A stretch of 64,000 bases of DNA from a virus. The translations under genes and the position numbers were made by a program. The stretch is from IMG/VR virus record IMGVR_UViG_3300025120_009955, positions 8,357 through 72,356 of that record; one strand, written 5' to 3'. How positions within the stretch are numbered: position 1 is the stretch's first letter; each line of letters starts with the position of its first letter. This document shows, one piece after another, positions 1 through 64,000 of the stretch. The notes beneath the pieces are model-generated. The model was given only the letters and a program-made list of their open reading frames with translations. It made no database searches and had not been told where the DNA came from.

Positions 1-35
1 CCAACTATTGTACCATTGCAAAAGCTCTAGGAATA

Positions 36-260
36 ATGTATACTATATACTTTACTAGACATAGATCCACCGATGTAGAGTTACGTGTATACTATAACTA
101 TGATGACAAGGAAAGGCACGCTGTAGCGTGGTTTAAGGGTGGTGAATATATTCTTAACTACTGGCCATTTGAAATAGTAAATACAAAACAGATACAAGAA
201 AAGCAGTTGAAGTTGCTTTATCAATACACGAGTAAAGATTTAAAATTGGAAAGTTATTAA
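36..260 (+). CDS. hypothetical protein
   Basis: 74-aa ORF with AGGA RBS directly upstream of nrdA. Confidence 0.55.
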   Translation: MYTIYFTRHRSTDVELRVYYNYDDKERHAVAWFKGGEYILNYWPFEIVNTKQIQEKQLKLLYQYTSKDLKLESY

Positions 261-290
261 ACATAAACATATAGAAAATAGAGGGTTCAA

Positions 291-2636
291 GTGAGTAGTA
301 TTCAAGTTAAAAAACGTAGTGGTGATGTTGTTCCGTTAGACCTAGTCAAATGGCAAACTCAAGTAGCGAAGGTCTGTCGAGGTACTGCAGACGTTAGTCA
401 ATCAATGATAGAGATTAAGGCACAGCCTCATTTTTATGATGGTATCAGCACCAGAGAGATTGATGAGATTACTTTACGTGCTGTAGTTGATCTAATTGAT
501 ATAGAACACGAGCCAGAAGTAGGACACACCAATTACCAATTTGTAGCAGGCAAGCAACGCCTAAGTATGTTACGTAAAGATATATATGGTACCTATCTCC
601 CACCTAAACTGTATGAAATTGTTAAAAAAAATGTAGACACTGGCCTGTATACAGAAGAATTACTAAAATGGTATTCAGAAGATGAATGGAACGATATGGA
701 AAATATCATCGACCATAGTAAAGACGAAGATTATAGTTATGCGGCCATTGAACAGTTAATTGCAAAATATCTTGTTAAGAATAGATCAACAAAAGAAATT
801 TATGAGACTCCACAGATTCGTTATATAATTGCCGCGGCAACAGTATTCCATAAAGAAGAAACAAATAAAAGATTAAAGTTTATTAAAGAGTACTATACCT
901 GCGCCAGCGATGGATTGTTTACCCTAGCAACTCCCGTACTGGCTGGCCTAGGTACCCCTACAAAACAGTTTAGCTCGTGTGTATTAATTAAAGCAGACGA
1001 CAACTTAGACTCAATATTTGCATCAGGTGAAATGATGGCAAAATATGCGGCTAAACGTGCAGGCATTGGCCTAGAGGTAGGAAGATTAAGACCATTAGGT
1101 AGTCCCATTAGAGGTGGTGAAGTTATGCACACTGGTATGATTCCATTTTTAAAGAAATGGTTTGGTGACCTACGATCGTGTAGCCAAGGTGGTATACGTA
1201 ATGCTTCAGCAACAGTATTTTATCCCATATGGCATCATCAATTTGATGATCTAATAGTATTAAAAAACAACCAAGGAACAGAAGAAACTCGTGTACGTCA
1301 TATGGACTATGGTGTAGTATTGAATGCTTTCTTTTTTAGACGATTCAAGAACAAAGAAAATATTACATTCTTTGATCCAAACGAAGTTCCTGATTTGTAT
1401 GAAGCATTTTATACAGACACAAAACTATTTGAAGACTTATATATACAGTACGAAAAACAAAGAAACTTACGTAAAAAAGTAATATCAGCTGAAGAAGTAT
1501 TTAAAGCAGGCATACTTAAAGAACGTACAGATACTGGTAGAATATATCTTGCATTTACTGACAACGTAATGAAACAAGGACCATTTGATCCTGAACATCA
1601 TCCAATATATCAAAGTAATCTATGTTGTGAAATACTGTTACCAACTAAACCGTTTAAGAGATTAGATGATCCTAATGGACGTATTGCTTTATGTACTCTA
1701 GGAAGTATTAATTGGGGTAGTTTTAGAAATCCAGAAGATATGCGTAGAGCCTGTCGTATATTACAACGTTCATTATGCAACATATTAGATTATCAAGATT
1801 TCTTAAGTGTACAAAGTAAATTGTCAAATGATGAGATATCACCACTAGGTGTTGGTGTTACTAATTTAGCTTACTGGCACGCTAAACGAGGAATGAAGTA
1901 CGGAGAGAAAGAAGCATTACAAGAAGTTAAAACTTGGATGGAGCATCAAGCATTTTATCTAACTCAAGGTACTGTTGAACTAGCTAAAGAACGTGGTGCC
2001 TGTAAACATAGTGCATACACACGTTATGGACGAGGAGAATTTCCCTGGGAAAATCGTGCTAAAGGTGTTAATAAACTAACAGACTTTACTCCAACAAATG
2101 ATTTAAACTGGGAAACTCTACGTCATGATATGAGGATGTATGGTGTGCGTAATGCTACACTAATGGCTATTGCTCCAGTTGAATCAAGTTCTGTTGTAGT
2201 TAGTAGCACCAATGGTATTGAGATGCCAATGAGCTTGATATCAGTTAAAGAATCCAAAGCAGGATCGTTAATACAGGTAGTTCCGGAGTATAATAAATTA
2301 AAGAATAAATATGAACTGATGTGGGACCAAAAGGATTGTGAAGCATACCTTAAAACGGCCGCGGTACTAGCCGCTTATGTGGATCAAAGCATAAGTACAA
2401 ATACCTTTTATAATCCAGCACATTTTCCGGAACGTAAGGTACCAACAACTATAATTGCTAAGAATCTAATGCAGGCACACGCCTGGGGCATCAAAACCTT
2501 CTATTACAGTCTTATTAACAAGGCTGGTAGTAAAAACATAGATGACGTATTAGATGAAAGTAATCTTTTACCCTTGTCTGATACTGTAAGACAAGATTTT
2601 ATTGACGATGATGACTGTGAGGCGTGTAAACTATAA
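291..2636 (+). CDS. nrdA: ribonucleoside-diphosphate reductase class Ia alpha subunit
   Basis: N-terminal ATP cone (VKKRSG), SSCVL, QSNLCCEI catalytic motif, KTFYY, C-terminal CEAC; GTG start after GAGG. Confidence 0.97.
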   Translation: MSSIQVKKRSGDVVPLDLVKWQTQVAKVCRGTADVSQSMIEIKAQPHFYDGISTREIDEITLRAVVDLIDIEHEPEVGHTNYQFVAGKQRLSMLRKDIYGTYLPPKLYEIVKKNVDTGLYTEELLKWYSEDEWNDMENIIDHSKDEDYSYAAIEQLIAKYLVKNRSTKEIYETPQIRYIIAAATVFHKEETNKRLKFIKEYYTCASDGLFTLATPVLAGLGTPTKQFSSCVLIKADDNLDSIFASGEMMAKYAAKRAGIGLEVGRLRPLGSPIRGGEVMHTGMIPFLKKWFGDLRSCSQGGIRNASATVFYPIWHHQFDDLIVLKNNQGTEETRVRHMDYGVVLNAFFFRRFKNKENITFFDPNEVPDLYEAFYTDTKLFEDLYIQYEKQRNLRKKVISAEEVFKAGILKERTDTGRIYLAFTDNVMKQGPFDPEHHPIYQSNLCCEILLPTKPFKRLDDPNGRIALCTLGSINWGSFRNPEDMRRACRILQRSLCNILDYQDFLSVQSKLSNDEISPLGVGVTNLAYWHAKRGMKYGEKEALQEVKTWMEHQAFYLTQGTVELAKERGACKHSAYTRYGRGEFPWENRAKGVNKLTDFTPTNDLNWETLRHDMRMYGVRNATLMAIAPVESSSVVVSSTNGIEMPMSLISVKESKAGSLIQVVPEYNKLKNKYELMWDQKDCEAYLKTAAVLAAYVDQSISTNTFYNPAHFPERKVPTTIIAKNLMQAHAWGIKTFYYSLINKAGSKNIDDVLDESNLLPLSDTVRQDFIDDDDCEACKL

Positions 2637-3739
2637 TGAGTAAAGAACAATATAACTTAAAAACAAAAACTGATTATCTAAATAGAAAGATGTTCCTTGA
2701 CCCCCAAGGTCCTGTAACAATACAGAGATTCGAAGAAGTAAAATACAACAAGATAGTTAGTCTAGAACAGACTGCTAGAGGATTCTTTTGGATTCCTGAA
2801 GAAATTAGCTTAACAAAAGATTCAAATGATTTTAAAACTGCTAGTGATACAGTTAAACATATATTCACATCAAATCTGTTAAGGCAAACAGCGTTAGATA
2901 GTCTGCAAGGGCGTGGCCCAGCACAGGTATTTACACCAGTAGTTGGACTGCCTGAACTAGAAGCGTTGATGTTTAATTGGTCATTCTTTGAAACTAACAT
3001 TCACTCTAGAAGTTACAGTCATATTATACGTAACATCTACAATGTGCCTAAAGAAGTTTTTAATACAATTCACGACACCAATGAAATTATTGATATGGCT
3101 TCTAATATTGGTGAATACTACGACAAATTGCACGTAATTAATTGTAAGAAAGAATTAGGACACAAGATTGCCGAGCAGGACCATATCAATGCAATATGGC
3201 TAGCACTAAATGCAAGCTATGGTCTAGAAGCATTCCGATTTATGGTATCATTTGCTACAAGTCTTGCAATGGTAGAAAATAGAATCTTTATGGGTAACGG
3301 AAATATTATTAGCCTAATCCTACAAGATGAATTACTGCATAAAGAATGGACTGCTTGGATGATTAAACAGGTAGTTAAAGAGGACAAGAGATTTGCAAAA
3401 GCTAAAGAACAATGTGAAGCTGAAGTATATCAAATGTATATAGATGTTATAGCTGAAGAAAAAGCCTGGGCAGACTATCTATTCAAATTGGGCCCGGTTA
3501 TTGGTCTTAATGCAAACATACTTAAAGAGTTTGTTGACTACACAGCAGTTAGTGCCCTTAAAGATATTGGTATTAAGTATCAAGATCCAGCACCTAAGAC
3601 TACTCCGATACCGTGGTTTAATAAACACAGTGATACTAGTAAAAAACAAACAGCACTACAAGAAAACGAATCAACTAATTATGTCATTGGTGTAATGGAC
3701 GGAAGTCTTGAATACGATGAATTACCGGAGTTAGATTAA
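2636..3739 (+). CDS. nrdB: ribonucleoside-diphosphate reductase class Ia beta subunit
   Basis: FFWIPEEI, ETNIHSRSY, DELLH di-iron motifs; coupled to nrdA. Confidence 0.97.
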   Translation: MSKEQYNLKTKTDYLNRKMFLDPQGPVTIQRFEEVKYNKIVSLEQTARGFFWIPEEISLTKDSNDFKTASDTVKHIFTSNLLRQTALDSLQGRGPAQVFTPVVGLPELEALMFNWSFFETNIHSRSYSHIIRNIYNVPKEVFNTIHDTNEIIDMASNIGEYYDKLHVINCKKELGHKIAEQDHINAIWLALNASYGLEAFRFMVSFATSLAMVENRIFMGNGNIISLILQDELLHKEWTAWMIKQVVKEDKRFAKAKEQCEAEVYQMYIDVIAEEKAWADYLFKLGPVIGLNANILKEFVDYTAVSALKDIGIKYQDPAPKTTPIPWFNKHSDTSKKQTALQENESTNYVIGVMDGSLEYDELPELD

Positions 3740-3740
3740 A

Positions 3741-4004
3741 ATGCTCAAGATATACACAAGAAATACCTGTCAATATTGTAGTTCAGCAAAAGCTGTATTA
3801 ACCAATAAAGGAATTACCTACGAAGAAGTTAACGTAGATAAAGATCCAACTGCCCGTGAGTGGCTAATGGAAAAAGGTCATCGATCAGTACCTCAATTAT
3901 ACATTGGGGAAACACTGTTTGTAGAAGGTGGCTTTCAAGGACTGACTAAGTTGTCAGATGAAGAAATCAACGAAAGATTAGGAGAAACAGATGTTAGTGA
4001 ATAA
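3741..4004 (+). CDS. glutaredoxin (NrdH/NrdC-like)
   Basis: CQYC active site, SVPQ, GGF; follows nrdAB. Confidence 0.9.
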   Translation: MLKIYTRNTCQYCSSAKAVLTNKGITYEEVNVDKDPTAREWLMEKGHRSVPQLYIGETLFVEGGFQGLTKLSDEEINERLGETDVSE

Positions 4005-4305
4005 GTATGAAGCAGATCAAATAGTAAGTTTTAAATTAGTTAATGGTGACGAGATAGTTGCTAAATTAATTGAAGAAAACAATGATACCTATACAATTGA
4101 AAAACCTTGTACAGTGATGCCTAGCCAACAAGGTCTAGGATTAATTCAAAGTTTATTTACTAGCGAGTTAAATAAGAATGTAACACTAGAAAAGAAACAC
4201 GTAATGTTACATCAAGCAACGATGCAAAAAATTGTAGATCATTATATTAAAACAACTACAGGTATTGAAACAGCTGGGGCATCAAGCGAAATTTTACAAG
4301 CATAG
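3991..4305 (+). CDS. hypothetical phage protein (possible Sm-like fold)
   Basis: KLVNGDEIVAK motif typical of T4-like phage small proteins; GGAG RBS. Confidence 0.6.
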   Translation: MLVNKYEADQIVSFKLVNGDEIVAKLIEENNDTYTIEKPCTVMPSQQGLGLIQSLFTSELNKNVTLEKKHVMLHQATMQKIVDHYIKTTTGIETAGASSEILQA

Positions 4306-4317
4306 GACAAGTTAAAA

Positions 4318-5757
4318 ATGGCTGATACTACCGCCGCAGATTTAATTGTAACAAGCAAATCCGGAACAGTAGTTGCGGACAACTTGCTGTTGACATTAAG
4401 TACAGCTAGTGGTAGTTCAATTACTCCTAGTACTATTAAGGCAATGAGTGGCATTAATCAAAATTTAGCCCTTGGTGTTGCTCCTGTTGTTACAACAGCT
4501 ATTGCTAAACTACAAGTTGTAGCAGATAGCTCAAGCAGTCCAGCAAATGCCGCCGCGGCCAATCTTATTGCTAATCTAAATTCAACCAACTCAACACTTG
4601 CTCCAACTAATGCAGGGTTTGGTTCATTTATAAATCAAGCACGGGGCCACGTCTCAGATGCCAATGAGATAAAAAAAGCAACTAACTTTATGGCTAATAC
4701 TCCTAACTTTCCAGACTACGGCAGTGGCATAACTAATATGAGCTCATTAAGCTGTCAAGGACTTAATAACGAATTTGGTGATCTAAACAAAGCTGGTAGT
4801 ATAATGAGCAAGGCTGGATCTTGTTATGACACAACTGATATGTCAACATTTGGTCAAGGCACAGGATTTATTGATAAAATTAATAAAGTTAAGATGGGAA
4901 CTAGTACAGGATTAGATTCTGCACTTACAAGTAATGGAGTAGACATTACTAGCCTTAACGATCCAGTATATACTGAACAAATTCAAAAAACACTGCAACA
5001 GCAAAACGATCCACTAGTATTACAATCAATAACAGATCAACTTGGTGTTAGTCCGGTCGGCGATATTAATAATATGTCCGATTATCTCAACATAAACAAA
5101 TTAGTTGGGCCTGAAGATTTAAACGGATTCGATAGTTCATTATCTGGTATAGGTACAAAGTTTGGTGATATGGGTGCTAGCTTTAGTAATCCAGCACAGG
5201 CTGACGTAATGTTAGGAGGACTCCAGATACCAAATGTTCCTACACTAGATGCTAGTACTCCTTCACTAACTGAATTAGTTAGCAGTGAACAAGCACAACT
5301 AGATAGTATGACTGGAACCGGACAAGGCCCACTAGGAATGCCAAGTCTGACTGATTTCTTCCAAAGCATAAGTGGCGGTCCAGATATAGATGCACTAAAC
5401 AATAGTGATATTGATATGACTAGTATAGCTAATATGGAAACAGCATTAAACAAGCAAACTACTTTGTTTGGTCAAGCAGGGATAGATCTTTCAACACCAC
5501 CACCGAACAATCTTAACAGTTCGAAGACCTTTGCAACTAACCTACATAAATTTGGTACAGACGATATATCAAATCAACTGCTAGGCAATATGGCAAGTAA
5601 TAACGAATACGGAGACTCTATTAAAAGTAGTCTCGCAGAAGGCAAAAACAACGATTTATTGGGTCAATATGGTGTCAAAAGGCCTGATTTTAACCCGTTT
5701 GAAGGAGTTCCGTCATCCGGTGGTCCAGTAGCTACACAAGGATCATTTGGAACATAA
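4318..5757 (+). CDS. hypothetical, probable virion structural protein
   Basis: 479-aa S/T/N/G-rich ORF. Confidence 0.55.
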   Translation: MADTTAADLIVTSKSGTVVADNLLLTLSTASGSSITPSTIKAMSGINQNLALGVAPVVTTAIAKLQVVADSSSSPANAAAANLIANLNSTNSTLAPTNAGFGSFINQARGHVSDANEIKKATNFMANTPNFPDYGSGITNMSSLSCQGLNNEFGDLNKAGSIMSKAGSCYDTTDMSTFGQGTGFIDKINKVKMGTSTGLDSALTSNGVDITSLNDPVYTEQIQKTLQQQNDPLVLQSITDQLGVSPVGDINNMSDYLNINKLVGPEDLNGFDSSLSGIGTKFGDMGASFSNPAQADVMLGGLQIPNVPTLDASTPSLTELVSSEQAQLDSMTGTGQGPLGMPSLTDFFQSISGGPDIDALNNSDIDMTSIANMETALNKQTTLFGQAGIDLSTPPPNNLNSSKTFATNLHKFGTDDISNQLLGNMASNNEYGDSIKSSLAEGKNNDLLGQYGVKRPDFNPFEGVPSSGGPVATQGSFGT

Positions 5758-6445
5758 ACATCTACATCTTAATCCAGTAACAGAGTATGAAACTATCAAA
5801 GACTGGGTTTTTAAACTAATTGGAAAAGAAATAACTCCTCGCAATTTAGTTAAAGTTCTAGGTAAACAACTTAATAAACATCACCCTATTAGGGTAAAGC
5901 TGGCACAAACTAATGATCTTGATGAGGGAGATTGGTGCATTGGAGCAGAGTATGATCCAGGACTTGACGAAGCAGGCAAAAAACAGTTTATAATTGACTT
6001 TATAATTAATCATCTAAAAACAAAGCCTTTATTAATTACCGAACAAGTAGCCGGAAAATTAGCATTTGATTTAACAGAAGTACTAATACACGAGTATGAA
6101 CATCAAAGACAGTATAGGAATAGAAGATATAAACAGAATAAAAATTTATACAAAAGCACACATCAAAATATTAAGATAAAGCAGGATCAGGAATATCTAG
6201 GTAATCCAGATGAAATAGAAGCATATGGAATGAATATAGCGGCCAGATATTACCTGATGGAATATAAGTTAAATATTACTAACGAGAAAGAGATACACAG
6301 TCCGGACTTAGAAACATACTATAAAGCATTTGGTAAGAAACACGCAATAACTAAACAGCTACAAGAAAAGATAAGAGAAAATATAGAATATTATAAGGAG
6401 AACGACAATGGCAAAAAAAGAAAATACTTCAAAAGACCTAGGTAA
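5747..6445 (+). CDS. hypothetical protein with HExxH metallopeptidase-like motif
   Basis: LIHEYEH...EIEAY. Confidence 0.55.
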   Translation: MEHKHLHLNPVTEYETIKDWVFKLIGKEITPRNLVKVLGKQLNKHHPIRVKLAQTNDLDEGDWCIGAEYDPGLDEAGKKQFIIDFIINHLKTKPLLITEQVAGKLAFDLTEVLIHEYEHQRQYRNRRYKQNKNLYKSTHQNIKIKQDQEYLGNPDEIEAYGMNIAARYYLMEYKLNITNEKEIHSPDLETYYKAFGKKHAITKQLQEKIRENIEYYKENDNGKKRKYFKRPR

Positions 6446-6647
6446 AGATGACATTGAGTTTGAAAGTAACGATGAAGGTTTTAGTGCTGAAGATTATATA
6501 TTTGTTTGTACTCCAAACGGAGAGTTGAAAGAAGTTGTATTTCCAGTAACAGATTCAATGAGATATCCAGCTAAACTGTTAGAAGTGTTTGAACATTTTG
6601 GAATTGACGATCCTGACAGTTTGCTTGTACCAAAAGTACTACACTAG
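6408..6647 (+). CDS. hypothetical protein
   Basis: 79-aa ORF with AAGGAG RBS. Confidence 0.6.
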   Translation: MAKKENTSKDLGKDDIEFESNDEGFSAEDYIFVCTPNGELKEVVFPVTDSMRYPAKLLEVFEHFGIDDPDSLLVPKVLH

Positions 6648-7156
6648 CCAAGCATACGACGTAGCTGACGTAAAGTATCAGCTACATCATCTTTAAACAA
6701 TATAGCTTTCCCCCCAACACTTTCCCATTCTTCGATATTACTGATTCTATCATCAATTAATACATCATTTTCTTCTTTATGATGAGATTTCTTATCTACA
6801 GTATAAGGTCCTAAGAATAAAGGAATACCTGGAAAACGCTTTTTAATCCAATGTGTTTTATCCCAGAATACCCATTGCATATTATTTTCACGTGGCACTG
6901 CTGAGAGGAATGCAATATTCATTTCCTTATCGTTAGCTATTTTTTTTAATTCATTTACTAGTTTAACAGCATCAGGCATTAGTTCTAGTTTACTGTAAAT
7001 TCTTTCATCAACACAAATTTTAAACCAATCGTCAGTACTGTATCTATGCCCTCTTTTCGGCCGATGCCCAACAACTGCTTCTGCGTATCCTTCGAAGTCT
7101 GCTACTACACCATCCATATCTAAATATATTGTTGACATTGTTTTTTTATCTGACAT
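6644..7156 (-). CDS. 5'(3')-deoxyribonucleotidase, HAD superfamily
   Basis: YLDMDGVVADF motif I, LIDDR motif IV. Confidence 0.85.
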   Translation of the reverse strand: MSDKKTMSTIYLDMDGVVADFEGYAEAVVGHRPKRGHRYSTDDWFKICVDERIYSKLELMPDAVKLVNELKKIANDKEMNIAFLSAVPRENNMQWVFWDKTHWIKKRFPGIPLFLGPYTVDKKSHHKEENDVLIDDRISNIEEWESVGGKAILFKDDVADTLRQLRRMLG

Positions 7157-7164
7157 TATTTTTC

Positions 7165-8316
7165 CTAAATTTCAATTTGTTGGTTACCGCGATTGGGGAA
7201 ATAATCCTTTTGTTCACCTACTCTATTAAGGTCTGATGTGATACAATGTAACCCACCATCCCAAAAGTATCTATGACGGAAATTTATAATATGTGGAGTA
7301 ATACCATGGCGATCAAACGCTTCGAACACTTCCTTGTTATAGTTATTAACTACTACATTTTGTTCGTTTATAACCAGAACATTAACATCAAACACAGTCT
7401 CTTCTACATATCCAACCCAATGGCCCATCCATTCATTTACGTAATCTGTAAATTCATCATTAGTCTCTTCACCAGGTACCCACCATTTACCTTCGTTTTT
7501 ATCTTTAAGACCAAGAAATTCCGGGATCTTACCCCAACTCTGTTCTGGAAGATACACAACTTCCCATCCTGGAAATGTTTCACTATATGTTTGTACATCT
7601 CGTAGACTTAGAATTAAACCTGGTTTAACCGGACAAAAAATACCGTCACTGTGTCCACCTGAGTTTACAATATGATTGCGATGGTCAGGGAATAGTGCTT
7701 GTCTTTCACTCAGTATTGGTTTGAAGTCATCAGTTTTAACGTTAGTACCATGGTATAAATCTTTACCAATTCGTGTTGTGAAAGCGCCATTAACAGTATT
7801 TTTCTCTTTAACCAACTCGCATTTATCTCCAAGACTATCTAGCATACCTTTCCAACCAAAATAGTGAGACCCAGGATCACTTATACCAAATTGATTAAAA
7901 GCTTCATCGAGAATCCATTGTGGAATATCTTTTGGGGATTCTGGCCGATCTCCCCAGCTTTCGCCTTTAATGGCATCCCATTTAATCATAAGGTCATGAA
8001 AATTAAAAAAGAACCTATTACCAATCATAGCAGTATGATCTCTAGGTACCATTGGCGGAGGAACAATTTTACCATTATAATCTAGATAATTTTTATAATC
8101 AGTGCTGACATACGGTCTGTGAATTTCTATATCAAATGATTTTAATAATGCGATTACCTTCTGATAGTCTTCTTCTGTTTCTTCAGCAATACGTTCCATA
8201 ACTGTACGTGCTTTACTATTTTTAATCCACGAATAGAACTCTGGTGCATATGATTTCCCTACAGCACAGACTTTGAGTGGATCCCAATGTTGATTTACAC
8301 TATATTTTGTGATCAT
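7165..8316 (-). CDS. amidinotransferase family protein
   Basis: WDPLKVCAVG N-terminus, PRD, HSDG, C-terminal GGLHCIT catalytic Cys. Confidence 0.82.
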   Translation of the reverse strand: MITKYSVNQHWDPLKVCAVGKSYAPEFYSWIKNSKARTVMERIAEETEEDYQKVIALLKSFDIEIHRPYVSTDYKNYLDYNGKIVPPPMVPRDHTAMIGNRFFFNFHDLMIKWDAIKGESWGDRPESPKDIPQWILDEAFNQFGISDPGSHYFGWKGMLDSLGDKCELVKEKNTVNGAFTTRIGKDLYHGTNVKTDDFKPILSERQALFPDHRNHIVNSGGHSDGIFCPVKPGLILSLRDVQTYSETFPGWEVVYLPEQSWGKIPEFLGLKDKNEGKWWVPGEETNDEFTDYVNEWMGHWVGYVEETVFDVNVLVINEQNVVVNNYNKEVFEAFDRHGITPHIINFRHRYFWDGGLHCITSDLNRVGEQKDYFPNRGNQQIEI

Positions 8317-9434
8317 TTGAAATATTCCTTTTGTTTACCTTCTCTGTAAAGGTCTAATGTAATGCAGTGCAATCCGCCGTCCCAGAAATATCTATGGCGC
8401 CATGGCACATACACCGGTTCTACATTATGCTTTTTTAAAAATGTATTTACTTGTTCGTTGTTAGGGTTTGATATACAACAATGATGTTCATCTAACATTA
8501 GCACGTTAACGTCGAACACTGTTTCTTCAACATAACCAACCCAATCTTGTAACCAAGTTTCGACGAAGTGTGTAAACTCCGCATTATCTTCCTCACCAGC
8601 AAGCCACCACTTGCCAGCATTTTTCCTTTTTAGATCTAAAAAGCCTTTCACTTTGTTCCAACTTTGATCCTGCAAATAACATACGTCCCAGCCAGGAAAC
8701 ATTGTTTCATATGTCTGCACGTCATACAAACTTAATATTGCTCCAGGCTTTATAGGATGATAGTTTCCATCACTATGTCCTACCAATGGCACAAAGTTTA
8801 CATCAGTAAAAAGTCCAGTAGGATCATATGTTCTTTTAAAATCAAATGTTTTATCAGCAACAGTCTCCATACCAATGTCAATACGTTTCCCTAGAGGAAA
8901 ACTTCCTGCACTAGATAAGTCAAAAGTTTTTACATAATCCTTTTGTAGTTCTTGCCAAATGTCCGGCTGGAAAAAACTCTCGTTAGTAAAGTTGTTTTTA
9001 TAATCATCATAACTAGGATAATCTGCTCCAGCAATTAGATCATAATCAGTATCAGTGAGAAGCATTGCAACTCCTGTATCTAAATCTCCATATTTTTCTA
9101 AACATCTATGGATAGCATAATGATCAGTTTTATTTGACCAAGCACGATTCCCTAGAACTAGTTGAGAATCTCTAGGTTGTAGTGGGCCACGTGGGTATTC
9201 TTTAGGATTATCTATAAAGCGTTCAGTGTTATCCAATTCAGGTTGTATAACCTCTACACCAAAGTCTAGTAAAATATTTTTGAAACCTTCAAGGTCTTCA
9301 AGTGTTTCTTGACATATTCGTTTAAGCGGAGATTCTGCTCGAGTACCTAGCCCGTCAAAAAACTCTGGTGCATAGTTGTTTCCTAGCATACATACTTTGA
9401 GTGGATCCCATTTGTTCCATATGTTATACTTCAT
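8313..9434 (-). CDS. amidinotransferase family protein (paralogue of 7165..8316)
   Basis: WDPLKVCMLG, PRD, HSDG, GGLHCIT; C-terminal half highly similar to neighbour. Confidence 0.82.
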   Translation of the reverse strand: MKYNIWNKWDPLKVCMLGNNYAPEFFDGLGTRAESPLKRICQETLEDLEGFKNILLDFGVEVIQPELDNTERFIDNPKEYPRGPLQPRDSQLVLGNRAWSNKTDHYAIHRCLEKYGDLDTGVAMLLTDTDYDLIAGADYPSYDDYKNNFTNESFFQPDIWQELQKDYVKTFDLSSAGSFPLGKRIDIGMETVADKTFDFKRTYDPTGLFTDVNFVPLVGHSDGNYHPIKPGAILSLYDVQTYETMFPGWDVCYLQDQSWNKVKGFLDLKRKNAGKWWLAGEEDNAEFTHFVETWLQDWVGYVEETVFDVNVLMLDEHHCCISNPNNEQVNTFLKKHNVEPVYVPWRHRYFWDGGLHCITLDLYREGKQKEYFK

Positions 9435-9756
9435 CCGGGTAATCTCGGTATAAGGCGTGTTGTATCGTTGCAGTATCTACAAATCTATTAAAGCTCATAT
9501 GTTTTTCTTCTAGCTCACCTTTAAGAGGTGCAACCCTGGTGTGGGCTTTGTCTAACTGTTCCATATTTTTAAACTCCATCATGATATGCCATTCAGGTAT
9601 ATCCATACTCCTAAACCCTAGTTTCATACGCATCACACGAAACTTTTCCATTATGCCTTCGTCGACTAACTGCTGTAAGAAAGCATTCATATTATCAATC
9701 CATTGTTGATCATCTATGTTGCCTTTCTTGTCGGCCCAAATATTGTATACGTCCAC
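9424..9756 (-). CDS. hypothetical protein (possible dimeric alpha-beta barrel)
   Basis: 110-aa ORF overlapping both neighbours in the operon. Confidence 0.6.
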   Translation of the reverse strand: MDVYNIWADKKGNIDDQQWIDNMNAFLQQLVDEGIMEKFRVMRMKLGFRSMDIPEWHIMMEFKNMEQLDKAHTRVAPLKGELEEKHMSFNRFVDTATIQHALYRDYPDEV

Positions 9757-10205
9757 TATATTTCTCCTAATAATTCAAATCCATCAAACTTACTTTTATA
9801 CTTGTGTGCTTCACCTAGGTAATAATACTTGTATCCTTGGTCTTTATAATATGCACATTCATTTTCCAAACTTATACGTCCTAAACTTAGTTTAGGTTTT
9901 GCATAGTCCCAAGCAAATTGAACGGCATACACTACATCTTTATTATACTTGGTTACTACACTCCACGCAACCAATTTAGCATCATCATAATAACCAACGA
10001 CATCGTTATGATTCCACATAAACTCATTTTCCCACATTGGTTCAACACTAAGAAACTTTTTATAGTTACAATACTTCTTAAAGATTGATTGGAGTTCATC
10101 GATATCGGGATTAATAATTATCTTAAAGTCGGCTTTGGAAGTATAGTTAGTCTTAGATAGATCGATCCTAGCGTAATATAGATTCTGGTCGTTGGGTGAA
10201 AGCAT
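9756..10205 (-). CDS. aminoacyl-tRNA-protein transferase C-terminal (ATE/Bpt-like GNAT) domain protein
   Basis: YYDDAKLVAWS...VQFAWDYAKPKLSLGRISL...GYKYYYLG resembles the ATE_C signature (SLG...YxYLG). Confidence 0.65.
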   Translation of the reverse strand: MLSPNDQNLYYARIDLSKTNYTSKADFKIIINPDIDELQSIFKKYCNYKKFLSVEPMWENEFMWNHNDVVGYYDDAKLVAWSVVTKYNKDVVYAVQFAWDYAKPKLSLGRISLENECAYYKDQGYKYYYLGEAHKYKSKFDGFELLGEI

Positions 10206-10236
10206 ATGTTGAAGTTTTAAATAATAGTAATTAAAA

Positions 10237-10701
10237 CTATTTATAACGCCATGATACTACACTATCAACTTCCGATTTACTCCAATGATCATAATAACCT
10301 TTGTCTCTAATCTTGTCAGCGGCCGCATTCAATTCTTTCAGCCGTTGTACTATTAGTAATGCTGAATGTCCAAAGTTCATACTAACACCGTTTACTGTTT
10401 CGACTAATTCAGGATGATCTTCTAGTATCACAATGTCATCTGGCATATAAGAATCATTGAGATCTTGTGCTATTTGCCTAAATTCTTGTGCTGTAAATTC
10501 TTCAGTTGGATACCAAAACACATAAACTTCCTGTGTCCAGTTTATACTTTCAATATCTATTAGAGGATTAGTACCTTGCTGTATGTTAATTTGATTGTTT
10601 ATACGTGCGGCCCGTGCATACGGACAGGGTGCCCAATTACCTAATTTAGGATTAGGTTTTTCAACAAAATCTTTCATCCATTGTACAATTTTTTCTTGCA
10701 T
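10237..10701 (-). CDS. hypothetical protein (DUF1415-like CP[YF]A motif)
   Basis: W...FVE...PCPYA, DHP motifs. Confidence 0.55.
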   Translation of the reverse strand: MQEKIVQWMKDFVEKPNPKLGNWAPCPYARAARINNQINIQQGTNPLIDIESINWTQEVYVFWYPTEEFTAQEFRQIAQDLNDSYMPDDIVILEDHPELVETVNGVSMNFGHSALLIVQRLKELNAAADKIRDKGYYDHWSKSEVDSVVSWRYK

Positions 10702-10798
10702 CAGTTACCTAACAGCCATGGATTATTAATAATCCACCCTAGTGTATATAACGCTAGTACGACAAAAGTTACTACTGTGACATTTAATATATAACGTA

Positions 10799-11071
10799 TC
10801 ATGATTTTATCTCGGTAGGAGTATCGAATAATTCTAACTGTACAGGCAAGCCATAGTTCCTAACCATCTCCACTAGTGGATCGTATAGATTATCAGTTGA
10901 ATCCACAAGTTCAAAATCGTCATCATAGTAATCATACCAATCACCTATCTCACAGTCGTCTGAATCGCCACTTTGAACTCTTTTCCAAGCTTCTTTTTTT
11001 GTGTTAGCTTCGATGTAAGTAAATTCTTGATAAATTACTCTGCGTTCAAATGTGTATTGATTAATAGCCAT
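10799..11071 (-). CDS. hypothetical protein
   Basis: 90-aa acidic ORF directly behind a sigma70 promoter. Confidence 0.6.
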   Translation of the reverse strand: MAINQYTFERRVIYQEFTYIEANTKKEAWKRVQSGDSDDCEIGDWYDYYDDDFELVDSTDNLYDPLVEMVRNYGLPVQLELFDTPTEIKS

Positions 11072-11076
11072 ACGTT

Positions 11077-11105
11077 ATTATAACATTATTTGGTAAAAAT
11101 TGCAA
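11077..11105 (-). promoter_or_regulatory. sigma70-type early promoter
   Basis: TTGCAA-17nt-TATAAT on minus strand, 5 nt before the ATG at 11071. Confidence 0.7.
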
Positions 11106-11106
11106 G

Positions 11107-11352
11107 TCAAGTTGCCCATATTAATTTAAAGTAAGTTGCATCACGTGGATCTTCAAATCTATACGCAAATCCTTCGTTTGACTCGTCCTTACCAGATCGC
11201 CAGCCGTGTAAGTGATAGTGGCCATGGCCAGGAGCGGTCTCTAACCATTCTGCTATCAAAGGCGGTTTATGTGTAGGCTTCGTATTCATAGTGTCCCAAG
11301 TAATAATAACTTCGGTCCATTCCGGTGGAGGCCATTGCGAATCGTGTTTCAT
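11107..11352 (-). CDS. hypothetical protein
   Basis: 81-aa ORF ending FEDPRDATYFKLIW, a common jumbo-phage small-protein pattern. Confidence 0.6.
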   Translation of the reverse strand: MKHDSQWPPPEWTEVIITWDTMNTKPTHKPPLIAEWLETAPGHGHYHLHGWRSGKDESNEGFAYRFEDPRDATYFKLIWAT

Positions 11353-11621
11353 TTTACAGCTGAATATTTCATTTTGAAAAAAAGGTATTTCTTTTCGTCG
11401 ACTATGTCATAATTTGGTAGTATACCGATATCTACATCATAGTATATTTTTATACCATAACGTTCGGTTAGCCAAAATTGAAAGTCGACTGGATCTCCAT
11501 CGGTTTCTTTATATTCTTCCTGGCACTTTGCTATACTAGCCCACCAAACATCGCCTAGTATAGTGCCAATCCTATCTAGTTTACTATCATACAAGTAATT
11601 GTTATTAGTTCGCTTTGTCAT
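11349..11621 (-). CDS. hypothetical protein
   Basis: 90-aa ORF ending IVDEKKYLFFKMKY. Confidence 0.6.
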   Translation of the reverse strand: MTKRTNNNYLYDSKLDRIGTILGDVWWASIAKCQEEYKETDGDPVDFQFWLTERYGIKIYYDVDIGILPNYDIVDEKKYLFFKMKYSAVK

Positions 11622-12048
11622 GAAATACTATTCCGTTACAGTGATCTAATTCGTGTTGATAACATATACTACCTAGGCCTTCAAACTGTCTAATAACTTC
11701 GTTCCCTTCATGATCCCAGAATCTAGCTACTACAGTTTTTGGTCTTTCTATCTTTAAAAATTCATCTGGAAAACTTAGGCATCCTTCTTGGTGTGTTATT
11801 AGTTCTTCACTGGATGCTAGTATTTCTGGATTAAAGCAATGATACTCGTCTGCATCCACTTGCATTACAAAAACTTTACGACTAATACCTATCTGAGGCC
11901 CAGCAAGTCCGATACCACCATGGGCAGTCATAAATTCGATCATCCTCTTTGCCAGCATTAGATTTTGGCCAGGATTTTTAAATGTCATCGGCTTTCCGGA
12001 TCTATATAAAACTTTTTTAGTTAATTTGAACTTGTTGGGTAATATCAT
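11605..12048 (-). CDS. def: peptide deformylase
   Basis: GIGLAGPQIG, EGCLSFP, QHELDH motifs. Confidence 0.95.
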   Translation of the reverse strand: MILPNKFKLTKKVLYRSGKPMTFKNPGQNLMLAKRMIEFMTAHGGIGLAGPQIGISRKVFVMQVDADEYHCFNPEILASSEELITHQEGCLSFPDEFLKIERPKTVVARFWDHEGNEVIRQFEGLGSICYQHELDHCNGIVFHDKAN

Positions 12049-12292
12049 TTTTTAAAGAGTAATAAGTTATCCAGCGTTCCATTTCGTGGTAATCGTACCA
12101 CACCCATTCATCATAGCCTGTCCTACTAACTTGTGGCCGGTCTTTAAGTTCTTCAACCATGGTATCAACATAATCTTTAATTTTGTATACCTTTTTTGGA
12201 TCATCCCACACAGAAGTGCCGTCCTCGGCTATATATGATATAGTTAAAGTCATAGTCCATTTAGACTGGTTAACTTGTTTTATATTAAACAT
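12017..12292 (-). CDS. hypothetical protein
   Basis: ORF-track 12017..12349; likely start ATG at 12292 just after a TATAAT. Confidence 0.5.
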   Translation of the reverse strand: MFNIKQVNQSKWTMTLTISYIAEDGTSVWDDPKKVYKIKDYVDTMVEELKDRPQVSRTGYDEWVWYDYHEMERWITYYSLKNDITQQVQIN

Positions 12293-12375
12293 ATTTACAT
12301 TATATACTACTCGCAATAAAAGAGCAATTAAATTATAAGATAAATACATTAAACAGAAATAAGGATTTATACAAT

Positions 12376-12630
12376 ATGTCAGCTAACGGAATAGCACATT
12401 TAGTCAGTAAACAGCTAAAGCAAGTAGGTAAATTAAATATTGCTGAAGCAAAACGTCAAGGTAAAACGGTAGCCACAGACGGAACTATTAGCGGCAGTGG
12501 CAATACAGCACAACCATTCTACCGTTCATTCAACCAACTTGATATCGATCTGCTACCAACAAAGTATAGCGGTAATGCTGTTGTGGATAATGCTGGCACA
12601 TTAATTCAAGGTCGACCTTGGGAAGAGTAA
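12376..12630 (+). CDS. hypothetical protein
   Basis: 84-aa ORF with AAGGA RBS and upstream ATAAATA late-promoter-like motif. Confidence 0.6.
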   Translation: MSANGIAHLVSKQLKQVGKLNIAEAKRQGKTVATDGTISGSGNTAQPFYRSFNQLDIDLLPTKYSGNAVVDNAGTLIQGRPWEE

Positions 12631-12689
12631 CAATTAGGTTGATTTAAACTTATTGTTATGCAATCCACGTACCCAATAAATATTATACT

Positions 12690-13976
12690 ATGAATAAACT
12701 TACCTTTAGCGACAAATATCTTATACCCTGGTTAACACTATTAAGTGGACTAGCTATTTCAGCAATTGCTGTATGGTATAGTATTGCAGGACTTGTTGCT
12801 ATATTTGCCGCAAGTGCAACAGCTATTATTGCAATGGGGGTAGTACTAGAAGTAGGAAAATTAGTTACTGCTGTTTGGTTACATAGGAATTGGAACCACA
12901 CAGTTCGTTGGCTTAAAAGTTATCTAGCCTTTGCTGTATTTTTCTTAATGGTTATTACATCAATGGGAATTTTTGGATTCCTATCAAAAGCACACATTGA
13001 ACAAACATCAATGAGTGACGAACAGACAGCACAAATTGAAGTTATAGATGAAAAAATTACTCGAGGCAATGCCAAGATCGATCGTTGGAATCAAGAAATG
13101 GAACGATTACTTAAAGGATCTGGTAGTAGTTCAACTGCACTAGTAGCTGGTGACCAAGATGCACTTAGCGATATTAGAGCATTAATTAAAGATGAAAAAG
13201 AAGTTGTACGTAAAGAAGCTCAAGATAGAATTAAAGTAGCACAAGACAGACGTGACGCTGATATAAAGGCCGCGGAAAATAGTAAACAGTCAGACCTAAA
13301 AGCGGCAGAAATTAGACTGAAGGACAGTTGGGGTGGTGGCGATGAATATGATAAGATAGTAGCAGGAGCCAAGCAGGCATTCAATAATCTAGTTAGCCAG
13401 GCCAAAGATAAAGAGAACACAGAAAGTACAGAAGCTAGAAAGGTACAAAATACAAAACTAAAAGCTATTGACAAAAAGTACAAGAAAGAACTTAACGTAT
13501 TAAACAAGCGTATTAACTCAGCTAATAAAGATGGTAAGTTAAAATCTAAGCAGATTGATGTTCGTCTTAAGGAAATTGAAACAAATATTGTAACTGAACA
13601 GTCGGCACTGGATCTAGTACGTGAAGATAAAATGGTTTATGAAAAAGAATTCCGTAAACTAGAAGCTGAAGTTGGACCTGTAAAGTATATCGCTGAATTT
13701 GTTTACGGTCAACAAGCAGATAAAGAAATGCTTGAAAAAGCAGTACGTTGGGTAATTATATTAATTATATTTGTATTTGATCCGCTAGCTGTATTAATGT
13801 TAATAGCAAGTCAATACTCATTCCGTTATGCACGAGGAGACCCAACTGCAGAAACAAACGGAAAAACTAGGATCATCGAGAGAACTATCGAAGTTGATGC
13901 TGATGTAGATGGAGATACACCAAAAGATGTCAGAAAATTAGAAAAGAAAGTAAACAGTAAACTGGAGAAAAAATAA
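12690..13976 (+). CDS. membrane protein with long coiled coil
   Basis: three N-terminal TM segments, coiled coil, C-terminal TM with IFVFDPLAV. Confidence 0.75.
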   Translation: MNKLTFSDKYLIPWLTLLSGLAISAIAVWYSIAGLVAIFAASATAIIAMGVVLEVGKLVTAVWLHRNWNHTVRWLKSYLAFAVFFLMVITSMGIFGFLSKAHIEQTSMSDEQTAQIEVIDEKITRGNAKIDRWNQEMERLLKGSGSSSTALVAGDQDALSDIRALIKDEKEVVRKEAQDRIKVAQDRRDADIKAAENSKQSDLKAAEIRLKDSWGGGDEYDKIVAGAKQAFNNLVSQAKDKENTESTEARKVQNTKLKAIDKKYKKELNVLNKRINSANKDGKLKSKQIDVRLKEIETNIVTEQSALDLVREDKMVYEKEFRKLEAEVGPVKYIAEFVYGQQADKEMLEKAVRWVIILIIFVFDPLAVLMLIASQYSFRYARGDPTAETNGKTRIIERTIEVDADVDGDTPKDVRKLEKKVNSKLEKK

Positions 13977-14212
13977 TGGCCGCACCACAACAAGCAATAG
14001 ATAACATTTGGGAAAAGTACAGAACTGCTTTAAAAGCATTAGAAGATTCCCTAGATGAAAACAATGTTCTTGGTATAAAGAACAAACAGGCTCTGGATGA
14101 AAATGAGTTACTGAAGCAAAAATTAAAAGACGCTGGAATTGATTGGCAATCACCGGCCGATATTATTGAGCTTGAGAAAAGACTTGAAGCTAGACTAGCG
14201 AAGAATGGCTAA
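13976..14212 (+). CDS. hypothetical coiled-coil protein
   Basis: 78 aa; N-terminus shared with next ORF. Confidence 0.6.
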   Translation: MAAPQQAIDNIWEKYRTALKALEDSLDENNVLGIKNKQALDENELLKQKLKDAGIDWQSPADIIELEKRLEARLAKNG

Positions 14213-14711
14213 CGATCAAGACGCCCTGGATCTTATATGGAAGAAGTATAGAACTGCCCTAATTCATTTAGAGCGGGCTCTTGATGAGTTAGAATCAAAA
14301 CCAAAAGAAATAGAAGTTATCAAAGAAGTTGAAAAGATAGTTCAACGACCATTCGAATTACCATTAACAGACGACGATAGTGATAATGCCTATACTGGAC
14401 GTATTACTAAAGATGCTGTTGCAGGATTTGGTGAAAAATTTCCAGACTTCCCTGATGTCGGAGAACTATTCCTACGTGTAGACTTTAAGCCTCATAGACT
14501 TTTTAAATGGAATGGTAAACTGTGGAGCGAGCTTGCTGACTCATCAGAAACCGGCGGTTATGTGTTTAATGAGTCATATATAAAGTATATAACAAGAGAA
14601 GTTATACAAGGCAGATTACAATTAAGTAATCTAAGTATACCGGAAAAAGAAGCAGTATTAAATAACACAAATTACAATCAGCAACAGGTAATAGCTAGCC
14701 ATCAAAAATAA
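14205..14711 (+). CDS. hypothetical protein
   Basis: 168 aa; FGEKFP...RLFKWNG motif. Confidence 0.65.
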   Translation: MANDQDALDLIWKKYRTALIHLERALDELESKPKEIEVIKEVEKIVQRPFELPLTDDDSDNAYTGRITKDAVAGFGEKFPDFPDVGELFLRVDFKPHRLFKWNGKLWSELADSSETGGYVFNESYIKYITREVIQGRLQLSNLSIPEKEAVLNNTNYNQQQVIASHQK

Positions 14712-14722
14712 AGGAATACTCA

Positions 14723-14896
14723 ATGATCATAAAAGAAGCAGTTAGAATACTGTATGATATTAGTCGCGAAGTTGGTAATATCGATGGAGAACTAGCACGT
14801 CAAATACAGATTTGTGCCGAACAGTTAAGAATGAAAAAAGAGGAACGTACAAGTCTCGAATGCAATAAATATCTAAGTATTAATAAAGAGGAGTAG
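14723..14896 (+). CDS. hypothetical small protein (57 aa, not in ORF track)
   Basis: AAGGA RBS, MIIKEAVRIL...NKEE; fills the gap between genes. Confidence 0.5.
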   Translation: MIIKEAVRILYDISREVGNIDGELARQIQICAEQLRMKKEERTSLECNKYLSINKEE

Positions 14897-14900
14897 TTAA

Positions 14901-15680
14901 ATGAAGAAAGTATTATTAGCAACACTTTTAGCAATGTCAACATTGGCAGTAGCTGAAGACCAAGTAGCAGTAGAAGAAATTACTGAAGATCAAGAGTCTG
15001 GCGGTTTGTCAGCTTATGTTACAGGAACATCAGAATATCTCTGGCGTGGCCTAAAACAATCACAAGGTGATCCAGCGGCTCAAGCTGGTATTGACTATGA
15101 CTTCAATAACGGCTTTTACATTGGTACTTGGGCAAGTACAGTAAAATGGACTGAAGAAGGCTATATGAATAACAATGACTTTGAAACAAATTTCTTTGGC
15201 GGTTACGCTGATCAAATTGGTGATACAGGAGTTGGCTATGATGTAGGACTTTTACAATACTATTTCCCTGGCAATAACAAAAGTGGTGTAGCAGATACAG
15301 ATGCTACTGAAGCATACGTTGGTCTTAACAAAGACTTCGGTACTACTAACCTAGCTGTAAAATATTCACAAGTATTAAGTGATGACGCTTGGGGTATTGG
15401 CGATGCTAAAGGATCAAAATACTACGAAGCCAATTGGACAGTTCCAGTGACAAGTACAATTACTGCACTAGCACACGTAGGACGTTCGAACTTCGATGGA
15501 TCAGCTAATGGCTCTCTAGATTATACAGATTGGTCATTAGGTGCAGAATATGCGTGGAATGATCACCTAACACTAGGTGCTGGATGGTCGGACACTAATG
15601 CAAAAGATTCATTATGGACACTTGATGGTGAGAAACAAGGTGAAGGTCAAGCTATAATGTGGACAACCTGGGCATTTTAA
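14901..15680 (+). CDS. TorF/Gcw_chp family outer-membrane porin
   Basis: signal peptide, SEYLWRGLKQS, QAGIDY, GFYIGTWAS, terminal Phe. Confidence 0.85.
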   Translation: MKKVLLATLLAMSTLAVAEDQVAVEEITEDQESGGLSAYVTGTSEYLWRGLKQSQGDPAAQAGIDYDFNNGFYIGTWASTVKWTEEGYMNNNDFETNFFGGYADQIGDTGVGYDVGLLQYYFPGNNKSGVADTDATEAYVGLNKDFGTTNLAVKYSQVLSDDAWGIGDAKGSKYYEANWTVPVTSTITALAHVGRSNFDGSANGSLDYTDWSLGAEYAWNDHLTLGAGWSDTNAKDSLWTLDGEKQGEGQAIMWTTWAF

Positions 15681-16021
15681 TGAGTAGATTTATAACATAT
15701 CCAGACGTTGTAACAGTAGATCCAGAACATCACAAGATATTAGTCGTGGGTGCAACTGCCCACGAACTAGTACAAATGGAAAGATTTATGAGTACAAGTA
15801 CATTAGATTTTGATGTATATCTTTATAAAGGTGATGAACACGATCTAGAATGGTTAAGCAATATTTCAACACACGACAATAAAGTTCCTCTTACGTTAAT
15901 TAAAGAAGGTAGTGTAGTGTCAGTAACAAGTGCAACCACCTATATGGGCGAGGATCTGTTAAGTCATTTTGAGCAAATTGAAAAAGAATCACTTGACCAT
16001 ACAGTGCATTCGAGTGTATAA
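15680..16021 (+). CDS. hypothetical protein
   Basis: probable start at ATG 15680 overlapping the porin stop (TAATG). Confidence 0.55.
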   Translation: MSRFITYPDVVTVDPEHHKILVVGATAHELVQMERFMSTSTLDFDVYLYKGDEHDLEWLSNISTHDNKVPLTLIKEGSVVSVTSATTYMGEDLLSHFEQIEKESLDHTVHSSV

Positions 16022-16061
16022 TAACTAGATAGATAATAATAATGTTAACATAAGGAATCGA

Positions 16062-16304
16062 ATGGCTGTAAATAATTTTGATAATACGTTAAAAGGAAAC
16101 ACTGTCTACGTAAAAGACGGCAGAGTTGACCAAGCACTACGTAAGTTTAAAAAGAAAATCCAAGATAGTGGGTTACTACAAGAAATGCGTGACCGTGGAT
16201 TTTACGAAAAACCGACATCTGTGCGTAAACGTAAAGCATCAGCCGCTAAGAACCGTTGGCAGAAAAAATTAGCTAGTCAAGTATTACCAAAGAAGTTGTA
16301 CTAA
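16062..16304 (+). CDS. rpsU: 30S ribosomal protein bS21
   Basis: [11 protein letters not shown]...[12 protein letters not shown]. Confidence 0.9.
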
Positions 16305-16317
16305 ACAGTAAAAAAAG

Positions 16318-16325
16318 TATAAATA
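16318..16325 (+). promoter_or_regulatory. T4-type late promoter upstream of dnaK
   Basis: exact TATAAATA. Confidence 0.65.
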
Positions 16326-16332
16326 ATTGTAG

Positions 16333-16382
16333 AGAGTGCCTTAGGGGCTCTTATTTTATAGATCTTGCTTAATTAAAGGAGA
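16333..16382 (+). promoter_or_regulatory. ROSE-like two-hairpin RNA thermometer (dnaK leader)
   Basis: GAGTGCC-TTAG-GGGCTC hairpin, then TCTTGCTT pairing with the AAGGAGA SD with a bulged G. Confidence 0.65.
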
Positions 16383-16389
16383 AAAAACT

Positions 16390-18345
16390 ATGTCTAAGAT
16401 CATCGGTATTGATTTAGGAACCACAAACAGTTGCGTGTCAGTCCTAGAAAACAACAAACCCAAAGTAATAGAAAATGCAGAAGGTGCAAGAACAACACCT
16501 AGTATCGTCGCCTATGGCGGTGAAGAAGTGCTTGTAGGTGCCCCTGCTAAACGTCAAGCAGTATCAAATCCAAAGAAAACAATATATGGCTCGAAACGTC
16601 TAATTGGACGTAAGTTCGATGAAGAAGCAGTACAGAAAGACATCGACATAATGCCATACAGTATTGTAAAAAATAAGAATGGTGATGCTTGGGTTCAAGT
16701 AGATAAAGAAAAAATAGCACCACCGCAAATATCTGCAGAAGTTCTTAAGAAAATGAAACTTACAGCAGAGGACTATCTTGGAGAAACAGTAACTGAAGCA
16801 GTAATTACTGTTCCAGCATACTTTAATGATAGCCAAAGACAAGCAACAAAAGATGCAGGTAAAATTGCTGGGCTTGATGTTAAAAGAATTATCAACGAGC
16901 CTACAGCGGCCGCTTTAGCATTTGGAATGGATAAAAAAACTAAAGGCGACAGTAAAATTGCAGTCTATGACCTAGGTGGTGGTACATTTGATGTCTCTAT
17001 TATTGATATCAGTAACATCGACGGTGAGCAACAATTTGAAGTGTTATCCACAAATGGAGATACATTCCTTGGTGGTGAAGATTTCGATCAAGCATTAATG
17101 AATTATCTAGTAGATGAATTTACTAAAGATGCTGGAGTTGATCTTTCAAAAGATCCAATAGCTTTGCAAAGACTTAAAGAAGCCGCAGAAAAAGCTAAGA
17201 TTGAATTATCAAGCAACTCACAGACTGAAGTTAATTTACCGTATATTACTGCAGATGCAAATGGACCAAAACATTTAGCTGTTAAAGTTACTCGTGCTAA
17301 GTTTGAATCATTAACAGAAGATCTAGTTAAGCGTTCGATTGATCCTTGCAAGATAGCATTAAAAGACGCAGGAATTGATACCAGTGAGATCAATGACATT
17401 ATCTTAGTTGGTGGACAAACACGTATGCCTGCTGTACAAAGTGCAGTAGAAACATTGTTTGGCAAAGCACCACGTAAGGATGTTAATCCAGACGAAGCAG
17501 TAGCAGTTGGTGCCGCGATACAAGGGGCAGTACTTGGTGGTGATAAGAATGATGTATTGCTATTAGATGTTACTCCACTATCATTAGGTATTGAAACACT
17601 TGGTGGGGTATTAACCAAGCTAATTAAGAAAAATACAACAATACCAACAAAAGCTAGTCAAACATTTTCAACAGCTGATGATAATCAACCAGCAGTAACA
17701 GTTGTGATAGCACAAGGCGAGCGTGATTTTGTTAAAGATAATAAAAATCTTGGACAGTTTGTGCTAGATGGTATTGAGCCAGCACCACGTGGTATGCCAC
17801 AGATTGAAATTAGTCTTGATGTTGATGCTAACGGTATCTTAAAAGTAACAGCTCAAGATAAAAAAACTGGTAAAGAAAATAATATCACAATTAAAGCTAA
17901 CTCAGGACTAAGCGAAGACGAAATTGAGGCAATGGTCCAAGATGCTGAAGCTAATGCTGATGCAGATAAAAAAGCTAGAGAGCTTGTTGAAACTAAGAAT
18001 CAAGCAGAAGCAATGCTACATTCAGTTGATAAAGATCTTGAAGAATACGGTGATAAAATTACTGCAGACGAACGCAAGGCAGTTGAGGAATCAATTGCTA
18101 AGTTGAGAGAAGAACTTAAAGACGGTGATAATCTAGACGCTGAACAGGTCAAAGAATTAATTACCAAGTTAGCAGAACCATTGGGAGCATTAATGAAAGC
18201 TAAACAGGCGGCTGAAACTCCACCTGAAGTTAACCCAGGTGCTAAAACAGATTCAGGAAAAACAGCCGACGATGTAGTAGATGCTGAATATACTGAAGTT
18301 AAAGAAGACGATGATGCCGATAAAGGGTCATCTGATAAAAAGTAA
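16390..18345 (+). CDS. dnaK: chaperone DnaK (Hsp70)
   Basis: [26 protein letters not shown]. Confidence 0.98.
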
Positions 18346-18365
18346 TCTTGCTTATTATAAGGAGA
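18310..18365 (+). promoter_or_regulatory. ROSE-like two-hairpin RNA thermometer (hsp20 leader)
   Basis: GATGATGCC-GATAAA-GGGTCATC inside the dnaK 3' end, then TCTTGCTT...AAGGAGA. Confidence 0.7.
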
Positions 18366-18372
18366 GCAAACA

Positions 18373-18831
18373 ATGAAACAACTATATGTTAATAGCAAAC
18401 TTGTAGGTGACTTGGATATGCCAAGCATCTTACGACAAGCTGTAGGATTTGATCAAATATTTAATGAACTACATAAGAATATTGGTCCAAATACTTCTAA
18501 TAACTATCCACCATACAATATCATAAAGAAAAGTGATACTGCTTACAGTATTGAAGTAGCTGTGGCTGGATTCAATGAATCAGAATTAGACATTGAGGTC
18601 GAAAACGGTCAACTACACGTGATAGGGGACGCATCAAACAGAGCTGAATCTGATAATGAATACCTACATCAAGGTATTGCACTACGCAATTTTGATAGAA
18701 CATTTACTATAGCAGAAAATGTAGAAATTAAAGGAGCAGTAGTTAAAAATGGTCTATTAGCCATTGATATGGAACATATAATTCCAGAGTCAGCTAAGCC
18801 AAAAAAGATTGCAATTACCTTTCAGAAGTAG
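18373..18831 (+). CDS. ibpA: small heat shock protein Hsp20 (IbpA-like)
   Basis: NYPPYNI, IEVAVAGF, YLHQGIA.R.F, NGLL. Confidence 0.93.
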   Translation: MKQLYVNSKLVGDLDMPSILRQAVGFDQIFNELHKNIGPNTSNNYPPYNIIKKSDTAYSIEVAVAGFNESELDIEVENGQLHVIGDASNRAESDNEYLHQGIALRNFDRTFTIAENVEIKGAVVKNGLLAIDMEHIIPESAKPKKIAITFQK

Positions 18832-18842
18832 TATAATAACTA

Positions 18843-18868
18843 TGTTGGGGTAGTTTTCCTACCCCACA
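18843..18868 (+). terminator. hairpin after hsp20
   Basis: GGGGTAG-TTTTC-CTACCCC stem-loop. Confidence 0.45.
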
Positions 18869-18902
18869 TTAAACAATGACAATTTATAAAGAAAAGGATA
18901 AT

Positions 18903-19211
18903 ATGGGAACGAAAGTCGTAGCTAAAACAAAGCCAACCCCGAACTTTGATCTTAAAGAACCATTACAGTATAAGGTAATTTATATCAATGATGAAGTTAC
19001 CACAATGGATTTTGTCATTATGAGTCTGATAACTGTGTTTAATCACAGTCCAGAAATGGCTCAATCATTATGTGATGAAGTTCACGAGAAAGGTGCTGGT
19101 ACAGCCGCAATTATGCCATATGAAATGGCAGAACAAAAAGGTGTAGAAGTTACCCAACTTGCACGTAATGCTGGATTTCCATTACAAATCAAACTAGAAC
19201 CTACTGAGTAA
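18903..19211 (+). CDS. clpS: ATP-dependent Clp protease adaptor ClpS
   Basis: YKVIYINDEVTTMDFV, VHEKG, FPLQ; AAGGA RBS before ATG 18903. Confidence 0.92.
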   Translation: MGTKVVAKTKPTPNFDLKEPLQYKVIYINDEVTTMDFVIMSLITVFNHSPEMAQSLCDEVHEKGAGTAAIMPYEMAEQKGVEVTQLARNAGFPLQIKLEPTE

Positions 19212-19666
19212 TGATATTCAATAACATCAAAGAGTTAAAGAAAAAAGGATTAAAAATAGGAATAACATTTTCTACATTTGATCTACTACACGCAGGGCAT
19301 ATTGCTATGCTGTCAGAAGCTAAAAATCACTGCGATTATCTTATTGCTGGTTTACAAACAGATCCTACACTAGATAGGACTAATAAAAATTCACCAATAC
19401 AAACAGTTGTAGAAAGACAGATACAGTTACAGGCAACTAGATATGTAGATGAGATTGTGGTATATCAAACTGAAAAAGACCTTGAGGATATATTACTTAC
19501 TTTACCAATTGATGTTAGAATATTAGGCATAGAGTATAAAGATAAACCATTTACTGGTGATGATATCTGTGTAAAAAGAGATATTGAATTAATATTCAAC
19601 GGCAGAGATCATTCATTTAGTTCAAGTAACTTACGAAAACGAGTTGCAGAAACGGAGAACAAATAA
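19211..19666 (+). CDS. cytidylyltransferase (TagD-like)
   Basis: FDLLHAGH, SFSSSNLR. Confidence 0.85.
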   Translation: MIFNNIKELKKKGLKIGITFSTFDLLHAGHIAMLSEAKNHCDYLIAGLQTDPTLDRTNKNSPIQTVVERQIQLQATRYVDEIVVYQTEKDLEDILLTLPIDVRILGIEYKDKPFTGDDICVKRDIELIFNGRDHSFSSSNLRKRVAETENK

Positions 19667-20199
19667 TGGATATAATGCTAGACTTAGAAACTCTAAGCAC
19701 AAAACCAGATGCAACTGTTCTTACTTTTGGTGCCTGTAAGTTTAATCCCTATAAACAAGAAGACATAGACAAAGGTATATACTTCCGTATCAATGTAGAT
19801 GAACAAATTACATTAGGAAGAGATGTTGATGACAGTACTGTTGAATGGTGGGGTAAACAAGCAGAAGATGTGCGTGAAGAAGCACTAGGCGATGGCGATC
19901 GAATTACACTAGAGCAGTTTACAAAAGAATTAAATAGATTTATAGTAGGTGCAAAAAATATTTGGGCACAAGGTCCAGTATTTGATATTGTTATATTAGA
20001 AAACTTATATAGGCAATTAGGACTTCCGTGTCCATGGCAGTTTTGGCAAATTCGCGATAGTAGAACACTATTAAGTACACACGGTGATCCAAGAGAAAAG
20101 AACAAGGTAGGATTGCACAACGCCCTAGAAGATGCAGTTAGCCAAGCACAAGCAGTTCAACACGTATTCAATGCGTGTAGTATAACGGAGAAAAGATAA
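19666..20199 (+). CDS. DEDDh 3'-5' exonuclease (Rv2179c-like)
   Basis: MLDLETL, FDIVIL, RDSRT, HNALEDA. Confidence 0.85.
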   Translation: MDIMLDLETLSTKPDATVLTFGACKFNPYKQEDIDKGIYFRINVDEQITLGRDVDDSTVEWWGKQAEDVREEALGDGDRITLEQFTKELNRFIVGAKNIWAQGPVFDIVILENLYRQLGLPCPWQFWQIRDSRTLLSTHGDPREKNKVGLHNALEDAVSQAQAVQHVFNACSITEKR

Positions 20200-20516
20200 T
20201 GCAGTTAATATTTGGTAAAGATAATGCAGAAAAACTTAGAGAAAGGTATGTTGTACTGGATCTAGAAACTGTAGAAAAAGATGGAGTAAGCATTGAAGTA
20301 TACTGTCTAATACCAGGTGATAAAATAGGACTGCCAGATATGCCACAGATAGACAATTGGACAAAATTACATCACGAAATGATGGATGGATTTCACACTC
20401 AACAATACAAATATGTTCGTGATGCCATTGAACACCTAATGGGTAAGTTCGGTGGAGAAGTAGATACATTCTATACAGAAATACTTGGCCGAATCGACAA
20501 AGCCGAATCTGAATAA
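20199..20516 (+). CDS. hypothetical protein resembling the C-terminal tail of class III adenylate cyclases
   Basis: by-eye similarity to the C-terminus of 35286..37298. Confidence 0.5.
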   Translation: MQLIFGKDNAEKLRERYVVLDLETVEKDGVSIEVYCLIPGDKIGLPDMPQIDNWTKLHHEMMDGFHTQQYKYVRDAIEHLMGKFGGEVDTFYTEILGRIDKAESE

Positions 20517-20606
20517 TATTATATAACTCCTTTTAAAACCCACTTAAATTAACAACCACTATTTCTCTAACCTAAAACCACGATAAATACTCGTGGAGAC
20601 TAGACA

Positions 20607-21065
20607 ATGAGACACGTAATATTGGTGTTACTTTTCAGCTTGACATTTCTATTCAAGCCAGTAGTAGCACAACCACTTAAAGATTTTACATTTAAAAGCC
20701 CAGCCTTTAATGGTAATGGGTATTCTGCACACGTCTTAACAATAGAAAACCAAGAACATTCACGTAAAAAAGCTATCGCAGAAAAGATAGAAGCCAAACT
20801 AAAACAAGAACAAGCAGACGCAGAAAATACTAATGTTAAAAAATTCATGAGCAACTTAGAATCACGTATATATGCTCAAATATCACAGGACGTTGCCACA
20901 GCAATGTTTAACGATGATGGCTCATCACCAACATCAGGTTCACTAAACTTTGAAGGAAATATTATTACTTGGGATAAAAGCTCAGGTGACATAGTGCTAG
21001 GGGTTACAGATTTAGTAGGAACAACTACTACATTGACAATACCGTTAGGTGATTTTACATTCTAA
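20607..21065 (+). CDS. csgF: curli assembly protein CsgF-like
   Basis: signal peptide then FTFKSPAFNGNG, matching CsgF F.NP.FGG; upstream of csgG. Confidence 0.8.
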   Translation: MRHVILVLLFSLTFLFKPVVAQPLKDFTFKSPAFNGNGYSAHVLTIENQEHSRKKAIAEKIEAKLKQEQADAENTNVKKFMSNLESRIYAQISQDVATAMFNDDGSSPTSGSLNFEGNIITWDKSSGDIVLGVTDLVGTTTTLTIPLGDFTF

Positions 21066-21880
21066 TGAAAATATTATTAATTCTATTATATGCCTTGATA
21101 CTGGCAGGTTGTGCAACTGGTCAGGCAATGAAAGGTACTTATGATCAACCGGTAACAGTGGGTGCACCAACTGTTAAAGAGTTTGATACTATACCACCAC
21201 CGGCACTAGGTAAGGTAGTGGTTGCTGTTTATAACTTTACAGATAAGACAGGACAAAGACGTCCAAGTGACACACAGTCAAGTTTTAGTACAGCAGTAAC
21301 ACAAGGTGCTGATGCGTTTTTAATTAAAGCATTAAAAGACGTAGGCAACAGTGGGTGGTTTGAAGTAGTAGAACGTGGAGGACTTGCTAGTCTTACACAG
21401 GAAAGACAGATTATTAGACAGATGCGTGAAGCCTACGATGGGCCAGACGCTAAGAAACTTATGCCGATGAAGTTTGCTGGTATGTTGATTGAAGGTGGTA
21501 TTACAGGATATGACACTTCAACAAGAAGTGGTGGTATGGGTATGCGAGTATTAGGCATAGGGCCACAAACACAATTTAGTGAAGATATTATCACTGTGTC
21601 GTTGAGAGCAGTAAGCGTTAACACTGGTTCAGTATTAGCGGCTGTGAATGTACAGAAAACAGTATATTCTACAGCAGACAGTATAGCAGTATTAAAGTTC
21701 TTTGACAATGACACACAGGTTTTTGAATTTGAGTCGGGCATTACATTAAACGAACCGGCAACATTAGCAGTGAAAACTACAGTAGAGGCGGCTGTAGTTG
21801 AGCTAATAAAAGAGGGCGAACTCAAAGACGTTTGGGATTTCGCATATGAGCCTATTAATGGCAAGGAAACAAAAGAATGA
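21065..21880 (+). CDS. csgG: curli secretion channel lipoprotein CsgG
   Basis: lipobox LAGC, VAVYNFTDKTGQ, FSTAVTQG, WFEVVER, LTQERQIIR. Confidence 0.93.
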   Translation: MKILLILLYALILAGCATGQAMKGTYDQPVTVGAPTVKEFDTIPPPALGKVVVAVYNFTDKTGQRRPSDTQSSFSTAVTQGADAFLIKALKDVGNSGWFEVVERGGLASLTQERQIIRQMREAYDGPDAKKLMPMKFAGMLIEGGITGYDTSTRSGGMGMRVLGIGPQTQFSEDIITVSLRAVSVNTGSVLAAVNVQKTVYSTADSIAVLKFFDNDTQVFEFESGITLNEPATLAVKTTVEAAVVELIKEGELKDVWDFAYEPINGKETKE

Positions 21881-22650
21881 AAAAATTAGTAAAAATATTT
21901 GGGGTGTTATTACTAACAATGTCAGTAGCATTTGCCGCTGATAATAGTATCTATATTAATCAGGCTGGTAGTTCTAGTACTATTAATCTAAAACAAGACG
22001 GTAGTGCCAACAAAATATACGGTAAAGGTGATTCAGAAGGAACCGCGGCATTATTTACTGGTAGTAGTCAAACAGTTGACATACGTCAAGTTGGTGCCAG
22101 TAACTTGTTAGGAATTGATGTTAACAGTACGGTGGTCAGTGGTGTAGGTGTTAATTTAACATACTACATTACAGGTTCAAACTCTGTAGCAAGTATTGAC
22201 ATCAACGGTGATGGCTTAGGTACAGCCGCGAATAACGTATTTAATGTACAAATGACAGGTAACTACAATGATTTAGTAGCTGACATATTAGGTACAGGTA
22301 ATAGTTTAACAGCAACAGCAGTAGGAGGTAATTACAATGACTTCAACTTTACCATTGATGCTGACGACACAACTACAGGTATAGCAATCAGTGGTGGTGG
22401 TAGTAACGTTACAACATTGGTGTTAGGTACTGATGACTCAACAGTTAATTATACAGCAGTTGGTGCATCAAACACACTCAGTCTGACACAAAGTGGAGTA
22501 GGTGACGGTACTAACGGACATAACTTTGATTTAGATATTAACGGCTCATCAAACGCATTTACTGCTACACAAGCAGATACACAGTTTAATGATATTGATG
22601 TGAACATTACTGGTAACAGTAATACTTGGACAATTAATCAAACAAACTAA
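21877..22650 (+). CDS. secreted curlin-repeat-like protein
   Basis: signal peptide; N-x5-Q-x-G-x2-N/S type repeats (NSIYINQAGSSSTINLKQDGSAN). Confidence 0.7.
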   Translation: MKKLVKIFGVLLLTMSVAFAADNSIYINQAGSSSTINLKQDGSANKIYGKGDSEGTAALFTGSSQTVDIRQVGASNLLGIDVNSTVVSGVGVNLTYYITGSNSVASIDINGDGLGTAANNVFNVQMTGNYNDLVADILGTGNSLTATAVGGNYNDFNFTIDADDTTTGIAISGGGSNVTTLVLGTDDSTVNYTAVGASNTLSLTQSGVGDGTNGHNFDLDINGSSNAFTATQADTQFNDIDVNITGNSNTWTINQTN

Positions 22651-22651
22651 T

Positions 22652-22807
22652 ATGCAAACTCAAAAACAACATCTGGTGATAATGATGCAGGACCTAAATG
22701 CTCTTAGGCAAGAAGTAGCATTGTCACCAAACGGTGTAAACTCTATTTTAAAAGAAATAGATGAACGTGGTTGCGAGTTATTATATCAGTATCTAGCAAC
22801 TCCATGA
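22652..22807 (+). CDS. hypothetical small protein (51 aa, not in ORF track)
   Basis: MQTQKQHLV...YLATP; stop overlaps the next start (ATGA). Confidence 0.45.
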   Translation: MQTQKQHLVIMMQDLNALRQEVALSPNGVNSILKEIDERGCELLYQYLATP

Positions 22808-23916
22808 TCAAGTTACTCGTAGTTTTACTCATGGCTATTCCCCAAATAGCTATGGGTGCTATTGGTACTATCTCACAACAAGAACAAGATCCAGCAAGAA
22901 TTACTCGTAAAGATATAACTCTCAAAGGTGTTAAAGGTGTGGGTGTAGAAATGAAAGATAGTCTACGCACAGGAGCCGGCACACTTGAAATTACATTTGA
23001 AGATGACACACAGGTACAGATGACAGAGTCAGCTAAGTTAACCATTGATGACTTTATATACGACCCCAACAACAAGGACGCAGGCAAACTAGCAATTAAG
23101 ATAGGCCGAGGCACAGCCCGTTATGCGTCAGGCCAGATAGCAAAGGATCGTCCACAAGCAGTTAAAATTAGAACACCAAGTGCAACAGTAGCAGTTAGAG
23201 GTACTGACTTTACGGCTACAGTAGATGAAATAGGTGCTACCACAGTTATTCTATTACCTAGTTGTCCTCAAGGTTGGATAGATATTCAACAAGATTGTAA
23301 GACTGGTGCTATTGAAGTTATAAGTTTAGGTGGAAGTGTTTATATGGATAAACCATTTGAAGCAACTCGTGTACCTAATCTAGAATCAAAACCAAGTCCG
23401 CCAGTTATAGTTGATCTGACTGAAGAAATGATCCGTGCGATTATTATAGTGGGTACACCACGAGAAGTTAAAGAAGAAGAACGTAAACAACTTGCAAAGA
23501 ATGCCTTAGACCAAAATGCCTTGGACCAAGAACAATTAGAAAACGAATTAGATAAACAAGCACAAGAACTAGAGCAATACAATGCCAGCTCAAGACTAAG
23601 TCGTAATCTATTAGACAGAGATTTTTTAGCCAACATATTAGACATACTTAATTTGCAATTAATGAATGCACAGGCTCGTGTGTTAAGCAGTACACAAAAA
23701 AATTCAATACTACCAGACTATATTCCAGACCAAGGTGTAGAAGCTTATGTGGATAGTATGCACGTGGAACTATGTATAGACACCATTGGTAGTGACATTG
23801 CCTGTGTTAAAACACCAACCACACAAGAAAGTACTATACGTCAGATACAGGGCACTGTAGATATAACTAACAGAGTTAATAGTGAAGGTACAACTGTTAT
23901 TACTACGAGACAATAA
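22804..23916 (+). CDS. FecR-domain secreted protein
   Basis: signal peptide; D.LRTG, ITFEDDT, IRTPSATVAVRGTDF. Confidence 0.85.
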   Translation: MIKLLVVLLMAIPQIAMGAIGTISQQEQDPARITRKDITLKGVKGVGVEMKDSLRTGAGTLEITFEDDTQVQMTESAKLTIDDFIYDPNNKDAGKLAIKIGRGTARYASGQIAKDRPQAVKIRTPSATVAVRGTDFTATVDEIGATTVILLPSCPQGWIDIQQDCKTGAIEVISLGGSVYMDKPFEATRVPNLESKPSPPVIVDLTEEMIRAIIIVGTPREVKEEERKQLAKNALDQNALDQEQLENELDKQAQELEQYNASSRLSRNLLDRDFLANILDILNLQLMNAQARVLSSTQKNSILPDYIPDQGVEAYVDSMHVELCIDTIGSDIACVKTPTTQESTIRQIQGTVDITNRVNSEGTTVITTRQ

Positions 23917-25430
23917 TGAGAGCCAGCATACTATTATTTTTGTTGTTAATTTTCCAGCATTTATTCGCAACAAAAGCACAAGCCTTAGATATCCTAATCT
24001 ATCACAGCAACTATGTCTATACTGATTCAAAGACAGGACTTGAAGCAAAAGGTTATACAGTATCGGGTTCAACATCAACCACAGTTGCTTCAGCATCTAC
24101 TCTGGCAAACTATGATATAGTATTTGATCAACTATACAACAACAACTGTGGATCTACTTGTCGTGCTAACTATGACACCTATGTCAAGGACGGTGGCACT
24201 CTAGTTATTGTAGGAGAGAACTCAAATTTTTCTAGTAGAAACAATACTGTTATAAGTCTCATTGAGAACAAGTTTGGTGGCACATTGGATCTAGGTTCAA
24301 ATGTTTCTGGTGGTGCTACTTACTCTACAGCAGATAACACAGTCAATACATCAATCAGTGGCACTGACGATGGCGGACAATACATCTATGGTTCCAGTAT
24401 AGCAAATACATCTGACGGCGTCTGGGTAGCAAAGACTGGTGGTGGTGCTGTCATTTGGATGATGTGGCGTGGCAGTAGTTTACCAAGTGGCTATACAGGT
24501 TCTGTTATAGTTACGTTTGACATCAATCAGTTCGACGATATGTATGACACCTCTGAGACTTGGGAATTCGTTGATGATGTGATCTACTATGGTATCAACG
24601 GTGAAATGGAATCAAGTGGCACAACAACTACTACAACAACAGGAACAAGCTCAGGTATATCAGGCGGACAGAGTACACAAGTTACTACTGATCGTGCAAG
24701 AGCGGCAACTATTAAAAGTACTTCTGGTGCTAGTGATAACTCAGTTTATATAGAACAAGCTGGTGACAGTAATACTGTGGAGATTCTACAAGATGGTTCA
24801 TCAGGTAATCATATAAGAGGTATTGGACAAAATATGGCTGATATAACAGGTGATTCAAATGATCTTGAAATAAAGCAAGGTGCTGGTACATCAGGTGATG
24901 GAGTTAATTTAATTGAATTAATGATTGATGGTGACACTAATGACCTAAAACTATATCAAGATAGATATGATGATGGAACAGCAGATGCAGATCCGACTGG
25001 TGACCATATTATTAAACTCAATGTCGATGGTAATTTAAATGACATTGAAGTAATTCAACGATCAAATGGCACAGATGGTCATTATGCAGATATAGATGTG
25101 ACTGGCAATTCTAGTAATTTTGATATTCTACAAAAAGGTCAACACGAAAAACAATTGTTTATAGATGTAACAGGCAATAGCAATATAATAGATGTTGAAC
25201 AAAGAGATAGCACATCTAAATTTGCGGATATAAAATTAATTGGAAATGGTCATGATGTGACTGTACTACAAAAAGGAACAGGTGCTCATAACGCAACAAT
25301 TGATTTAACTTTTGGTTCTGGAGCAAGCACTGTAGATTTAACACAACAAGGTACTTCAAATCAATCATATTCGCTAGAACAAATTTGTTACAATGTATCC
25401 GGGTGTTCAACTACAGTAACACAAGAATAA
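23916..25430 (+). CDS. secreted protein: N-terminal globular domain plus C-terminal curlin-like repeats
   Basis: signal peptide; Thr-rich linker; repeats such as NSVYIEQAGDSNTVEILQDG. Confidence 0.7.
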   Translation: MRASILLFLLLIFQHLFATKAQALDILIYHSNYVYTDSKTGLEAKGYTVSGSTSTTVASASTLANYDIVFDQLYNNNCGSTCRANYDTYVKDGGTLVIVGENSNFSSRNNTVISLIENKFGGTLDLGSNVSGGATYSTADNTVNTSISGTDDGGQYIYGSSIANTSDGVWVAKTGGGAVIWMMWRGSSLPSGYTGSVIVTFDINQFDDMYDTSETWEFVDDVIYYGINGEMESSGTTTTTTTGTSSGISGGQSTQVTTDRARAATIKSTSGASDNSVYIEQAGDSNTVEILQDGSSGNHIRGIGQNMADITGDSNDLEIKQGAGTSGDGVNLIELMIDGDTNDLKLYQDRYDDGTADADPTGDHIIKLNVDGNLNDIEVIQRSNGTDGHYADIDVTGNSSNFDILQKGQHEKQLFIDVTGNSNIIDVEQRDSTSKFADIKLIGNGHDVTVLQKGTGAHNATIDLTFGSGASTVDLTQQGTSNQSYSLEQICYNVSGCSTTVTQE

Positions 25431-25455
25431 TTCTACCAAAAAAGCATAATTTGTC

Positions 25456-25529
25456 TTGACTCTATTAATAAAATCCCATATAATTAATATTACAATTTTG
25501 TAACACTCTTGTTACATCTTGTATAAATA
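25456..25529 (+). promoter_or_regulatory. xoxF promoter region: sigma70 promoter, inverted repeat and late promoter
   Basis: TTGACT(25456)-17-TATAAT(25479); TGTAAC-N6-GTTACA (25499-25516); TATAAATA (25522-25529). Confidence 0.7.
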
Positions 25530-25632
25530 AAAGTGTAGCAGTTCTAACTGTTATATTTAGAGTGGACGCGGTTTCCAATATTCATGAAACAACCGGCACG
25601 TTTAATCAACTTTTCTCTAAAGGAAAAAATCA

Positions 25633-27507
25633 ATGCAATTAAATAAAATTAAACTAGCTCTTGGTTTTATCACTGTAGCGACCCTAGCTTCATCAGGTGC
25701 GTTTGCGGCGGCAGATCAAGAGAAAGCAATGGCAAATGCTAACAACTGGGCACACCCTAGAGGTCAGCACGATAACCAGGCTTATTCTAAGTTGACTCAA
25801 ATCAACAAAGGTAATATTAAAAATCTTAAAGCGGCTTGGACATTAAGTACAGGCGTAAATAGAGGACACGAAGGTGCCCCTCTAGTTATTGGTAATATGC
25901 TATATGTACATACAGCATTTCCAAATAACGTATATGCTTTAGATTTAAACAACAACCAAAAAGTTGTATGGTCTTACTTCCCTAAACAAGATCCTAGCGT
26001 TCAAGCAGTTCTATGTTGCGATAACGTTAACCGTGGTCTTGGTTTTGGTAACGGTAAAATCTTCTTACAACAAAACGATGGTATGTTAGTAGCATTAGAT
26101 GCAAAAACAGGTGCTAAAGTTTGGGACGTAAGTAATACAGATCCTAAAGTTGGTGCTACAAATACTAACGCTCCTCACGTAATTAAAGACAAAGTTCTTA
26201 CTGGTTGTTCTGGTGCAGAATTTGGTGTTCGTTGCTTTATAGCGGCATATAACATTGAAGACGGTTCTTTAGCTTGGAAAGCTATGAGTACAGGTCCTGA
26301 CGAAGAAGTATTAATTGGTAAAGATTTCAACAAAGAAAATCCACTTTATTCAGCTCTATCAGTTTACGAAGATGTAAACGGTGGTAACGTTGAAGGCGGT
26401 TCTTTCAAAAGAATTCCAACTGATCAACTTGAAGCTCCAGTAGCAGACCTAGGTCTTAAGACTTGGTTGAAACCACAAGCTGTTAAAGATGGTTGGCAAC
26501 ACGGTGGTGGTTCTGTATGGGGTTGGTGGCCATATGATGCTAAGACTAACTTAGTATACTACGGTACAGGTAATCCTTCAGTATGGAATCCAGATGTACG
26601 TCCAGGTGACAACAAATGGTCTATGACAGTGTTCGCACGTGATCTAGATACAGGTATGGCACGTTGGGGTATGCAAATGACACCACACGATGAATGGGAT
26701 TATGACGGTATTAACGAAGTTATCCTATTTGACAAAGGTGGAAAAACATACGCTTGGCACCATGACAGAAACGGTTTTGCATACACTTGGGTAGCTAGTA
26801 ACGGTACTTTAGTTTCAGCTGAAAAAGTGCATCCATTCGTTAACTGGTCAACTGGTATTGATCTTAAAACTGGTGTGCCACAAAAAGAAGCGGCACATTC
26901 AACACACCAAGATTACAACACTAAAGGCACTTGTCCTGCGGCACTTGGTACTAAAGACCAACAGCCTGCGGCATATTCACCTAAGACAGGTTTAATATAC
27001 TCACCACTTAACCACGTATGTATGACATACGAACCAGTTGAGTCTAAGTATGTTGCTGGTCAACCTTGGGTTGGTGCTACTTTAACTATGTTTGCTGGTC
27101 CTGATGGCGTAATGGGTGGCTTTGCCGCTTATGATCCAATGACTAACAAAAAAGTATGGTACAACAAAGAGAAATTCTCAGCTTGGGGCGGTGCATTAAC
27201 AACAGCTTCAGACTTAGTTTTCTATGGTACTTTAGATCGTTGGTTTAAAGCGTTAGATGCAAAATCAGGTAAAGAACTTTGGAAATTCCAAGTTGGTTCT
27301 GGCGTGATTGGTAATGCGTTTACGTACTCACACAAAGGCAAACAGCACGTTGGCGTACTATCAGGTATTGGTGGTTGGGCTGGTGTTGCTATGAACCTTG
27401 GTCTAACAAATGACACAGATGCACTTGGTGCGGCTGGTGGTTATAAAGAGTTAACAAAGTATAATGCGGCTCCAGGTGGCGGTGCATTAACAGTGTTCTC
27501 ACTATAA
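25633..27507 (+). CDS. xoxF: lanthanide-dependent PQQ methanol dehydrogenase XoxF (Methylophilaceae XoxF4-like)
   Basis: signal peptide, vicinal CCD, GAEFGVR, GNPS.WN, DEWDYDG with the extra lanthanide-binding Asp (MxaF has DYAG). Confidence 0.95.
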   Translation: MQLNKIKLALGFITVATLASSGAFAAADQEKAMANANNWAHPRGQHDNQAYSKLTQINKGNIKNLKAAWTLSTGVNRGHEGAPLVIGNMLYVHTAFPNNVYALDLNNNQKVVWSYFPKQDPSVQAVLCCDNVNRGLGFGNGKIFLQQNDGMLVALDAKTGAKVWDVSNTDPKVGATNTNAPHVIKDKVLTGCSGAEFGVRCFIAAYNIEDGSLAWKAMSTGPDEEVLIGKDFNKENPLYSALSVYEDVNGGNVEGGSFKRIPTDQLEAPVADLGLKTWLKPQAVKDGWQHGGGSVWGWWPYDAKTNLVYYGTGNPSVWNPDVRPGDNKWSMTVFARDLDTGMARWGMQMTPHDEWDYDGINEVILFDKGGKTYAWHHDRNGFAYTWVASNGTLVSAEKVHPFVNWSTGIDLKTGVPQKEAAHSTHQDYNTKGTCPAALGTKDQQPAAYSPKTGLIYSPLNHVCMTYEPVESKYVAGQPWVGATLTMFAGPDGVMGGFAAYDPMTNKKVWYNKEKFSAWGGALTTASDLVFYGTLDRWFKALDAKSGKELWKFQVGSGVIGNAFTYSHKGKQHVGVLSGIGGWAGVAMNLGLTNDTDALGAAGGYKELTKYNAAPGGGALTVFSL

Positions 27508-27533
27508 TCTAGTTAGTTAGATTGTATTACTTT

Positions 27534-27561
27534 AAAAAGGCTCTTTCGGGGGCCTTTTTTT
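27534..27561 (+). terminator. rho-independent terminator after xoxF
   Basis: AAAAAGGCTCT-TTCG-GGGGCCTTTTTTT. Confidence 0.8.
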
Positions 27562-27586
27562 ATCAATTAAACTATAAACAATAAAT

Positions 27587-30427
27587 ATGACTATGAGCTT
27601 AACTAAACCAGTTGATTACGGCACACCATTAAAAACCACAAAACCCACTATTACCCTCGAAATTGACGGTGTTGAAACTACTGTGCCTGAAGGTACAAGT
27701 ATTATGGCGGCCGCAAAAATTAACGATACTAGTATTCCAAAACTCTGCGCCACGGATAGTCTAGAACCATTTGGTAGCTGTAGACTTTGTTTGGTTGAAA
27801 TAGAAGGTAGAAAGGGTTATCCTGCAAGCTGTACCACACCTGTAAGCGAGAATATGAAGGTACGCACCCAAACACCAAAACTAGAAGAACTAAGACGTGG
27901 AGTAATGGAATTATATATTTCCGATCACCCATTAGACTGCCTAACCTGTGCAACGAATGGTGACTGTGAATTACAAGATATGGCAGGTGCTGTTGGCCTA
28001 AGAGATGTTCGTTACGGCTTCGATGGTGAAAATCATTTAGCCCAAGAGAAAGATAAAACAAATCCGTACTTTACATTTGACCCTAGCAAGTGTATTGTGT
28101 GTTCACGATGCGTTAGAGCGTGTGAAGAAGTACAAGGTACATTTGCCTTGACTATAGAAGGTAGAGGATTTGATTCAAAGGTATCAGCAGGTAATAAAGA
28201 CTTTATGGATTCAGAATGTGTTAGCTGTGGAGCCTGTGTTCAGGCCTGTCCAACAGCAACACTGATAGAAAAAACAGTAGAAGAACACGGAGTACCTGAT
28301 CGTAGTGAAACAACAACCTGTGCTTATTGTGGTGTTGGGTGTAGTTTCAACGCTGAAATGAAAGGTGATCAATTGATACGTATGGTGCCAAACAAAGACG
28401 GTGGTGCTAATCACGGACACAGTTGTGTCAAAGGACGTTTTGCCTGGGGATATGCTACACACAAAGATAGAATAACAACTCCAATGATACGTAAGTCTAT
28501 CAACGATCCATGGAAAGAAGTAACCATGGAAGAAGCTATTGATTATGCCGCTACAGAAATAAAAAGATTACAGAAAGAACACGGCCGTAATTCAGTAGGT
28601 GGTATAACATCAAGTCGTTGTACCAATGAAGAAACATATGTTGTACAAAAATTAGTACGTGCGGCACTTGGAAATAATAATGTAGACACCTGTGCTAGAG
28701 TTTGCCATTCACCAACAGGATATGGATTAAAAAGCACCTTAGGTGAAAGCTCTGGAACACAAGACTTTGACAGTATCAGAGAAACAGATGTAGCAGTTAT
28801 AATAGGTGCTAATCCTACAGACGGACATCCAGTGTTTGCTAGTCATATGAAACGTAGACTACGTGATGGAATGAAATTAATAGTAATTGATCCACGTGAG
28901 ATTGACATATTACATACCATACACGGCAATGGTGGGTTACACCTACAGCTTAAACCAGGCACTAATGTAGCAATGATAACCAGCATAGCACACGTCATAG
29001 TAACAGAAGGGCTTTGTCAAGAACAATACATAAACGATCGTTGTGAATTAGACAGCTACGAAATGTGGAAAGAATTTGTTAGTAAAAAAGAAAACAGTCC
29101 AGAAGTATTAGGACTAGAAACAGGAGTTGATCCTGAATTAATACGTGAAGCCGCGAGAATATATGCTGAACCTGGTAATTCAGCATTTTACTATGGACTA
29201 GGAGTAACAGAACATAGCCAAGGAACAACAATGGTTATGGGAATAGCTAACTTGGCAATGGCTACTGGTAACCTAGGTAAAAATGGAGCAGGAGTAAATC
29301 CATTACGTGGACAGAACAATGTCCAAGGTGCTTGTGATATGGGTAGTTTCCCACACGAGTTTCCAGGTTATAGGCACGTCAGCGAACAATCAACTAGAGA
29401 TCTTTTTGGTAACCATTGGGGAGTTGAATTAGATCACGAGCCAGGCCTACGTATTCCTAATATGTTAGACTTTGCTATAGGTGGAAAGTTTAAAGGAATC
29501 TATATCGAAGGTGAAGACATAGCACAAAGTGATCCAAATACTAAACACGTGACACGGGCCTTAGAAGAAATGGAATGTGTCATAGTACAGGATTTATTCT
29601 TAAATGAAACAGCTATGTATGCACACGTATTTTTACCTGGATCAAGTTTCTTAGAGAAGTCAGGTACCTTTACTAATGCCGAAAGAAGAATAAGTCCAGT
29701 AAGAAGAGTAATGGCTCCTAAGAATGGATATGAAGATTGGGAAATAACACAGATGCTATCTAATGCACTTGGTTACAAAATGAACTATGCAAGTGCTTCA
29801 GAAATACTTGATGAAATAGCAGAACTAACTCCAACCTTTAAAGGAGTAAGTTGGGCTAAATTAAGAGAACTAGGCAGTATACAATGGCCTTGCAATGATG
29901 AGCATCCTACAGGCACTCCTATTATGCACGTCAATGAGTTTGTGCGAGGTAAAGGAAAATTTTGGATTACAGAATACATTCCAACTGATGAGAAAGTTAA
30001 TCAACGCTTTCCGTTAATACTAACAACTGGGCGTATACTAAGTCATTACAATGTAGGTGCTCAGACTAGAAGAACTAAAAACTCAGAATGGCATCAAGAA
30101 GATCTATTAGAAATACATCCAACAGATGCAGAAGCACGTGGAATCAATGATGGTGATCCAGTTAACATTAAGAGTCGTGCAGGGCATACATCTTTAACCT
30201 GTCGTGTTACGGAACGTGTACAGCCAGGCGTAGTATATACAACATTCCATCATCCGTGGAGTGGAGCAAATGTTATCACAACTGATAACTCAGACTGGGC
30301 TACTAACTGTCCAGAGTTTAAAGTAACAGCAGTAGAAATTAGTCTAGCAGTAGAAAACAGTGAGTGGCAGAAACAGTATGAAAAATTCAGTGACACACAA
30401 AAAACTTTAGCAGAAGTACGTGACTAA
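27587..30427 (+). CDS. fdsA: NAD-linked molybdopterin formate dehydrogenase alpha subunit (FdsA-type)
   Basis: N-terminal 2Fe-2S and 4Fe-4S Cys motifs, CAYCGVGC, active-site CARVCH (Cys, not Sec), RGQNNVQG, molybdopterin-binding C-terminus. Confidence 0.93.
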   Translation: MTMSLTKPVDYGTPLKTTKPTITLEIDGVETTVPEGTSIMAAAKINDTSIPKLCATDSLEPFGSCRLCLVEIEGRKGYPASCTTPVSENMKVRTQTPKLEELRRGVMELYISDHPLDCLTCATNGDCELQDMAGAVGLRDVRYGFDGENHLAQEKDKTNPYFTFDPSKCIVCSRCVRACEEVQGTFALTIEGRGFDSKVSAGNKDFMDSECVSCGACVQACPTATLIEKTVEEHGVPDRSETTTCAYCGVGCSFNAEMKGDQLIRMVPNKDGGANHGHSCVKGRFAWGYATHKDRITTPMIRKSINDPWKEVTMEEAIDYAATEIKRLQKEHGRNSVGGITSSRCTNEETYVVQKLVRAALGNNNVDTCARVCHSPTGYGLKSTLGESSGTQDFDSIRETDVAVIIGANPTDGHPVFASHMKRRLRDGMKLIVIDPREIDILHTIHGNGGLHLQLKPGTNVAMITSIAHVIVTEGLCQEQYINDRCELDSYEMWKEFVSKKENSPEVLGLETGVDPELIREAARIYAEPGNSAFYYGLGVTEHSQGTTMVMGIANLAMATGNLGKNGAGVNPLRGQNNVQGACDMGSFPHEFPGYRHVSEQSTRDLFGNHWGVELDHEPGLRIPNMLDFAIGGKFKGIYIEGEDIAQSDPNTKHVTRALEEMECVIVQDLFLNETAMYAHVFLPGSSFLEKSGTFTNAERRISPVRRVMAPKNGYEDWEITQMLSNALGYKMNYASASEILDEIAELTPTFKGVSWAKLRELGSIQWPCNDEHPTGTPIMHVNEFVRGKGKFWITEYIPTDEKVNQRFPLILTTGRILSHYNVGAQTRRTKNSEWHQEDLLEIHPTDAEARGINDGDPVNIKSRAGHTSLTCRVTERVQPGVVYTTFHHPWSGANVITTDNSDWATNCPEFKVTAVEISLAVENSEWQKQYEKFSDTQKTLAEVRD

Positions 30428-30514
30428 AGATTACAGTTAGATTACAAAAATGCAATTAGTGCTTGCTTTTTCTTATAATCCTAGTAAAATATAGTTTTAA
30501 ATAATTAAATACAA

Positions 30515-30790
30515 TTGATGGAAACATTCAAATACTATTTCAACAAAACTATTATCACACTTTGCATTCTCTTCTTTTTCGTATTATGGTATCAAATACT
30601 TTCTAAAATCTTGTGTAGTGTGTTTTGTGAAGTTGAGACTGCAGAAGTTGTTATAGCATATGAGGATATGACTCCTGAACAACGTCGAGCAGAATTTGAA
30701 AAACTAAAAGCACAAAGGACAGCAGAAAATGAAGAAAATAGTAGTACTCCTGACACTACTGACAGTGTCAACATTAGCTCTAGCAGATAA
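30515..30790 (+). CDS. hypothetical membrane protein
   Basis: N-terminal hydrophobic segment; overlaps next gene by 62 nt. Confidence 0.45.
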   Translation: MMETFKYYFNKTIITLCILFFFVLWYQILSKILCSVFCEVETAEVVIAYEDMTPEQRRAEFEKLKAQRTAENEENSSTPDTTDSVNISSSR

Positions 30791-31295
30791 GAAAGGATAT
30801 TTTTACGGAGTTAAATTTGACCATAAAAATAGCATAGGCGGTACTGATGCTAACACCTTTGGTGTAGAGTTTGGCAAACACGTATATGATTGGTTAGATG
30901 TAAAAGTAGCAACTAACTACACCGACAAAGAAGGTAGAAGCAAAGGCAATAGCTACCGTCTTGAAGCAGGCCCAAAATTCAAACATAAACTAAATCAAGA
31001 TTGGTCAACTAGTTTGTTCCTAGCAACAGGACAAAAGTTTGTCAAAGATGATGACTATGGATATTGGGTAGTAACACCAGGAGTCAAATATAAAATTAAT
31101 CAAGACTGGAGTGTAGGCACTAGTGTTAGATTCCGTAACAGTTACGATACTAGTCACAATCAAAGTGATAGGACTTACGCTGTTAAACTAGGATATAAAA
31201 TTACACCAGATGTCTCAGTAAGTACTCGCTATAGAATGAAACGAGGTGACAGTGAATATAACGCTATTGGCGTTGGTTTCAAGTTCGAATTTTAA
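30729..31295 (+). CDS. small outer-membrane beta-barrel protein (KdgM-like porin)
   Basis: signal peptide, alternating amphipathic strands, terminal GVGFKFEF. Confidence 0.7.
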   Translation: MKKIVVLLTLLTVSTLALADKKGYFYGVKFDHKNSIGGTDANTFGVEFGKHVYDWLDVKVATNYTDKEGRSKGNSYRLEAGPKFKHKLNQDWSTSLFLATGQKFVKDDDYGYWVVTPGVKYKINQDWSVGTSVRFRNSYDTSHNQSDRTYAVKLGYKITPDVSVSTRYRMKRGDSEYNAIGVGFKFEF

Positions 31296-31340
31296 TAATA
31301 TTGTATAATGGTAGTCATTGAGTACTAAATATTAATGTAC

Positions 31341-31388
31341 TCGTTCATCCCATCAGGGACGGAAGTAGGCATAAGCTGAAGGAACGCT
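31341..31388 (+). ncRNA. glutamine riboswitch (glnA/Downstream-peptide class)
   Basis: CGTTC...TCCC-ATCA-GGGA-CGGAAGTAG-GC-ATAA-GC-TGAAG-GAACGC three-way junction with E-loop motif. Confidence 0.8.
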
Positions 31389-31409
31389 TCTTTTTAAAAG
31401 GAGATAGCT

Positions 31410-31601
31410 ATGTATACTGAAGAATATACATCCACCATATTAGAAATTGCAACACTATTAGATCTCGAAGTTAAAGAAGTAACTAACTTCCTTGAGCTAA
31501 TGCTAGATGGTTACGGTTTTACTGATGCTCTTCACGGAACGCATTTAACCAGAGATGACTGTGAACTAGTGTTAGCAGAACTTAAGAAAAGAAAAAAATA
31601 A
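31410..31601 (+). CDS. hypothetical small protein downstream of the glutamine riboswitch
   Basis: 63 aa, AAGGAG RBS. Confidence 0.7.
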   Translation: MYTEEYTSTILEIATLLDLEVKEVTNFLELMLDGYGFTDALHGTHLTRDDCELVLAELKKRKK

Positions 31602-31602
31602 T

Positions 31603-31962
31603 ATGATAGACATCTTATTCTTGTTAATGGTCAAACACTGTATCTGTGATTTAGGATTACAGAGTCAACTGCTATGGGGCAAGACCATTAACAAGCAATA
31701 TTACTTTGGCTGTCATAGTCATTATTTACATCACGCTGTTGGTACGTTCCTAGTTATACTGTTATTTTTTAATCCTTTATTGGCATTAAAAATAGCTGTC
31801 ATTGACTACATAGCACATTGGCATATTGATTATACAAAACATCGGGTGCAACTCTATTGGAATCTTGGACGAAAGGACAAGGCGTTTTGGTGGGTAACAG
31901 TAGTCGATCAATTATTACATTTCTTAACATACTATATCTTTGTTGTTTACCTAGTTAATTAA
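31603..31962 (+). CDS. DUF3307-like membrane protein
   Basis: KH.I.D...Q, H...H, HWHIDY.K, DQLLH. Confidence 0.75.
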   Translation: MIDILFLLMVKHCICDLGLQSQLLWGKTINKQYYFGCHSHYLHHAVGTFLVILLFFNPLLALKIAVIDYIAHWHIDYTKHRVQLYWNLGRKDKAFWWVTVVDQLLHFLTYYIFVVYLVN

Positions 31963-32009
31963 TATTAACGTAGCACATAAGTTATCTACGCATATTTTTA
32001 AATACTAAT

Positions 32010-32375
32010 ATGAAAGTAAACGAATTTTTTAAACACAATTTTGTTCTGATTCCAGTTATAGCATCAGTCATTTTTGGTACTGTAACAGGTATCAAGTATG
32101 TTATTGATCTTACAAACACTATTGATGCCAACAACCAACGTGTTGAAAAACTATTAGGTGACCTAGAAGGCATCGACGACAAATATCGAGACAAGATTGA
32201 CACTCTTAAAGACGATTTGAATGAAGCTGAAAACTTGAACTCACAAGAAATAGCTGAACTAAAAGCAGAAGTTGCTAAACTAGATTCAGCATTACGTATG
32301 GGTGAAGATCTTTATCGAGTGTTAGCAGATCAGGTTAGAGAACAATCATATGATATTAAAGACCTTAATCGCTAG
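32010..32375 (+). CDS. membrane-anchored coiled-coil protein
   Basis: one TM helix then heptad repeats. Confidence 0.65.
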   Translation: MKVNEFFKHNFVLIPVIASVIFGTVTGIKYVIDLTNTIDANNQRVEKLLGDLEGIDDKYRDKIDTLKDDLNEAENLNSQEIAELKAEVAKLDSALRMGEDLYRVLADQVREQSYDIKDLNR

Positions 32376-33051
32376 TATAATCCTACTTACTATAAGTCAA
32401 TCAGTACTTGCTCGTAACGACTACCTAAACGGACAATCCTGGCAACAGTGTAATAAAGGAACTATTTCAACCTACGGTAGTTACAATCAACAAGACAACA
32501 CTAACTACAATGGGCAAAATTATCCTGGTAGGTTGAGTGATAACTCCAGTAACTTTGGTGGCAGTCAAGGGGACAGTCAACAAATTGGCATAAACTTTAC
32601 CTGGTTTTTAGGTAGTAACTGTACAGACGAAGTACAAGACTTTATGTTTGACTCAATGAAGATCAACAGACAACTTGAACTAGCTAAAATGTGTCAACGC
32701 TACAAGCATAAAGAACTACCAGATAACTTTGCTGAACTTAGATCAGTGTGTGCAGGCTTTCCAGATGATATTGAGAATGAGCATAGACCACCAGAAGGTA
32801 GTGGTAGTTACTATGATGAACTCTTGCAAGAAATTAAAGACGGCAAACATCCTGACAAGAATCCTAAAAAATATCATTCAGACGATGTTAAGGTACCTTT
32901 CCAAGATAGTTTAAAACTAAAGTATGATGGTAAGGATACTAAAACACATAAATTAAAAGTTCCTAAGGGAATGGATAAACCTCGTCTGACAGACGAGTAT
33001 GGTCTTCCATTGCCCTACACAATACCTGAACCTAAAGTAGTGTTCGAATAA
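32350..33051 (+). CDS. secreted hypothetical protein
   Basis: signal peptide, four Cys. Confidence 0.65.
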   Translation: MILKTLIASIILLTISQSVLARNDYLNGQSWQQCNKGTISTYGSYNQQDNTNYNGQNYPGRLSDNSSNFGGSQGDSQQIGINFTWFLGSNCTDEVQDFMFDSMKINRQLELAKMCQRYKHKELPDNFAELRSVCAGFPDDIENEHRPPEGSGSYYDELLQEIKDGKHPDKNPKKYHSDDVKVPFQDSLKLKYDGKDTKTHKLKVPKGMDKPRLTDEYGLPLPYTIPEPKVVFE

Positions 33052-33110
33052 GTTCTAGTAAAATCTCATTTTTGATAGTATAATATAATTAATTTATATA
33101 GGAGTTATCT

Positions 33111-33356
33111 ATGAAAGTATTACGATTTACAGCAGTCTGGTGTGAACCGTGCAAGATGTTAGCAAAGAATTTAGACAATGTTACAACACAAGTGCCTATC
33201 CAGGTACTCGATATTGACAAAGAAGAAGATTTAGCTAGACACTTTAATGTGCGTTCAGTACCAACATTAGTTATGATTAATGAGGACAAGAAAGAAGTAA
33301 AACGTGTAGTTGGAGTGCAATCAGTAAAACAACTTAACCAGTTTATCAATGAATAG
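33111..33356 (+). CDS. thioredoxin
   Basis: WCEPC, SVPT. Confidence 0.9.
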   Translation: MKVLRFTAVWCEPCKMLAKNLDNVTTQVPIQVLDIDKEEDLARHFNVRSVPTLVMINEDKKEVKRVVGVQSVKQLNQFINE

Positions 33357-33530
33357 AAACTAATGGTTTTCAGTATGCTTTTTATATAAAAGTATCATAT
33401 AATTAACATAAGTAATAACAGTAACACGTTGTTACTCAAAGAAGCGAATCATCAAATTGGACCTGTGGTAACACTCTCCAATGATTTGGCTAGCCGACAT
33501 ATTATTAATTTTTTAAAAAGGAATACTATT

Positions 33531-33602
33531 ATGTGGACTACACCTCAAGCAACTGAAATGCGTTTCGGTTTTGAAGTAACTATGTACGTAATGAACAAGT
33601 AA
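33531..33602 (+). CDS. pqqA: pyrroloquinoline quinone precursor peptide PqqA (23 aa, not in ORF track)
   Basis: MWTTPQATEMRFGFEVTMYVMNK with E-x-x-x-Y; AAGGA RBS; own terminator. Confidence 0.95.
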   Translation: MWTTPQATEMRFGFEVTMYVMNK

Positions 33603-33625
33603 TACCTGTTTATACAATACAGATT

Positions 33626-33655
33626 AAAAAAGCACTCTTCGGAGTGCTTTTTTTT
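33626..33655 (+). terminator. rho-independent terminator after pqqA
   Basis: AAAAAGCACTC-TTCG-GAGTGCTTTTTTTT. Confidence 0.85.
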
Positions 33656-33713
33656 GACTTATTATTCAGACTATGTTATAATAACAATTAACTCTTAACA
33701 GATAAATACTAGT

Positions 33714-34433
33714 ATGAGATACTTGTTTGCTGTAGCGTTATTAGTACTTTCATTCGTGGCTTCATCTGCACCGAATCCAGACTTATGGCCGTATGTGCAA
33801 GAAAGATTATTCAATGACCGTATAGCAGTAGAAGCAGATCCTCTAGAGCTATCTATAGATGGACCAAAAAGAGCGGCAAGTGGTGCTCAAGTTCCTATTA
33901 CTATCAAAGTAAATTCAAAAAAATTCAAAAAACTATATCTTATAATAGATGCTAATCCTACACAGCACGCCGCCACATTTACGTTAACTGAAAGCACTCA
34001 AACAACTGAGATAATGACACGTATTAGGATGGAAACAGATAGTTTTGTCCGTGTAATCGCTGAAGATGAAAATGGGCATTTATCAATGAGTGCAAAAGCT
34101 ATTAGAGCATCAGGTGGTTGTAGTGGATATATGGATTCAAGCGATCCTGAATTAACCAAAGCCTTAGGTAAAATCCTTTACAAAGCTAAAAACGGGTACC
34201 AGACGACTAGAATTAAACATCCTATGTTTACTGGACTACAAAAAGATTCAATTAACGGATGGTATGTACCAGAATGGATTATTAACCGTGTAGAATGGTA
34301 TGACGGTGCTTTACTAGTAATGTCAGTAGACACTAATATTTCAATGTCACAAGATCCATATTTTAAATTTAAATATTCAAGTCCTGTTACAATCATAGCA
34401 ACAGATACTAAAGACAATAAATGGTCTAAGTAG
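33714..34433 (+). CDS. quinoprotein dehydrogenase-associated SoxYZ-like carrier
   Basis: signal peptide; SoxY-like half (LIIDANP, TRIRMETDS.VR, ASGGC) fused to SoxZ-like half (IKHPMFTGLQKD, ISMSQDPY). Confidence 0.85.
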   Translation: MRYLFAVALLVLSFVASSAPNPDLWPYVQERLFNDRIAVEADPLELSIDGPKRAASGAQVPITIKVNSKKFKKLYLIIDANPTQHAATFTLTESTQTTEIMTRIRMETDSFVRVIAEDENGHLSMSAKAIRASGGCSGYMDSSDPELTKALGKILYKAKNGYQTTRIKHPMFTGLQKDSINGWYVPEWIINRVEWYDGALLVMSVDTNISMSQDPYFKFKYSSPVTIIATDTKDNKWSK

Positions 34434-34505
34434 TATTCTTTTCTTGCATTTTATCCAAAAAGAATGTATAATATTGTATTATTAACGTTAACTCGGAGAA
34501 GCCAC

Positions 34506-34766
34506 GTGGAAAATGAATTAGAAACAGTAATTACTAGTGAAAGTTTAGATGTCGAACAAGCATCACAGAACATAGGCGGAAGTCGATTTGATCTAATATT
34601 AATTGCGTCACATCGGGCACGTGATATAGCAAATACACGTAAAATTGCAGAGAGAGGTAACCCTGATAAGAAATGGTCTTGTAGACCTACTACAGAAGCA
34701 TTGCACGAAATTGAAACAGGAAGTATTGGTAGAGAACTTTTAGACCAAATAGCAAAGGAAAAATAG
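34506..34766 (+). CDS. rpoZ: RNA polymerase omega subunit-like protein
   Basis: SRFDLILIASHRARDI...PTTEALHEIETG; GTG start after GGAG. Confidence 0.8.
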   Translation: MENELETVITSESLDVEQASQNIGGSRFDLILIASHRARDIANTRKIAERGNPDKKWSCRPTTEALHEIETGSIGRELLDQIAKEK

Positions 34767-34769
34767 TTT

Positions 34770-35015
34770 ATGGCAGAAGATAAAAAAGCAAAGAAGGAAG
34801 AATTACCTTTTCACGATGTAAGTCTTATAGCTAAGGCAAGGAAAGCTGAGAAAGAAAAGGAACAAAAAGAACACGAAGAAGCATTAGAAAGATTCTTTGC
34901 GGCTGGTGGTAAAGTACAGTACGTTACTGAAGGAGACGGTAACAGCGATAAAAGTACAGCGTCATCAGTATGGGGACGAAGAAAGAAAAAAGAGCCTGAA
35001 GTTAAGAAGAAGTAG
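34770..35015 (+). CDS. hypothetical basic protein
   Basis: FFAAGGKVQ motif; Lys/Glu rich. Confidence 0.6.
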   Translation: MAEDKKAKKEELPFHDVSLIAKARKAEKEKEQKEHEEALERFFAAGGKVQYVTEGDGNSDKSTASSVWGRRKKKEPEVKKK

Positions 35016-35020
35016 GTTAT

Positions 35021-35095
35021 GCACCCATCGTCTATCGGTTAGGACACCGGGTTTTCATCCCGGCAAGGGGAGTTCGATTCTCCCTGGGTGTACCA
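35021..35095 (+). tRNA. tRNA-Glu(TTC)
   Basis: cloverleaf; anticodon arm CCGGG-TT-TTC-AT-CCCGG; encoded CCA. Confidence 0.93.
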
Positions 35096-35100
35096 ATTTT

Positions 35101-35176
35101 GCCCTCTTAGCTCAGTTGGTAGAGCAACGCACTTGTAATGCGTAGGTCGTCAGTTCGAATCCGACAGAGGGCACCA
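35101..35176 (+). tRNA. tRNA-Thr(TGT)
   Basis: cloverleaf; ACGCA-CT-TGT-AA-TGCGT; encoded CCA. Confidence 0.95.
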
Positions 35177-35182
35177 AGATAA

Positions 35183-35272
35183 GGAAGTGTGGCTGAGTGG
35201 CTTAAAGCTCTGGTTTACTAAACCAGTGATCGGGAAACTGGTCCGTGGGTTCGAATCCTACCACTTCCGCCA
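35183..35272 (+). tRNA. tRNA-Ser(ACT)
   Basis: type II tRNA with long variable arm, G73 discriminator, CTGGT-TT-ACT-AA-ACCAG. Confidence 0.88.
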
Positions 35273-35285
35273 ATAAATACAGTAT

Positions 35286-37298
35286 ATGATTAAAAAGATA
35301 TTATTAAGTCCGTGGACAGCAGTTGTTACGCTGTCCATAATTGTTTATATAGCACTAAGTAGTCCTATATTTTTAGAATCGGTTAAGTTAAGATACTTCG
35401 ACCAACTAATTACCTCACAGCCTGAACAACAAACAACAATAGCAACGGTTAACATAGATGAAGCAAGTCTAGACAAGTATGGGCAGTGGCCATTCAGTCG
35501 TGATGTATATGGTGACATAATCAAAGACCTATATGATCGTGGTGCCGGTTTAGTAGTATGGAACATATTAATGTCTGAAGAAGACCGATTGGGTATGGAT
35601 CATAAGCTACAAGAAGTATTACGAGAACACCCTGTTGTTTTACCGTTAGTGGGTGCAGAAGAAACTAAAAATTCACCACGCAATCCTGGTGCAGTTATGA
35701 TAGGTGATCCTACAAACAAAGTAGTAGAGTATCCAGGTATACTATCAAGTATTGATCATCACGAAAGTCTGGCATATGGTAGTGGTATAAGTTCAGTATT
35801 TCCAGAAGTAGATGGTGTAACTCGTAGGATGCCGTTAGTAATTAAAAGTGGAGATACACTGTACCCAAGTTTAGGTTTAGAAGTCCTACGCATATTAGCA
35901 GGTGATCCAAGTTTCCAAATTAAATTTTCAGACATAGGCATTGACAAACTACGTGTACCACAGTTTGGTATTGTTTCAACAGATCCTGTAGGGCGTATAT
36001 GGATTGATCATCAACAGCGTCCTCAGAGTTATAGTCTAACAGAATTACCAGAAACATTTGATAGTGGTATAGTTATAGTAGGAACATCAGCCGCGGGCAT
36101 TGCAAATCCGATAGCAACTAGTCGTGGTGAAGTATGGCCGCAAGACTTACAAGCGAGTGTGATAGCAACATTAGCAAGTGGTATCAATATTCAACGTCCA
36201 GACTGGGCAAGAGGTGCTGAATTATTAACACTAATTACCTTAAGTATTTTACTGCTACTACTGTCTAGATGGATATATGTAGGGCTAGGTGTAAGCATTG
36301 TTGTACTAGGTAGCCTAGTGCCAGTTACAGAATACGTATACGCAGAATATTTAATGTTGTTTGATGCTACTCTAGTACTAGGTGGCGGAATACTTGTGTT
36401 ATTGCACGCATATGGTATTAAGTTTGTAAGTGAATACCTGCAGAAACAACAGATCAAGAAACAGTTTGGAACATACCTATCACCGGCTATGGTTGAGAAA
36501 CTACAGAAAAATCCAGAGCTATTGAAGTTAGGTGGAGAAACAAGACAGTTAAGCATAATGTTTACAGATGTACGTGGATTTACAACTATATCAGAACACT
36601 ATGGCGATGATGTACAAGGACTTACTAGTATCATGAATCGTTATATGACTGCTATGACTGAGAAGATTATTGAAAACGGTGGCACAATAGACAAATATAT
36701 TGGAGATGCCCAGATGGCTTTCTGGAATGCTCCTATAGACGACCCCGATCACGCAGAGAACGCTGTAAGAACAGCATTAAAGATGATAGGGAGTTTGAAT
36801 GAGTTTAATGAAGAAATTAAAAAAGAAGGTATACCACCTTTTGCAATGGGATTGGGGATTAATTCCGGTTCTTGTGTCGTTGGGAATTTTGGTAGTGTTC
36901 AACGTTTCGATTATACTTGCCTCGGGGATACTGTCAACTTGGCCGCAAGGTTAGAAGGACAGAGTAAAAACTACGGAGTTGATATTATATTAGGTCAAGG
37001 CACTGTGGAATATATAAAACACAAGATTGATGTAGGATTAATTGAACTAGATAATATCGCAGTTAAAGGAAAAACACAAGGAGTTAAAATATATACAATT
37101 GGTAATGTTGAAGTGAGTAAACATCAAGAATTCCTTGACAACTACTACGCAGGCAATTGGGAAGATGCTCTTTACATAGCTAGAAGATTTGCAAACGATG
37201 ACAATGTTATCTCTGGCTATTATCAAAAAATGGTCGAAAGACTTATACAAGGGTGCCCAGACGATTGGGACGGAACATTTCGAGCAAAAACTAAATAA
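35286..37298 (+). CDS. CHASE2-domain class III adenylate/guanylate cyclase
   Basis: IDEASL..YGQWPFSR, DGVTRR (CHASE2); TM helices; FTDVRGFT, DKYIGDA, GDTVNLAARLEG. Confidence 0.93.
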   Translation: MIKKILLSPWTAVVTLSIIVYIALSSPIFLESVKLRYFDQLITSQPEQQTTIATVNIDEASLDKYGQWPFSRDVYGDIIKDLYDRGAGLVVWNILMSEEDRLGMDHKLQEVLREHPVVLPLVGAEETKNSPRNPGAVMIGDPTNKVVEYPGILSSIDHHESLAYGSGISSVFPEVDGVTRRMPLVIKSGDTLYPSLGLEVLRILAGDPSFQIKFSDIGIDKLRVPQFGIVSTDPVGRIWIDHQQRPQSYSLTELPETFDSGIVIVGTSAAGIANPIATSRGEVWPQDLQASVIATLASGINIQRPDWARGAELLTLITLSILLLLLSRWIYVGLGVSIVVLGSLVPVTEYVYAEYLMLFDATLVLGGGILVLLHAYGIKFVSEYLQKQQIKKQFGTYLSPAMVEKLQKNPELLKLGGETRQLSIMFTDVRGFTTISEHYGDDVQGLTSIMNRYMTAMTEKIIENGGTIDKYIGDAQMAFWNAPIDDPDHAENAVRTALKMIGSLNEFNEEIKKEGIPPFAMGLGINSGSCVVGNFGSVQRFDYTCLGDTVNLAARLEGQSKNYGVDIILGQGTVEYIKHKIDVGLIELDNIAVKGKTQGVKIYTIGNVEVSKHQEFLDNYYAGNWEDALYIARRFANDDNVISGYYQKMVERLIQGCPDDWDGTFRAKTK

Positions 37299-37362
37299 TT
37301 CTTCAATCATACTTACATATTAGTAACATATATAATGGTAAGTATATATGAGAGGGATTACT

Positions 37363-37713
37363 ATGAAAGGACTTATAGCAGTAACCATGGTGGGTATATT
37401 TGCAACTTCTACACTATTTGCAAATTCTCATCCTGACGAACTTTACTTACGTAATTCAGCTGGTGGAGTTATTGCATTAACTCATGAGCCTTGCTCTTCA
37501 CAAAAACACAAAGAACTATATCCTTACAGAGCTTATGCCACCGAAGCTAGTGGTAAAGTACACGAAGGATGCTTTACTATTCCTAGTATATCTCAAGCAC
37601 CAGCAATGCCTGGTATGACTCCGATGCCTTTAGTAAATTACATAGATATCGAAAGCGATATTCCACTCGTTTGGCCAGCTGAATGGTTTGATGAGTTTGA
37701 CGAGACTATTTAA
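37363..37713 (+). CDS. secreted hypothetical protein
   Basis: signal peptide; C...GC motif; GAGG RBS before ATG 37363. Confidence 0.6.
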   Translation: MKGLIAVTMVGIFATSTLFANSHPDELYLRNSAGGVIALTHEPCSSQKHKELYPYRAYATEASGKVHEGCFTIPSISQAPAMPGMTPMPLVNYIDIESDIPLVWPAEWFDEFDETI

Positions 37714-37714
37714 T

Positions 37715-38005
37715 ATGCGTAATCTTTTCATCACACTACTATTATTCTGGCCAACGTTGGCGTTATCTGAAACATTTCTTGTTAATCAACTGTTTGAAAA
37801 TGTAAGAGTTGTATTGTCAACTACTGAATCTTGTGATAGCGGACAAGGACTTAAAGCATCAGCACAACGTATAGATAAACTATACATACCTGGCTGTTGG
37901 AATCCAGAACCTGGGAATGAACTAGTTCGTATCGATTGGCATAACGGTGATTTTAGTGTGTTACCAGCGGATGATTTCGTTCCTACAGAAATGGAACAGA
38001 ATTAA
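37715..38005 (+). CDS. secreted hypothetical protein (possible paralogue of previous)
   Basis: MRNLFITLLLF signal peptide; C...GCW motif. Confidence 0.6.
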   Translation: MRNLFITLLLFWPTLALSETFLVNQLFENVRVVLSTTESCDSGQGLKASAQRIDKLYIPGCWNPEPGNELVRIDWHNGDFSVLPADDFVPTEMEQN

Positions 38006-38355
38006 GATTTATTACGTTTACGTAATTTTTTTGGTTTTTCGTCCATCTCAGCGGCTTTATCTAATTGCTCAGCGGCTTTCTTAAGAACTTTTGATTCATG
38101 AAGTACACGATCACCTTCAATAACTTTACCACGCAATTGTAATACAGTGTTTACTTTTTGATTTAGTCTGATCAGATCATTATCTAACGTTCGTATACGG
38201 TCTATTAATGCTATAAGAGTTTTACTAGTATCTCCAATCATAGGCTTAACTTCTTTAGTTGCCCATACCCAAACGTAGTATACTAGATATCCAGCACCAA
38301 CTGCGGCTACTACAGGGAATCCGTACTTAGAAATTAATTCAGCTACGTCTAACAT
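38002..38355 (-). CDS. single-TM coiled-coil protein (YvrJ/holin-like)
   Basis: ISKYGFPVVAA TM segment; RIRTLDNDLIRL. Confidence 0.6.
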   Translation of the reverse strand: MLDVAELISKYGFPVVAAVGAGYLVYYVWVWATKEVKPMIGDTSKTLIALIDRIRTLDNDLIRLNQKVNTVLQLRGKVIEGDRVLHESKVLKKAAEQLDKAAEMDEKPKKLRKRNKS

Positions 38356-38451
38356 TTATCTTCCCAAGTTTCTGTAAAAAAGATAATAAACATTGCAAAA
38401 AGCACGAGAACTATTGGCCATCCTAATATTATCCAAAGTTCCCAATGCATC

Positions 38452-38919
38452 TTACTTGTCTGCCTCTGTTGGTGCTACTGATGATTTACCAAACCAATTA
38501 ACTGCTTGATAACATAACCATTTCTTCCAACCTGACACTGGTGGCTCAGCATCATCCATAGCGTGTTTAAATACTAGGTCAGCAACTTTCTTTGCTTTAA
38601 ATGCTATTTTATCGTCATTGTGATGATAGCGGAATTTTCTAATCGCGGCATATAATACATCGTGAATAACAGCGGCTCTAGCAACATCAAATGGAGCAAT
38701 TAACCACCAGCAAGCTCTCGGTACTGAAGCCATATCTGTTTTTAGTCCAGCTGGTGCAGTAATTTTGCCACTACGTTTATCTATTGGTGCACCTACTAGT
38801 TTAAGATCTTCCATTTGTTGATCTGTTAGATTATCATCTTCATACACTAGCTTTTGATCTAGTACCCAAGATCTTGGTGGATGGTATGTTGATTTTAAAT
38901 ACCCGTTAAACTTACTCAT
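38452..38919 (-). CDS. DUF1353 family protein
   Basis: TDMASVPR, AAVIHDVLY, ADLVF...M; likely start MSKFNG. Confidence 0.8.
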   Translation of the reverse strand: MSKFNGYLKSTYHPPRSWVLDQKLVYEDDNLTDQQMEDLKLVGAPIDKRSGKITAPAGLKTDMASVPRACWWLIAPFDVARAAVIHDVLYAAIRKFRYHHNDDKIAFKAKKVADLVFKHAMDDAEPPVSGWKKWLCYQAVNWFGKSSVAPTEADK

Positions 38920-38944
38920 ATCTCTTTCCTTTTTAAGTTGTTCA

Positions 38945-39226
38945 TTAGTCTCTCCTCGCATCTTTCTTACCGTCGGCACGAGCAATACGATCAACATCTG
39001 GCTTTAATCCTAGTGCTGTTGATACCACAGTGTCGATTCGAATAACATCATGATTCATTGTTTCAACTCGATTATCTAGAGCTTTGATTATATTTTGCAT
39101 TCCTCTAATAGATCCAGTTACCCCTGCTAGGATAAATTTCATTGTAAGAAACACAAAGTAACCACCGGCCATTGCCGCGGCTATTGGAAAACCTACTTCC
39201 ATTATAAGGTGAAAAATTCCTTCCAT
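38945..39226 (-). CDS. single-TM coiled-coil protein, paralogue of 38002..38355
   Basis: IMEVGFPIAAA TM segment; RVETMNHDVIRI. Confidence 0.6.
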   Translation of the reverse strand: MEGIFHLIMEVGFPIAAAMAGGYFVFLTMKFILAGVTGSIRGMQNIIKALDNRVETMNHDVIRIDTVVSTALGLKPDVDRIARADGKKDARRD

Positions 39227-39275
39227 TAGGTTGTCTACTCCTGTTATAGTAGTATTTATTGAATCAATTGAAAAA

Positions 39276-40484
39276 TTAAGACGTTAGTAGTTGGTGTATA
39301 GATTGCCAATCAACTTGGCTAGTATAGTTGATATCGTTGAATAAGGACTTAGTGTTAGTTATTAATTCTTTGGCGATAATATGCCTAAATTCACCATAAA
39401 AGTGGTTAAAATTATGTTCGATAATAGGTTTTAGATGCTCCTGAACGTCGGTTTTGTCACTAGGTGATAGATTAGCGTACCAGTGTAGCTGACTAACTAC
39501 TTTGTTGATTCTTTCTTGATTGTCTTGACAGATATCATAATCTTCGTCGATAACGCTATCAAATGTTTTAAATCCATAACTCTTAAGATAGGCAAGATTA
39601 TCTGGAGCGGCCAATAACATAAATGGTTGCTTATTAACAATAGGCTTAAATATCTTTTCTGTTAGGTGCATTTTAGAATGATAAAATACTGTTTCAGTAA
39701 CTACGTGCCAAAACGCATCCTGTTCACGTGGAATATCTGCACTAGCACTTCCTAGAACGCTAGCATTGTCTATTGTTAGTCTGGTAATATCTGTTAGATT
39801 ACGTTCTATACTATCTTTTTGTTGTTCACTTAATCTAGTCTTTGGATCACTTACTTCATCTCGCCAATCGCTAATAGCATCAGTTACACCAAAGCTAACA
39901 AAACCTTTATCTAATAGATCATATTCTTTCAAAAGACTAACAAGGTAAATCCTGTAGCTACGGTCTTGTTTAATTAATCTATTATAGGTAATAAAATCTT
40001 TATCGTATTCTCGTACTATTTCTTTATCGTGATTTAATGCTTGATATCCGCGAAACCAATCAAGTGCCGCAAATCCGTGATAAAAATAATATAAGTTTTC
40101 GAATCCATATTTTTCACTCATTTGTTTTTGAATTATACTTTTTTCGCTAGTAACTAATACAAAAGGCTTTTTAACAAATTTGGTATACCAAGCGATATAA
40201 TCATCGAGCTCGTTACCCTCGAGTATATTGTTATATAACTCAGGGTACTGTTTTCTATTTGTTGCTATATCAGTATAAGGAATATTAAAATAATCTAGGT
40301 ATGGTTCTGACAATTTGTCCAAAATAGGCTCTTGATCATAGAATAAAATCTTACGGGGTGAGACAGTTTTGTTAAATATTATATATGAACTTTCCGTAGG
40401 CACTCCCTTATCAAATGCGTGCAGTTCAAAGTCTTTAAAGACTGAGTTATGTAAAAACTCGTAGATGTGATCAATTTGGAGCAT
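39276..40484 (-). CDS. hypothetical protein, putative glycosyltransferase-like
   Basis: VVTET...LTEKIFKPI...GFKTFDSVIDEDYD; paralogue of 47089..48064. Confidence 0.55.
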   Translation of the reverse strand: MLQIDHIYEFLHNSVFKDFELHAFDKGVPTESSYIIFNKTVSPRKILFYDQEPILDKLSEPYLDYFNIPYTDIATNRKQYPELYNNILEGNELDDYIAWYTKFVKKPFVLVTSEKSIIQKQMSEKYGFENLYYFYHGFAALDWFRGYQALNHDKEIVREYDKDFITYNRLIKQDRSYRIYLVSLLKEYDLLDKGFVSFGVTDAISDWRDEVSDPKTRLSEQQKDSIERNLTDITRLTIDNASVLGSASADIPREQDAFWHVVTETVFYHSKMHLTEKIFKPIVNKQPFMLLAAPDNLAYLKSYGFKTFDSVIDEDYDICQDNQERINKVVSQLHWYANLSPSDKTDVQEHLKPIIEHNFNHFYGEFRHIIAKELITNTKSLFNDINYTSQVDWQSIHQLLTS

Positions 40485-40486
40485 AT

Positions 40487-41743
40487 ATGTCAACTAAAAC
40501 ATTGACTGATTTTATAAAAACAGTCGGATTTATCGGTATAGGCAAGTTAGGTATGCCTTGTGCAGAAGTAATGGCACAGGAATATAAAGTAACTGGCTAT
40601 GATATTTATAGCAAGACCAGTGAGAAGATTACTATATCTGACACACTAGAAGGTGCAGTTAAGGGTAACGATATTATATTTGTAGCTGTGCAAACACCAC
40701 ACGATCAAGAGTATGATGGTAGAACACCTAGCACGCATCTGGCAAATAAAGATTTTGACTACACAATAGTTAATAAAACACTAAAAGATATTAATCAATA
40801 CGTAACAAAAGATCAATTGGTAGTACTAATTTCCACAGTTCTACCTGGTACAACCCGTAGAGAACTAAAGCAAAACATTACTAATGCACGTTTCATTTAT
40901 AATCCATATCTAATTGCTATGGGATCAGTTGAATGGGATATGGTTAATCCAGAGATGGTTATCATAGGTACAGAAGATGGAAGTTTAACTGGTGATGCAA
41001 AATTACTGCAAGACTTTTATGCTCCCTTAATGGAAAACAACCCACGCTATTCTATAGGGACTTGGGACGAAGCAGAAGCTATAAAAATATTTTACAATAC
41101 ATTTATCTCAACAAAAATTGCATTAGTTAATATGATACAAGATGTTGCAATGAAGAACGGTAATATAAATGTTGATATTGTTACTGATGCACTAGCAAAC
41201 TCAACTACACGTATTATGAGTCCTAAGTATATGACAGCAGGTATGGGTGATGCTGGTCCTTGCCATCCTAGAGATAATATAGCACTACGTTATCTAGCAG
41301 AAAGTTTAGATCTAGGATATGATATGTTTGACACTATAATGCACGCAAGAGAAAAACAAGCAGAAAACATAGCTAGTTTTTTAACTGACCTACAGCAAAA
41401 AGAAAATCTTCCTATCATAATACACGGTAAATCATATAAGCCAGACGTAGATATGGTCGATGGTAGTTATAGTCTTTTGATAGGAAGTTACTTAGAACAA
41501 CAAGAAGCACATTTCTTTTACTCGGATCCACTGACTAACGACAGAGTTGCTGACGATTCTATAGGTATCATATTCTTAGCACACAACAGAGACATAACCT
41601 ATGGGTATACTGGAAAACATCCAGCACAACCTTTATACTTTATACCTGCTCCGGGAAGTATCGTGGTAGATCCTTGGCGTAAATTTAAAACTAAAAATCC
41701 TTTAATTTCAATTATACAATATGGTAACACTAGAAAAACTTAA
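40487..41743 (+). CDS. UDP-glucose/GDP-mannose dehydrogenase family protein
   Basis: GIGKLG Rossmann motif, AVQTP, STVLPGT, K.FYN, G.AGPCHPRD, YKPD. Confidence 0.88.
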   Translation: MSTKTLTDFIKTVGFIGIGKLGMPCAEVMAQEYKVTGYDIYSKTSEKITISDTLEGAVKGNDIIFVAVQTPHDQEYDGRTPSTHLANKDFDYTIVNKTLKDINQYVTKDQLVVLISTVLPGTTRRELKQNITNARFIYNPYLIAMGSVEWDMVNPEMVIIGTEDGSLTGDAKLLQDFYAPLMENNPRYSIGTWDEAEAIKIFYNTFISTKIALVNMIQDVAMKNGNINVDIVTDALANSTTRIMSPKYMTAGMGDAGPCHPRDNIALRYLAESLDLGYDMFDTIMHAREKQAENIASFLTDLQQKENLPIIIHGKSYKPDVDMVDGSYSLLIGSYLEQQEAHFFYSDPLTNDRVADDSIGIIFLAHNRDITYGYTGKHPAQPLYFIPAPGSIVVDPWRKFKTKNPLISIIQYGNTRKT

Positions 41744-42230
41744 TCCTTTTTGGGATAGAGAGTACACAGTCTTAGACTATTCCAACGAACCTTTCAATGA
41801 TTCTCACTCTGTTGATTGGTGGCTTAATGCTGGGTATCATGATAAGTTTACCGGTGATATGTGCGATATGAGAAAACCACAGCCAAGTTGGAATGATCAA
41901 ATTATTAGACATTTTAGTGAACTAGGATGGCAAGACATTGGCACTAGTTATTATAGAATGGCAACAGGAACAGTATTGCCTGAACACGTTGATACATATG
42001 AAAGATACATAAATCTATTTAATCTCAAAGATAAAGAAGATACTATCAGACGTGCTGTTGTATTCTTAGAAGATTGGAAACCAGGACACTATCTAGAAGT
42101 AGATGAAAAGCCTATACTAGAATGGAGTGCAGGTGATTATGTTGTATGGAGTAAGAAAACTCCGCATATGGCGGCCAACATAGGACTAGAGTATCGATAC
42201 ACTTTACAGATAACAGGACATCAATGCTAG
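41721..42230 (+). CDS. Fe(II)/2-oxoglutarate-type cupin dioxygenase
   Basis: PEHVD...PHMAAN...RYTLQITG (HxD...H triad). Confidence 0.7.
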   Translation: MVTLEKLNPFWDREYTVLDYSNEPFNDSHSVDWWLNAGYHDKFTGDMCDMRKPQPSWNDQIIRHFSELGWQDIGTSYYRMATGTVLPEHVDTYERYINLFNLKDKEDTIRRAVVFLEDWKPGHYLEVDEKPILEWSAGDYVVWSKKTPHMAANIGLEYRYTLQITGHQC

Positions 42231-43135
42231 TTAATAGCCATAATGAATGGGACAAGCTCAAGAGTGTTGTAGTTGGAACAGCTACAAATGCAAATTGGCC
42301 TATCAATGATCCAGTATTTTCACAAGAAAGTTCTAAAACTACTTGGACTGAAACACCAGTTCCGAGTGGAGCAGTTTCCCAAACGATAATAGATGAGACA
42401 AATGAAGACCTTGAATTACTAGCCAACGCTCTGTTTGGTCTCGGAGTAGAGGTGCATCGTCCTAGCGATATAGACTTTGTAGCTCAAGATGGTATGTATA
42501 ACTATTGTCCTAGGGATAGGTTAATTATAGCAGGTGACCGTGTTATAGATCCTGCTATGATGTATCCTTGTAGAGATCAAGAAATTTCTGCATACGATTT
42601 TATTACACAGGATAATCAAGTATTCAAGATGCCACGTGATCAAGGTATGACACTAGATGCCGCAAATGTATGTAGACTAGGTGACACTTGGTTAGTACTA
42701 GAAAGTGAAAGTGGTAATCGTAAAGCAATTGAATGGCTACGTGAACAAGTACCAGATATTAAAATTGAGATCTGTAACTTCTATTCAGGAGTGCATATAG
42801 ATTCAACTATTTGTCCTTTACGTGAAGGATTGGTAATGTTAAACGCATCCAGAGTTACTACAGGCAATTGTCCGAAAGTATTTGACGGTTGGGAAAAGTA
42901 TTGGATAAATGATTGCGTGCCAAAACCATTCCATGAATACCCATACGCATCTAAGTGGGTAGGTATGAATTGTCTAAGTGTTGATCCAAATACTGTTATT
43001 ATGGATTCAGCACAAACTACTATTATTAAAGATCTAGAGGCACTAGATATTACAGTGATACCATTAAACTTACGCCATAGCCGTACACTAGGCGGGTCAT
43101 TTCATTGTGTGACATTAGATTTAATAAGACAATAA
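42224..43135 (+). CDS. amidinotransferase (glycine/inosamine-phosphate amidinotransferase-like)
   Basis: VNSHNEWDKLKSVVVG, CPRD, DAAN, HIDST, GGSFHCVTLD. Confidence 0.9.
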   Translation: MLVNSHNEWDKLKSVVVGTATNANWPINDPVFSQESSKTTWTETPVPSGAVSQTIIDETNEDLELLANALFGLGVEVHRPSDIDFVAQDGMYNYCPRDRLIIAGDRVIDPAMMYPCRDQEISAYDFITQDNQVFKMPRDQGMTLDAANVCRLGDTWLVLESESGNRKAIEWLREQVPDIKIEICNFYSGVHIDSTICPLREGLVMLNASRVTTGNCPKVFDGWEKYWINDCVPKPFHEYPYASKWVGMNCLSVDPNTVIMDSAQTTIIKDLEALDITVIPLNLRHSRTLGGSFHCVTLDLIRQ

Positions 43136-43172
43136 GGTAAATAGTTACATAACACAAATACAAGGTTCCTTA

Positions 43173-43904
43173 ATGTCAGAGAAGTTCTCGTCGTATACTG
43201 AAATATCAGTAAACGCATTACAGTTTAATCCCAAAGGGCAAGAAGTTTTAGATCGAAAAAAAGAAATTTTGCGATCTATTTCCGAGCGTCACGGTAGCTC
43301 ACCTGCAAGTATTCTATTCTATGGATTCAGTCCATTACTACTAATTTGTGATGCTGAGACTATAGCAGTAACAGAAATTAGCGATAAGATAAAAAAATAC
43401 CTAGATGACAAAGGCATTAAATACACATATATTGAAGAAGACAAATTAAAAGATCATGATAAGAAGTTTGATTGGGTAGTAGCAGTAGATGAATACTTTA
43501 CATTTGCTAACAGTGAAGATCATCAACAGGGTAAGATTGCACGATTGTGTGCTTTAGCTAAAAAGCTAGTAGTAACAACACTTAAAGATTATAAGAATCA
43601 AGACTTCCGTGATAAAGAATTTAGTTCTCCGTTAGCTGTAAGGAATAACAAAGACAGTAAGGTATTTTTAGAACATCACAATTATGATTACCAAGATAGA
43701 AATAGTTGGAAGACAGTGGTATATGAGTTACTAGGCAATGAAGCAAATACAGCAGGACCATACAATCGACGTAGTATGTTTTTTAAACAGATGGCTAAGT
43801 TTAGTATAGATGCTGGTGCAAAAGAGTTTTACGTACATAAAAATTTAATGTACAAAAGTCTCATAAAAAAGAATTATGAGCACGTAATATCAATTAGTTT
43901 TTAA
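43173..43904 (+). CDS. hypothetical protein (possible degenerate methyltransferase fold)
   Basis: 243-aa ORF; KKFDWVVA motif. Confidence 0.55.
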   Translation: MSEKFSSYTEISVNALQFNPKGQEVLDRKKEILRSISERHGSSPASILFYGFSPLLLICDAETIAVTEISDKIKKYLDDKGIKYTYIEEDKLKDHDKKFDWVVAVDEYFTFANSEDHQQGKIARLCALAKKLVVTTLKDYKNQDFRDKEFSSPLAVRNNKDSKVFLEHHNYDYQDRNSWKTVVYELLGNEANTAGPYNRRSMFFKQMAKFSIDAGAKEFYVHKNLMYKSLIKKNYEHVISISF

Positions 43905-43925
43905 TATTAGTTTTTCGAGAAAAAT

Positions 43926-45188
43926 ATGGATATCAATGAATCGCTACAACCGGTAGTTGCGGGGATAATTCAAAATCTTAAGGGTGACCTTGAATCAGAA
44001 CTCCGTGAACAAATAAGTCAAGAAGTTGTTAAAGCCATTGCTGGTACTGAGGTACAAGCTATAGCTGAACGTATTATCACAGGTCGTCTCAATGAGCGTA
44101 TTGCAGAATTTAATATTGAAACTAAAACAAAAGATAAATTAGATCAAGCACTAGCAAAGATTATATCTAACCTAACAGCAAACCTAACAAAGACAGCAAA
44201 CGAACAAGTTAAAACAGAAATTGATGCTAGAGTAGCAACAATGGATCTTCAATCAGTTCTAGGTGCAATGGTAGAAAGCAAGATAGGTAATCTGGTACAA
44301 ACTGGAGCATTTGGAAAAGAATCTATTAACCACACAGCTATAGATTTTAAAGGATTTAATTTTACAGGTGATCAAGTTAAAGGTGGTATCATTCAAGAAT
44401 TTGGTAGTACTGGTATCGAGGATCGCTCTACCAAAATACAAATGACTGTAATGGATACTGCTGTAGCATTTGAACAAGCAATGTGGGCTCCAAAAGCTAC
44501 GATTAAAGGTGACCTAATAGTTGATGGTACACTTAAACTTACTGGAGATATAGATCCTAGTGGCCCAGCTGTTAACACTCTAGCTGAACTAACAGTAGAA
44601 AAAATTGCAGAAGATTCAACGCTACTTAGCTTGCATAGTGAAACTATATTAAAAGATATAGGCAATCGAGGACTTGACCTAGATCGCATAACACAACAAG
44701 GTAGAGAAATAGTAGCAGGTAATCAGCTAGGATATCATATTACTGATAGTAACCTGCAGAGAGTTGGTACATTACGTGATCTACAAACCACCGGTGAATC
44801 AGTATTAAGTGATACCTTATATACTACAGGAAAACGTGTTGGAATTAATACTATAGAACCTAGTGCTACGTTATCGATTTGGGATGAAGAAATTGAAATA
44901 TCAATTGGTAAAAAATCTAAAGACAGTGGATTTATTGGAATGGATAGATCACAATCTCTAGTAATAGGTAGTGCTGGAAATAGTAATTTAATTGTGCAAC
45001 CAGATGGAAGTGTAGAAATAGAAAATTTACGTGTAGGTAATACTCCAATGAGTTCAGAGGCAGTATGTCCTAACTACAGTGCTATCACTGGAACAATAGT
45101 TTGGAATGAAGCACCAGGCCTGGGAGGCCCAGCTGGGTGGATAAACCTAGGTGGTACAGCTTGGGGAAAATTTGGGATTATCGAATAA
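43926..45188 (+). CDS. hypothetical, probable virion structural protein
   Basis: helical N-terminus, beta-rich C-terminus with RVGINT and GTIVWN..P..GGPAGW. Confidence 0.6.
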   Translation: MDINESLQPVVAGIIQNLKGDLESELREQISQEVVKAIAGTEVQAIAERIITGRLNERIAEFNIETKTKDKLDQALAKIISNLTANLTKTANEQVKTEIDARVATMDLQSVLGAMVESKIGNLVQTGAFGKESINHTAIDFKGFNFTGDQVKGGIIQEFGSTGIEDRSTKIQMTVMDTAVAFEQAMWAPKATIKGDLIVDGTLKLTGDIDPSGPAVNTLAELTVEKIAEDSTLLSLHSETILKDIGNRGLDLDRITQQGREIVAGNQLGYHITDSNLQRVGTLRDLQTTGESVLSDTLYTTGKRVGINTIEPSATLSIWDEEIEISIGKKSKDSGFIGMDRSQSLVIGSAGNSNLIVQPDGSVEIENLRVGNTPMSSEAVCPNYSAITGTIVWNEAPGLGGPAGWINLGGTAWGKFGIIE

Positions 45189-45598
45189 TGCCAGGATACA
45201 ATTCAAGTGGCACAGAGGCATTACAAGCATTAGCTAAAGAAACTAAAGTCAAAAAAGAATTAATCGATTGGCTAAAAACAGCTAATGTGTGCCCATATAA
45301 CACTACAGCAAAAATAAAAAAGAAATCAGATCTACGTGTAGGGACCGATCCTTATACAGATTGCCTAACAGCAATAATGCACGACTGGAAGAAAAAAGAA
45401 GTAATAATATTTTGGTACGCTTCTATTTCTATTAATAAAGGTGAACTCGTTGATGCAGTTGCTCGTGCAAATAAAAAACTATTACCTCGAAATATACAGG
45501 CTATACTGAATACATCATTCCAATGGTTTAATGGTCAAGGAACTACATTAATATTACTACAACAAAACGATAAGTCTAGCCCAAATTGGTTTTCATAA
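45188..45598 (+). CDS. hypothetical protein
   Basis: likely start ATG 45188 overlapping the previous stop. Confidence 0.55.
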   Translation: MPGYNSSGTEALQALAKETKVKKELIDWLKTANVCPYNTTAKIKKKSDLRVGTDPYTDCLTAIMHDWKKKEVIIFWYASISINKGELVDAVARANKKLLPRNIQAILNTSFQWFNGQGTTLILLQQNDKSSPNWFS

Positions 45599-45637
45599 CG
45601 TCTTGACAAACTAGTAAATCGATAGTATAATACTATT

Positions 45638-46087
45638 ATGTTTAGACCACTTGCAGATCAACTAATGGTACAACAACAGGTTTCCAATAGCTGGGAACAC
45701 TTCGTTGGAGTTATTATGCTTAATCTGACAAATCGTAAACAGGTCAAGCAAACACTACCAGAATTCCTTTACTGGTTCCCACAACCTTATAATTTACTTA
45801 AAGCAGATCCAGAATTTGTTAAAACTATCCTTAGACCTTTAGGTATGGTTAATGTGCGTTATACTAGATTAATAGGTATGACTACAGACTATCTAGACTG
45901 GGATGGTCACGATGCTCGAGAGCTTTACGGTATTGGTAAGTATGGTAGTGACTCATATGAAATCTTCTTTCGAGATAATCATAACTGTAATCCAACAGAC
46001 AAAGAACTTAAAAGATATATTAACGAAAACAATCCGATTGACATTTTGGTGAAAGGTGTGTATAATACTGATTATGAATACAACTAA
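45638..46087 (+). CDS. HhH-GPD DNA glycosylase (MBD4-like)
   Basis: IMLNLT...ILRPLG...ELYGIGKYGSDSYEIF. Confidence 0.8.
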   Translation: MFRPLADQLMVQQQVSNSWEHFVGVIMLNLTNRKQVKQTLPEFLYWFPQPYNLLKADPEFVKTILRPLGMVNVRYTRLIGMTTDYLDWDGHDARELYGIGKYGSDSYEIFFRDNHNCNPTDKELKRYINENNPIDILVKGVYNTDYEYN

Positions 46088-47111
46088 AAAGATAGGTTTT
46101 GCTTGCAAGTGGATCGATTATCCATCTCAAGTTGATGGTATCAAGCCCAAGGACAACGCTAAAGAATACAACACACGCTCAACAACAGTGCGTTGGCTAA
46201 ACAATCAAACTAAAGAAGTAGCAGAACAACGACTATGGGACCTTATGGTTCACAACATAGAATCGTCTCGTAAACTAGTAGAACGTATAGGAGGATTAGA
46301 TGAACATCTCAGAATGGTTAGACTCTCAAGTGACATATTACCTGTTTATACTCAGCACGAGTGGAGTTACTTTTGGCGCCGCAGTGACGTTGTGGCTTAC
46401 GCAGAGCGGGCGTTTGGTGAGGTGGGCGAGCTTGCTCGTAGCCGCGGTGTCCGTTTATCTTTTCATCCAGGCCAGTTCACAGTTTTGGCAAGTGCTAACC
46501 CAGGCATTGTCGACCGCAGTATTGAAGAATTCGAGTATCATACTGATATGATCCGATGGATGGGCTATGGTAAGACATTCCAAGACTTCAAGTGTAACGT
46601 ACACATATCAGGTAAGCTAGGTCCTCGAGGCATAATGATGGCTCTTAGAAGACTAAGCCCCGAAGCAAGAAATACACTTACAATAGAAAACGACGAAATG
46701 ACTTGGGGCCTAGATGCTAGTCTAGAACTAATCAAGGACTGTGCCCTAGTGCTAGATATACATCATCATTACATTAAGACAGGCGAATATATTGAACCCA
46801 CAGATGATAGATTCAAAGGCGTAGTAGATAGCTGGCGAGGTGTACGTCCTGTTATACACTATTCATACAGTAGAGACGAATGGTTGCCCGAAGGCTTTGA
46901 TCACAGTGAACTACCTAACTTAAACTTATTACTTGAGAGTGGACACAAGAAACAGAAGTTGCGAGCTCACAGTGATTTTTACCCTAACAGATTAGCCAAT
47001 GACTGGGCATTGAAGTTTTTAGATTATTCAGATATTATGTGCGAAGCAAAAGGTAAGAACTTGGCTAGTTTCCAAGTTGCTGATAGAGCTAAAGAGCTTG
47101 GATTACTTTAG
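46074..47111 (+). CDS. uvsE: UV damage endonuclease UvsE
   Basis: IGFACK, RLSSD, RLSFHPGQF, IENDE, LDIHHH, AHSD, DIMCEAK. Confidence 0.93.
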   Translation: MNTTKKIGFACKWIDYPSQVDGIKPKDNAKEYNTRSTTVRWLNNQTKEVAEQRLWDLMVHNIESSRKLVERIGGLDEHLRMVRLSSDILPVYTQHEWSYFWRRSDVVAYAERAFGEVGELARSRGVRLSFHPGQFTVLASANPGIVDRSIEEFEYHTDMIRWMGYGKTFQDFKCNVHISGKLGPRGIMMALRRLSPEARNTLTIENDEMTWGLDASLELIKDCALVLDIHHHYIKTGEYIEPTDDRFKGVVDSWRGVRPVIHYSYSRDEWLPEGFDHSELPNLNLLLESGHKKQKLRAHSDFYPNRLANDWALKFLDYSDIMCEAKGKNLASFQVADRAKELGLL

Positions 47112-48064
47112 ACAACTCTTCTGCCCAGTTTGTTTCTAACATTACCTTTTTATTATGTTCTGTTATAGGCTGTATCTCTTTTAGTATTTTACCCTGCGGA
47201 ACTTCTTCTATTAACCTTTTCATTTCACGACCAGCCATATAGAATCGATTGTTGTCATTTTCACAATTATCATAACTTTCGTCTATTATTCCATCAAAAG
47301 TTTTAAATCCAAATGAACGTAGATTACGTAACCAGTGTTGACCACAAAAAGCTATAAACAGTCTTTCTGCTAGAATAGGTTTTACTGTCTTTTCTGTATA
47401 AAAATTAAAACGATTATCAGCATTAGTTTCTGCAATTACCGAGTATGCTGTTTCATTATATATATCCGGGTGTATAATTTGACTTAGGGTACAATTTACT
47501 CCATTATAGCTAACCTGGGTAATAGTATTGTAGATGTTGTCTGGAATGTCGACTGGCCACACACCTTGTTGTTTTACTGGAAGCCATGAATGAAGATATG
47601 TCATCATGACCTTGTTGATAAGTTTATTTTGATTGACGTAATTATATATGTAGTCTCTATGAGGTTTAGGTCTACCTAGTAGTATATCAAAATACTTGTC
47701 TTTTACCTGATAGGGAGTCAACTGATCTAAGATCTTAACTGATTTATTCTTATAAAAATTAACAGTATGCTGGAACCAATCTAACCATGGATGTGTATCA
47801 ATATCAGCAATTGATCCGCATATAAAATATTTAATCCTAGGGTTCTGGTTTTGTTCTATAAAGCTAACAATCTTTGTATTAAGCTCCGATGATAGTATAA
47901 TCACAGGCTTATCAATTGAATTTATTTTAGATTCCAGCTGGGCGTTATCGTCGAATGAAGTTTGGAATACTGCGAGATTGCAATGGTCCAAATCAGTGAA
48001 TTGATCAAATCCTAGTTCTTTTAGTTGATATTCGCAAACACTATTATCTGCATATATTTTCATA
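47089..48064 (-). CDS. hypothetical protein, putative glycosyltransferase-like
   Basis: VIAET...TEKTVKPI...GFKTFDGIIDESYD; likely start MKIYADN. Confidence 0.55.
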
Positions 48065-48099
48065 TTTTGGTTGACTTTTTGGTAAAATGACTCTATAAT
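48062..48099 (+). promoter_or_regulatory. sigma70-type early promoter, copy 1 of a 25-bp repeat
   Basis: TTGACT-17-TATAAT within ATATTTTGGTTGACTTTTTGGTAAA. Confidence 0.8.
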
Positions 48100-48127
48100 T
48101 GTATTTAACAACTTAGGAGAGTAGACA

Positions 48128-48436
48128 ATGGAAACTAACAGATCAGTATTAGATTTAACTGTAACTGAAACAATAACACAACAACTTGTTAACAACGCAG
48201 AACAATTTACTCCGCAAGATCTTAAAAAGATACAAGACGCAGTAAAATATGCTAGAGAAATTGTTGGTAATAATCAAAAGCGTTCTTTAAATGTTGGTGA
48301 TCGAGTTGAGTTTACTAGTAAGAATGGTCAAGTGACTCAAGGTACTGTTAGAAAAATAGCTATCAAGTATGTAACAGTTGATACTGATCAGAATGGTTCA
48401 TGGAGAGTTCCAGCTATAATGTTAACAGCAATATAG
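48128..48436 (+). CDS. hypothetical protein (SH3-like C-terminus)
   Basis: LNVGDRVEF...GTVRKI...WRVP. Confidence 0.65.
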   Translation: METNRSVLDLTVTETITQQLVNNAEQFTPQDLKKIQDAVKYAREIVGNNQKRSLNVGDRVEFTSKNGQVTQGTVRKIAIKYVTVDTDQNGSWRVPAIMLTAI

Positions 48437-48479
48437 TTTGTTGTTAATAATTACCGAAAAATTAACAACAAATAAATGT

Positions 48480-48517
48480 ATATTTTGGTTGACTTTTTGG
48501 TAAATCGGTGCTATAAT
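48480..48517 (+). promoter_or_regulatory. sigma70-type early promoter, copy 2 of the 25-bp repeat
   Basis: identical ATATTTTGGTTGACTTTTTGGTAAA followed by TATAAT. Confidence 0.8.
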
Positions 48518-48548
48518 TATTATAACAAATAAGGAAAAGGAGATTTAT

Positions 48549-48680
48549 ATGTTATTCGAAGCTACTGTATTACAAAATAAAGTACCAGTTGTTATGCAAA
48601 CACAAGCACAGAATGCTACAGTTGCATTACAGTATTTTAGTAACTTTGGTCGTGTAGTATCTGGACCAAACTTTAAGTAA
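48549..48680 (+). CDS. hypothetical small protein (43 aa, not in ORF track)
   Basis: AAGGAG RBS; MLFEATVLQNK...PNFK. Confidence 0.55.
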   Translation: MLFEATVLQNKVPVVMQTQAQNATVALQYFSNFGRVVSGPNFK

Positions 48681-48696
48681 CTTTAAGGAGCAGACA

Positions 48697-49053
48697 ATGG
48701 GATTAGATATGACAGCGTATGCAATAGATCCAACAGCAGATCCAAAGCAAGAACCTAAGAATCTTGCAGAGTGGAGAAAGCATCCTAACTTACACGGGTG
48801 GATGACAAAGCTATGGGTAGAAAAAACTGGCAACAAAGATGATGATTTCAATTGTCAAGAGCTTGAATTAACTGAAGCTGACCTTGATCGTCTGTTTGAA
48901 GCTGTTGTTCTAAACAGACTTCCTGATACTACAGGCTTCTTTTACGGCAGTGATGCTGATGACTTTTACAAGCAGAACGACAAGTTCTTTGTACAAGATG
49001 CTAAAAAAGCATTAGCTGATGGTATGCGTGTTTTTTATAACTCATGGTGGTAG
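48697..49053 (+). CDS. conserved phage hypothetical protein
   Basis: MGLDM...WRKHPNLHGWM...YNSWW. Confidence 0.7.
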   Translation: MGLDMTAYAIDPTADPKQEPKNLAEWRKHPNLHGWMTKLWVEKTGNKDDDFNCQELELTEADLDRLFEAVVLNRLPDTTGFFYGSDADDFYKQNDKFFVQDAKKALADGMRVFYNSWW

Positions 49054-49334
49054 GAGAAACTTATGAACTTTAATGAATTTGCAATTATTAGTATTAGCGT
49101 ATATACAATGATATCTTTAGGTATTATTTAAAAGGAGATAATATGTTATTTAATTTTTGGACTGGATTAATTATTGGTGCAACTATTATGGACTTTCTCT
49201 GGGCTTGGAAGATCGGTCTTGTATCAAAGTTCATAGAAACACTTAAAATAAAATGGAAACTGATTAAAGCTAGAACACTTTAATTTCGTAAGTAAATCAT
49301 TGACAGCAAAATAAAAAGGCTGTATAATAATCAT

Positions 49335-49601
49335 ATGGAAAATAAAAATAATGATTTACCCGACTTTGTTTATAACAACGAAGAAGAATCGGAAATGGGG
49401 CAAGTACAGGCAATTCATAATAATATGAATGCCATTGCTGAAGTACAGAGAAAGTTACAGGCACAGTCAAAACTACCTAGTAATATGTTCTGCGATGAAT
49501 GTGGAGATGAAATTCCTAAGGCACGTAGAAAACTAGTACCAGGAGTTAAACTATGTATAACTTGTCAAACAAACCAAGAAACATTTTACAAAGGAAAATA
49601 A
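49335..49601 (+). CDS. TraR/DksA C4-type zinc finger protein
   Basis: [26 protein letters not shown]. Confidence 0.88.
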
Positions 49602-49602
49602 G

Positions 49603-50193
49603 ATGCCAAATTTAGTACCAATGGTTTTAGAAAAAACTAGTGATGGTGAGCGTAGTTATGATTTATACTCAAGACTATTAAAAGATCGTATTGTTATACT
49701 AGATACTGATGTTAATGAACACACTGCTAGCTTATTAGTAGCTCAACTGTTATTTCTAGAATCAGAAGACAGCGAAAAAGATATCTTATTTTATGTTAAC
49801 TCACCAGGTGGATCGGTAACAGCAGGTATGTCAATTTATGATACTATGCAATTCGTTAGCCCAGATATTTCAACAATAGTTATGGGGCAGGCTTGTTCAA
49901 TGGGATCATTGTTAGCCCAAGCAGGTGCACCAGGTAAGAGATTAATGTTACCACACGCAAGACATATGATACATCAACCAAGTGGTGGTGCTGGTGGGCA
50001 AGCAACTGATATGCAAATACAGGTTGATGAAATAATGAAAATGAAACAATATCTTACGCAGATATATGTTGATCACAATTCAAAAGATAAAGCATATGAT
50101 ACACTAGCGGCAGATATGGAACGTGATAATTTTATGTCGGCTCAAGAAGCAGTTGACTACGGATTAGTAGATGAAATTATTACTAAAAGATAA
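49603..50193 (+). CDS. clpP: ATP-dependent Clp protease proteolytic subunit
   Basis: [33 protein letters not shown]. Confidence 0.96.
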
Positions 50194-50297
50194 TTGGTTG
50201 ACAGTTTGATAAAAAAACTGTATAATGTAATTTGTAATGGCAACATTACGATAGGGGACTGCGATTTGCAGTATAGATATATTAAAGGGGAAGTAAA

Positions 50298-50687
50298 ATG
50301 TCAGTATTCAAAGTAGTAGGAGTATCTACACTTAACGGTGTAACTAAAGTTCGATTTGCAAACGATTTTGTAAGTCGTGTTAAGATTCTGAACAAGCAAG
50401 GCCATACAGATATTAATTTATTTGAAATGCCAGAAGCACTAACTAAAGCTGAATGTGTTAAGCATTTAAAAACAACTGATCTTTATGAAAGTCATAAAGA
50501 AGCTATTGATAATAGTGATGTAAAGTATAATTACAAATCACTATCACAATATAATAGTACTGTTAAAGTTTCAGCACCAAGTTTAGACGAGTTAAGAGCT
50601 CGTGCAATTGCAGAAACTGAAGATGTTGTTACTGAGCAAGATTTAGTCGACGAAGGATTAACAATAGTCGAAGCTGACAAAGTCTAG
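50298..50687 (+). CDS. hypothetical protein
   Basis: 129 aa, promoter upstream, hairpin downstream. Confidence 0.65.
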   Translation: MSVFKVVGVSTLNGVTKVRFANDFVSRVKILNKQGHTDINLFEMPEALTKAECVKHLKTTDLYESHKEAIDNSDVKYNYKSLSQYNSTVKVSAPSLDELRARAIAETEDVVTEQDLVDEGLTIVEADKV

Positions 50688-50905
50688 TCGCAGGGGGATA
50701 TGCTGAAAGGTCCTGCGGGGCCTTTTTGTATGATAAGTATTAGTATGAGTGACTCTTATACTAAATGGTCAAAAAATAATACCCTAGGATTAGTTCCAAT
50801 TGAACCGACTAAACTTCAATTCGCAACTACACCATGGGAAGGTGAACTTGGGTATAATAATATTGGACAGATACAACAGTACCAAAATGGTAAATGGAGA
50901 TTAAA

Positions 50906-51085
50906 ATGAGATATATAAATTGCTTTACAAAAAGCCCTACAACTAAACAGATAGTGAAACATTCACCTGGACTAGTCGCAGGAATTGCACTAATATTAAT
51001 AATGAACCCATACCTAGCAATTGCAGGTATAGCATTAATTGTCGGTGAATTTGTAGGAATTGCAGACGAATTAGAATTGTTGTAA
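50906..51085 (+). CDS. hypothetical small membrane protein
   Basis: GGAG RBS; hydrophobic; ends just before tmRNA. Confidence 0.5.
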   Translation: MRYINCFTKSPTTKQIVKHSPGLVAGIALILIMNPYLAIAGIALIVGEFVGIADELELL

Positions 51086-51086
51086 T

Positions 51087-51418
51087 CCCTTCGAAGTGAA
51101 GGCGTTGCGGACAGGGGTTCGATTCCCCTCATCTCCACCAAAGTGTTTTTGAAACAGAGTATTTTAGGGGGATGACCAGGTTTCGACGTGGCGAGATAGC
51201 AGAGACGGCAACACGGTAGGCGATGACCGTAAATCAAGCAAAACTTATAGATGCAGAAAAAACATCTAAATTCGAAACTGTAAAAGTAAGTATGGGCAAA
51301 GGCTTCCGCTTTGGCTCTGCTGACCGTGCAGTTGCGTTAGCGTAAAAACTAACATCGACGGGGTAGTTATACCTTGTTACCAAAAATAGCAGAAGCCCAC
51401 TTCGGTGGGTTTCTTTTT
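51087..51418 (+). ncRNA. ssrA: circularly permuted (two-piece) tmRNA
   Basis: T-arm plus CATCTCC-ACCA (ends 51140) precedes GGGGATG (51168) giving G3.U70; tag ORF 51253-51345; terminator 51391-51418; 5' boundary approximate. Confidence 0.88.
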
Positions 51419-51478
51419 GGTTACAAAAAGGTTGTATAAATATTTTGACTAGTGTATAATATATTACAAGTATACTAG

Positions 51479-51526
51479 GTTTCGTGCCTATTATAGGGCG
51501 AAGCAAAAACTTGCTTAATTAAGGAG
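51479..51526 (+). promoter_or_regulatory. ROSE-like two-hairpin RNA thermometer (groES leader)
   Basis: TTCGTGCCTA-TTA-TAGGGCGAA, then CTTGCTT-AATT-AAGGAG; TATAAATA at 51435-51442. Confidence 0.65.
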
Positions 51527-51528
51527 AA

Positions 51529-53477
<1,949 letters not shown>

Positions 53478-53506
53478 ACAAATGCCTTGGCAAGGTAACA
53501 TTTAAA

Positions 53507-53533
53507 AGAGCACCTTAAGGGTGCTTTTTTTTT
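53507..53533 (+). terminator. rho-independent terminator after groEL
   Basis: AGCACC stem / GGTGCT followed by a long T run. Confidence 0.8.
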
Positions 53534-53637
53534 ATGGTCGTAAATGTTTTTTCCAGATTCGATAAATATTGTAAACAATAAAAGAGAGCACAAGGCATTC
53601 TTTTTGTTATAATAAATTTTATGGGGAATATGGAACC

Positions 53638-54540
53638 ATGGCAAATCAGAATTTCGTAGTGCATAATGGACTTTCAGTAGGGCCATTAACAATTGATGCT
53701 TCGACAGGAAGTATTGACACACCAGGTGCAATATCGATTGGCGGTAACATTGGTGTTAGTGCAATCTTTAAAGGTGACTCAAGTATTAGTATTGATGATA
53801 CTGGTAGTGGTAGTTTTATAGCTACTACACTTGATGGCACAGTTAGACAAATACAAAATGCAACAGTAGCAACTTTCACAAGTAACGTAATGTCCAGTGG
53901 TAATGTAACAGCACCATATTACTTTGGTAATGGTAGTCAATTGATTGGAGTTACATCAGGATCAATCTTTACTGGTAATGTTATGGGTGGGCTGGCTCAG
54001 TTTGCTTCAATTAACGGAACGTTAATTGGTAATGCGACTCCGGTTGCTGGTGCATTTACAACAGTAACAGCGTCAAGTGTTACTAAATCAGGTACAAGTA
54101 ACGTTGGTAATATTGGACAAACAGATAATAGATATCACACTCTTCACGCTAAAGCGTCATCAGCACAATACGCTGATTTGGCCGAAGTTTATGAATCAGA
54201 TGCCTCATATGAAGCAGGTACAGTTGTACACTTTGGTGGGGAAAAAGAAGTATCACAATGTGATATAGATCATTGTAGAAAAGTTGCTGGCGTTGTTTCA
54301 ACAAATCCAGCATATTTAATGAATGGTGGTTTTACTGCTGAAAATATTGCTGTTGTAGCACTTACAGGACGTGTTCCAACTAAGGTAACAGGAACAGTTG
54401 CTAAAGGTGATATGATGGTATCCGATGGAACTGGTAGAGCAAGAGCAGAAGCAGATCCAAAAGTAGGTGCAGTAATTGGTAAAGCACTTGAAGCATCAGA
54501 AGGCGATGCAGTAATTGAAGTCGTAGTAGGTAAGCACTAA
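53638..54540 (+). CDS. virion/tail-fibre-like protein with C-terminal ADLAE domain
   Basis: SAQYADLAE.Y, GVVSTNPA, ALTGRVPTKV, IGKALE. Confidence 0.7.
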   Translation: MANQNFVVHNGLSVGPLTIDASTGSIDTPGAISIGGNIGVSAIFKGDSSISIDDTGSGSFIATTLDGTVRQIQNATVATFTSNVMSSGNVTAPYYFGNGSQLIGVTSGSIFTGNVMGGLAQFASINGTLIGNATPVAGAFTTVTASSVTKSGTSNVGNIGQTDNRYHTLHAKASSAQYADLAEVYESDASYEAGTVVHFGGEKEVSQCDIDHCRKVAGVVSTNPAYLMNGGFTAENIAVVALTGRVPTKVTGTVAKGDMMVSDGTGRARAEADPKVGAVIGKALEASEGDAVIEVVVGKH

Positions 54541-54561
54541 AAGAACAGGAATGGAAAGGCT

Positions 54562-54590
54562 AAAATAGGATCTTCGGATCCTATTTTTTT
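54562..54590 (+). terminator. rho-independent terminator
   Basis: AAAATAGGATC-TTCG-GATCCTATTTTTTT. Confidence 0.8.
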
Positions 54591-54648
54591 GGATAAAATA
54601 TTATTCTCTTTGCAGATAAATACTACTAAATTATAAAACGAGAAAAAA

Positions 54649-56397
54649 ATGCCATTAACCAGGCCTACCGTCGAGAACGTTAATACAACCATTACTGAGT
54701 TAACTGATCCAGTTTCAGTGCTGAATAAAGATGGTGTTTCAGCGAGACAAGATGTTGGATTTGTTATTAATCGCGATGGCGGTGGTACTGCTAATGTTGC
54801 TATATATTGGGATGAAACTAACGATCGTTTCAATCTCGTAAACACAACTAGTTCAGGTGCTACTAACTCTAATGTTGCAATTAGCTCATATGCTAATTTA
54901 AATATACATACCCTGGATGCACTCGGATCCGTTGATACTGCAAAAGTTAACATCACTAATACATCATTAGATGATAGTATACGAATTACTACAACAGAAG
55001 CTTCAAGCACTGCGGGTCCTGTGGTTTCACTGAAGCGTAATAGTGCATCACCATCTGACTCAGACTACATTGGACAGTTAAAATTTATTGGCGAAAATGA
55101 TGCAGATCAATCTATTGTATATGCTAAAATGACTGCAAAGATATTAGATGCAAGTGATGGTACAGAAGATGGTATACTAGAATTTGCCTTTATGAAAGCT
55201 GGCTCGCAAAATATTTCTGCAAGATTTAGATCTGATTCTTTACAGTTAATAAATGGTACTTCACTAACAGTAAATGGTTTAATAAGTACTGATTCAACAA
55301 TAACAGCGACATCAGATATTGAAACAACTGGCGGAGATGTTAATATTAAAGCTAGAGGAGAAACTAGATTTTATGACTCAGACAGTTCAAACTATGTAGC
55401 ATTAAGAGCAGGATCTACAGTAGCAAGTGATGTAACATTTACGTTACCAACAGAAGATGGAGATGCTGACCAAGTCTTAAGTACAGATGGTTCCGGAACA
55501 TTATCTTTTGTTGCACCGGGTGGCTCTTCTGCATATGGTAATACTCAAGTAGGAACATTTCTTGAAACATACAATGGTGTGTTACTAGCAGTAACGACTG
55601 CCAACATTGGTCAGATAGGTTATACTGACAACAAAGTTACAACTGCTAATATTGGGCAAATAGGGTACACAGATAACAAAGTTACAACAGCTAATATCGG
55701 GCAAATAGGGTACACAGATAACAAAGTTACAACAGCTAATATTGGGCAAATAGGATTTACTAATGAAACAGTAACACAAGCCAATGTAGGATTAAAGGGT
55801 TATACAGATTCACAGTTGGGTAGCAAGGCACCTCTAGCAAGTCCATCGTTTACTACTAAGATCACTACACCTGATATTGATAAGTCAGGCACAAACGGTT
55901 CTGGTGACATTGGACAAACAGATAATAGATTTGGCACTATCTATGGTTTAGCGACGTCAGCACAATACGCTGATTTGGCAGAAGCATACGTAGCAGATGC
56001 CTCATACGAACCAGGAACTGTTTTAGCATTTGGTGGAGAAAACGAAGTTACTTTAGCTAACGCAAATGATACTCGAATAGCAGGAGTAGTATCAACATCA
56101 CCAGCATTTACAATGAATGATAGTTTACAAGCAGAAAACGTGGCCATGATAGCACTTACAGGAAGAGTACCAACTAAAGTTGTTGGACCAATAAGTAAAG
56201 GTGATATGATAGTATGCGGGTTTGACCCAATCTGGAAGTATCATATAGACACCGCCGGATACAACGGAGTAGGTAAGGCGATGAAAGACTATATCCCTGG
56301 TAGTGTAATAGGAAAATCATTAGAAGAAGTAGCTGATCCCGGTGACACAGAAACACCGCCAATTCACATTATTGAAGTAGTAGTAGGACGCCTCTAA
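54649..56397 (+). CDS. tail-fibre-like protein with internal repeats and C-terminal ADLAE domain
   Basis: TFTLPTEDG..QVLSTDGSGTLSF motif; C-terminus paralogous to 53638..54540. Confidence 0.72.
   Translation: MPLTRPTVENVNTTITELTDPVSVLNKDGVSARQDVGFVINRDGGGTANVAIYWDETNDRFNLVNTTSSGATNSNVAISSYANLNIHTLDALGSVDTAKVNITNTSLDDSIRITTTEASSTAGPVVSLKRNSASPSDSDYIGQLKFIGENDADQSIVYAKMTAKILDASDGTEDGILEFAFMKAGSQNISARFRSDSLQLINGTSLTVNGLISTDSTITATSDIETTGGDVNIKARGETRFYDSDSSNYVALRAGSTVASDVTFTLPTEDGDADQVLSTDGSGTLSFVAPGGSSAYGNTQVGTFLETYNGVLLAVTTANIGQIGYTDNKVTTANIGQIGYTDNKVTTANIGQIGYTDNKVTTANIGQIGFTNETVTQANVGLKGYTDSQLGSKAPLASPSFTTKITTPDIDKSGTNGSGDIGQTDNRFGTIYGLATSAQYADLAEAYVADASYEPGTVLAFGGENEVTLANANDTRIAGVVSTSPAFTMNDSLQAENVAMIALTGRVPTKVVGPISKGDMIVCGFDPIWKYHIDTAGYNGVGKAMKDYIPGSVIGKSLEEVADPGDTETPPIHIIEVVVGRL
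55591..55810 (+). repeat. 45-bp in-frame tandem repeat (about 4.8 copies)
   Basis: encodes VTTANIGQIGYTDNK three times plus two degenerate copies. Confidence 0.9.
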
Positions 56398-56459
56398 AAA
56401 CGGTTGACTTCTTAACCAAATCACTGTATAATATACTTAAAAATTAAGAAAGGTATATT

Positions 56460-56837
56460 TTGGATACAGTAATCGTAGAAACTAGACACAAACAACATTA
56501 CTACAAAAGCACAGAGCCTTTTGTATATAATACCATTATCGGTGAGATACTTACAGACAAACATTGGTTACAGCCTAATGAAATTGCAGTATCTAATCCA
56601 AACCATCCAAACGGTTTTTCAGTAATTGCAGAAAAAAATATAGTAAAAATTACAAATGCCGAAGGTATTAAAGTAACTATACCAAAAAAACAAGCAGATA
56701 AAGAGTGGAAAGTCACTGGTTCAAAAGGTGATATCTATCTTGTAAAAAGAACCAATGGTCATTATACTTGTCAATGTCCAGGATTCCAATACCGAGGTAA
56801 ATGTCGTCATATCACGGAGTGTGCTGAAAATGACTAA
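56460..56837 (+). CDS. SWIM zinc-finger protein
   Basis: GSKG..Y.V...CQCPGFQYRGKCRHI; promoter TTGACT-17-TATAAT upstream. Confidence 0.8.
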   Translation: MDTVIVETRHKQHYYKSTEPFVYNTIIGEILTDKHWLQPNEIAVSNPNHPNGFSVIAEKNIVKITNAEGIKVTIPKKQADKEWKVTGSKGDIYLVKRTNGHYTCQCPGFQYRGKCRHITECAEND

Positions 56838-58149
56838 ACCACAACATATTATTATATCACTTGAAGCAGATAACAGTCGCCTTGCTAAAGAAGCAATTAT
56901 TAAGAAGGAGGCTGAAGAAAACAATATAGAGTTCTTTAACGGAGTCCGTCTAGCCCTTGATCCCCTAATTACATTTGGAATTAAGAAGGTAGCAGAACAA
57001 CAAGGTCCTGGTGGACCTGGGTTAGATTGGACCACTTTTAAACTAGCAGTCGATGGTTTTACTTCTAGAGAAGTAACAGGAAAATTAGCACAATATGTTC
57101 TACAAGAGCTCATGACATCGGCTACACAGGAGCAATGGAACCATTGGTATCGTAGGATATTAATTAAAGATCTACGTTGTGGCACTAGTGAAAAAACTAT
57201 CAATACCAGTGTTAAGAAAACACGTCCAGAGTTTATAATACCAACATTTACTTGCCAATTGGCACACGATTCAGCTAATCACGAAAAGAAAGTAACAGGA
57301 AAAAAACAACTAGAAGTTAAGCTAGATGGTGTTAGGGTAATTGTTATTGCTCGTAAAAACGGTCAAGTTGAAACATTTAGTCGTAATGGTAAACAGTTTC
57401 ATAACTTTGAACATATCTGTAATGAGATATCTACTGTAGTTAAACAACACGGTATAGCTAACGATATGGTCTATGATGGAGAAGTAATGTCAAGCTCATT
57501 CCAAGACCTAATGAAACAGGTACACCGTAAAGACGGAAAATCAGCAACAGATGCTGTACTACACCTGTTCGATATGATGACGTTAGATGAATTTCAATCA
57601 GGTGCAAGTATTGTTCCGCAATATGTTCGTTCAGGGCTAATGAAAGATTTTGTTGATAATAATCATATGATACTAGAGCACGTTCAAGCACTTGATTGGA
57701 TTGATGTTGATCTAGACACTGATGAAGGTCAACAGAAATTTAAAGAAGTAAACAAACAGGCAATAGACGGTGGCTATGAGGGTGTTATGATTAAAGATCC
57801 TAAAGCAGGATATGAATGTAAGCGTAGTCATAGTTGGTTAAAAATGAAACCGTTTATTGAAGTTACACTAGAAGTAGTAGACGTAGAAGAGGGGACTGGC
57901 CGTAACGCTGGTCGATTAGGTGCACTTATTTGTAAAGGAGAAGATGATGGACTTATTATTAGCGTTAATTGCGGCAGTGGCTTTACTGATAGCGATCGGG
58001 ATAATTTCTGGATTGATAGGACAGAGCTCATTGGCAGACTGGTGGAGGTCAGAGCAGACGCAGTCACGCAAAACCAAGACCAAACGTACTCGCTAAGGTT
58101 TCCTAGATTTAAAGGATTCCGTGGCTTTGAACCAGGTGAAAAGTTATAA
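56830..58149 (+). CDS. ATP-dependent DNA ligase
   Basis: KLDGVR, SRNG, YDGEV, EGVMIKD, WLKMKP, SLRFPRF. Confidence 0.95.
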   Translation: MTKPQHIIISLEADNSRLAKEAIIKKEAEENNIEFFNGVRLALDPLITFGIKKVAEQQGPGGPGLDWTTFKLAVDGFTSREVTGKLAQYVLQELMTSATQEQWNHWYRRILIKDLRCGTSEKTINTSVKKTRPEFIIPTFTCQLAHDSANHEKKVTGKKQLEVKLDGVRVIVIARKNGQVETFSRNGKQFHNFEHICNEISTVVKQHGIANDMVYDGEVMSSSFQDLMKQVHRKDGKSATDAVLHLFDMMTLDEFQSGASIVPQYVRSGLMKDFVDNNHMILEHVQALDWIDVDLDTDEGQQKFKEVNKQAIDGGYEGVMIKDPKAGYECKRSHSWLKMKPFIEVTLEVVDVEEGTGRNAGRLGALICKGEDDGLIISVNCGSGFTDSDRDNFWIDRTELIGRLVEVRADAVTQNQDQTYSLRFPRFKGFRGFEPGEKL

Positions 58150-58163
58150 TACAAGAATTTTTA

Positions 58164-58364
58164 ATGGAACTAATCACAGTTGCTCGTGCTAGTGAAATGC
58201 CTGAGTATACTGAATATTGGATATGGCTAGGATTTGTTATAGGAAATTTTGTAACGTTTATTCCTACTTTTAGATGGCCTGAAGTTCCTAAAGAAACAGG
58301 TGAAGAATGGTATGCGAGAATGTGCAAACAAAGAGATGAACAAAAATGGTGGAGTTGGTCATGA
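58164..58364 (+). CDS. hypothetical membrane protein
   Basis: 66 aa with one TM segment. Confidence 0.45.
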   Translation: MELITVARASEMPEYTEYWIWLGFVIGNFVTFIPTFRWPEVPKETGEEWYARMCKQRDEQKWWSWS

Positions 58365-58388
58365 GTATACCACAAAAGCCTAAACCTT

Positions 58389-58685
58389 ATGGACAAAAAA
58401 GAAAAAAAAGGAAAGATAATGATCCACGAACTTAAAGAGCTGTCACAAAAAGAAGTTATGCTAATGATCGAGGGGGCTCTCGAGGTCATAGTTAAGAATG
58501 AAGATTATTTTTATCAAAGCGGAGTAGACAAGAAGTTTAGCAAATTAACACCAATGGGACTAGAGATGGTAGGTAAATCAATGACTGCTTTATTACCTTT
58601 GCTAGCTGTTGCACACGAACAAGATTTAATAGAAAAAGCAAAAAAAATAACATTTGATACACTATCTAAGGAGGATGTACAATGA
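58389..58685 (+). CDS. hypothetical protein
   Basis: ORF coupled to next gene (ATGA). Confidence 0.55.
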   Translation: MDKKEKKGKIMIHELKELSQKEVMLMIEGALEVIVKNEDYFYQSGVDKKFSKLTPMGLEMVGKSMTALLPLLAVAHEQDLIEKAKKITFDTLSKEDVQ

Positions 58686-58984
58686 TATATGAATTAGTAT
58701 TAATAACAGCAGTTGGATTAAGTAATCCGTTAGTAACATTTGATAATCGAGAGCAATGTATATTTGAGGCCGCACAGATCAAACAACAAGATCGTCAAAT
58801 TAAAGCTATCTGTGTACCAGCAGAAAGAGTTAGTATGGAAGAACAAAATATGAAAGCTCAAATAGGAGCTCAAAATATGATAGATATGTTCTTAGATATG
58901 AAAGAACAGATGATGGAGAGAAATAGAGACCTAGAAGAGGAATATCAAGCGTGGGATCGAAACGGAAATAGGATCGAGTACTAA
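58682..58984 (+). CDS. hypothetical protein
   Basis: AGGAGG RBS; F...EQC...AICVP motif. Confidence 0.6.
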   Translation: MIYELVLITAVGLSNPLVTFDNREQCIFEAAQIKQQDRQIKAICVPAERVSMEEQNMKAQIGAQNMIDMFLDMKEQMMERNRDLEEEYQAWDRNGNRIEY

Positions 58985-59099
58985 ATTTTGGTAAAATAAT
59001 AGCTTGCTTATTTTTTAAACAGGTTGTATAATGTAATGATGCTGATGGGTTGTCAGCACTTAGTTTTTATTTTATAAAATAATATTTGGAGAATTACAA

Positions 59100-59369
59100 A
59101 TGGCTAAAACAGCTAAAAGAACTACTAACTTAAACAAAGTTAAGAACCAAAAAGCATTCTTAGAATCATATCTACGTGGTACTGGTCGTACAATTTCTGC
59201 GGCACAGGCTAAAGCAAACTATGGTATTGCACAATTACCAGCTAGAATGTTTGAACTTAAAAAAGCAGGTATGGTAGTTAAAACTGTAACTAACACATCA
59301 GGTAATACAGCATATAAAGTTGTTGCACGTGATGTAACTGGTTCTAGAGCTACAATTTTTGCTGTTTAA
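59100..59369 (+). CDS. winged helix-turn-helix DNA-binding protein
   Basis: ISAAQAKANYGIAQLPARMFELKKAG; basic; own promoter and terminator. Confidence 0.7.
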   Translation: MAKTAKRTTNLNKVKNQKAFLESYLRGTGRTISAAQAKANYGIAQLPARMFELKKAGMVVKTVTNTSGNTAYKVVARDVTGSRATIFAV

Positions 59370-59392
59370 TTTTTAAATTACAGTAATAAAAT

Positions 59393-59417
59393 AAAAAGCA
59401 CCTTCGGGTGCTTTTTT
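59393..59417 (+). terminator. rho-independent terminator
   Basis: AAAAAGCACC-TTCG-GGTGCTTTTTT. Confidence 0.85.
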
Positions 59418-59430
59418 ATTAAATAATACT

Positions 59431-59976
59431 ATGACAACATTCTTTACAGCAGATACACACTTTGGCGATCAAAAAGCACTTGAGTATACCTTCGAGGGAG
59501 TTAACCCTAGGGCAAGGTGGACTACACTACAAGAACAAGAAAATGATATCTGTGACCTTTGGAATAAAACTGTAGGACCAGACGATGTTGTGTATCATAT
59601 TGGTGATGTTTATAATGTTCAAGAACCAACTAGCAGTAACATTGTTGAACAATTAAATGGACATAAAATACTAATTAGGGGCAACTTGGACACCGATTCT
59701 AAAGAGAACTACCTAAGATACTTTGATGAAGTACATAACAAACGCCACGTGGTTGATAATATGCTGTTAACACATTATTACACCACACACGAGCAGATTA
59801 AAAAATACGACTGCACCATAAACATACACGGTCACTTGCACGCCGATTGTGTGCAAGATCCTAGATATTTTAATGTTAGTCTCGAGAGAACTGACTTTAT
59901 TCCAATTAGCCTAGAAGATCTTAAGGTACAGGTCAAAGAGAATCAATTAAAATATATCAAGAACATTAAATTTTAA
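59431..59976 (+). CDS. calcineurin-like metallophosphoesterase
   Basis: DTHFG, HIGD, RGN, HGHLH. Confidence 0.85.
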   Translation: MTTFFTADTHFGDQKALEYTFEGVNPRARWTTLQEQENDICDLWNKTVGPDDVVYHIGDVYNVQEPTSSNIVEQLNGHKILIRGNLDTDSKENYLRYFDEVHNKRHVVDNMLLTHYYTTHEQIKKYDCTINIHGHLHADCVQDPRYFNVSLERTDFIPISLEDLKVQVKENQLKYIKNIKF

Positions 59977-59979
59977 GAC

Positions 59980-60007
59980 AAAAAAAGCACTCCGAAGAGT
60001 GCTTTTT
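59980..60007. terminator. bidirectional terminator between convergent genes
   Basis: reverse complement of the pqqA terminator sequence. Confidence 0.8.
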
Positions 60008-60023
60008 ACATTCAACTAGTAAA

Positions 60024-60629
60024 CTAACTAAGATCAAACATTTCAACATTTGAAAAAGCACTAATGTTCTGCCAGGTTGAACCATCATCAGTAGAAACAG
60101 TTTCTACTATTGTTTGACTGTTATTAGTTAACCACGTAGCTAGATCCGCTTTATCGGTTGTAGCTGTTGCCCATTTACCTTTTCTATACTGTGCCCAAGT
60201 TTCCAAATTTGCTTGTGTGTTAAACGTAACTAGTACAGTATGTGTTAGTGATGTTGCATTATATCCAAACCAACCATATCTAGTATCGCCTGGTTGTCCA
60301 CCTGATTGCGTTGTTGGTGTAAGAGTAACATAATCAAGTCTGGTTGCTAATGTTGCCCACGGAAGATCTGGTTGCCCGTTATCCTCAACTAGTTGTTCGC
60401 AATATGCCTGACAAGCCGCATCAGTACCGGCATCGTGTTCCTCGTAGTCCCATTCTACAAAACCAGTTGCCTGTCCAAATTCGTACCAATTTTCCATTGG
60501 TATTTGTAAAGGAGTATATTGGTCATTGTCTGCCGCATAGTCACTTCTTAGTGAATCATAAAAATGTGAGAATGGGAACTGATCATCTGTACTATCTCTG
60601 GTAAATTTTACTTTATATATAATTGCCAT
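60024..60629 (-). CDS. hypothetical protein
   Basis: 201-aa ORF with upstream ATAAATA late-promoter-like motif. Confidence 0.6.
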   Translation of the reverse strand: MAIIYKVKFTRDSTDDQFPFSHFYDSLRSDYAADNDQYTPLQIPMENWYEFGQATGFVEWDYEEHDAGTDAACQAYCEQLVEDNGQPDLPWATLATRLDYVTLTPTTQSGGQPGDTRYGWFGYNATSLTHTVLVTFNTQANLETWAQYRKGKWATATTDKADLATWLTNNSQTIVETVSTDDGSTWQNISAFSNVEMFDLS

Positions 60630-60753
60630 CGTGTTTTCCGTATTATAATTTTAAACTAGTTTGTTAGTAATATTTATCAATATATTGAATCGATTGACTT
60701 TTTGGTTATAAGACTGTATAATATATGTATATTTTAATTAAGGACTATCATAT

Positions 60754-61353
60754 ATGATCAAACCTTTAATTTTAGGTACTATGTTAGCTTGGGGTGGGTA
60801 CGAATATGTAACTTATTCAATTGATAAAACAACTGAGCTTGAGTCTCAAGTTGATAAATTACAAGAAACTATAAGCGATCTAAGAGAAAGGAATGATGCT
60901 GGTACACCGCAGGAACTAGTGATGTTTAATGAAAAAACAAAATTCAAATATAATTCGAAAGACGTTGAATGCCTTGCACGTAACATATTCTTTGAAGCTG
61001 GAGTTGAAGGAACAATGGGCAAATATGCAGTGGCTCAAATAACTATAAACCGCTTACAAACAGGATACTGGGGTAATACTATATGTGATGTAGTATACAG
61101 TCCAGAACAGTTTTCTTGGACCGTTAATACAGATCTTAAGACTGTAAAATTAAAATCTAAAAATTGGTATGACAGTCGTCGTGTAGCACAAACAGTATTA
61201 AGACAAGGACTAAGGATTAAAATTCTAAGTAAAGCATTGTTCTATCACGCAGACTATGTGAATCCTGAATGGAAAGACAATGATTATAAAGTTGCAAAGA
61301 TTGGTAGACACATTTTCTATGACAAAGCTAAAGGGACGTGGTGGCAATTATGA
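60754..61353 (+). CDS. cell wall hydrolase (SleB/Hydrolase_2)
   Basis: CLARNIFFEA, AVAQITINR, ICDVVY, QFSW, FYHADYV.P.W, IGRHIFY. Confidence 0.92.
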   Translation: MIKPLILGTMLAWGGYEYVTYSIDKTTELESQVDKLQETISDLRERNDAGTPQELVMFNEKTKFKYNSKDVECLARNIFFEAGVEGTMGKYAVAQITINRLQTGYWGNTICDVVYSPEQFSWTVNTDLKTVKLKSKNWYDSRRVAQTVLRQGLRIKILSKALFYHADYVNPEWKDNDYKVAKIGRHIFYDKAKGTWWQL

Positions 61354-61832
61354 TATCTAGAGAAATTAAACAGTTGTTATTAGTAACTGGATTACTTTTA
61401 CTTAAAATAGCATTACTAATTGCTTTTTTTGTTTGGCTTACAGGGTGTGCAAATACACAATATGCTGAACAAATTAAACGTGATATGGCCAAACCAAAGG
61501 AAGATAAGACAGTGATCGAGGAAACAACAGTATCCAAAGAACAGCGAGAATGGTCAGAGAATAATACCTACTACAAAGAGGTCATGGTATGTACGAAATT
61601 TGAGAAAGAAGTTTCAAAAGATGGTGTAGAGTATGGGCCGGATTGCCGTTTAAAAACGGTTCAAATGTTAAAATCTAGACCGTACGAGATGCCTAAAGAA
61701 TGGATAGATATGTGGTCCGAAGAAGCCGTAGCCAAACGTGAAGAGGCTAAGGCTGAAGAAGAAGAGCAGTATCAGGAGAGAAATAAACAGCTTTCAAATT
61801 GCGATAGTTGGAATATGATGGATTGTTTATGA
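61350..61832 (+). CDS. putative lipoprotein
   Basis: hydrophobic N-terminus with LTGC lipobox. Confidence 0.6.
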   Translation: MISREIKQLLLVTGLLLLKIALLIAFFVWLTGCANTQYAEQIKRDMAKPKEDKTVIEETTVSKEQREWSENNTYYKEVMVCTKFEKEVSKDGVEYGPDCRLKTVQMLKSRPYEMPKEWIDMWSEEAVAKREEAKAEEEEQYQERNKQLSNCDSWNMMDCL

Positions 61833-61906
61833 TTGACAAATGGTAACAAAGAGTCTATAATGTAGTTTAAGTGATGGATTAAGTCACATTTTACGGGGGT
61901 AATAGT

Positions 61907-62602
61907 ATGAATATTAAGAAACTTAGTTTAGTAGTAGCAGGTGCATTAGCAATACAAGGGTGTAGTATGTTTCAAGACACTGTAAAAAATGCAGAGCTAA
62001 CACCGGAGACAGATAGTATTAAGCCGAAACCAGTTAGTGTTGTGTTTCACAGACCAGACACTATGATGGAATTAGAGTTTGATGATAATGGATCATTTGT
62101 TGCTATTAAGTCTACAGGTACAGCACCAATACACGGTAATAATGCTCCTTCAATTGAAGAAGCCGCTAAAGTTGCTACGAATAGAAGTTATTCAGGTATG
62201 GCTGTGTTTATTAAACAGGATGTTACATCAACAAGATCTACTAAGGTATTATCTACAGCAGTTCAAAAGAGCTTAGAAGATACTACTAATGGTATGAGTC
62301 AGCAAGATTTTTCAAGAACACTTGATGACAGAGACTTTGATGCAGATGGTAATCCATTGATTAATAGTGATTCAGATGCAGATGTAACAACTATTCCATA
62401 TGGTAATCCGAATACTAATTCACAAAAGATTGCTGAAATTAATCGTGAAAACATATCAATTATTAGTCAATCATTCTTAAAAGGTGTTGCTTGTAATGGT
62501 GGTGAGATTGATCACGAAGCAAGAACTATTATAGTAACTTGTGAAACTGGTGTTAAAAACATTCAAGCCGCAGAAAGATTAGCGGAAATGACGGGGAACT
62601 AA
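61907..62602 (+). CDS. putative lipoprotein (LPP20-like)
   Basis: IQGC lipobox; I.STG.A...A...A pattern. Confidence 0.6.
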   Translation: MNIKKLSLVVAGALAIQGCSMFQDTVKNAELTPETDSIKPKPVSVVFHRPDTMMELEFDDNGSFVAIKSTGTAPIHGNNAPSIEEAAKVATNRSYSGMAVFIKQDVTSTRSTKVLSTAVQKSLEDTTNGMSQQDFSRTLDDRDFDADGNPLINSDSDADVTTIPYGNPNTNSQKIAEINRENISIISQSFLKGVACNGGEIDHEARTIIVTCETGVKNIQAAERLAEMTGN

Positions 62603-62730
62603 TATGAAATCATTTATCTTAGGAGTTATCGTAGGTGTGGCATTTGCTACTGTTGGTATCGACGGTATGTCGAATATGTTAAACAAAGGGGTAAACTATG
62701 TACAAGAAACTAGTCAAAGTTGGGCAAAAG

Positions 62731-62883
62731 ATGTTGAGTAATCCAGCAACAATGTTAATTGGACTGTTAATTGCATTAACTTTCTGTTTACAAGGCTGTG
62801 GTACTATTGCAGGTGCAGGACAGGATATTCAAGACGGTGCAGAATATGTTAAGGAAAAAATGAGCGATAATGATGAAGATTAA
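62731..62883 (+). CDS. entericidin EcnA/B-like lipoprotein
   Basis: LQGCGTIAGAGQDIQ. Confidence 0.7.
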   Translation: MLSNPATMLIGLLIALTFCLQGCGTIAGAGQDIQDGAEYVKEKMSDNDED

Positions 62884-63997
62884 GTCTTGGCTAGCCCTAG
62901 GCTTATTCTCATTGAGTACACCTCTTCAAGCAGATCTTATTAAGACAGCTGGAGGAAATCATAATCCTAATTTTACAATTGCAGTTACCTGTGAAGGTTC
63001 TACAGTTGAAAATGCCAAGAAGGAATGCCTGCAGATAGCAATTGAACGTGCAGTAGGAACTTTGATAGTTACTGATATTGAGTCAAGCGATGACAGACTC
63101 ACTAGTGAAAATATAGTTAGATATTCAGCAGGATATATAAATGACTATAAGATCACTAAGCACTATCAAAATGAAGTAGGTTGGTGGAATTTAGAAATGG
63201 ATGTAGAAGTAGCCAGTAGTAAGATAGGTAAGCGGAATACATCACGTGGGAAAGACACTAACTTAATTCGAGGAGATGTTGAATCTACTGTTTTACAAAG
63301 TAAACTAGATCAAAGGCAATCAGGTGATGATCTAATAGCTAGATTGTTAATGAGTTATCCACAATCAGCATACACACTTAATTCAGGTCAAACAGAGTTT
63401 TCAATTGGCAATTCAAGGCGAAGTTATATTGATATTCCTTATAAGATAGTTATGAGTGAAGATTGGGTTGCGGCCTTAGATGAAGCGTTCAAATTGGTAT
63501 CAGTGGACAGTAATAAATGTAATAACTTTACTAAAGCAGTATTTAATGATAGCGATTTTAAATCGCAAACAGGGCAAGGAGTCCAGAAGATTGTTGGCAA
63601 GATATGTGGCAGTGAACCAGATGTTACTGTTGCAAGTAGAGGTATGTTTAGCAATACTCGATCATATTATTTTGCTGATTCACAGACATTACAAATGATT
63701 AATTCACAGATAAGAACAAACGGAAGGCAACACATAGCACTCCAAGTGGACCTATTGGACCATAGTGGTAATATTATTGATCAAAGATGCACCCCGATTG
63801 ATAATAAAAATATGATAAGTTATGAACGTCCACGTGGTACATATAATGTCAGAGACAAGTACACATCAGGTCGTCCAACTTTCCATAGTGGTAATGATGC
63901 GTATGGTACAGTAAGAATAAATTTACACAAGCCTGTGAAAAAGTGGTATGGAGATCTTGCTAAGGTTTCTTTAAGTATACAAAAAAGTTGTTATTAA
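62870..63997 (+). CDS. secreted hypothetical protein
   Basis: signal peptide; G.T...AK...L..AIERAVG N-terminal domain. Confidence 0.6.
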   Translation: MMKIKSWLALGLFSLSTPLQADLIKTAGGNHNPNFTIAVTCEGSTVENAKKECLQIAIERAVGTLIVTDIESSDDRLTSENIVRYSAGYINDYKITKHYQNEVGWWNLEMDVEVASSKIGKRNTSRGKDTNLIRGDVESTVLQSKLDQRQSGDDLIARLLMSYPQSAYTLNSGQTEFSIGNSRRSYIDIPYKIVMSEDWVAALDEAFKLVSVDSNKCNNFTKAVFNDSDFKSQTGQGVQKIVGKICGSEPDVTVASRGMFSNTRSYYFADSQTLQMINSQIRTNGRQHIALQVDLLDHSGNIIDQRCTPIDNKNMISYERPRGTYNVRDKYTSGRPTFHSGNDAYGTVRINLHKPVKKWYGDLAKVSLSIQKSCY

Positions 63998-64000
63998 AAA

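Follow-up and report, generated by a model that had tools for sequence, protein, structure and literature searches.

Co-conserved phage trio with two divergent amidinotransferase-fold enzymes: a possible arginine/guanidine tailoring pathway

We find that a block of five minus-strand genes (7165-10701) on a marine giant-phage fragment consists of a phage-specific trio (DUF6875-like, ATE_C, and DUF6614) and a pair of divergent amidinotransferase-fold enzymes (AT1 and AT2). Positions refer to the window, the whole 64,000-nucleotide stretch of DNA that was analyzed. Our leading, though still tentative, reading is that the block might encode an arginine/guanidine tailoring pathway resembling AglC–AglA of argolaphos biosynthesis. 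Its observed basis is the order of the genes, their assignment to families and folds, residue conservation, the recurrence of the genes together, and a gene fusion; from these observations we infer all of the chemical steps and the product. The block and the neighboring genes discussed below are as follows.

10237..10701, minus strand: DUF6875/P422-like, AglA-like protein, 154 aa; first gene of the conserved trio
9756..10205, minus strand: mini ATE_C-only, aminoacyl-tRNA transferase-like GNAT (mini-ATE), 149 aa; PF04377
9424..9756, minus strand: DUF6614 protein, 110 aa; PF20319; third gene of the trio, with a GTG start behind AGGAG
8313..9434, minus strand: AT2, amidinotransferase-fold paralogue of a separate clade, 373 aa; similar to AT1, HsvA, and SxtG
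7165..8316, minus strand: AT1, amidinotransferase-fold enzyme, 383 aa; AGAT/StrB1 matches; from the clade that accompanies the trio
6644..7156, minus strand: NT5C/HAD 5'(3')-deoxyribonucleotidase, 170 aa; PF06941, phrog_2643; outside the conserved module
11605-12048, minus strand: peptide deformylase (PDF), in the same minus-strand block
291-3739: class Ia RNR

The five tightly linked genes described in an earlier note on this DNA are all present as open reading frames, at distances of -11 to +31 nt. From the DUF6875-like gene through NT5C, the successive distances are +31, -1, -11, -4, and +8 nt, and start and stop codons overlap within the block. The HAD nucleotidase said to follow the five is also there, 8 nt downstream (PF06941, E = 8.2e-9, 36 bits with the cut-off at 24.8; phrog_2643, E = 1.9e-33). 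Near-identical DNA from mutually independent metagenome runs, of marine and of brine origin, tiles all of positions 6600-10800 (X7, 30/30 bins; X15, 29/30), which rules out an assembly artifact as the origin of the block. Adjacency alone is weak evidence, however, because marine phage genomes gather unrelated auxiliary genes in islands.

Among viral loci with at least 3 kb on both sides of a mini-ATE gene (n = 48), the mini-ATE is accompanied by a DUF6875-like gene in 46, by a DUF6614 gene in 42, by an amidinotransferase in 25, and by all three in 19. Since the genes recur together in many uncultured phages, the lack of co-conservation elsewhere that the earlier note named as a refutation is not what the survey shows. 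The single five-gene operon of that note did not hold up: the block is composite, with the DUF6875-like, ATE_C, and DUF6614 genes as its constant core and an AT adjacent in about half of the loci (25/48). An AT lies at most 2.5 kb from the mini-ATE in 24 loci, while 23 have none within 7 kb, and thus the trio needs no adjacent AT. Locus L085 likewise carries the trio but no AT. ATs are encoded elsewhere in the genome in three of five records that hold the trio without an adjacent AT; one of these phages, with a genome of 331 kb that is 95% complete, has four AT copies elsewhere. We considered NT5C/HAD as a further module member and rejected it, as its relatives occur in none of 80 AT-centered loci; PDF relatives were likewise found in 0/80.

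Gene context also follows the AT clades. Mapped on the AT tree, the module label changes 6 times, against a mean of 13.3 for shuffled labels, with none of 500 shuffles as low. All of the nearest tree rows to AT1 have the module as their gene context, and a specific grade of ATs accompanies the trio in at least four different flanking contexts. In a quick tree, AT2 falls in a clade different from that of AT1, as sister to the protein of locus L012 (SH-aLRT 96). In addition, the protein P0287 is an in-frame fusion of a DUF6875-like domain and an AT1-type enzyme with no linker between them, and its AT half is 45% identical to AT1.

The mini-ATE is a stand-alone ATE_C domain (PF04377, E = 2e-9, 38.5 bits with the cut-off at 25; the match spans positions 25-120 of the 122 in the profile), in agreement with its previous description as an ATE/Bpt-like tRNA-dependent transferase. 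It also matches PF13480 weakly. Comparisons with solved structures agree: a profile search retrieved Kluyveromyces lactis Ate1 (7wg1) at 4e-4, and the top Foldseek matches of the AF2 model (pLDDT 89.9) are ATE1, MprF/aa-PG synthases, and Sba18/Sbb17, a list headed by transferases that use aminoacyl-tRNA (ATE1, MprF, and Sba18). Family members are about 140-150 aa throughout. Mutagenesis of K. lactis Ate1 indicates the importance of Trp260 for tRNA contact, Glu277 and Ser273 in the Arg pocket, and Tyr303 and Lys304 in catalysis (PMC9351520, in part). All five positions have equivalents in the phage family. In our alignment A1, Trp260 corresponds to W99 (14/14 sequences), Tyr303 to Y136 (14/14), and Lys304 to K137 (12/14, with Met in the other two), and Glu277 (E116) and Ser273 (S112) are kept in at least 90%. 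The phage protein thus shares with ATE1/Bpt (PF04376 plus PF04377) a GNAT ATE_C domain, these key positions, and its top fold matches. It differs from them in several respects. Pfam finds no ATE_N, which in ATE1/Bpt contributes the Zn finger and the acidic N-terminus pocket, in its 149 residues. It also scores far under the cut-offs of the NCBIfam arginyltransferase equivalogs (26.8 versus 170 bits and 24.2 versus 252), and two further positions vary: the counterpart of Ser255 is Ala, which is also the case in Bpt, and that of Tyr289 is Tyr128 in the window protein but Leu or Phe in most relatives.

The 154-aa protein is one of two that had been left as unknown. Both genes exist, and both can now be placed, one in DUF6614 and the other as a distant DUF6875/P422-like protein. 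DUF6875 is the sole Pfam family that the latter matches (E = 9.2e-5, 23 bits), at a score under the 24.5 cut-off. A weak DUF6875 match is found for 37/97 family members (best E = 3e-5) and a DUF1415 match for 6/97. Cys26-Pro27 is invariant in 97/97 sequences, and at least 90% retain D95-H96-P97. Cytochrome P422 enzymes (formerly DUF6875) are tryptophan hydroxylases that bind heme via the Cys of RxGxVCP (bioRxiv 10.64898/2025.12.11.692455, in part). The invariant Cys-Pro of the phage family falls in the stretch matching the N-terminal portion of the DUF6875 profile, a match that spans the Cys-Pro of this heme-binding motif. Besides the score below gathering, the spacing differs (G-x-W-x-P-C-P in the phage, R-x-G-x-V-C-P in P422), and no tryptophan-pathway genes were seen next to the module.

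The AF2 model of the protein (pLDDT 97.2) gave nothing at E ≤ 0.001 in Foldseek against the PDB. Its best PDB match is AglA (9ub3_A; rmsd 3.7 over 135 residues), with a Z of 7.1, next 4.1; by the tool's own warning, a Z of 7.1 lies within the range where similarity may reflect only a common arrangement. AglA is a four-strand sandwich with heme on the N-terminal Cys44 (PMC12866846, in part). At the sequence level, PF08892 (YqcI/YcgG) has no match at E ≤ 10 in the whole record, although it did match in four control genomes. The 154-aa protein is probably a Cys-ligated heme (or metal) enzyme, possibly of the thiolate-heme N-hydroxylase type. Alternatively, the near-invariant Cys and Asp-His set may form a metal site or the triad of a catalytic center. 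A second fusion, of a DUF6875-like domain with a radical-SAM enzyme (P0382), is a poor fit for an O2-dependent heme oxygenase and would be in keeping with a binding, carrier, or metal domain.

AT1 and AT2 are very divergent amidinotransferase-fold enzymes and paralogues of each other (39% identity, E = 2e-80). The identification of two amidinotransferases in the earlier note is borne out at the level of fold: with profile A4 against the PDB, all seven sequences at E ≤ 0.01 are amidinotransferases, with no deiminase or hydrolase among them. The similarity spans the full length and includes StrB1 (3.8e-32), HsvA (1.3e-30), AGAT (2.2e-30), and SxtG (1.1e-27). As single sequences, AT1 matches AGAT (1.7e-8) and AT2 matches HsvA (5.3e-5) and SxtG (5e-4). 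The PRD, HSD, and GGLHC motifs reported for both enzymes are present in both. In the profile alignment, PRD, H-S-D, and HC coincide with D170, H303/D305, and C407 of AGAT, which we take to be catalytic residues, the numbering having been matched to the alignment offsets. Across 30 sequences, P91, R92, H222, D224, and the His of the HC column are conserved in all, and D93 and the Cys of that column (C358 in AT1; Cys also in AT2) in 29. With AGAT, StrB1, HsvA, and SxtG, the phage enzymes thus share the Cys nucleophile, the His-x-Asp, and the Asp of PRD.

In contrast to these enzymes, the phage ATs carry a ~45-residue insert (KNxGKWWxPGEE...WVGYVEETVF), and R347, H348, E306, and D353 are newly invariant in them. 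AT1 has no Pfam family at E ≤ 0.1, AT2 has a spurious Pfam match only, and neither matches NCBIfam. Moreover, the column of AGAT D254/StrB1 D179, presumably the residue of the Cys-His-Asp triad that supports the catalytic His, holds Asn176 in AT1 and Ser in AT2, in a stretch where the alignment is less certain. Among the 30 sequences, the column has Asn in 17, Ser in 8, Asp in 3, Cys in 1, and Pro in 1; Asp is retained only by AT3-type proteins and one other. This substitution had been overlooked in the earlier note. Because the triad Asp is missing and there is no Pfam match, the chemistry of AT1 and AT2 may differ from amidino transfer.

The closest known system to this combination is that of argolaphos in Streptomyces monomycini. 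There, AglC, ArgRS, and tRNA together yield AMPn-Arg, which AglA then N-hydroxylates (PMC12866846, in part). AglC, an Arg-tRNA-dependent ligase, and AglA, a YqcI/YcgG thiolate-heme guanidine N-hydroxylase, both act on arginine (PMC12866846 and PMC8976061, both in part), and the cluster lists PF08892 beside PF13480/GNAT "aminoacyl tRNA ligases" (PMC8976061). Like AglC and AglA/AlpD, the phage trio is predicted to pair a small sandwich-fold protein that has a Cys ligand and a GNAT transferase that depends on tRNA. This likeness to thiolate-heme N-hydroxylases would add an oxidation step to the pathway, with arginine or guanidine as the common theme. The differences are considerable. The phage protein has no detectable PF08892 similarity and is 154 aa, against 243 residues for the AglA chain, and the transferase is a 149-aa ATE_C domain, whereas AlpF/AlpO are 342-356 aa. 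The block lacks phosphonate genes, includes amidinotransferases and DUF6614, and belongs to a phage rather than an actinomycete cluster. In valanimycin biosynthesis, VlmH/VlmA pair an N-hydroxylase with seryl-tRNA-dependent O-acylation, so that amine N-hydroxylation is likewise combined with tRNA-dependent acyl transfer. DcsA/DcsB, which lead from N-hydroxy-arginine to hydroxyurea, share guanidine N-hydroxylation and arginine chemistry; DcsA, of the YqcI/YcgG group like AglA, is named in both PMC12866846 and PMC8976061. Unlike these two systems, the phage block has no arginase or kinase partners, and homology to them is fold-level at most.

In the proposed tailoring pathway, an amidinotransferase would move the amidino group of L-arginine to its Cys thiol and on to an amine, giving a guanidino compound. 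The AglA/P422-like protein would N-hydroxylate or otherwise oxidize that guanidine or an arginyl side chain, and the mini-ATE would take an amino acid from aminoacyl-tRNA, in all probability arginine or a different basic residue, and attach it to the same molecule at an amine or N-OH. A small metabolite is the likeliest acceptor, because the mini-ATE is without ATE_N, the domain that recognizes the N-termini of proteins; an acceptor among proteins, glycans, or nucleic acids is possible. The pathway suggested in the earlier note thus keeps its enzyme families, which are co-conserved, loses the single operon with the HAD gene, and gains an oxidation step. That step had not been foreseen. The anti-defense role raised in that note is conjectural.

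We regard modification of proteins as unlikely. Like ATE1/Bpt, the mini-ATE would then add Arg or another residue from aminoacyl-tRNA to proteins of the phage or the host, at the N-terminus or on side chains. The other enzymes would edit protein-bound arginine or lysine, either hydroxylating it or exchanging Arg for Orn or Lys for homoarginine, steering N-degron proteolysis or decorating virion proteins. N-terminal aminoacylation is the sole function established for ATE/Bpt in the available text of PMC9351520, but the phage protein is missing ATE_N, the builder of the acidic N-terminus pocket (Arg80, Tyr25, Tyr87, and the Zn finger). PDF, another N-terminus enzyme, shares the minus-strand block yet is not co-conserved with the module. 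In L089, a T4-like contig, the trio has portal and baseplate genes on one side and a homing endonuclease on the other, and a distant DUF6875-like gene of cultured cyanomyoviruses adjoins prolyl-hydroxylase-like and baseplate wedge genes. A distant AT homologue (27% identity) of cyanophage S-SCSM2R was found in purified virions (PMC12801897, in part); however, S-SCSM2R and its cyanophage relatives are very distant and have no mini-ATE. Characterized amidinotransferases, furthermore, use free arginine and small amines.

We give little credence to the view that there is no common pathway, that is, that these are separate auxiliary genes in a variable island, with ATs serving polyamine, sugar, or other guanidino metabolism alone and a trio unrelated to arginine. 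The AT family (6259 relatives of AT1) is far larger than ATE_C (770 proteins) or the DUF6875-like family (904 cluster representatives), ATs also occur in sugar-nucleotide, radical-SAM, and deazaguanine gene contexts, and nearly half of the trio loci have no nearby AT. The linker-less fusion P0287, the recurrence of one AT grade with the trio, the proximity of an AT in half of the mini-ATE loci, and the overlapping start and stop codons in the window all argue against it.

There is only a slim chance that the enzymes equip phage DNA or its precursors with a base or sugar that bears a guanidino or aminoacyl group, shielding the DNA from host nucleases. NT5C and the RNR are nucleotide-metabolism neighbors, and in different lineages the module is preceded by a dCMP deaminase or followed by an endonuclease V-like gene, but these neighbors vary by lineage, NT5C is not co-conserved, and beside the module we saw no DNA transglycosylase, no base hydroxymethylase, and no DNA glycosyltransferase. 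A 14-row AT clade, often with DUF6614, does lie within 7-deazaguanine-type clusters (FolE, QueE-like, YhhQ/Vut_1, PRTase, and IMPDH/GMP-reductase-like); this is another AT clade, however, without a mini-ATE or DUF6875-like gene. One preprint reports a coliphage DUF6614 protein as anti-Druantia (10.1101/2024.04.14.589459, in part).

In the arginine/guanidine tailoring pathway that we favor, the DUF6614 protein would provide an accessory step. It belongs clearly to its family (PF20319, E = 1.7e-23, 83.3 bits with the cut-off at 25) and has no match in the PDB. Across 16 DUF6614 sequences, 29 columns are invariant, many of them polar, including R43, K45, R49, E55, E61, H86, N90, Q99, H100, R104, and D105.

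The five minus-strand open reading frames that an earlier note had described in the window are all present, and a nucleotidase gene follows them:

10237-10701, minus strand: DUF6875-like protein, 154 aa
9756-10205, minus strand: ATE_C-only protein (mini-ATE), 149 aa
9424-9756, minus strand: DUF6614 protein, 110 aa
8313-9434, minus strand: amidinotransferase-fold protein AT2, 373 aa
7165-8316, minus strand: amidinotransferase-fold protein AT1, 383 aa
6644-7156, minus strand: NT5C/HAD nucleotidase

In downstream order, the gaps between the five genes are +31, -1, -11, and -4 nt, followed by +8 nt to the NT5C/HAD gene. The gene for the 110-aa protein starts with GTG and has AGGAG upstream, and the GC content of the block equals that of the remaining window. 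The parent IMG/VR record (72,356 b) is ~20% complete according to CheckV, and the window is thus a piece of a giant phage. It also encodes a class Ia RNR, GroEL, Hsp20, a head protease, and a DNA ligase. Near-identical DNA from two independent metagenome runs tiles positions 6600-10800 (30 of 30 bins in X7; 29 of 30 in X15). Furthermore, at least half of the sampled words of the locus were found in 18 marine, seawater, or brine runs from 15 studies, six of these runs being a possible source. Stretches of HAD/AT1, AT1, and the DUF6875-like gene, 151-354 nt long, recur in metatranscriptome contigs with one to four differences; such libraries can hold DNA, and these matches are therefore no proof of transcription. 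A scan for promoters and terminators returned chance-level hits only.

The mini-ATE occurs on at least 544 viral-contig stretches, and members of its families reach contigs about 340 kb long. We surveyed the neighborhoods of the best 80 of these stretches, counting the 48 loci with at least 3 kb on both sides. DUF6875-like genes were present at 46 of the 48 loci and DUF6614 genes at 42, while amidinotransferase-fold (AT) genes were present at 25 (within 2.5 kb at 24). All three accompanied the mini-ATE at 19 loci, and two or more ATs were found at 4. Thus, the mini-ATE, DUF6875-like, and DUF6614 genes form a constant trio, with the AT a frequent, optional neighbor. Co-conservation, which the earlier note had named as a check on its reading, holds for the trio and only about half the time for the AT. 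Around 80 AT-centered viral loci, mini-ATE (13), DUF6875-like (13), and DUF6614 (17) genes were found no more than eight ORFs from the AT, in surroundings of at least four different kinds. Relatives of the window's HAD gene, PDF gene, and small block ORFs were found at none of the 80, so the HAD nucleotidase falls outside the conserved module. Among five trio records without an adjacent AT, three have ATs elsewhere; the two without any are fragments (19-23% complete). One of the three (virus record G001; 331,654 b, 95% complete) has, besides the trio, four AT genes spread across 160 kb, pointing to a set of paralogues that serve several acceptors.

AT1 and AT2 share 39% identity. Both lack a genuine Pfam or NCBIfam match, and single-sequence searches matched only the C-termini of AGAT, HsvA, SxtG, and StrB1. 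A profile built from 30 phage homologues, in contrast, matched PDB amidinotransferases over their full length (StrB1, 3.8e-32; HsvA, 1.3e-30; AGAT, 2.2e-30; SxtG, 1.1e-27), with no deiminase or hydrolase among its PDB matches. The motifs on which the amidinotransferase assignment had originally been based stand: the AT alignment shows little or no variation at the Asp of PRD, at the H-x-D pair, or at the Cys of HC. With numbering checked by alignment offsets, these residues align with AGAT D170, H303/D305, and C407, which we take to be catalytic. Of the 30 homologues, 17 have Asn, 8 have Ser, and only 3 have Asp in the column aligned with the triad Asp (AGAT D254, StrB1 D179), with Asn176 in AT1 and Ser in AT2. 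The AT1/AT2 type also bears an insert of ~45 residues, and R347, H348, E306, and D353 are new invariant positions. We therefore class AT1 and AT2 as a divergent sister group, which probably works in an amidinotransferase-like manner without being a proven member of the family. A deiminase or hydrolase function is not favored, since the PDB profile matches are all amidinotransferases, although the missing triad Asp leaves room for it. A creatine or guanidinoacetate reading was rejected, as no methyltransferase accompanies the module; GAMT and GATM are discussed in an ocean-virus paper (PMC11360552). The AT family comprises 6259 proteins at E<=0.001, on contigs of up to 339 kb. One surveyed copy (locus L003, 4352-5551) has PRN for PRD and HG for HC, and is probably an inactive paralogue.

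An ATE_C domain makes up the 149-aa protein (PF04377, 38.5 bits; cut-off, 25), which has a weak second match to PF13480. It falls far below the NCBIfam arginyltransferase cut-offs. Nearly all of its 770 family members are 140-150 aa long, so the short form is normal and not a fragment. Structure prediction bears out the ATE-like transferase of the earlier note: in a Foldseek search, the AF2 model (pLDDT 89.9) resembles ATE1 most, then MprF-type aminoacyl-phosphatidylglycerol synthases and the peptide synthases Sba18/Sbb17, which depend on aminoacyl-tRNA, and only after these acetyltransferases. Residues whose importance was described from mutagenesis of Kluyveromyces lactis Ate1 (PMC9351520) were mapped by HMM alignment and counted over 14 homologues. 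Trp260 corresponds to W99 (14 of 14), Ser273 to S112 and Glu277 to E116 (each at least 90%), Tyr303 to Y136 (14 of 14), and Lys304 to K137 (12 of 14, with Met in the other two). Glu277 is described as the negative charge needed for binding the Arg moiety (PMC9351520). Ser255 is replaced by Ala, as in Bpt, and ATE_N, which forms the pocket for the acidic protein N-terminus in ATE1, is missing. With these residues kept and ATE_N absent, the mini-ATE looks like a working aminoacyl-tRNA transferase with a non-classical acceptor; its amino acid is possibly a basic one.

The remaining two proteins had been left as unknowns. The 110-aa protein fits DUF6614 (83.3 bits); it has many invariant polar residues and no Cys, and the DUF6614 profile found no relative in the PDB. 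The 154-aa protein is a candidate thiolate-haem enzyme. Its sole match is to DUF6875 (23 bits, just under the 24.5 cut-off), and 37 of 97 relatives match DUF6875 and 6 match DUF1415, all weakly. Its ESM Atlas neighbors come only from its own family, of 904 protein clusters, or from clusters tagged DUF1415 or DUF6875. DUF6875 has been renamed cytochrome P422, described as a thiolate-haem, tryptophan-hydroxylating protein whose haem is held by the Cys of RxGxVCP (bioRxiv 10.64898/2025.12.11.692455). Cys26-Pro27 is present in all 97 DUF6875-like relatives, and an Asp-His-Pro motif is nearly invariant. In the AF2 model (pLDDT 97.2), helices flank four strands, and the invariant Cys lies close to the N-terminus. 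Foldseek returned nothing for this model at E<=0.001. An exhaustive aligner singled out AglA of Streptomyces monomycini (9ub3), with a Z of 7.1, in the tool's ambiguous range (rmsd 3.7 over 135 residues; next row, 4.1). AglA is described as the prototype YqcI/YcgG thiolate-haem guanidine N-hydroxylase, a four-strand sandwich with haem on Cys44 (PMC12866846), features that the four predicted strands and N-terminal Cys of our model would parallel. A PF08892 (YqcI/YcgG) search of the whole record found nothing, and the DUF6875-like profile found nothing usable among PDB sequences. On a Bdellovibrionia chromosome contig (L091, 5893-7324), a lone cellular DUF6875-like gene convergently overlaps the gene of an iron-sulfur carrier ATPase of the Mrp/NUBPL type, which may hint at some kind of iron handling by the family.

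Arginine or guanidine chemistry runs through every recognizable part of the module. In amidinotransferases, Arg donates the amidino group; the ATE family takes Arg from Arg-tRNA, and the mini-ATE keeps the Glu of the Arg pocket; AglA-type enzymes hydroxylate guanidine nitrogens. There is also a precedent: in argolaphos biosynthesis, AglC is described as making AMPn-Arg with ArgRS and tRNA, after which AglA hydroxylates N-epsilon (PMC12866846). In the argolaphos cluster, a PF08892 protein is listed beside PF13480/GNAT "aminoacyl tRNA ligases" (PMC8976061). Given this common theme and precedent, we propose a stepwise arginine/guanidine tailoring pathway, for which we put the chances somewhat short of even, its steps and their order being inferred. 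From Arg and an amine, an AT would build a guanidino compound; the AglA/P422-like protein would oxidize a guanidine nitrogen, and the mini-ATE would add an amino acid taken from aminoacyl-tRNA, with DUF6614 as an accessory part. Alternatively, the module might modify proteins. The likeness of the mini-ATE to ATE1 fits such a role and the loss of the acidic N-terminus pocket does not, leaving it unlikely, though the likeliest of the rival readings. A bolder form of the tailoring pathway is rather improbable. Here, giant and T4-like marine phages would run a tRNA-dependent, natural-product-style pathway of their own during infection, in which amidinotransferases, a mini arginyl-tRNA transferase, and a thiolate-haem guanidine N-hydroxylase of minimal size yield an arginyl conjugate that bears an N-hydroxyguanidine. 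The product could serve as a reactive or antimetabolite warhead (e.g., an NO/HNO donor or hydroxyurea-like), or else virion DNA, glycan, or protein could carry it as a new guanidino hypermodification.

Two cluster representatives carry fusions. In P0287 (572 aa), a DUF6875-like domain (residues 6-164) runs with no linker into an AT1-type enzyme (residues 167-572; 45% identity to AT1, E 7e-128), which ties the two proteins to one process. That the block genes share no pathway, as the optional AT might suggest, is quite improbable. P0382 combines a radical-SAM domain (PF04055, 48.3 bits) with a C-terminal DUF6875-like domain. Such a fusion suits an O2-dependent haem oxygenase poorly, and leaves room for the DUF6875-like domain to act as a module for binding, as a carrier, or as a metal module.

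The genomic context of ATs follows their clade. In a quick maximum-likelihood IQ-TREE tree of 69 ATs (ATs under 290 aa and exact duplicates left out), the module label changes 6 times, against a shuffled mean of 13.3, and none of 500 shuffles was as low. AT1 falls within a grade whose members all have module context, while AT2 belongs to a different clade, sister to a protein from locus L012. One clade of 14 rows sits in FolE/QueE/YhhQ/PRTase clusters, and another of 28 adjoins radical-SAM and SbcCD-like genes. Nucleotide or DNA hypermodification by the module is a shade less probable again than the absence of a shared pathway; the first of these contexts would fit it, yet belongs to a clade other than that of AT1.

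The AT clade of these FolE/QueE/YhhQ/PRTase clusters, seen at surveyed loci L007, L008, L014, L021, L025, L040, and L043, is often tandem-duplicated and followed by DUF6614. These loci resemble 7-deazaguanine clusters, with GTP cyclohydrolase I, QueE-like radical SAM, YhhQ/Vut_1, PRTase, a cupin, and an IMPDH/GMP-reductase-like gene, and may thus be hinting at a deazapurine with a guanidino group. At another locus (L083, 134-11413), ATE_C, DUF6875-like, AT, and DUF6614 genes lie among five radical-SAM genes. This arrangement recalls the clusters of radical-SAM and "glycine amidinotransferase" genes described for Campylobacter phages CP220 and CPt10 (PMC2853527).

Antibiotic pathways of bacteria, together with the N-degron pathways of eukaryotes and bacteria, are where aminoacyl-tRNA-dependent transferases and guanidine N-hydroxylases are familiar. 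In our literature search, we found no description of phage ATE-like genes, or of phage-borne enzymes of either type, and no link between a module of this kind and DUF6614 or DUF6875. A DUF6614 protein is listed as an anti-Druantia gene (10.1101/2024.04.14.589459). The GenBank phage collection contained no near-identical DNA and no ATE_C or DUF6614 relative. There were distant AT relatives in only 4 records, and distant DUF6875-like genes in 23 cyanomyovirus records that lack the rest of the module. A scan of genome contigs found seven loci, three of them with all or some of the module, where the only cellular matches were mis-binned phage contigs and a lone Bdellovibrionia DUF6875-like gene. 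One locus (L087) is a 6-kb MAG contig with DUF6875-like, ATE_C, and AT genes; another (L089) carries module genes with T4 portal and baseplate genes, and is thus a mis-binned phage contig. On the Bdellovibrionia chromosome (L088 and L091), the lone gene lies beside the Mrp/NUBPL ATPase and housekeeping genes, a context that tells nothing about function. The module is widespread and phage-specific, and its enzymes belong to known folds. Should it make a new compound or adduct derived from arginine, phage-encoded chemistry would gain a new class, biocatalysis would gain two enzyme types in very small form (149 and 154 aa), and DUF6614 would gain a function.

The window carries a second cluster (39276-45188), which is probably a guanidino-sugar module:

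39276-45188: second cluster, including a 405-aa divergent protein on the minus strand
40487-41743: UDP-glucose/GDP-mannose dehydrogenase
42224-43135: AT3, a third, shorter amidinotransferase (303 aa), canonical triad Asp kept, 45-aa insert absent
40487-45188, in order: dehydrogenase, 169-aa protein, AT3, 243-aa protein, 420-aa protein

At locus L006, this cluster immediately precedes ATE_C-DUF6614-AT. The 405-aa and 420-aa proteins found nothing usable among PDB sequences.

At 35021-35272 and 51048-51436 lie a cluster of the window's three tRNA genes (Glu, Thr, and Ser; no tRNA-Arg) and an ARAGORN "tmRNA*" call that overlaps two minus-strand ORFs. Positions 23916-30427 encode a curlin-repeat protein, a 624-aa PQQ-dehydrogenase-like protein, and a 946-aa molybdopterin oxidoreductase that has 2Fe-2S/4Fe-4S domains and is formate-dehydrogenase/NuoG-like. 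Local GC is 0.41 here, compared with ~0.36 elsewhere in the window, and the region is either unusual phage cargo or a chimeric join.

Follow-up and report, generated by a model that had tools for sequence, protein, structure and literature searches.

Why would a phage carry genes for the oxidation of methanol? Among the volatile carbon sources of the sea methanol is a major one, and its main consumers include OM43-type Methylophilaceae. Within a 64,000-nucleotide stretch of viral DNA, hereafter the window, we analyzed a variable auxiliary island that spans from curli/FecR genes to a CHASE2 cyclase and holds xoxF, fdsA, pqqA and a SoxYZ-like fusion gene. A preliminary description had called these four genes intact, and the products of all four indeed exceeded curated family cut-offs. 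Taken as a whole, the explanation that we consider likely is that the window belongs to a jumbo phage related to Melnitz and pelagimyophage-like phages, infecting pelagic marine Methylophilaceae (OM43-like), and that its variable island carries four host-derived C1-energy genes that would sustain methanol oxidation during infection.

The xoxF gene (25633..27507, + strand) encodes a predicted lanthanide-type PQQ methanol dehydrogenase of 624 aa with an N-terminal signal-like segment. The protein scored 607.9 bits against TIGR03075, the methanol/ethanol PQQ-dehydrogenase family (cut-off 480.05), also matched PF01011, and had the lanthanide XoxF structures 6oc5 and 6dam as its closest solved structures. 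We take the defining residues of XoxF to be a vicinal Cys-Cys pair and an extra Asp two positions after the catalytic Asp (D-x-D, with Ala in MxaF). The phage protein carries CC at 128-129 and DEWDYD at 353-358, the latter aligned to the same motif in 6oc5, which by these family criteria points to a lanthanide-type enzyme. Phage XoxF was 84-88% identical to Methylophilaceae XoxF. In the tree, viral XoxFs were polyphyletic among host XoxFs, their monophyly being rejected by the AU test (p 4.6e-5), and this recalls the polyphyly reported for viral psbA.

The fdsA gene (27587..30427, + strand), ahead of which no Shine-Dalgarno sequence was seen by eye, encodes the predicted alpha (Mo-bisMGD, Fe-S) subunit of an NAD-linked formate dehydrogenase (946 aa). 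Its product exceeded the cut-off of TIGR01591 (884.8 bits vs 666.25), contains the full NuoG-like Fe-S N-terminus together with the Mo-bisMGD domains in Pfam, and aligned over its full length with R. capsulatus FdsA (6tg9_A, 1453 bits). This alignment placed the retained motifs VCHSPT at 372 and LRGQNN at 573, which presumably provide the Mo-ligand Cys-His and the active-site Arg, as in the R. capsulatus enzyme. Compared with R. capsulatus FdsGBA(D) (6TG9/6TGA), the Fe-S and Mo-site motifs are the same, whereas the phage FdsA is encoded alone. The host operon is ordered fdsG-fdsB-fdsA-fdhD; host FdsG, FdsB and FdhD and the 69-aa ORF of the operon found no match in the 72-kb record (about 20% of the genome), and neither fdsC/fdhD nor fdsD lies beside the phage gene. 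Since fdsA is the only gene of the operon on the fragment, the phage FdsA would have to use host partners, and the earlier statement that the phage supplies the terminal step of the pathway was too strong. In a structure model, residues 1-250 of phage FdsA with host FdsB and FdsG scored 0.90 against 0.40 for the best of three controls, a pass that may reflect memory, as a solved complex of this kind exists (6TG9/6TGA). Among solved complexes, 51 of 78 attained this score mark, and among mismatched pairs 2 of 108; runs agreed in at least 97% of contacts, with partner pLDDT of at least 81. The model supports the view that phage FdsA may bind host FdsB and FdsG.

We then asked where the phage FdsA belongs among its cellular relatives. 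In the tree it fell inside the Methylophilaceae clade, as a well-supported clade of its own made up of uncultured sequences on a stem of 0.43. FdsA was present in all 121 Methylophilaceae genomes searched, none with a full-length protein above 77% identity; the best cellular FdsA among 80 loci listed from a scan of species genomes with at least 600 pattern matches was 77% identical, and one 320-aa Methylophilaceae piece reached 82%. Among the matches listed, at least 63 protein clusters were 90-96% identical to the phage FdsA, and one of these (L012) has phage-like neighbors without fdsG or fdsB. A more distant related phage (L010/L011) has an alphaproteobacterial-type FdsA, captured independently. 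All seven members of the phage clade kept 419 of the 433 columns invariant across 25 cellular FdsA proteins, and all 26 invariant Cys. The dN/dS was 0.10 for FdsA (396 codons), about 0.10 for XoxF and 0.17-0.24 for SoxYZ. The GC3 of the module genes (0.24-0.26) is in line with that of phage genes (0.18-0.28). By these comparisons the phage FdsA is not host DNA, a derivation of the module genes from Methylophilaceae is supported, and so is purifying selection on them. Such selection, together with the diverse FdsA clade and the independent capture in a related phage, argues for a selected function.

The two remaining genes lie next to each other. The pqqA gene (33531..33602, + strand) encodes a 23-aa PQQ precursor peptide that scored 38.1 bits against TIGR02107 (cut-off 20), contains E-x3-Y as E-V-T-M-Y, and is also found in relatives G001, L003 and G132. 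The SoxYZ-like fusion gene (33714..34433, + strand) encodes a 239-aa carrier of the quinoprotein-dehydrogenase-associated SoxY-SoxZ family (TIGR04557, 197.5 bits, cut-off 140), which by reading has the carrier Cys in SGGCSG ending the SoxY part and a hydrophobic N-terminal segment, and is predicted to be exported. The gene might instead encode a sulfur carrier, for thiosulfate or persulfide, as an auxiliary metabolic gene (AMG) unrelated to xoxF and pqqA. In 2021, phage genes for a fused SoxY-SoxZ with this ggCs carrier motif were published from marine myoviruses, a Methylophilales-like clade among them; the available passages of that paper (PMC8190135) describe purifying selection on these genes and read them as thiosulfate-oxidation AMGs. 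In host G004, BigR-like, sulfide:quinone reductase-like and persulfide-dioxygenase-like genes come after the homologue. However, the present protein, encoded beside pqqA and near xoxF, matches TIGR04557 and stays under the true-family cut-offs for SoxY (64.5 vs 125) and SoxZ (44.5 vs 76), as do all three other viral homologues tested. Moreover, the gene adjoins pqqA in host and phage alike, and SoxB (TIGR04486) was found in none of five host-type genomes, with a control that matched 10 of 14 genomes, one above the cut-off. A sulfur carrier is in our view possible but the less probable identity. The preliminary description, for its part, had made this protein an accessory carrier for methanol oxidation, which is an overstatement, since its basis is a family name and a gene neighborhood.

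Two of the four genes carry promoter motifs common to other phage genes. A sigma-70-type promoter-like site, TTGACT-N17-TATAAT, lies upstream of xoxF (25456..25484, + strand) and a second ahead of the SoxYZ-like gene (33654..33682, + strand); these are two of the six copies that the window contains, where 0.09 would be expected. The phage-style promoters described earlier hold for this motif, but not for TATAAATA, which follows the promoter-like site ahead of xoxF (25522-25529) and is not enriched in the window (5 copies vs 10 expected), nor for promoter-like sites in general, whose count was not above shuffles (25 vs 33.9). The TTCG-loop terminators came down to one, after pqqA (33626..33653, listed without strand; 12-bp stem), which the terminator scan found; a similar hairpin with a T-run after xoxF (27534..27562, + strand) was seen by eye and is unlisted in the scan, and the general terminator-like count was not above shuffles (6 vs 5.0).

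The interleaving of the four genes with phage genes was confirmed. Between fdsA and pqqA, all on the + strand, lie an outer-membrane beta-barrel-like protein of 188 aa with a signal-like N-terminus (30729..31295), which scored slightly under the cut-off of PF13505 (28.3 vs 28.7 bits) and had no PHROG or NCBIfam match; a glutamine riboswitch (glnA RNA motif, 31340..31390; RF01739, 61.9 bits, gathering score 35) preceding a 63-aa ORF and a DUF3307 membrane protein gene (phrog_2470; together 31410..31962); two overlapping ORFs of 121 aa and 233 aa (32010..33051); and a thioredoxin (WCEPC, 33111..33356; PF00085, 1.7e-16; phrog_22). Neither of the two overlapping ORFs matched Pfam at the default threshold, and their PHROG matches were weak (E ~1e-3). 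The 121-aa product has a membrane anchor and a coiled coil by eye, with weak spanin-like PHROG matches, and the 233-aa product has a signal-like N-terminus; the only NCBIfam row for the former, NheB, was rejected as spurious (E 0.0029, 16.8 bits vs a cut-off of 500). A cluster of tRNA-Glu, tRNA-Thr and tRNA-Ser (35021..35272, + strand) closes the island. Its content varies: related phages have xoxF and pqqA but lack both fdsA and the SoxYZ gene, and the island of G001 holds PstS, AhpC and a porin instead. Because relatives have xoxF and pqqA alone, the four parts did not come down together as a single cassette; they are cargo of an island whose content varies. Because near relatives are without both, fdsA and the SoxYZ gene are not essential to the phage family.

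The DNA is phage. Its source record of 72,356 bp is classed as viral by IMG/VR and is about 20% complete, the full genome being estimated at about 350 kb, that of a jumbo phage. The preliminary description had proposed to confirm terminase and capsid genes on the same contig. The 72-kb record itself yielded neither these nor a portal gene: the PF03237 profile (large terminase) matched in none of four records including the source record (G000), and a Gp23 profile search matched nothing among the controls. Because no such gene was found on the record, its viral identity rests on the classification and on its relatives. A 104-kb viral contig (G001) has collinear homologues for 59 of 104 ORFs. G130 matches 26 of 106 queries, 19 of them within one collinear block, and encodes TerL (phrog_36964, 400.8 bits) and virion proteins; G132, a 356-kb phage rated 96% complete, matches 39 of 106. 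A terminase was found in G130 and also in G131 and G132. One backbone protein matches T4-like cyanophages and the OM43 phage Melnitz, and a phrog_455 protein is common to the present phage and Melnitz/pelagimyophages at about 40% identity. The relatives also encode radical-SAM/SPASM genes, whose role is unassigned. Instead of a virulent phage, the element could be a prophage-like island or a large mobile element of some other kind. This would fit a record that is linear and incomplete and in which many ORFs belong to no family; we nevertheless consider it very improbable, given that relatives measuring 342-356 kb encode TerL and have been rated as viruses 95-96% complete, that G130 encodes TerL and virion proteins, and that csgGF, permuted tmRNA, glutamine riboswitch and tRNAs are common to the present family and Melnitz-like phages (PMC9004378, in the passages available). 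Melnitz itself has 141 kb by the same passages, vs about 350 kb for the present family. Because the samples containing the module are marine, an OM43-like member of the Methylophilaceae is the probable host. The phage would be about a quarter of the size of a 1.3-Mb OM43-type host genome.

An assembly chimera or cellular contamination, in which host xoxF/fds DNA became attached to phage sequence or everything on the contig is cellular, could be suspected because host xoxF and fdsA are only 12-13 kb apart, pqqA is a repeat-like node in assembly graphs, and no structural gene was found on the contig. At least 80% of the sampled words of the module were present in 14 DNA runs, and the module occurred in 20 runs in all (14 DNA, 6 RNA) from 13 studies. 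Three DNA runs, each from a different study, covered all 30 bins at even depth, a per-contig figure from run data that are contigs rather than reads, and contigs bridged the junctions of xoxF and fdsA (e.g. 25467-27719) and of fdsA and the next gene (30050-31055). The even coverage across the module that the preliminary description had asked for was thereby observed for contigs, and by this even depth and the bridging contigs the module is not a chimera. The assembly graph breaks at pqqA (33549-33660), where depth is 2- to 30-fold higher owing to similar sequence elsewhere in the samples. The RNA evidence is weak: in one metatranscriptome, short contigs lay on xoxF, fdsA (30348-30575, 0 mismatches) and the cyclase, with DNA carry-over possible. 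Furthermore, the host neighbors fdsG, fdsB and fdhD are absent, both flanks are collinear with viral contigs, and no cellular genome among those searched had, at the best loci listed, a full-length FdsA above 77%. Chimera or contamination is thus largely refuted, with a residual probability that we regard as minimal, and the earlier view of phage DNA rather than a cellular chromosome stands. The module has viral flanks, coverage equal to that of the virus and signs of purifying selection, which are among the usual criteria for auxiliary metabolic genes.

We propose that the phage would resupply C1-energy components during infection, so that oxidation of methanol to CO2 would go on providing its replication with ATP and NADH. 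At the entry step, XoxF would act as a periplasmic lanthanide/PQQ methanol dehydrogenase and would depend on the host to make PQQ, take up lanthanide and provide cytochrome partners; pqqA would supply the peptide consumed in making PQQ; and the SoxYZ-like protein would be an exported cysteine carrier from a family whose genes neighbor those of quinoprotein dehydrogenases. FdsA, as catalytic subunit of a cytoplasmic NAD-linked formate dehydrogenase, would assemble with host FdsB/FdsG after maturation by host FdhD and give NADH at the last step. Cyanophage psbA and psbD are phage copies of core host-derived energy-conversion subunits that work inside a host complex. An energy-sustaining auxiliary role, as with psbA, would be the most economical reading, although the present module concerns chemotrophic C1 oxidation, not photosynthesis, and is known here from its genes. 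The genes could be genuine cargo with another benefit, such as routing C1 carbon to CO2 and reducing power for nucleotides, removing toxic formaldehyde or formate, or they could be passing 'moron' cargo with little effect. Ribonucleotide reductase, thioredoxin and nucleotide genes on the same contig, the variability of the island with relatives without fdsA, and the preference for redirection to nucleotide synthesis in the available part of PMC7678222 favor such benefits, whereas purifying selection, the diverse uncultured FdsA clade and independent capture point to a selected function; we judge them rather unlikely. These readings overlap with that of sustained methanol oxidation and are inseparable by sequence.

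Methanol dehydrogenase and PqqA in T4-like Methylophilaceae phages were published in 2020 (PMC7678222). In the passages available of that paper, the Lake Baikal contigs VP_139 and VP_266 resemble the present phage in being uncultured and myophage-like with Methylophilaceae as predicted host; they have a GC of about 35% and carry methanol dehydrogenase, PqqA, ribonucleotide reductase and radical-SAM genes, which are read as AMGs boosting methanol oxidation, with an argument for redirection of C1 carbon to nucleotide synthesis. By description they are freshwater phages whereas the present one is marine, and the same passages report neither a formate dehydrogenase nor a SoxYZ-like gene, both of which the present phage has. 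The available passages on Melnitz contain no 'formate' and no methanol dehydrogenase gene, PQQ appearing there only as a growth-medium ingredient (PMC9004378), and a formate dehydrogenase is mentioned for one 'deep' pelagimyophage in those of PMC7029224. The novelty claimed earlier was overstated, each part having precedents in phages; for the four-part combination, and likewise for the Methylophilaceae-phage FdsA clade, we found no published description.

More tentatively, and as a joint claim that we hold to be possible rather than probable, a cosmopolitan marine jumbo phage may take over both energy-yielding ends of methanol oxidation through its own XoxF and FdsA lineages plus PqqA, and the fused 'soxYZ' genes that are counted as sulfur-oxidation AMGs in ocean viromes may, at least in phages of methylotrophs, encode accessory carriers for PQQ/lanthanide dehydrogenases. 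The surprise is limited, as a phage methanol dehydrogenase with pqqA was already published. The finding suggests that part of the phage 'soxYZ' sulfur AMGs be reinterpreted, and it offers two experimentally tractable proteins, a lanthanide-type enzyme from a virus and a Mo-enzyme subunit that is orphan and needs host partners. If true, the marine gene pools of xoxF, fdsA and soxYZ, like the methanol-to-CO2 flux, would in part be viral, surveys counting these genes would include viral copies, and infected cells would be a distinct metabolic state for C1 turnover.

The four intact genes that the preliminary description had placed within 25.6-34.4 kb were confirmed, with family scores above the respective cut-offs for all of them. 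The xoxF gene (25633-27507) encodes a 624-aa PQQ dehydrogenase (TIGR03075, 607.9 bits; cut-off 480), which carries the motifs CC at residues 128-129 and DEWDYD at residues 353-358 and finds its closest solved structures in the lanthanide enzymes XoxF 6oc5 and 6dam. The 946-aa product of fdsA (27587-30427) scored 884.8 bits with TIGR01591 (cut-off 666) and 1453 bits against R. capsulatus FdsA (6tg9_A), and retains the motifs VCHSPT and LRGQNN. No Shine-Dalgarno sequence was seen in the fdsA start region (27563-27590), where ATAAATA lies 4 nt 5' of the ATG; some FdsA homologues begin two codons downstream (944 aa). The pqqA gene (33531-33602) encodes 23 aa (TIGR02107, 38.1 bits against 20). The last gene (33714-34433) encodes a SoxY-SoxZ fusion of 239 aa, predicted to be exported, which reached 197.5 bits (cut-off 140) with TIGR04557, the family titled 'quinoprotein dehydrogenase-associated SoxYZ-like carrier', fell under the cut-offs of true SoxY and true SoxZ, and retains the GGC carrier cysteine. 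Between fdsA and pqqA, the island contains a small ORF resembling an OMP barrel, a glutamine riboswitch (31340-31390, + strand; RF01739, 61.9 bits against 35) with a 63-aa ORF and a DUF3307/phrog_2470 membrane protein downstream of it, two ORFs with no family match at the default threshold, and a thioredoxin gene; three tRNAs lie at the end of the stretch.

We then considered whether the module could have arisen from a chimeric join, which coverage breaks would reveal. The 9.9-kb module was found near-identical in 14 DNA runs (80-96% of its sampled words) and, together with six RNA runs, the whole module or part of it was present in 20 runs from 13 studies, all labelled marine, seawater or brine. 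Freshwater Ca. Methylopumilus was dropped as a candidate host, as all DNA runs with the module proved to be of these types. Contigs of three DNA runs from three studies were placed on 21-39 kb in 30 bins; all 30 bins were covered, at depths of about 112-195, 13-20 and 4-12, respectively, and depth was even except in the xoxF bins of one run and in the pqqA bin. The xoxF-fdsA junction was crossed by contigs spanning 25467-27719, 27325-28374 and 26860-27987, the junction of fdsA with the next gene by a contig spanning 30050-31055, and contigs also ran through 31027-33571. The assembly graph broke only at pqqA and the tRNAs. Over the 3' half of pqqA and its terminator (33549-33660), all three metagenomes had a 2- to 30-fold surplus depth and several alternative flanks, showing that similar sequence is present elsewhere in the samples; three pqqA copies with 79-86% nucleotide identity were found in host-type genomes. 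This evidence against a chimeric join is good but not final because it comes from contigs rather than reads.

The record itself is a linear IMG/VR virus record, a single sequence of 72,356 bp with a CheckV completeness of approximately 20%, of which the window covers bases 8357-72356. It carries genes for ribonucleotide reductase (RNR), an ATP-dependent ligase, DnaK, GroEL/ES and CsgG, and also has a permuted tmRNA and numerous orphan ORFs. Terminal repeats of 10-600 bp were sought on it and not found, so neither circularity nor completeness can be claimed. A terminase, which the preliminary description had proposed to confirm on the same contig, was not found on the 72-kb record itself, and a profile search for the Gp23 family matched nothing, control genomes included, and is hence uninformative on the capsid. 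The case for phage identity, judged from sequence comparison, is carried by three relatives. The entire record is collinear with G001, a viral contig of 104 kb, on which 59 of the record's 104 ORFs have matches at 24-84% identity and xoxF and pqqA occupy the same slot. A 122-kb viral contig (G130) matched 26 of 106 queries, 19 of them within one collinear block corresponding to the left 17 kb of the record, and upstream of this block lie genes for a large terminase, which exceeded the PF03237 cut-off and scored 400.8 bits with phrog_36964, and for virion structural proteins. A 356-kb viral record rated 96% complete (G132) has 39 of 106 queries in common, including RNR (81%), DnaK (69%), the ligase (60%) and pqqA, and carries a terminase. 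The phrog_455 backbone protein of the record has matches in T4-like cyanophages and in the OM43 phage Melnitz, and the csgG, permuted tmRNA and riboswitch of the record resemble the csgGF, permuted tmRNA and glutamine riboswitch described for Melnitz-like phages in the accessible part of PMC9004378.

Comparison of these relatives indicated that the four genes lie in a variable island. To its left is a CsgG gene (PF03783) with genes for FecR-domain and curlin-repeat proteins (20607-25430), and to its right a CHASE2-adenylate/guanylate cyclase gene (35286-37298); both flanks are conserved in G001, the cyclase at 53% identity. The corresponding slot of G001 (L002, 12066-16785) encodes an LpxH-like phosphoesterase, PstS (316 bits), a porin-like protein, PqqA and AhpC (316 bits), without fdsA and the carrier. 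In another relative (L003), pqqA lies directly 3' of xoxF, and G132 (loci L318-L335) has a 78% identical pqqA at 5877-5945 without xoxF and fdsA, which makes pqqA more widespread than xoxF in this phage family. Searches of five related viral records (G130-G134) for XoxF and FdsA found neither; these records are partly fragments, and G130 stops short of the island. This differing gene content shows the four parts to be cargo of a hypervariable island and not one inherited cassette. A 100-aa ORF (34464-34766, + strand) scored just below the threshold for RNA polymerase omega (TIGR00690, 23.1 bits; threshold 23.6) and has a homologue in G132 (37% identity). Elsewhere in the window, the permuted (two-piece) tmRNA (51031-51339, + strand; RF04321, 128.9 bits; RF01850, 127.3 bits; also found by ARAGORN) lies just 5' of groES/groEL. 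The phage has a full set of chaperone genes, including those for DnaK, GroES and GroEL, at 16390-18831 and 51529-53477. By its position, the 100-aa ORF 5' of groEL is taken as GroES, and DnaK shares 67% identity with bacterial-type DnaK from GenBank phage-collection records, which may themselves be host DNA.

The window contains six exact sites of the motif TTGACT-N17-TATAAT where 0.09 would be expected by chance, all on the + strand (25456, 33654, 48071, 48489, 56404 and 60694), and two of them stand upstream of xoxF and the carrier gene. Three of the six sites have TTGACTTTTTGGT in common. This motif is probably the early promoter type of the phage. Generic promoter-like and terminator-like counts in the window showed no excess over shuffled sequence. 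As a late promoter, TATAAATA was rejected, being not enriched in the window, although copies do precede dnaK, xoxF and groES.

Phylogenetic comparison with Methylophilaceae connected both enzymes to this family. XoxF is 84-88% identical to Methylophilaceae XoxF across the family, and the window copy forms with one metagenome protein a clade of its own, sister to the small-genome pelagic group; other viral copies adjoin different host lineages. Monophyly of the five viral XoxF rows was rejected (p-AU 4.6e-5, for a group chosen after the tree was seen), and xoxF must accordingly have undergone repeated capture or exchange. FdsA shows a different pattern, the window-type sequences forming a well-supported clade with a long stem (0.43) within the Methylophilaceae clade. 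All 121 Methylophilaceae genomes searched contain FdsA, with a full-length identity to the phage protein of at most 77%, and one 320-aa fragment reached 82%; the best cellular FdsA likewise showed 77% identity, as the best of 80 loci kept among 600 pattern matches listed from the species-genome collection. Metagenomes contain the exact FdsA protein and, among the clusters listed, 63 others that are 90-96% identical to it, on contigs of up to 315 kb, other long ones measuring 184 and 189 kb. A search of metagenome contigs with FdsA gave relatives of at most 77% among the matches listed, and is uninformative on closer ones. In L012, a member of the window's FdsA clade, the genes ahead of fdsA encode AdoHcy hydrolase, radical-SAM and nucleotidyl-transferase proteins, and not FdsG/FdsB. 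In a more distant pair of related phage contigs (L010, 10001-12847; L011, 5967-8813), fdsA follows directly after RNR genes, its product groups with alphaproteobacterial sequences, and its GC of 0.58 and GC3 of 0.69 stand against a locus GC of 0.42, which points to a capture that looks independent and compositionally recent.

The genes are under purifying selection: dN/dS was 0.10 for FdsA (window versus L012, 396 codons, dS 0.60); for XoxF the ratio was approximately 0.10, and the carrier gave values of 0.17-0.24. Of the 433 columns that do not vary among 25 cellular FdsA sequences, 419 are conserved in all seven FdsA clade members, as is each of the 26 invariant cysteines. The GC3 of the module genes matches that of other genes of the phage.

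Fused phage soxYZ, with one Methylophilales-like clade, has been interpreted as a thiosulfate AMG in the part of PMC8190135 available to us. This reading fits poorly here, given the TIGR04557 assignment and the absence of SoxB from the five host-type genomes searched. Two host-type genomes (G004 and G082) each encode a 56% identical homologue of the carrier at a distance of 1.3 kb from a tandem pair of pqqA copies. Annotation of its neighbours, which covered G004, placed BigR-like, sulfide:quinone-reductase-like and persulfide-dioxygenase-like genes after the homologue. The carrier may have a persulfide role. Eight further viral contigs encode homologues with 59-61% identity, and all three tested belong to TIGR04557.

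In the accessible parts of the papers concerned, T4-like Methylophilaceae phages from Lake Baikal are reported to carry methanol dehydrogenase and PqqA (PMC7678222), and a deep pelagimyophage is mentioned as having a formate dehydrogenase (PMC7029224). Outside the gene tables in the supplements of PMC7678222, PMC7029224 and PMC8190135, which may list such genes, we found no published description of the four-part combination, of xoxF in a marine Methylophilaceae phage, or of the window's FdsA clade; nor did we find phage fdsA described in methylotroph phages, including in the available text of PMC8163748, PMC8262872, PMC8953757 and PMC10904782. In the GenBank phage collection, from which records near the window may be absent, the carrier had no match and the sole match for XoxF was a gcd with 25% identity, present in two records; FdsA matched 38 records, mostly unannotated fragments or bacterial genome records resembling host DNA.

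The host operon has the order fdsG-fdsB-fdsA-fdhD plus a 69-aa ORF, whereas the phage fragment has fdsA only, and the phage subunit must therefore join host FdsB/FdsG, with maturation by host FdhD. A predicted complex of host FdsB and FdsG with the first 250 residues of phage FdsA scored 0.90, against 0.40 for the best of three controls; 51 of 78 solved complexes attained this mark, as did 2 of 108 mismatched pairs, contact agreement between runs was at least 97%, and partner pLDDT was at least 81. The model supports binding of this region to host FdsB/FdsG, and because a like complex has already been solved, it shows likeness rather than proof.

Collectively, the proposal that the phage sustains methylotrophic energy metabolism is partly supported, as regards intact genes on non-chimeric phage DNA, but it is tempered by an fdsA without its host partner genes on the fragment and by the published phage methanol dehydrogenase and PqqA. 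An overlapping alternative, proposed for the Baikal phages, is that carbon and reducing power are redirected to nucleotide synthesis. Under sustained C1 oxidation, which we infer, phage FdsA would assemble with host FdsB/FdsG, with host FdhD maturing it, XoxF would rely on host PQQ synthesis, lanthanide uptake and cytochrome partners, and phage PqqA would be extra substrate for host PQQ synthesis. The phage would in this manner replenish the enzyme of the entry step, the peptide that is consumed for the cofactor and the catalytic subunit for the final step yielding NADH, and C1 oxidation would then go on during infection.

Follow-up and report, generated by a model that had tools for sequence, protein, structure and literature searches.

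A XoxF4-1-like methanol dehydrogenase gene, probably captured from an OM43-type host, in a variable island of a marine T4-like phage contig

The occurrence of a gene for a lanthanide-dependent methanol dehydrogenase on a DNA fragment recorded as viral raises the question of what a phage would gain from such an enzyme, and of whether virus and metal have both been read correctly. The stretch analysed, hereafter the window, comprises 64,000 nt (positions 8,357 to 72,356) of the IMG/VR record IMGVR_UViG_3300025120_009955, the whole contig measuring 72 kb and holding 97 ORFs. A preliminary description of the window had recognised a XoxF-type enzyme by its active-site motif and had suggested that phage fitness may depend on rare earths. 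Altogether, we consider it quite probable that a T4-like myophage of marine OM43-type Methylophilaceae captured its host's only methanol dehydrogenase, a XoxF4-1-type lanthanide/PQQ enzyme, in a variable island, where the gene would act as an auxiliary metabolic gene.

Table 1. Features of the xoxF island and its flanks (positions in the window)
Feature	Positions	Strand	Basis
csgF, csgG, curlin-repeat, FecR-domain and curlin-repeat genes (left phage backbone)	20607..25430	+	Pfam CsgF, FecR, Curlin_rpt
Candidate sigma-70-like promoter TTGACT-17-TATAAT, upstream of xoxF	25456..25484	+	11/12 consensus matches
TATAAATA, T4-late-promoter-like octamer (candidate)	25522..25529	+	consensus match
xoxF, XoxF4-1-like lanthanide/PQQ methanol dehydrogenase, 624 aa	25633..27507	+	ATG start, no internal stop
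Sec signal peptide, predicted for residues 1-25, with A-F-A preceding the cleavage site	25633..25707	+	inspection and hydropathy
Vicinal Cys128-Cys129	26014..26019	+	sole Cys-Cys in the protein
DEWDYDG (residues 353-359): catalytic Asp356, lanthanide-coordinating Asp358	26689..26709	+	alignment
Formate dehydrogenase alpha subunit, FdsA-like, 946 aa, directly 3' of xoxF	27587..30427	+	TIGR01591, 884.8 bits (cut-off 666)
pqqA, 23-aa PQQ precursor peptide	33531..33602	+	TIGR02107, 38.1 bits (cut-off 20)
Quinoprotein-dehydrogenase-associated SoxYZ-like carrier, fusion	33714..34433	+	TIGR04557, 197.5 bits (cut-off 140); Pfam SoxY and SoxZ
tRNA-Glu, tRNA-Thr and tRNA-Ser genes (three in all), bounding the island on the right	35021..35272	+	
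CHASE2 adenylate/guanylate cyclase (right phage backbone)	35286..37298	+	Pfam

The xoxF gene, its island and its proposed use

The xoxF product matches the TIGR03075 profile with 607.9 bits (cut-off 480.05), residues 21 to 581 covering positions 3 to 530 of 530. All three features noted in the preliminary description were found again: the DEWDYDG motif, located there only approximately, maps exactly to the nucleotides given in Table 1, the vicinal Cys-Cys is formed by residues 128-129, and by inspection and hydropathy alone the N-terminus bears a Sec-type leader. Specifically, Lys5 and Lys7 are followed by hydrophobic residues 8 to 25, whose mean Kyte-Doolittle value is +1.72, compared to -1.56 for residues 28 to 60, and this predicted leader would direct XoxF to the periplasm. 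In a 93-row alignment, Glu196, Asn319, Asp356, Asp358 and Arg379 are conserved with the bacterial enzymes, and Cys is found at the position of Cys128-Cys129 in all rows but one (92/93), a copy truncated at a contig end. Cys128-Cys129, Glu196, Asn319 and Arg379 presumably have the metal- and PQQ-site roles assigned to them in the methanol dehydrogenase literature.

The closest protein is that of Methylophilaceae bacterium Uisw_099_01 (CP159827), showing 95% amino acid identity over the full length and encoded by a single-copy gene in a 1.4-Mb OM43-type genome; among 5.8 billion proteins, none was found to be more than 95% identical. XoxF is the one methanol dehydrogenase in this nearest host-type genome (1 match). 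The phage and bacterial proteins share the active-site residues and have the same length but for one leader residue, whereas the signal peptides and the upstream regions have diverged; 9 of the 30 residue differences lie within residues 1 to 24. Along the two genes the sliding DNA identity ranges from 73% to 98%, a spread for which a recombination mosaic was considered as a possible reading, and the similarity begins at the ATG and stops at the stop codon. When 80 bacterial xoxF loci were compared with the contig (flanks of up to 8 kb to either side where the contigs extended that far), xoxF alone matched in 80/80; an unrelated S21-like ORF gave a match in one of these loci. In Uisw_099_01, XoxJ-like and XoxG-like genes follow xoxF, while in the phage fdhA follows and a curlin gene precedes. 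We propose that xoxF was captured from the host as a single gene. Base composition was considered as a clock for the transfer and dropped, since phage and host genes are equal in GC and GC3.

With respect to the nearest host gene, the dN/dS of the window xoxF is 0.065 at a dS of 0.61, and values of 0.065 to 0.10 were obtained for three phage-host xoxF pairs. By this measure xoxF is under strong purifying selection; the low ratio could in part stem from differences between the sampled host and a donor that is not in the sample, and not from evolution within the phage.

In place of the host upstream region, xoxF is preceded by phage-side promoter candidates (Table 1). The sigma-70-like site is to be taken as a candidate only, because promoter-like sites in the region are not in excess over shuffled sequences (4 found, 5.8 expected). 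The octamer was matched to the T4 late promoter consensus; it has 5 matches in the window against a shuffle mean of 10, and the three copies on the plus strand precede dnaK, xoxF and groES, at 72 to 111 bases from the gene starts. A terminator scan returned none 3' of xoxF, although on inspection the alignment shows a hairpin there and, after it, a run of T.

The gene sits in an island of about 9.8 kb between a phage curli/FecR module and the cyclase gene. Its immediate neighbour encodes an FdhA that is 74-76% identical to the FdhA of all five Methylophilaceae genomes searched (5/5). The SoxYZ-like carrier was also considered as a sulfur-oxidation SoxYZ, an assignment that was dropped because it scores as the quinoprotein-associated TIGR04557. 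As tblastn queries (E<=10), the two genes found after xoxF in the closest bacterial genome (locus L018), one XoxJ-like (SBP_bac_3) and one XoxG-like (cytochrome c, CxxCH), retrieved nothing credible from the 72-kb contig or from the related phage sequences G001-G003 and G006. The xoxF-xoxJ-xoxG neighbourhood is present in the bacterial locus and not, by tblastn, in the phage contig; the lack of xoxG and xoxJ reported for the window extends to the whole contig. The sole CxxCH among six-frame ORFs of at least 50 aa lies antisense inside another gene.

During infection, the host Sec system would export the phage XoxF to the periplasm, where the enzyme would be loaded with a host-imported light lanthanide and with PQQ, the supply of which the phage pqqA would raise. 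XoxF would then oxidise methanol and, like XoxF4-1, probably other alcohols, and would pass its electrons to the host XoxG cytochrome, which is the simplest reading since no cognate cytochrome or XoxJ is found on the fragment. A freshwater relative, however, has a small cytochrome c in its version of the same island. In this way proton-motive force, ATP and formaldehyde flux might be sustained as host gene expression falls, while the phage FdhA could join host FdsB/G-type subunits and convert formate to CO2 with a gain of NADH. Such a sustained flow of C1 energy would make phage xoxF a psbA-type auxiliary metabolic gene for a methylotroph. T4-like cyanophages carry key energy-harvesting proteins of their hosts, psbA among others, close to the host alleles, and phage xoxF resembles psbA in these respects. 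It differs in that XoxF is predicted to be periplasmic and to depend on a cofactor and a rare earth, and would have to be exported and matured by host systems. As had been suggested, phage fitness may depend on rare-earth availability; such a dependence would be partly trivial, because XoxF is the only methanol dehydrogenase of the nearest host-type genome.

It is rather improbable that a true phage xoxF serves for something other than bulk methanol oxidation, be it detoxification of alcohols or aldehydes (formaldehyde), sensing or sequestering of lanthanide by the apo-protein, or nothing at all, as a recent passenger without benefit. The available part of Huang 2018 (PMC6028718) describes XoxF4-1 as not methanol-specific, oxidising other alcohols and formaldehyde, and apo-XoxF is considered to take part in lanthanide sensing in M. 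extorquens. Moreover, xoxF occurs in only 1 of 80 related cyclase loci and is thus dispensable for this phage group. A passenger, however, would hardly be expected to show the dN/dS values of the three phage-host pairs, to keep all its catalytic residues and to recur on several phage contigs, and a working oxidation pathway better fits the company of pqqA, the quinoprotein-associated carrier and FdhA in the island.

Viral nature of the contig

The contig is classed as a virus record in IMG/VR, with a CheckV completeness of 20%; CheckV estimates the full phage genome at about 340 kb, so that some 80% of it is unseen. Of the 97 ORFs on the contig, 18 match the cultured OM43 phage Melnitz and 41 match G006, an IMG/VR genome of 338,435 bp with direct terminal repeats and a CheckV completeness of 100%, whose gene set includes T4-like MCP, TerL, portal, sheath, prohead protease, PolB, gp41, UvsX and gp55. 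The order csgF-csgG-curlin-FecR-curlin ... cyclase is colinear between the contig and Melnitz. Specifically, the left backbone corresponds to Melnitz 50.7-54.8 kb (29-44% identity) and to G006 313.6-310.8 kb, and the cyclase is 39% identical to the Melnitz copy and 56% identical to the G006 copy. In addition, the window carries a two-piece tmRNA, a glutamine riboswitch and an ATP-dependent ligase. In the part of PMC9004378 available, the curli operon and the riboswitch-controlled tmRNA are described as features of the phage that OM43 hosts lack. Of 20 large ORFs, 10 have no Pfam family, and the PHROGs matches are for the most part to families of unknown function.

The junction between the curlin gene and xoxF was bridged in 3 of 4 runs of other studies, and that between xoxF and fdhA in 4 of 4, on independently assembled contigs. 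The placement of xoxF is no assembly artefact.

Neither the 72-kb contig nor G001, a relative of 104 kb, carries a capsid, terminase or other structural or packaging gene, and the Melnitz major capsid protein used as a query gave 0/5 matches among G000-G004. The link to a virion is therefore one of homology and synteny with other genomes, not a physical one. A megablast of window positions 20000-40000 against 50,697 phage records returned tRNA-sized matches only, and a 428-aa protein of unknown kind (12690-13976) retrieved only 2 short IMG/VR loci. The contig sequence occurs in runs labelled marine, seawater and brine, these habitat words being run labels. In RNA runs, 12-16% of the sampled words were present, a figure that carries no information on expression.

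The missing capsid and terminase genes could suit a xoxF that is bacterial, the contig being part of a Methylophilaceae chromosome, wrongly classified or chimeric, or xoxF lying in host DNA beside a prophage, and so could the 95% identity of XoxF to a bacterial protein, the cell-like genes on the contig (DnaK, GroEL, ClpP, NrdAB, tRNAs) and a tmRNA that scores as betaproteobacterial. We nevertheless regard this origin as very unlikely and as largely refuted already. Phage backbone flanks xoxF on both sides, in the order seen in Melnitz and in the terminal-repeat jumbo genome, which led us to drop the variant of a prophage with a host flank; the genes neighbouring xoxF in the island are shared with 0/80 bacterial xoxF loci; both xoxF junctions were assembled independently from the runs of other studies; and the curli genes and riboswitch/tmRNA pair reported absent from OM43 hosts (PMC9004378, available part), as well as the large ORFs without a Pfam family, do not suit a bacterial chromosome. 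In conclusion, the flanking phage genes, the synteny with Melnitz and G006 and the independently assembled junctions uphold the viral origin assumed in the preliminary description, and on its gene content the contig is a fragment of a T4-like jumbo phage.

Enzyme type and metal

The best solved relatives of the window protein are the lanthanide XoxF structures 6oc5 (E=1.4e-199) and 6dam. The second Asp of DEWDYDG, previously named as diagnostic of XoxF, aligns with Asp in both of them and with Ala in the MxaF structure 4tqo. At this position, 358, Asp is found in 90 of the 93 aligned rows, and Ala only in 3 MxaF-like paralogues. The motif is, judging from the alignment, a conserved feature of the family and no chance match, and the Asp motif serves as a lanthanide indicator in PMC11996626, as far as the available text goes.

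In the tree of the 93 rows, the window XoxF and the Uisw_099_01 protein are sisters (SH-aLRT 99), nested within the OM43 group. Bacterial proteins fall into three bands of identity to it, namely 83-95%, 66-74% and 51-56%, and an 82-row clade around the window XoxF (support 100) excludes the paralogues of the two lower bands. MxaF paralogues are about 52% identical to it, and the MxaF-like group is split off by a long branch (support 100). The alignment with XoxF and MxaF proposed earlier as a check thus groups the window protein with Methylophilaceae XoxF; neither clustering with MxaF nor Ala at the Asp358 position was observed.

The available part of Huang 2018 (PMC6028718) confines XoxF4 to Methylophilaceae, gives planktonic genomes of this family a single XoxF4-1, which shares about 70% identity with other XoxF4 and about 50% with MxaF, and finds both purified XoxF4 enzymes of M. 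mobilis strictly lanthanide dependent. Our XoxF4-1 label follows those criteria (single copy in planktonic genomes; bands of about 70% and 50%), the tree being built without a labelled M. mobilis reference. Heterologous expression gave no active XoxF4 in the same account, a reminder that maturation of XoxF4 needs host factors.

That the enzyme uses calcium, as MxaF does, or another metal is extremely unlikely: MxaF belongs to the same PQQ propeller family, with the same Cys-Cys pair and catalytic Asp, and its structures score not far below XoxF (613 against 668 bits), but the window protein has Asp358, in contrast to the Ala encoded there by MxaF-like paralogues in three Methylophilaceae genomes, is set apart from these in the tree, belongs to a clade strictly lanthanide dependent in M. 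mobilis (PMC6028718, available part), and is accompanied on the contig by no second PQQ dehydrogenase gene detectable by tblastn. On the evidence of its sequence, the window protein is an XoxF-type enzyme with the lanthanide-coordinating Asp.

Recurrence in phages and relation to known systems

Besides the contig of the window, xoxF is found at 82-88% identity on four IMG/VR contigs, and the gene is present on at least five phage contigs; in the five largest relatives, XoxF was found in 0/5. The nearest host lineage differs between phage copies: Uisw_099_01 for the window, LSUCC0401/0665 for G002, and MMSCM63 for G001 and G003 (97% DNA identity). A tree forcing four phage copies together was rejected (delta lnL 455, p-AU 4e-7). 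A tentative reading, which we hold to be possible though not favoured, is that the slot is repeatedly refilled by the xoxF allele of the local host, instead of being the product of a one-off capture, and forms with fdhA, pqqA and the carrier a virus-run methanol-to-CO2 energy module. If so, a host-matched allele would keep the phage enzyme compatible with host XoxG/XoxJ, PQQ and lanthanide delivery, and infected cells would drive part of marine methanol turnover and of the biological demand for rare earths.

OM43-type Methylophilaceae are major methanol oxidisers of coastal and cold surface seawater, where XoxF4 transcripts dominate according to the text available of PMC11996626. A part of the xoxF genes and transcripts in the environment may come from viruses, C1 oxidation may be maintained or even increased by infection, and an enzyme encoded by a virus could be limited by the supply of lanthanides. 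Because related hosts and phage Melnitz are in culture, this is a tractable case for studying how a phage uses a periplasmic, cofactor-heavy enzyme.

The idea of a viral methanol dehydrogenase is already known, the phage described here being a further, marine example. In 2020 the gene was published for the T4-like Lake Baikal phages VP_139 and VP_266 (Coutinho et al. 2020, PMC7678222) and proposed as an auxiliary metabolic gene boosting methanol oxidation. From the available text, these phages resemble ours in carrying it on T4-like contigs of about 35% GC with assigned Methylophilaceae hosts, together with ribonucleotide reductase alpha and beta, pqqA, peptide deformylase and cytidylyltransferase. 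They are freshwater phages, whereas the window phage is marine with an OM43-type allele, a distinction drawn from the description, not from sequence. Unlike in that account, the enzyme is here assigned to a XoxF4-1-like type and mapped to a defined island with FdhA and a SoxYZ-like carrier; xoxF, lanthanides and formate dehydrogenase have 0 occurrences each in the main text of PMC7678222.

A tblastn of XoxF against the 50,697 phage records returned only a 25%-identical Acinetobacter glucose dehydrogenase (2 records). We found no printed statement of a viral xoxF or of a virus-encoded lanthanide enzyme in a search that stopped short of subscription journals and supplements, and the available parts of PMC12426252, PMC10994693, PMC8163748 and PMC13518059 report no viral xoxF; PMC13518059 cites a survey from 2024 on viral genes of methane metabolism, in which xoxF-type genes may be listed. 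New points are the typing of the enzyme as a lanthanide one, its setting in a marine jumbo phage, its pairing with FdhA and alleles that track the host.

The window phage shares with Melnitz and the Pelagibacter phage HTVC008M, as far as Buchholz et al. 2022 (PMC9004378) is available, the curli pore/FecR/curlin/cyclase module, the two-piece tmRNA, the glutamine riboswitch, Hsp20, S21 and a T4-like replication gene set. Melnitz differs in its size of 141.5 kb, less than half of that estimated for the window phage, and in having no xoxF, fdhA or pqqA annotated; its cyclase gene lies directly 3' of the curlin gene.

Enzyme type of the phage-borne xoxF product

The open reading frame assigned to xoxF in the preliminary description is real, and its product carries the features ascribed to it. 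Specifically, the DEWDYDG motif maps exactly to residues 353-359 (nt 26689-26709), the vicinal Cys-Cys occurs a single time, at residues 128-129, and the N-terminus, by inspection, shows two lysines, a hydrophobic stretch of 18 residues and, just ahead of the mature sequence, A-F-A, as in a signal peptide. The protein scores 607.9 bits (cut-off 480) with TIGR03075, the methanol/ethanol family of PQQ dehydrogenases, and the best matches among solved structures are the lanthanide-dependent XoxF enzymes 6oc5 (E=1.4e-199) and 6dam. In structure-sequence alignments, the second Asp of DEWDYDG pairs with Asp in both of them and with Ala in MxaF 4tqo.

A 93-row tree (89 bacterial rows, the window protein and three further copies from phages) was built by a quick method (LG+G4, support from SH-aLRT only), after dropping 15 identical duplicates and one 362-aa fragment. 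The window XoxF is sister to that of Uisw_099_01, a Methylophilaceae genome of the OM43 type (SH-aLRT 99), within the OM43 group. Grouping with MxaF, the outcome previously named as contradicting a lanthanide enzyme, was checked in this tree: the 82-row clade that includes the window protein (support 100) excludes the paralogues of 66-74% identity as well as the MxaF-like ones of 51-56%. Cys128/129, Glu196, Asn319, Asp356, Asp358 and Arg379 are conserved in the alignment, with position 358 being Asp in 90 of the 93 rows and Ala in the three MxaF-like rows only.

As described in sections of Huang et al. 2018 (PMC6028718), XoxF4 is restricted to Methylophilaceae, minimal planktonic genomes hold a single XoxF4-1 with about 70% identity to other XoxF4 and about 50% to MxaF, and both purified XoxF4 enzymes strictly depend on light lanthanides. 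The Uisw_099_01 genome gave one XoxF match only. By these published criteria the phage protein is, as judged from its sequence, XoxF4-1-like, the tree itself holding no labelled reference.

A viral methanol dehydrogenase has been known since 2020: sections of Coutinho et al. 2020 (PMC7678222) describe methanol dehydrogenase together with PqqA, as in the window, on T4-like, 35%-GC Lake Baikal phages assigned to Methylophilaceae, and term this the first such report. The terms xoxF, lanthan- and formate dehydrogenase do not appear in the main text of that paper, and our literature search found no viral xoxF in print. What this analysis adds is an explicit lanthanide typing of the enzyme, its setting in a marine OM43 jumbo phage, the neighbouring FdhA and SoxYZ-like genes, and alleles that track the host.

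Viral backbone and the xoxF island

The window spans 8357-72356 of one contig (72,356 bp), a virus record with a CheckV completeness of 20%, and carries the cell-like genes NrdAB, DnaK, GroES/EL and ClpP, three tRNAs and a tmRNA. Structural genes are missing from both this contig and its 104-kb relative G001, so homology and synteny supply the tie to a virion. The FecR-domain gene adjoining xoxF has phage-database relatives only in the cultured OM43 phage Melnitz and in Pelagibacter phage HTVC008M (6 records). The window keeps the Melnitz order csgF-csgG-curlin-FecR-curlin-cyclase, with the first five genes at 20607-25430 and the cyclase at 35286-37298; in Melnitz the second curlin gene and, after it, the cyclase are immediate neighbours, whereas here about 9.8 kb separate the two. 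Melnitz matches were found for 18 of the 97 contig ORFs. A cyclase family search gave 80 IMG/VR loci, including contigs of 328-344 kb, and a Melnitz-like major capsid protein is present in all five of the largest cyclase-bearing contigs (one match being short, 59 residues). The related phage record G006 (338,435 bp, direct terminal repeats, CheckV 100%), which encodes T4-like terminase, portal, sheath, prohead protease, PolB, gp41, UvsX and gp55, matches 41 of the 97 ORFs in colinear blocks. The Melnitz paper (PMC9004378) describes, in part of its text, the curli operon and the riboswitch-controlled tmRNA as absent from OM43 hosts. In addition, half of the large ORFs (10 of 20) match no Pfam family at E<=1e-5. 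All together, FecR/curli synteny, G006 colinearity, the tmRNA and riboswitch and the Pfam-less ORFs support a phage origin of the contig, and the viral nature assumed in the preliminary description is borne out.

The stretch, whole or in part, occurs in 20 public runs; 14 of them, labelled marine, seawater or brine metagenomes, contain at least half of the sampled words. A bridging check used the contigs of four runs, each from a different study and none marked as the possible source. The curlin-xoxF junction lies on single contigs in three of the four (25285-26889 in X2, 25167-25926 in X3, 25293-25986 in X6) and the xoxF-fdhA junction in all four, one contig spanning 27085 to 33578; xoxF is also found, at 82-88% identity, on four other IMG/VR contigs. 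An assembly artefact is ruled out by these bridging contigs from other studies and by the additional IMG/VR copies.

Within up to 10 kb on each side of the 80 cyclase loci, FecR was found in 62, CsgG in 58, PqqA in 4 and XoxF in one, on an IMG/VR xoxF contig found separately; FdhA and the SoxYZ-like carrier were found in none. The backbone therefore occurs widely, and the C1 island is an insert that is rare and lineage-specific.

Features of the xoxF island and its upstream region
Feature	Position	Strand	Detail
Promoter candidate TTGACT-17-TATAAT	25456-25484		11/12 consensus match only
Octamer TATAAATA	25522		consensus match only; candidate control signal
xoxF	25633..27507	+	624 aa, ATG start, no internal stop
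Formate dehydrogenase alpha subunit	27587-30427		TIGR01591, 885 bits
Small outer-membrane beta-barrel protein	island
Glutamine riboswitch	31340-31390		61.9 bits
DUF3307 protein	31603-31962		island
Thioredoxin	island
pqqA	33531-33602		TIGR02107, 38 bits (cut-off 20)
Quinoprotein-dehydrogenase-associated SoxYZ-like carrier	33714-34433		TIGR04557, 197.5 bits (cut-off 140)
RpoZ-like protein	island
Three tRNAs	island

The formate dehydrogenase alpha subunit, directly 3' of xoxF, is full-length and FdsA-type, and neither a beta nor a gamma subunit was observed. With FdhA from five Methylophilaceae genomes it shares 74-76% identity, far below the 95% of xoxF, and a 66% relative lies on a 68.7-kb IMG/VR contig (L227) that has NrdAB and other ORFs in common with the phage. 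The SoxY-SoxZ fusion scores as TIGR04557, a putative quinoprotein-associated carrier, rather than as a carrier of true sulfur oxidation. The glutamine riboswitch sits upstream of the DUF3307 gene, some 20 kb away from the tmRNA; for Melnitz, part of the published text (PMC9004378) describes the riboswitch as controlling the tmRNA. The window tmRNA (51031-51339), just upstream of groES/groEL, is two-piece (permuted), also scores as betaproteobacterial tmRNA (127 bits) and has a 30-residue tag (ARAGORN). Summed contig depth peaks in the pqqA region (33208-33674) in all four runs, up to 282 versus about 7 elsewhere, with many loose contig ends, consistent with recruitment of near-identical pqqA from abundant hosts.

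Elsewhere on the contig, two adjacent proteins (53638-54540 and 54649-56397) have a C-terminal domain in common with phage proteins of PHROGs 6427 and 22593 and, weakly, with a tail-fibre family; they are the sole structural-gene hint on the fragment. This one phage fragment also carries a large set of chaperones and proteases (DnaK, Hsp20, ClpP, GroES, GroEL; 16390-18831, 49603-50193, 51529-53477). Three paralogues of 383, 373 and 303 aa, at 7165-9434 (-) and 42224-43135 (+), have PHROG 25854 (unknown function) as their only family match, and each of them matches the same G006 gene.

Origin of the phage xoxF copies

All 80 bacterial xoxF loci belong to Methylophilaceae or unclassified relatives. 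The best bacterial match to the window XoxF is Uisw_099_01 (95%), with a MAG from the Black Sea (93%) and single-cell genomes of OM43 (90-92%) next; among 5.8 billion proteins none exceeded 95% identity. DNA similarity with Uisw_099_01 runs from start codon to stop codon, with no relation between the upstream regions. No flanking gene is common to the contig and any of the 80 loci, the only other match being an S21-like 80-aa ORF at one locus. Between the two xoxF genes dN/dS is 0.065 and dS 0.61, and 9 of the 30 residue differences fall within the first 24 residues.

The phage copies are polyphyletic. The window copy groups with Uisw_099_01, that of the related phage G002 with LSUCC0401/0665 (support 100), and those of G001 and G003 with MMSCM63 (support 99; 97.2% DNA identity, dS 0.096). 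Forcing the four phage copies together costs 455 log-likelihood units (p-AU 4e-7); the viral group was defined before the tree, and the monophyly test was run after it was seen. This polyphyly is most simply read as repeated capture, or as replacement by host alleles. In G002, xoxF lies a few kb past NrdAB, outside the curlin-cyclase island, and phage xoxF occupies two or more backbone positions (window; IMG/VR loci L002, L003, L004). In conclusion, the window xoxF is an intact, constrained, host-derived and XoxF4-1-like gene within a phage backbone.

Missing partners, proposed role and candidate control signals

Downstream of xoxF in Uisw_099_01 come two genes, one of the SBP_bac_3 family (XoxJ-like) and one for a CxxCH cytochrome c (XoxG-like). 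Homologues of both were absent from G001, G002, G003, G006 and the contig, which shows about 20% of the phage genome, some 80% being unseen; the earlier claim that the window has no xoxG or xoxJ thus agrees with the search. The freshwater relative G001 encodes a 98-aa secreted c-type cytochrome (CxxCH) in its xoxF-to-cyclase island (L011 16935-17231 = G001:56935-57231, minus strand), and no similar cytochrome was found in the marine contig.

We propose that XoxF would be exported through Sec, take up PQQ of the host and lanthanide that the host imports, and pass its electrons to host XoxG, while the phage FdhA would partner host diaphorase subunits; energy and C1 flux could thereby be kept up during infection. 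Since this host type has no other methanol dehydrogenase, the host itself already needs rare earths, and the phage gene would add rare-earth demand and no new dependency.

The octamer TATAAATA is rarer than chance in the window (5 found versus a shuffle mean of 10). Its plus-strand copies at 16318, 25522 and 51435 lie 72-111 bases before the dnaK, xoxF and groES starts, as if these genes were under a common T4-late-type control.
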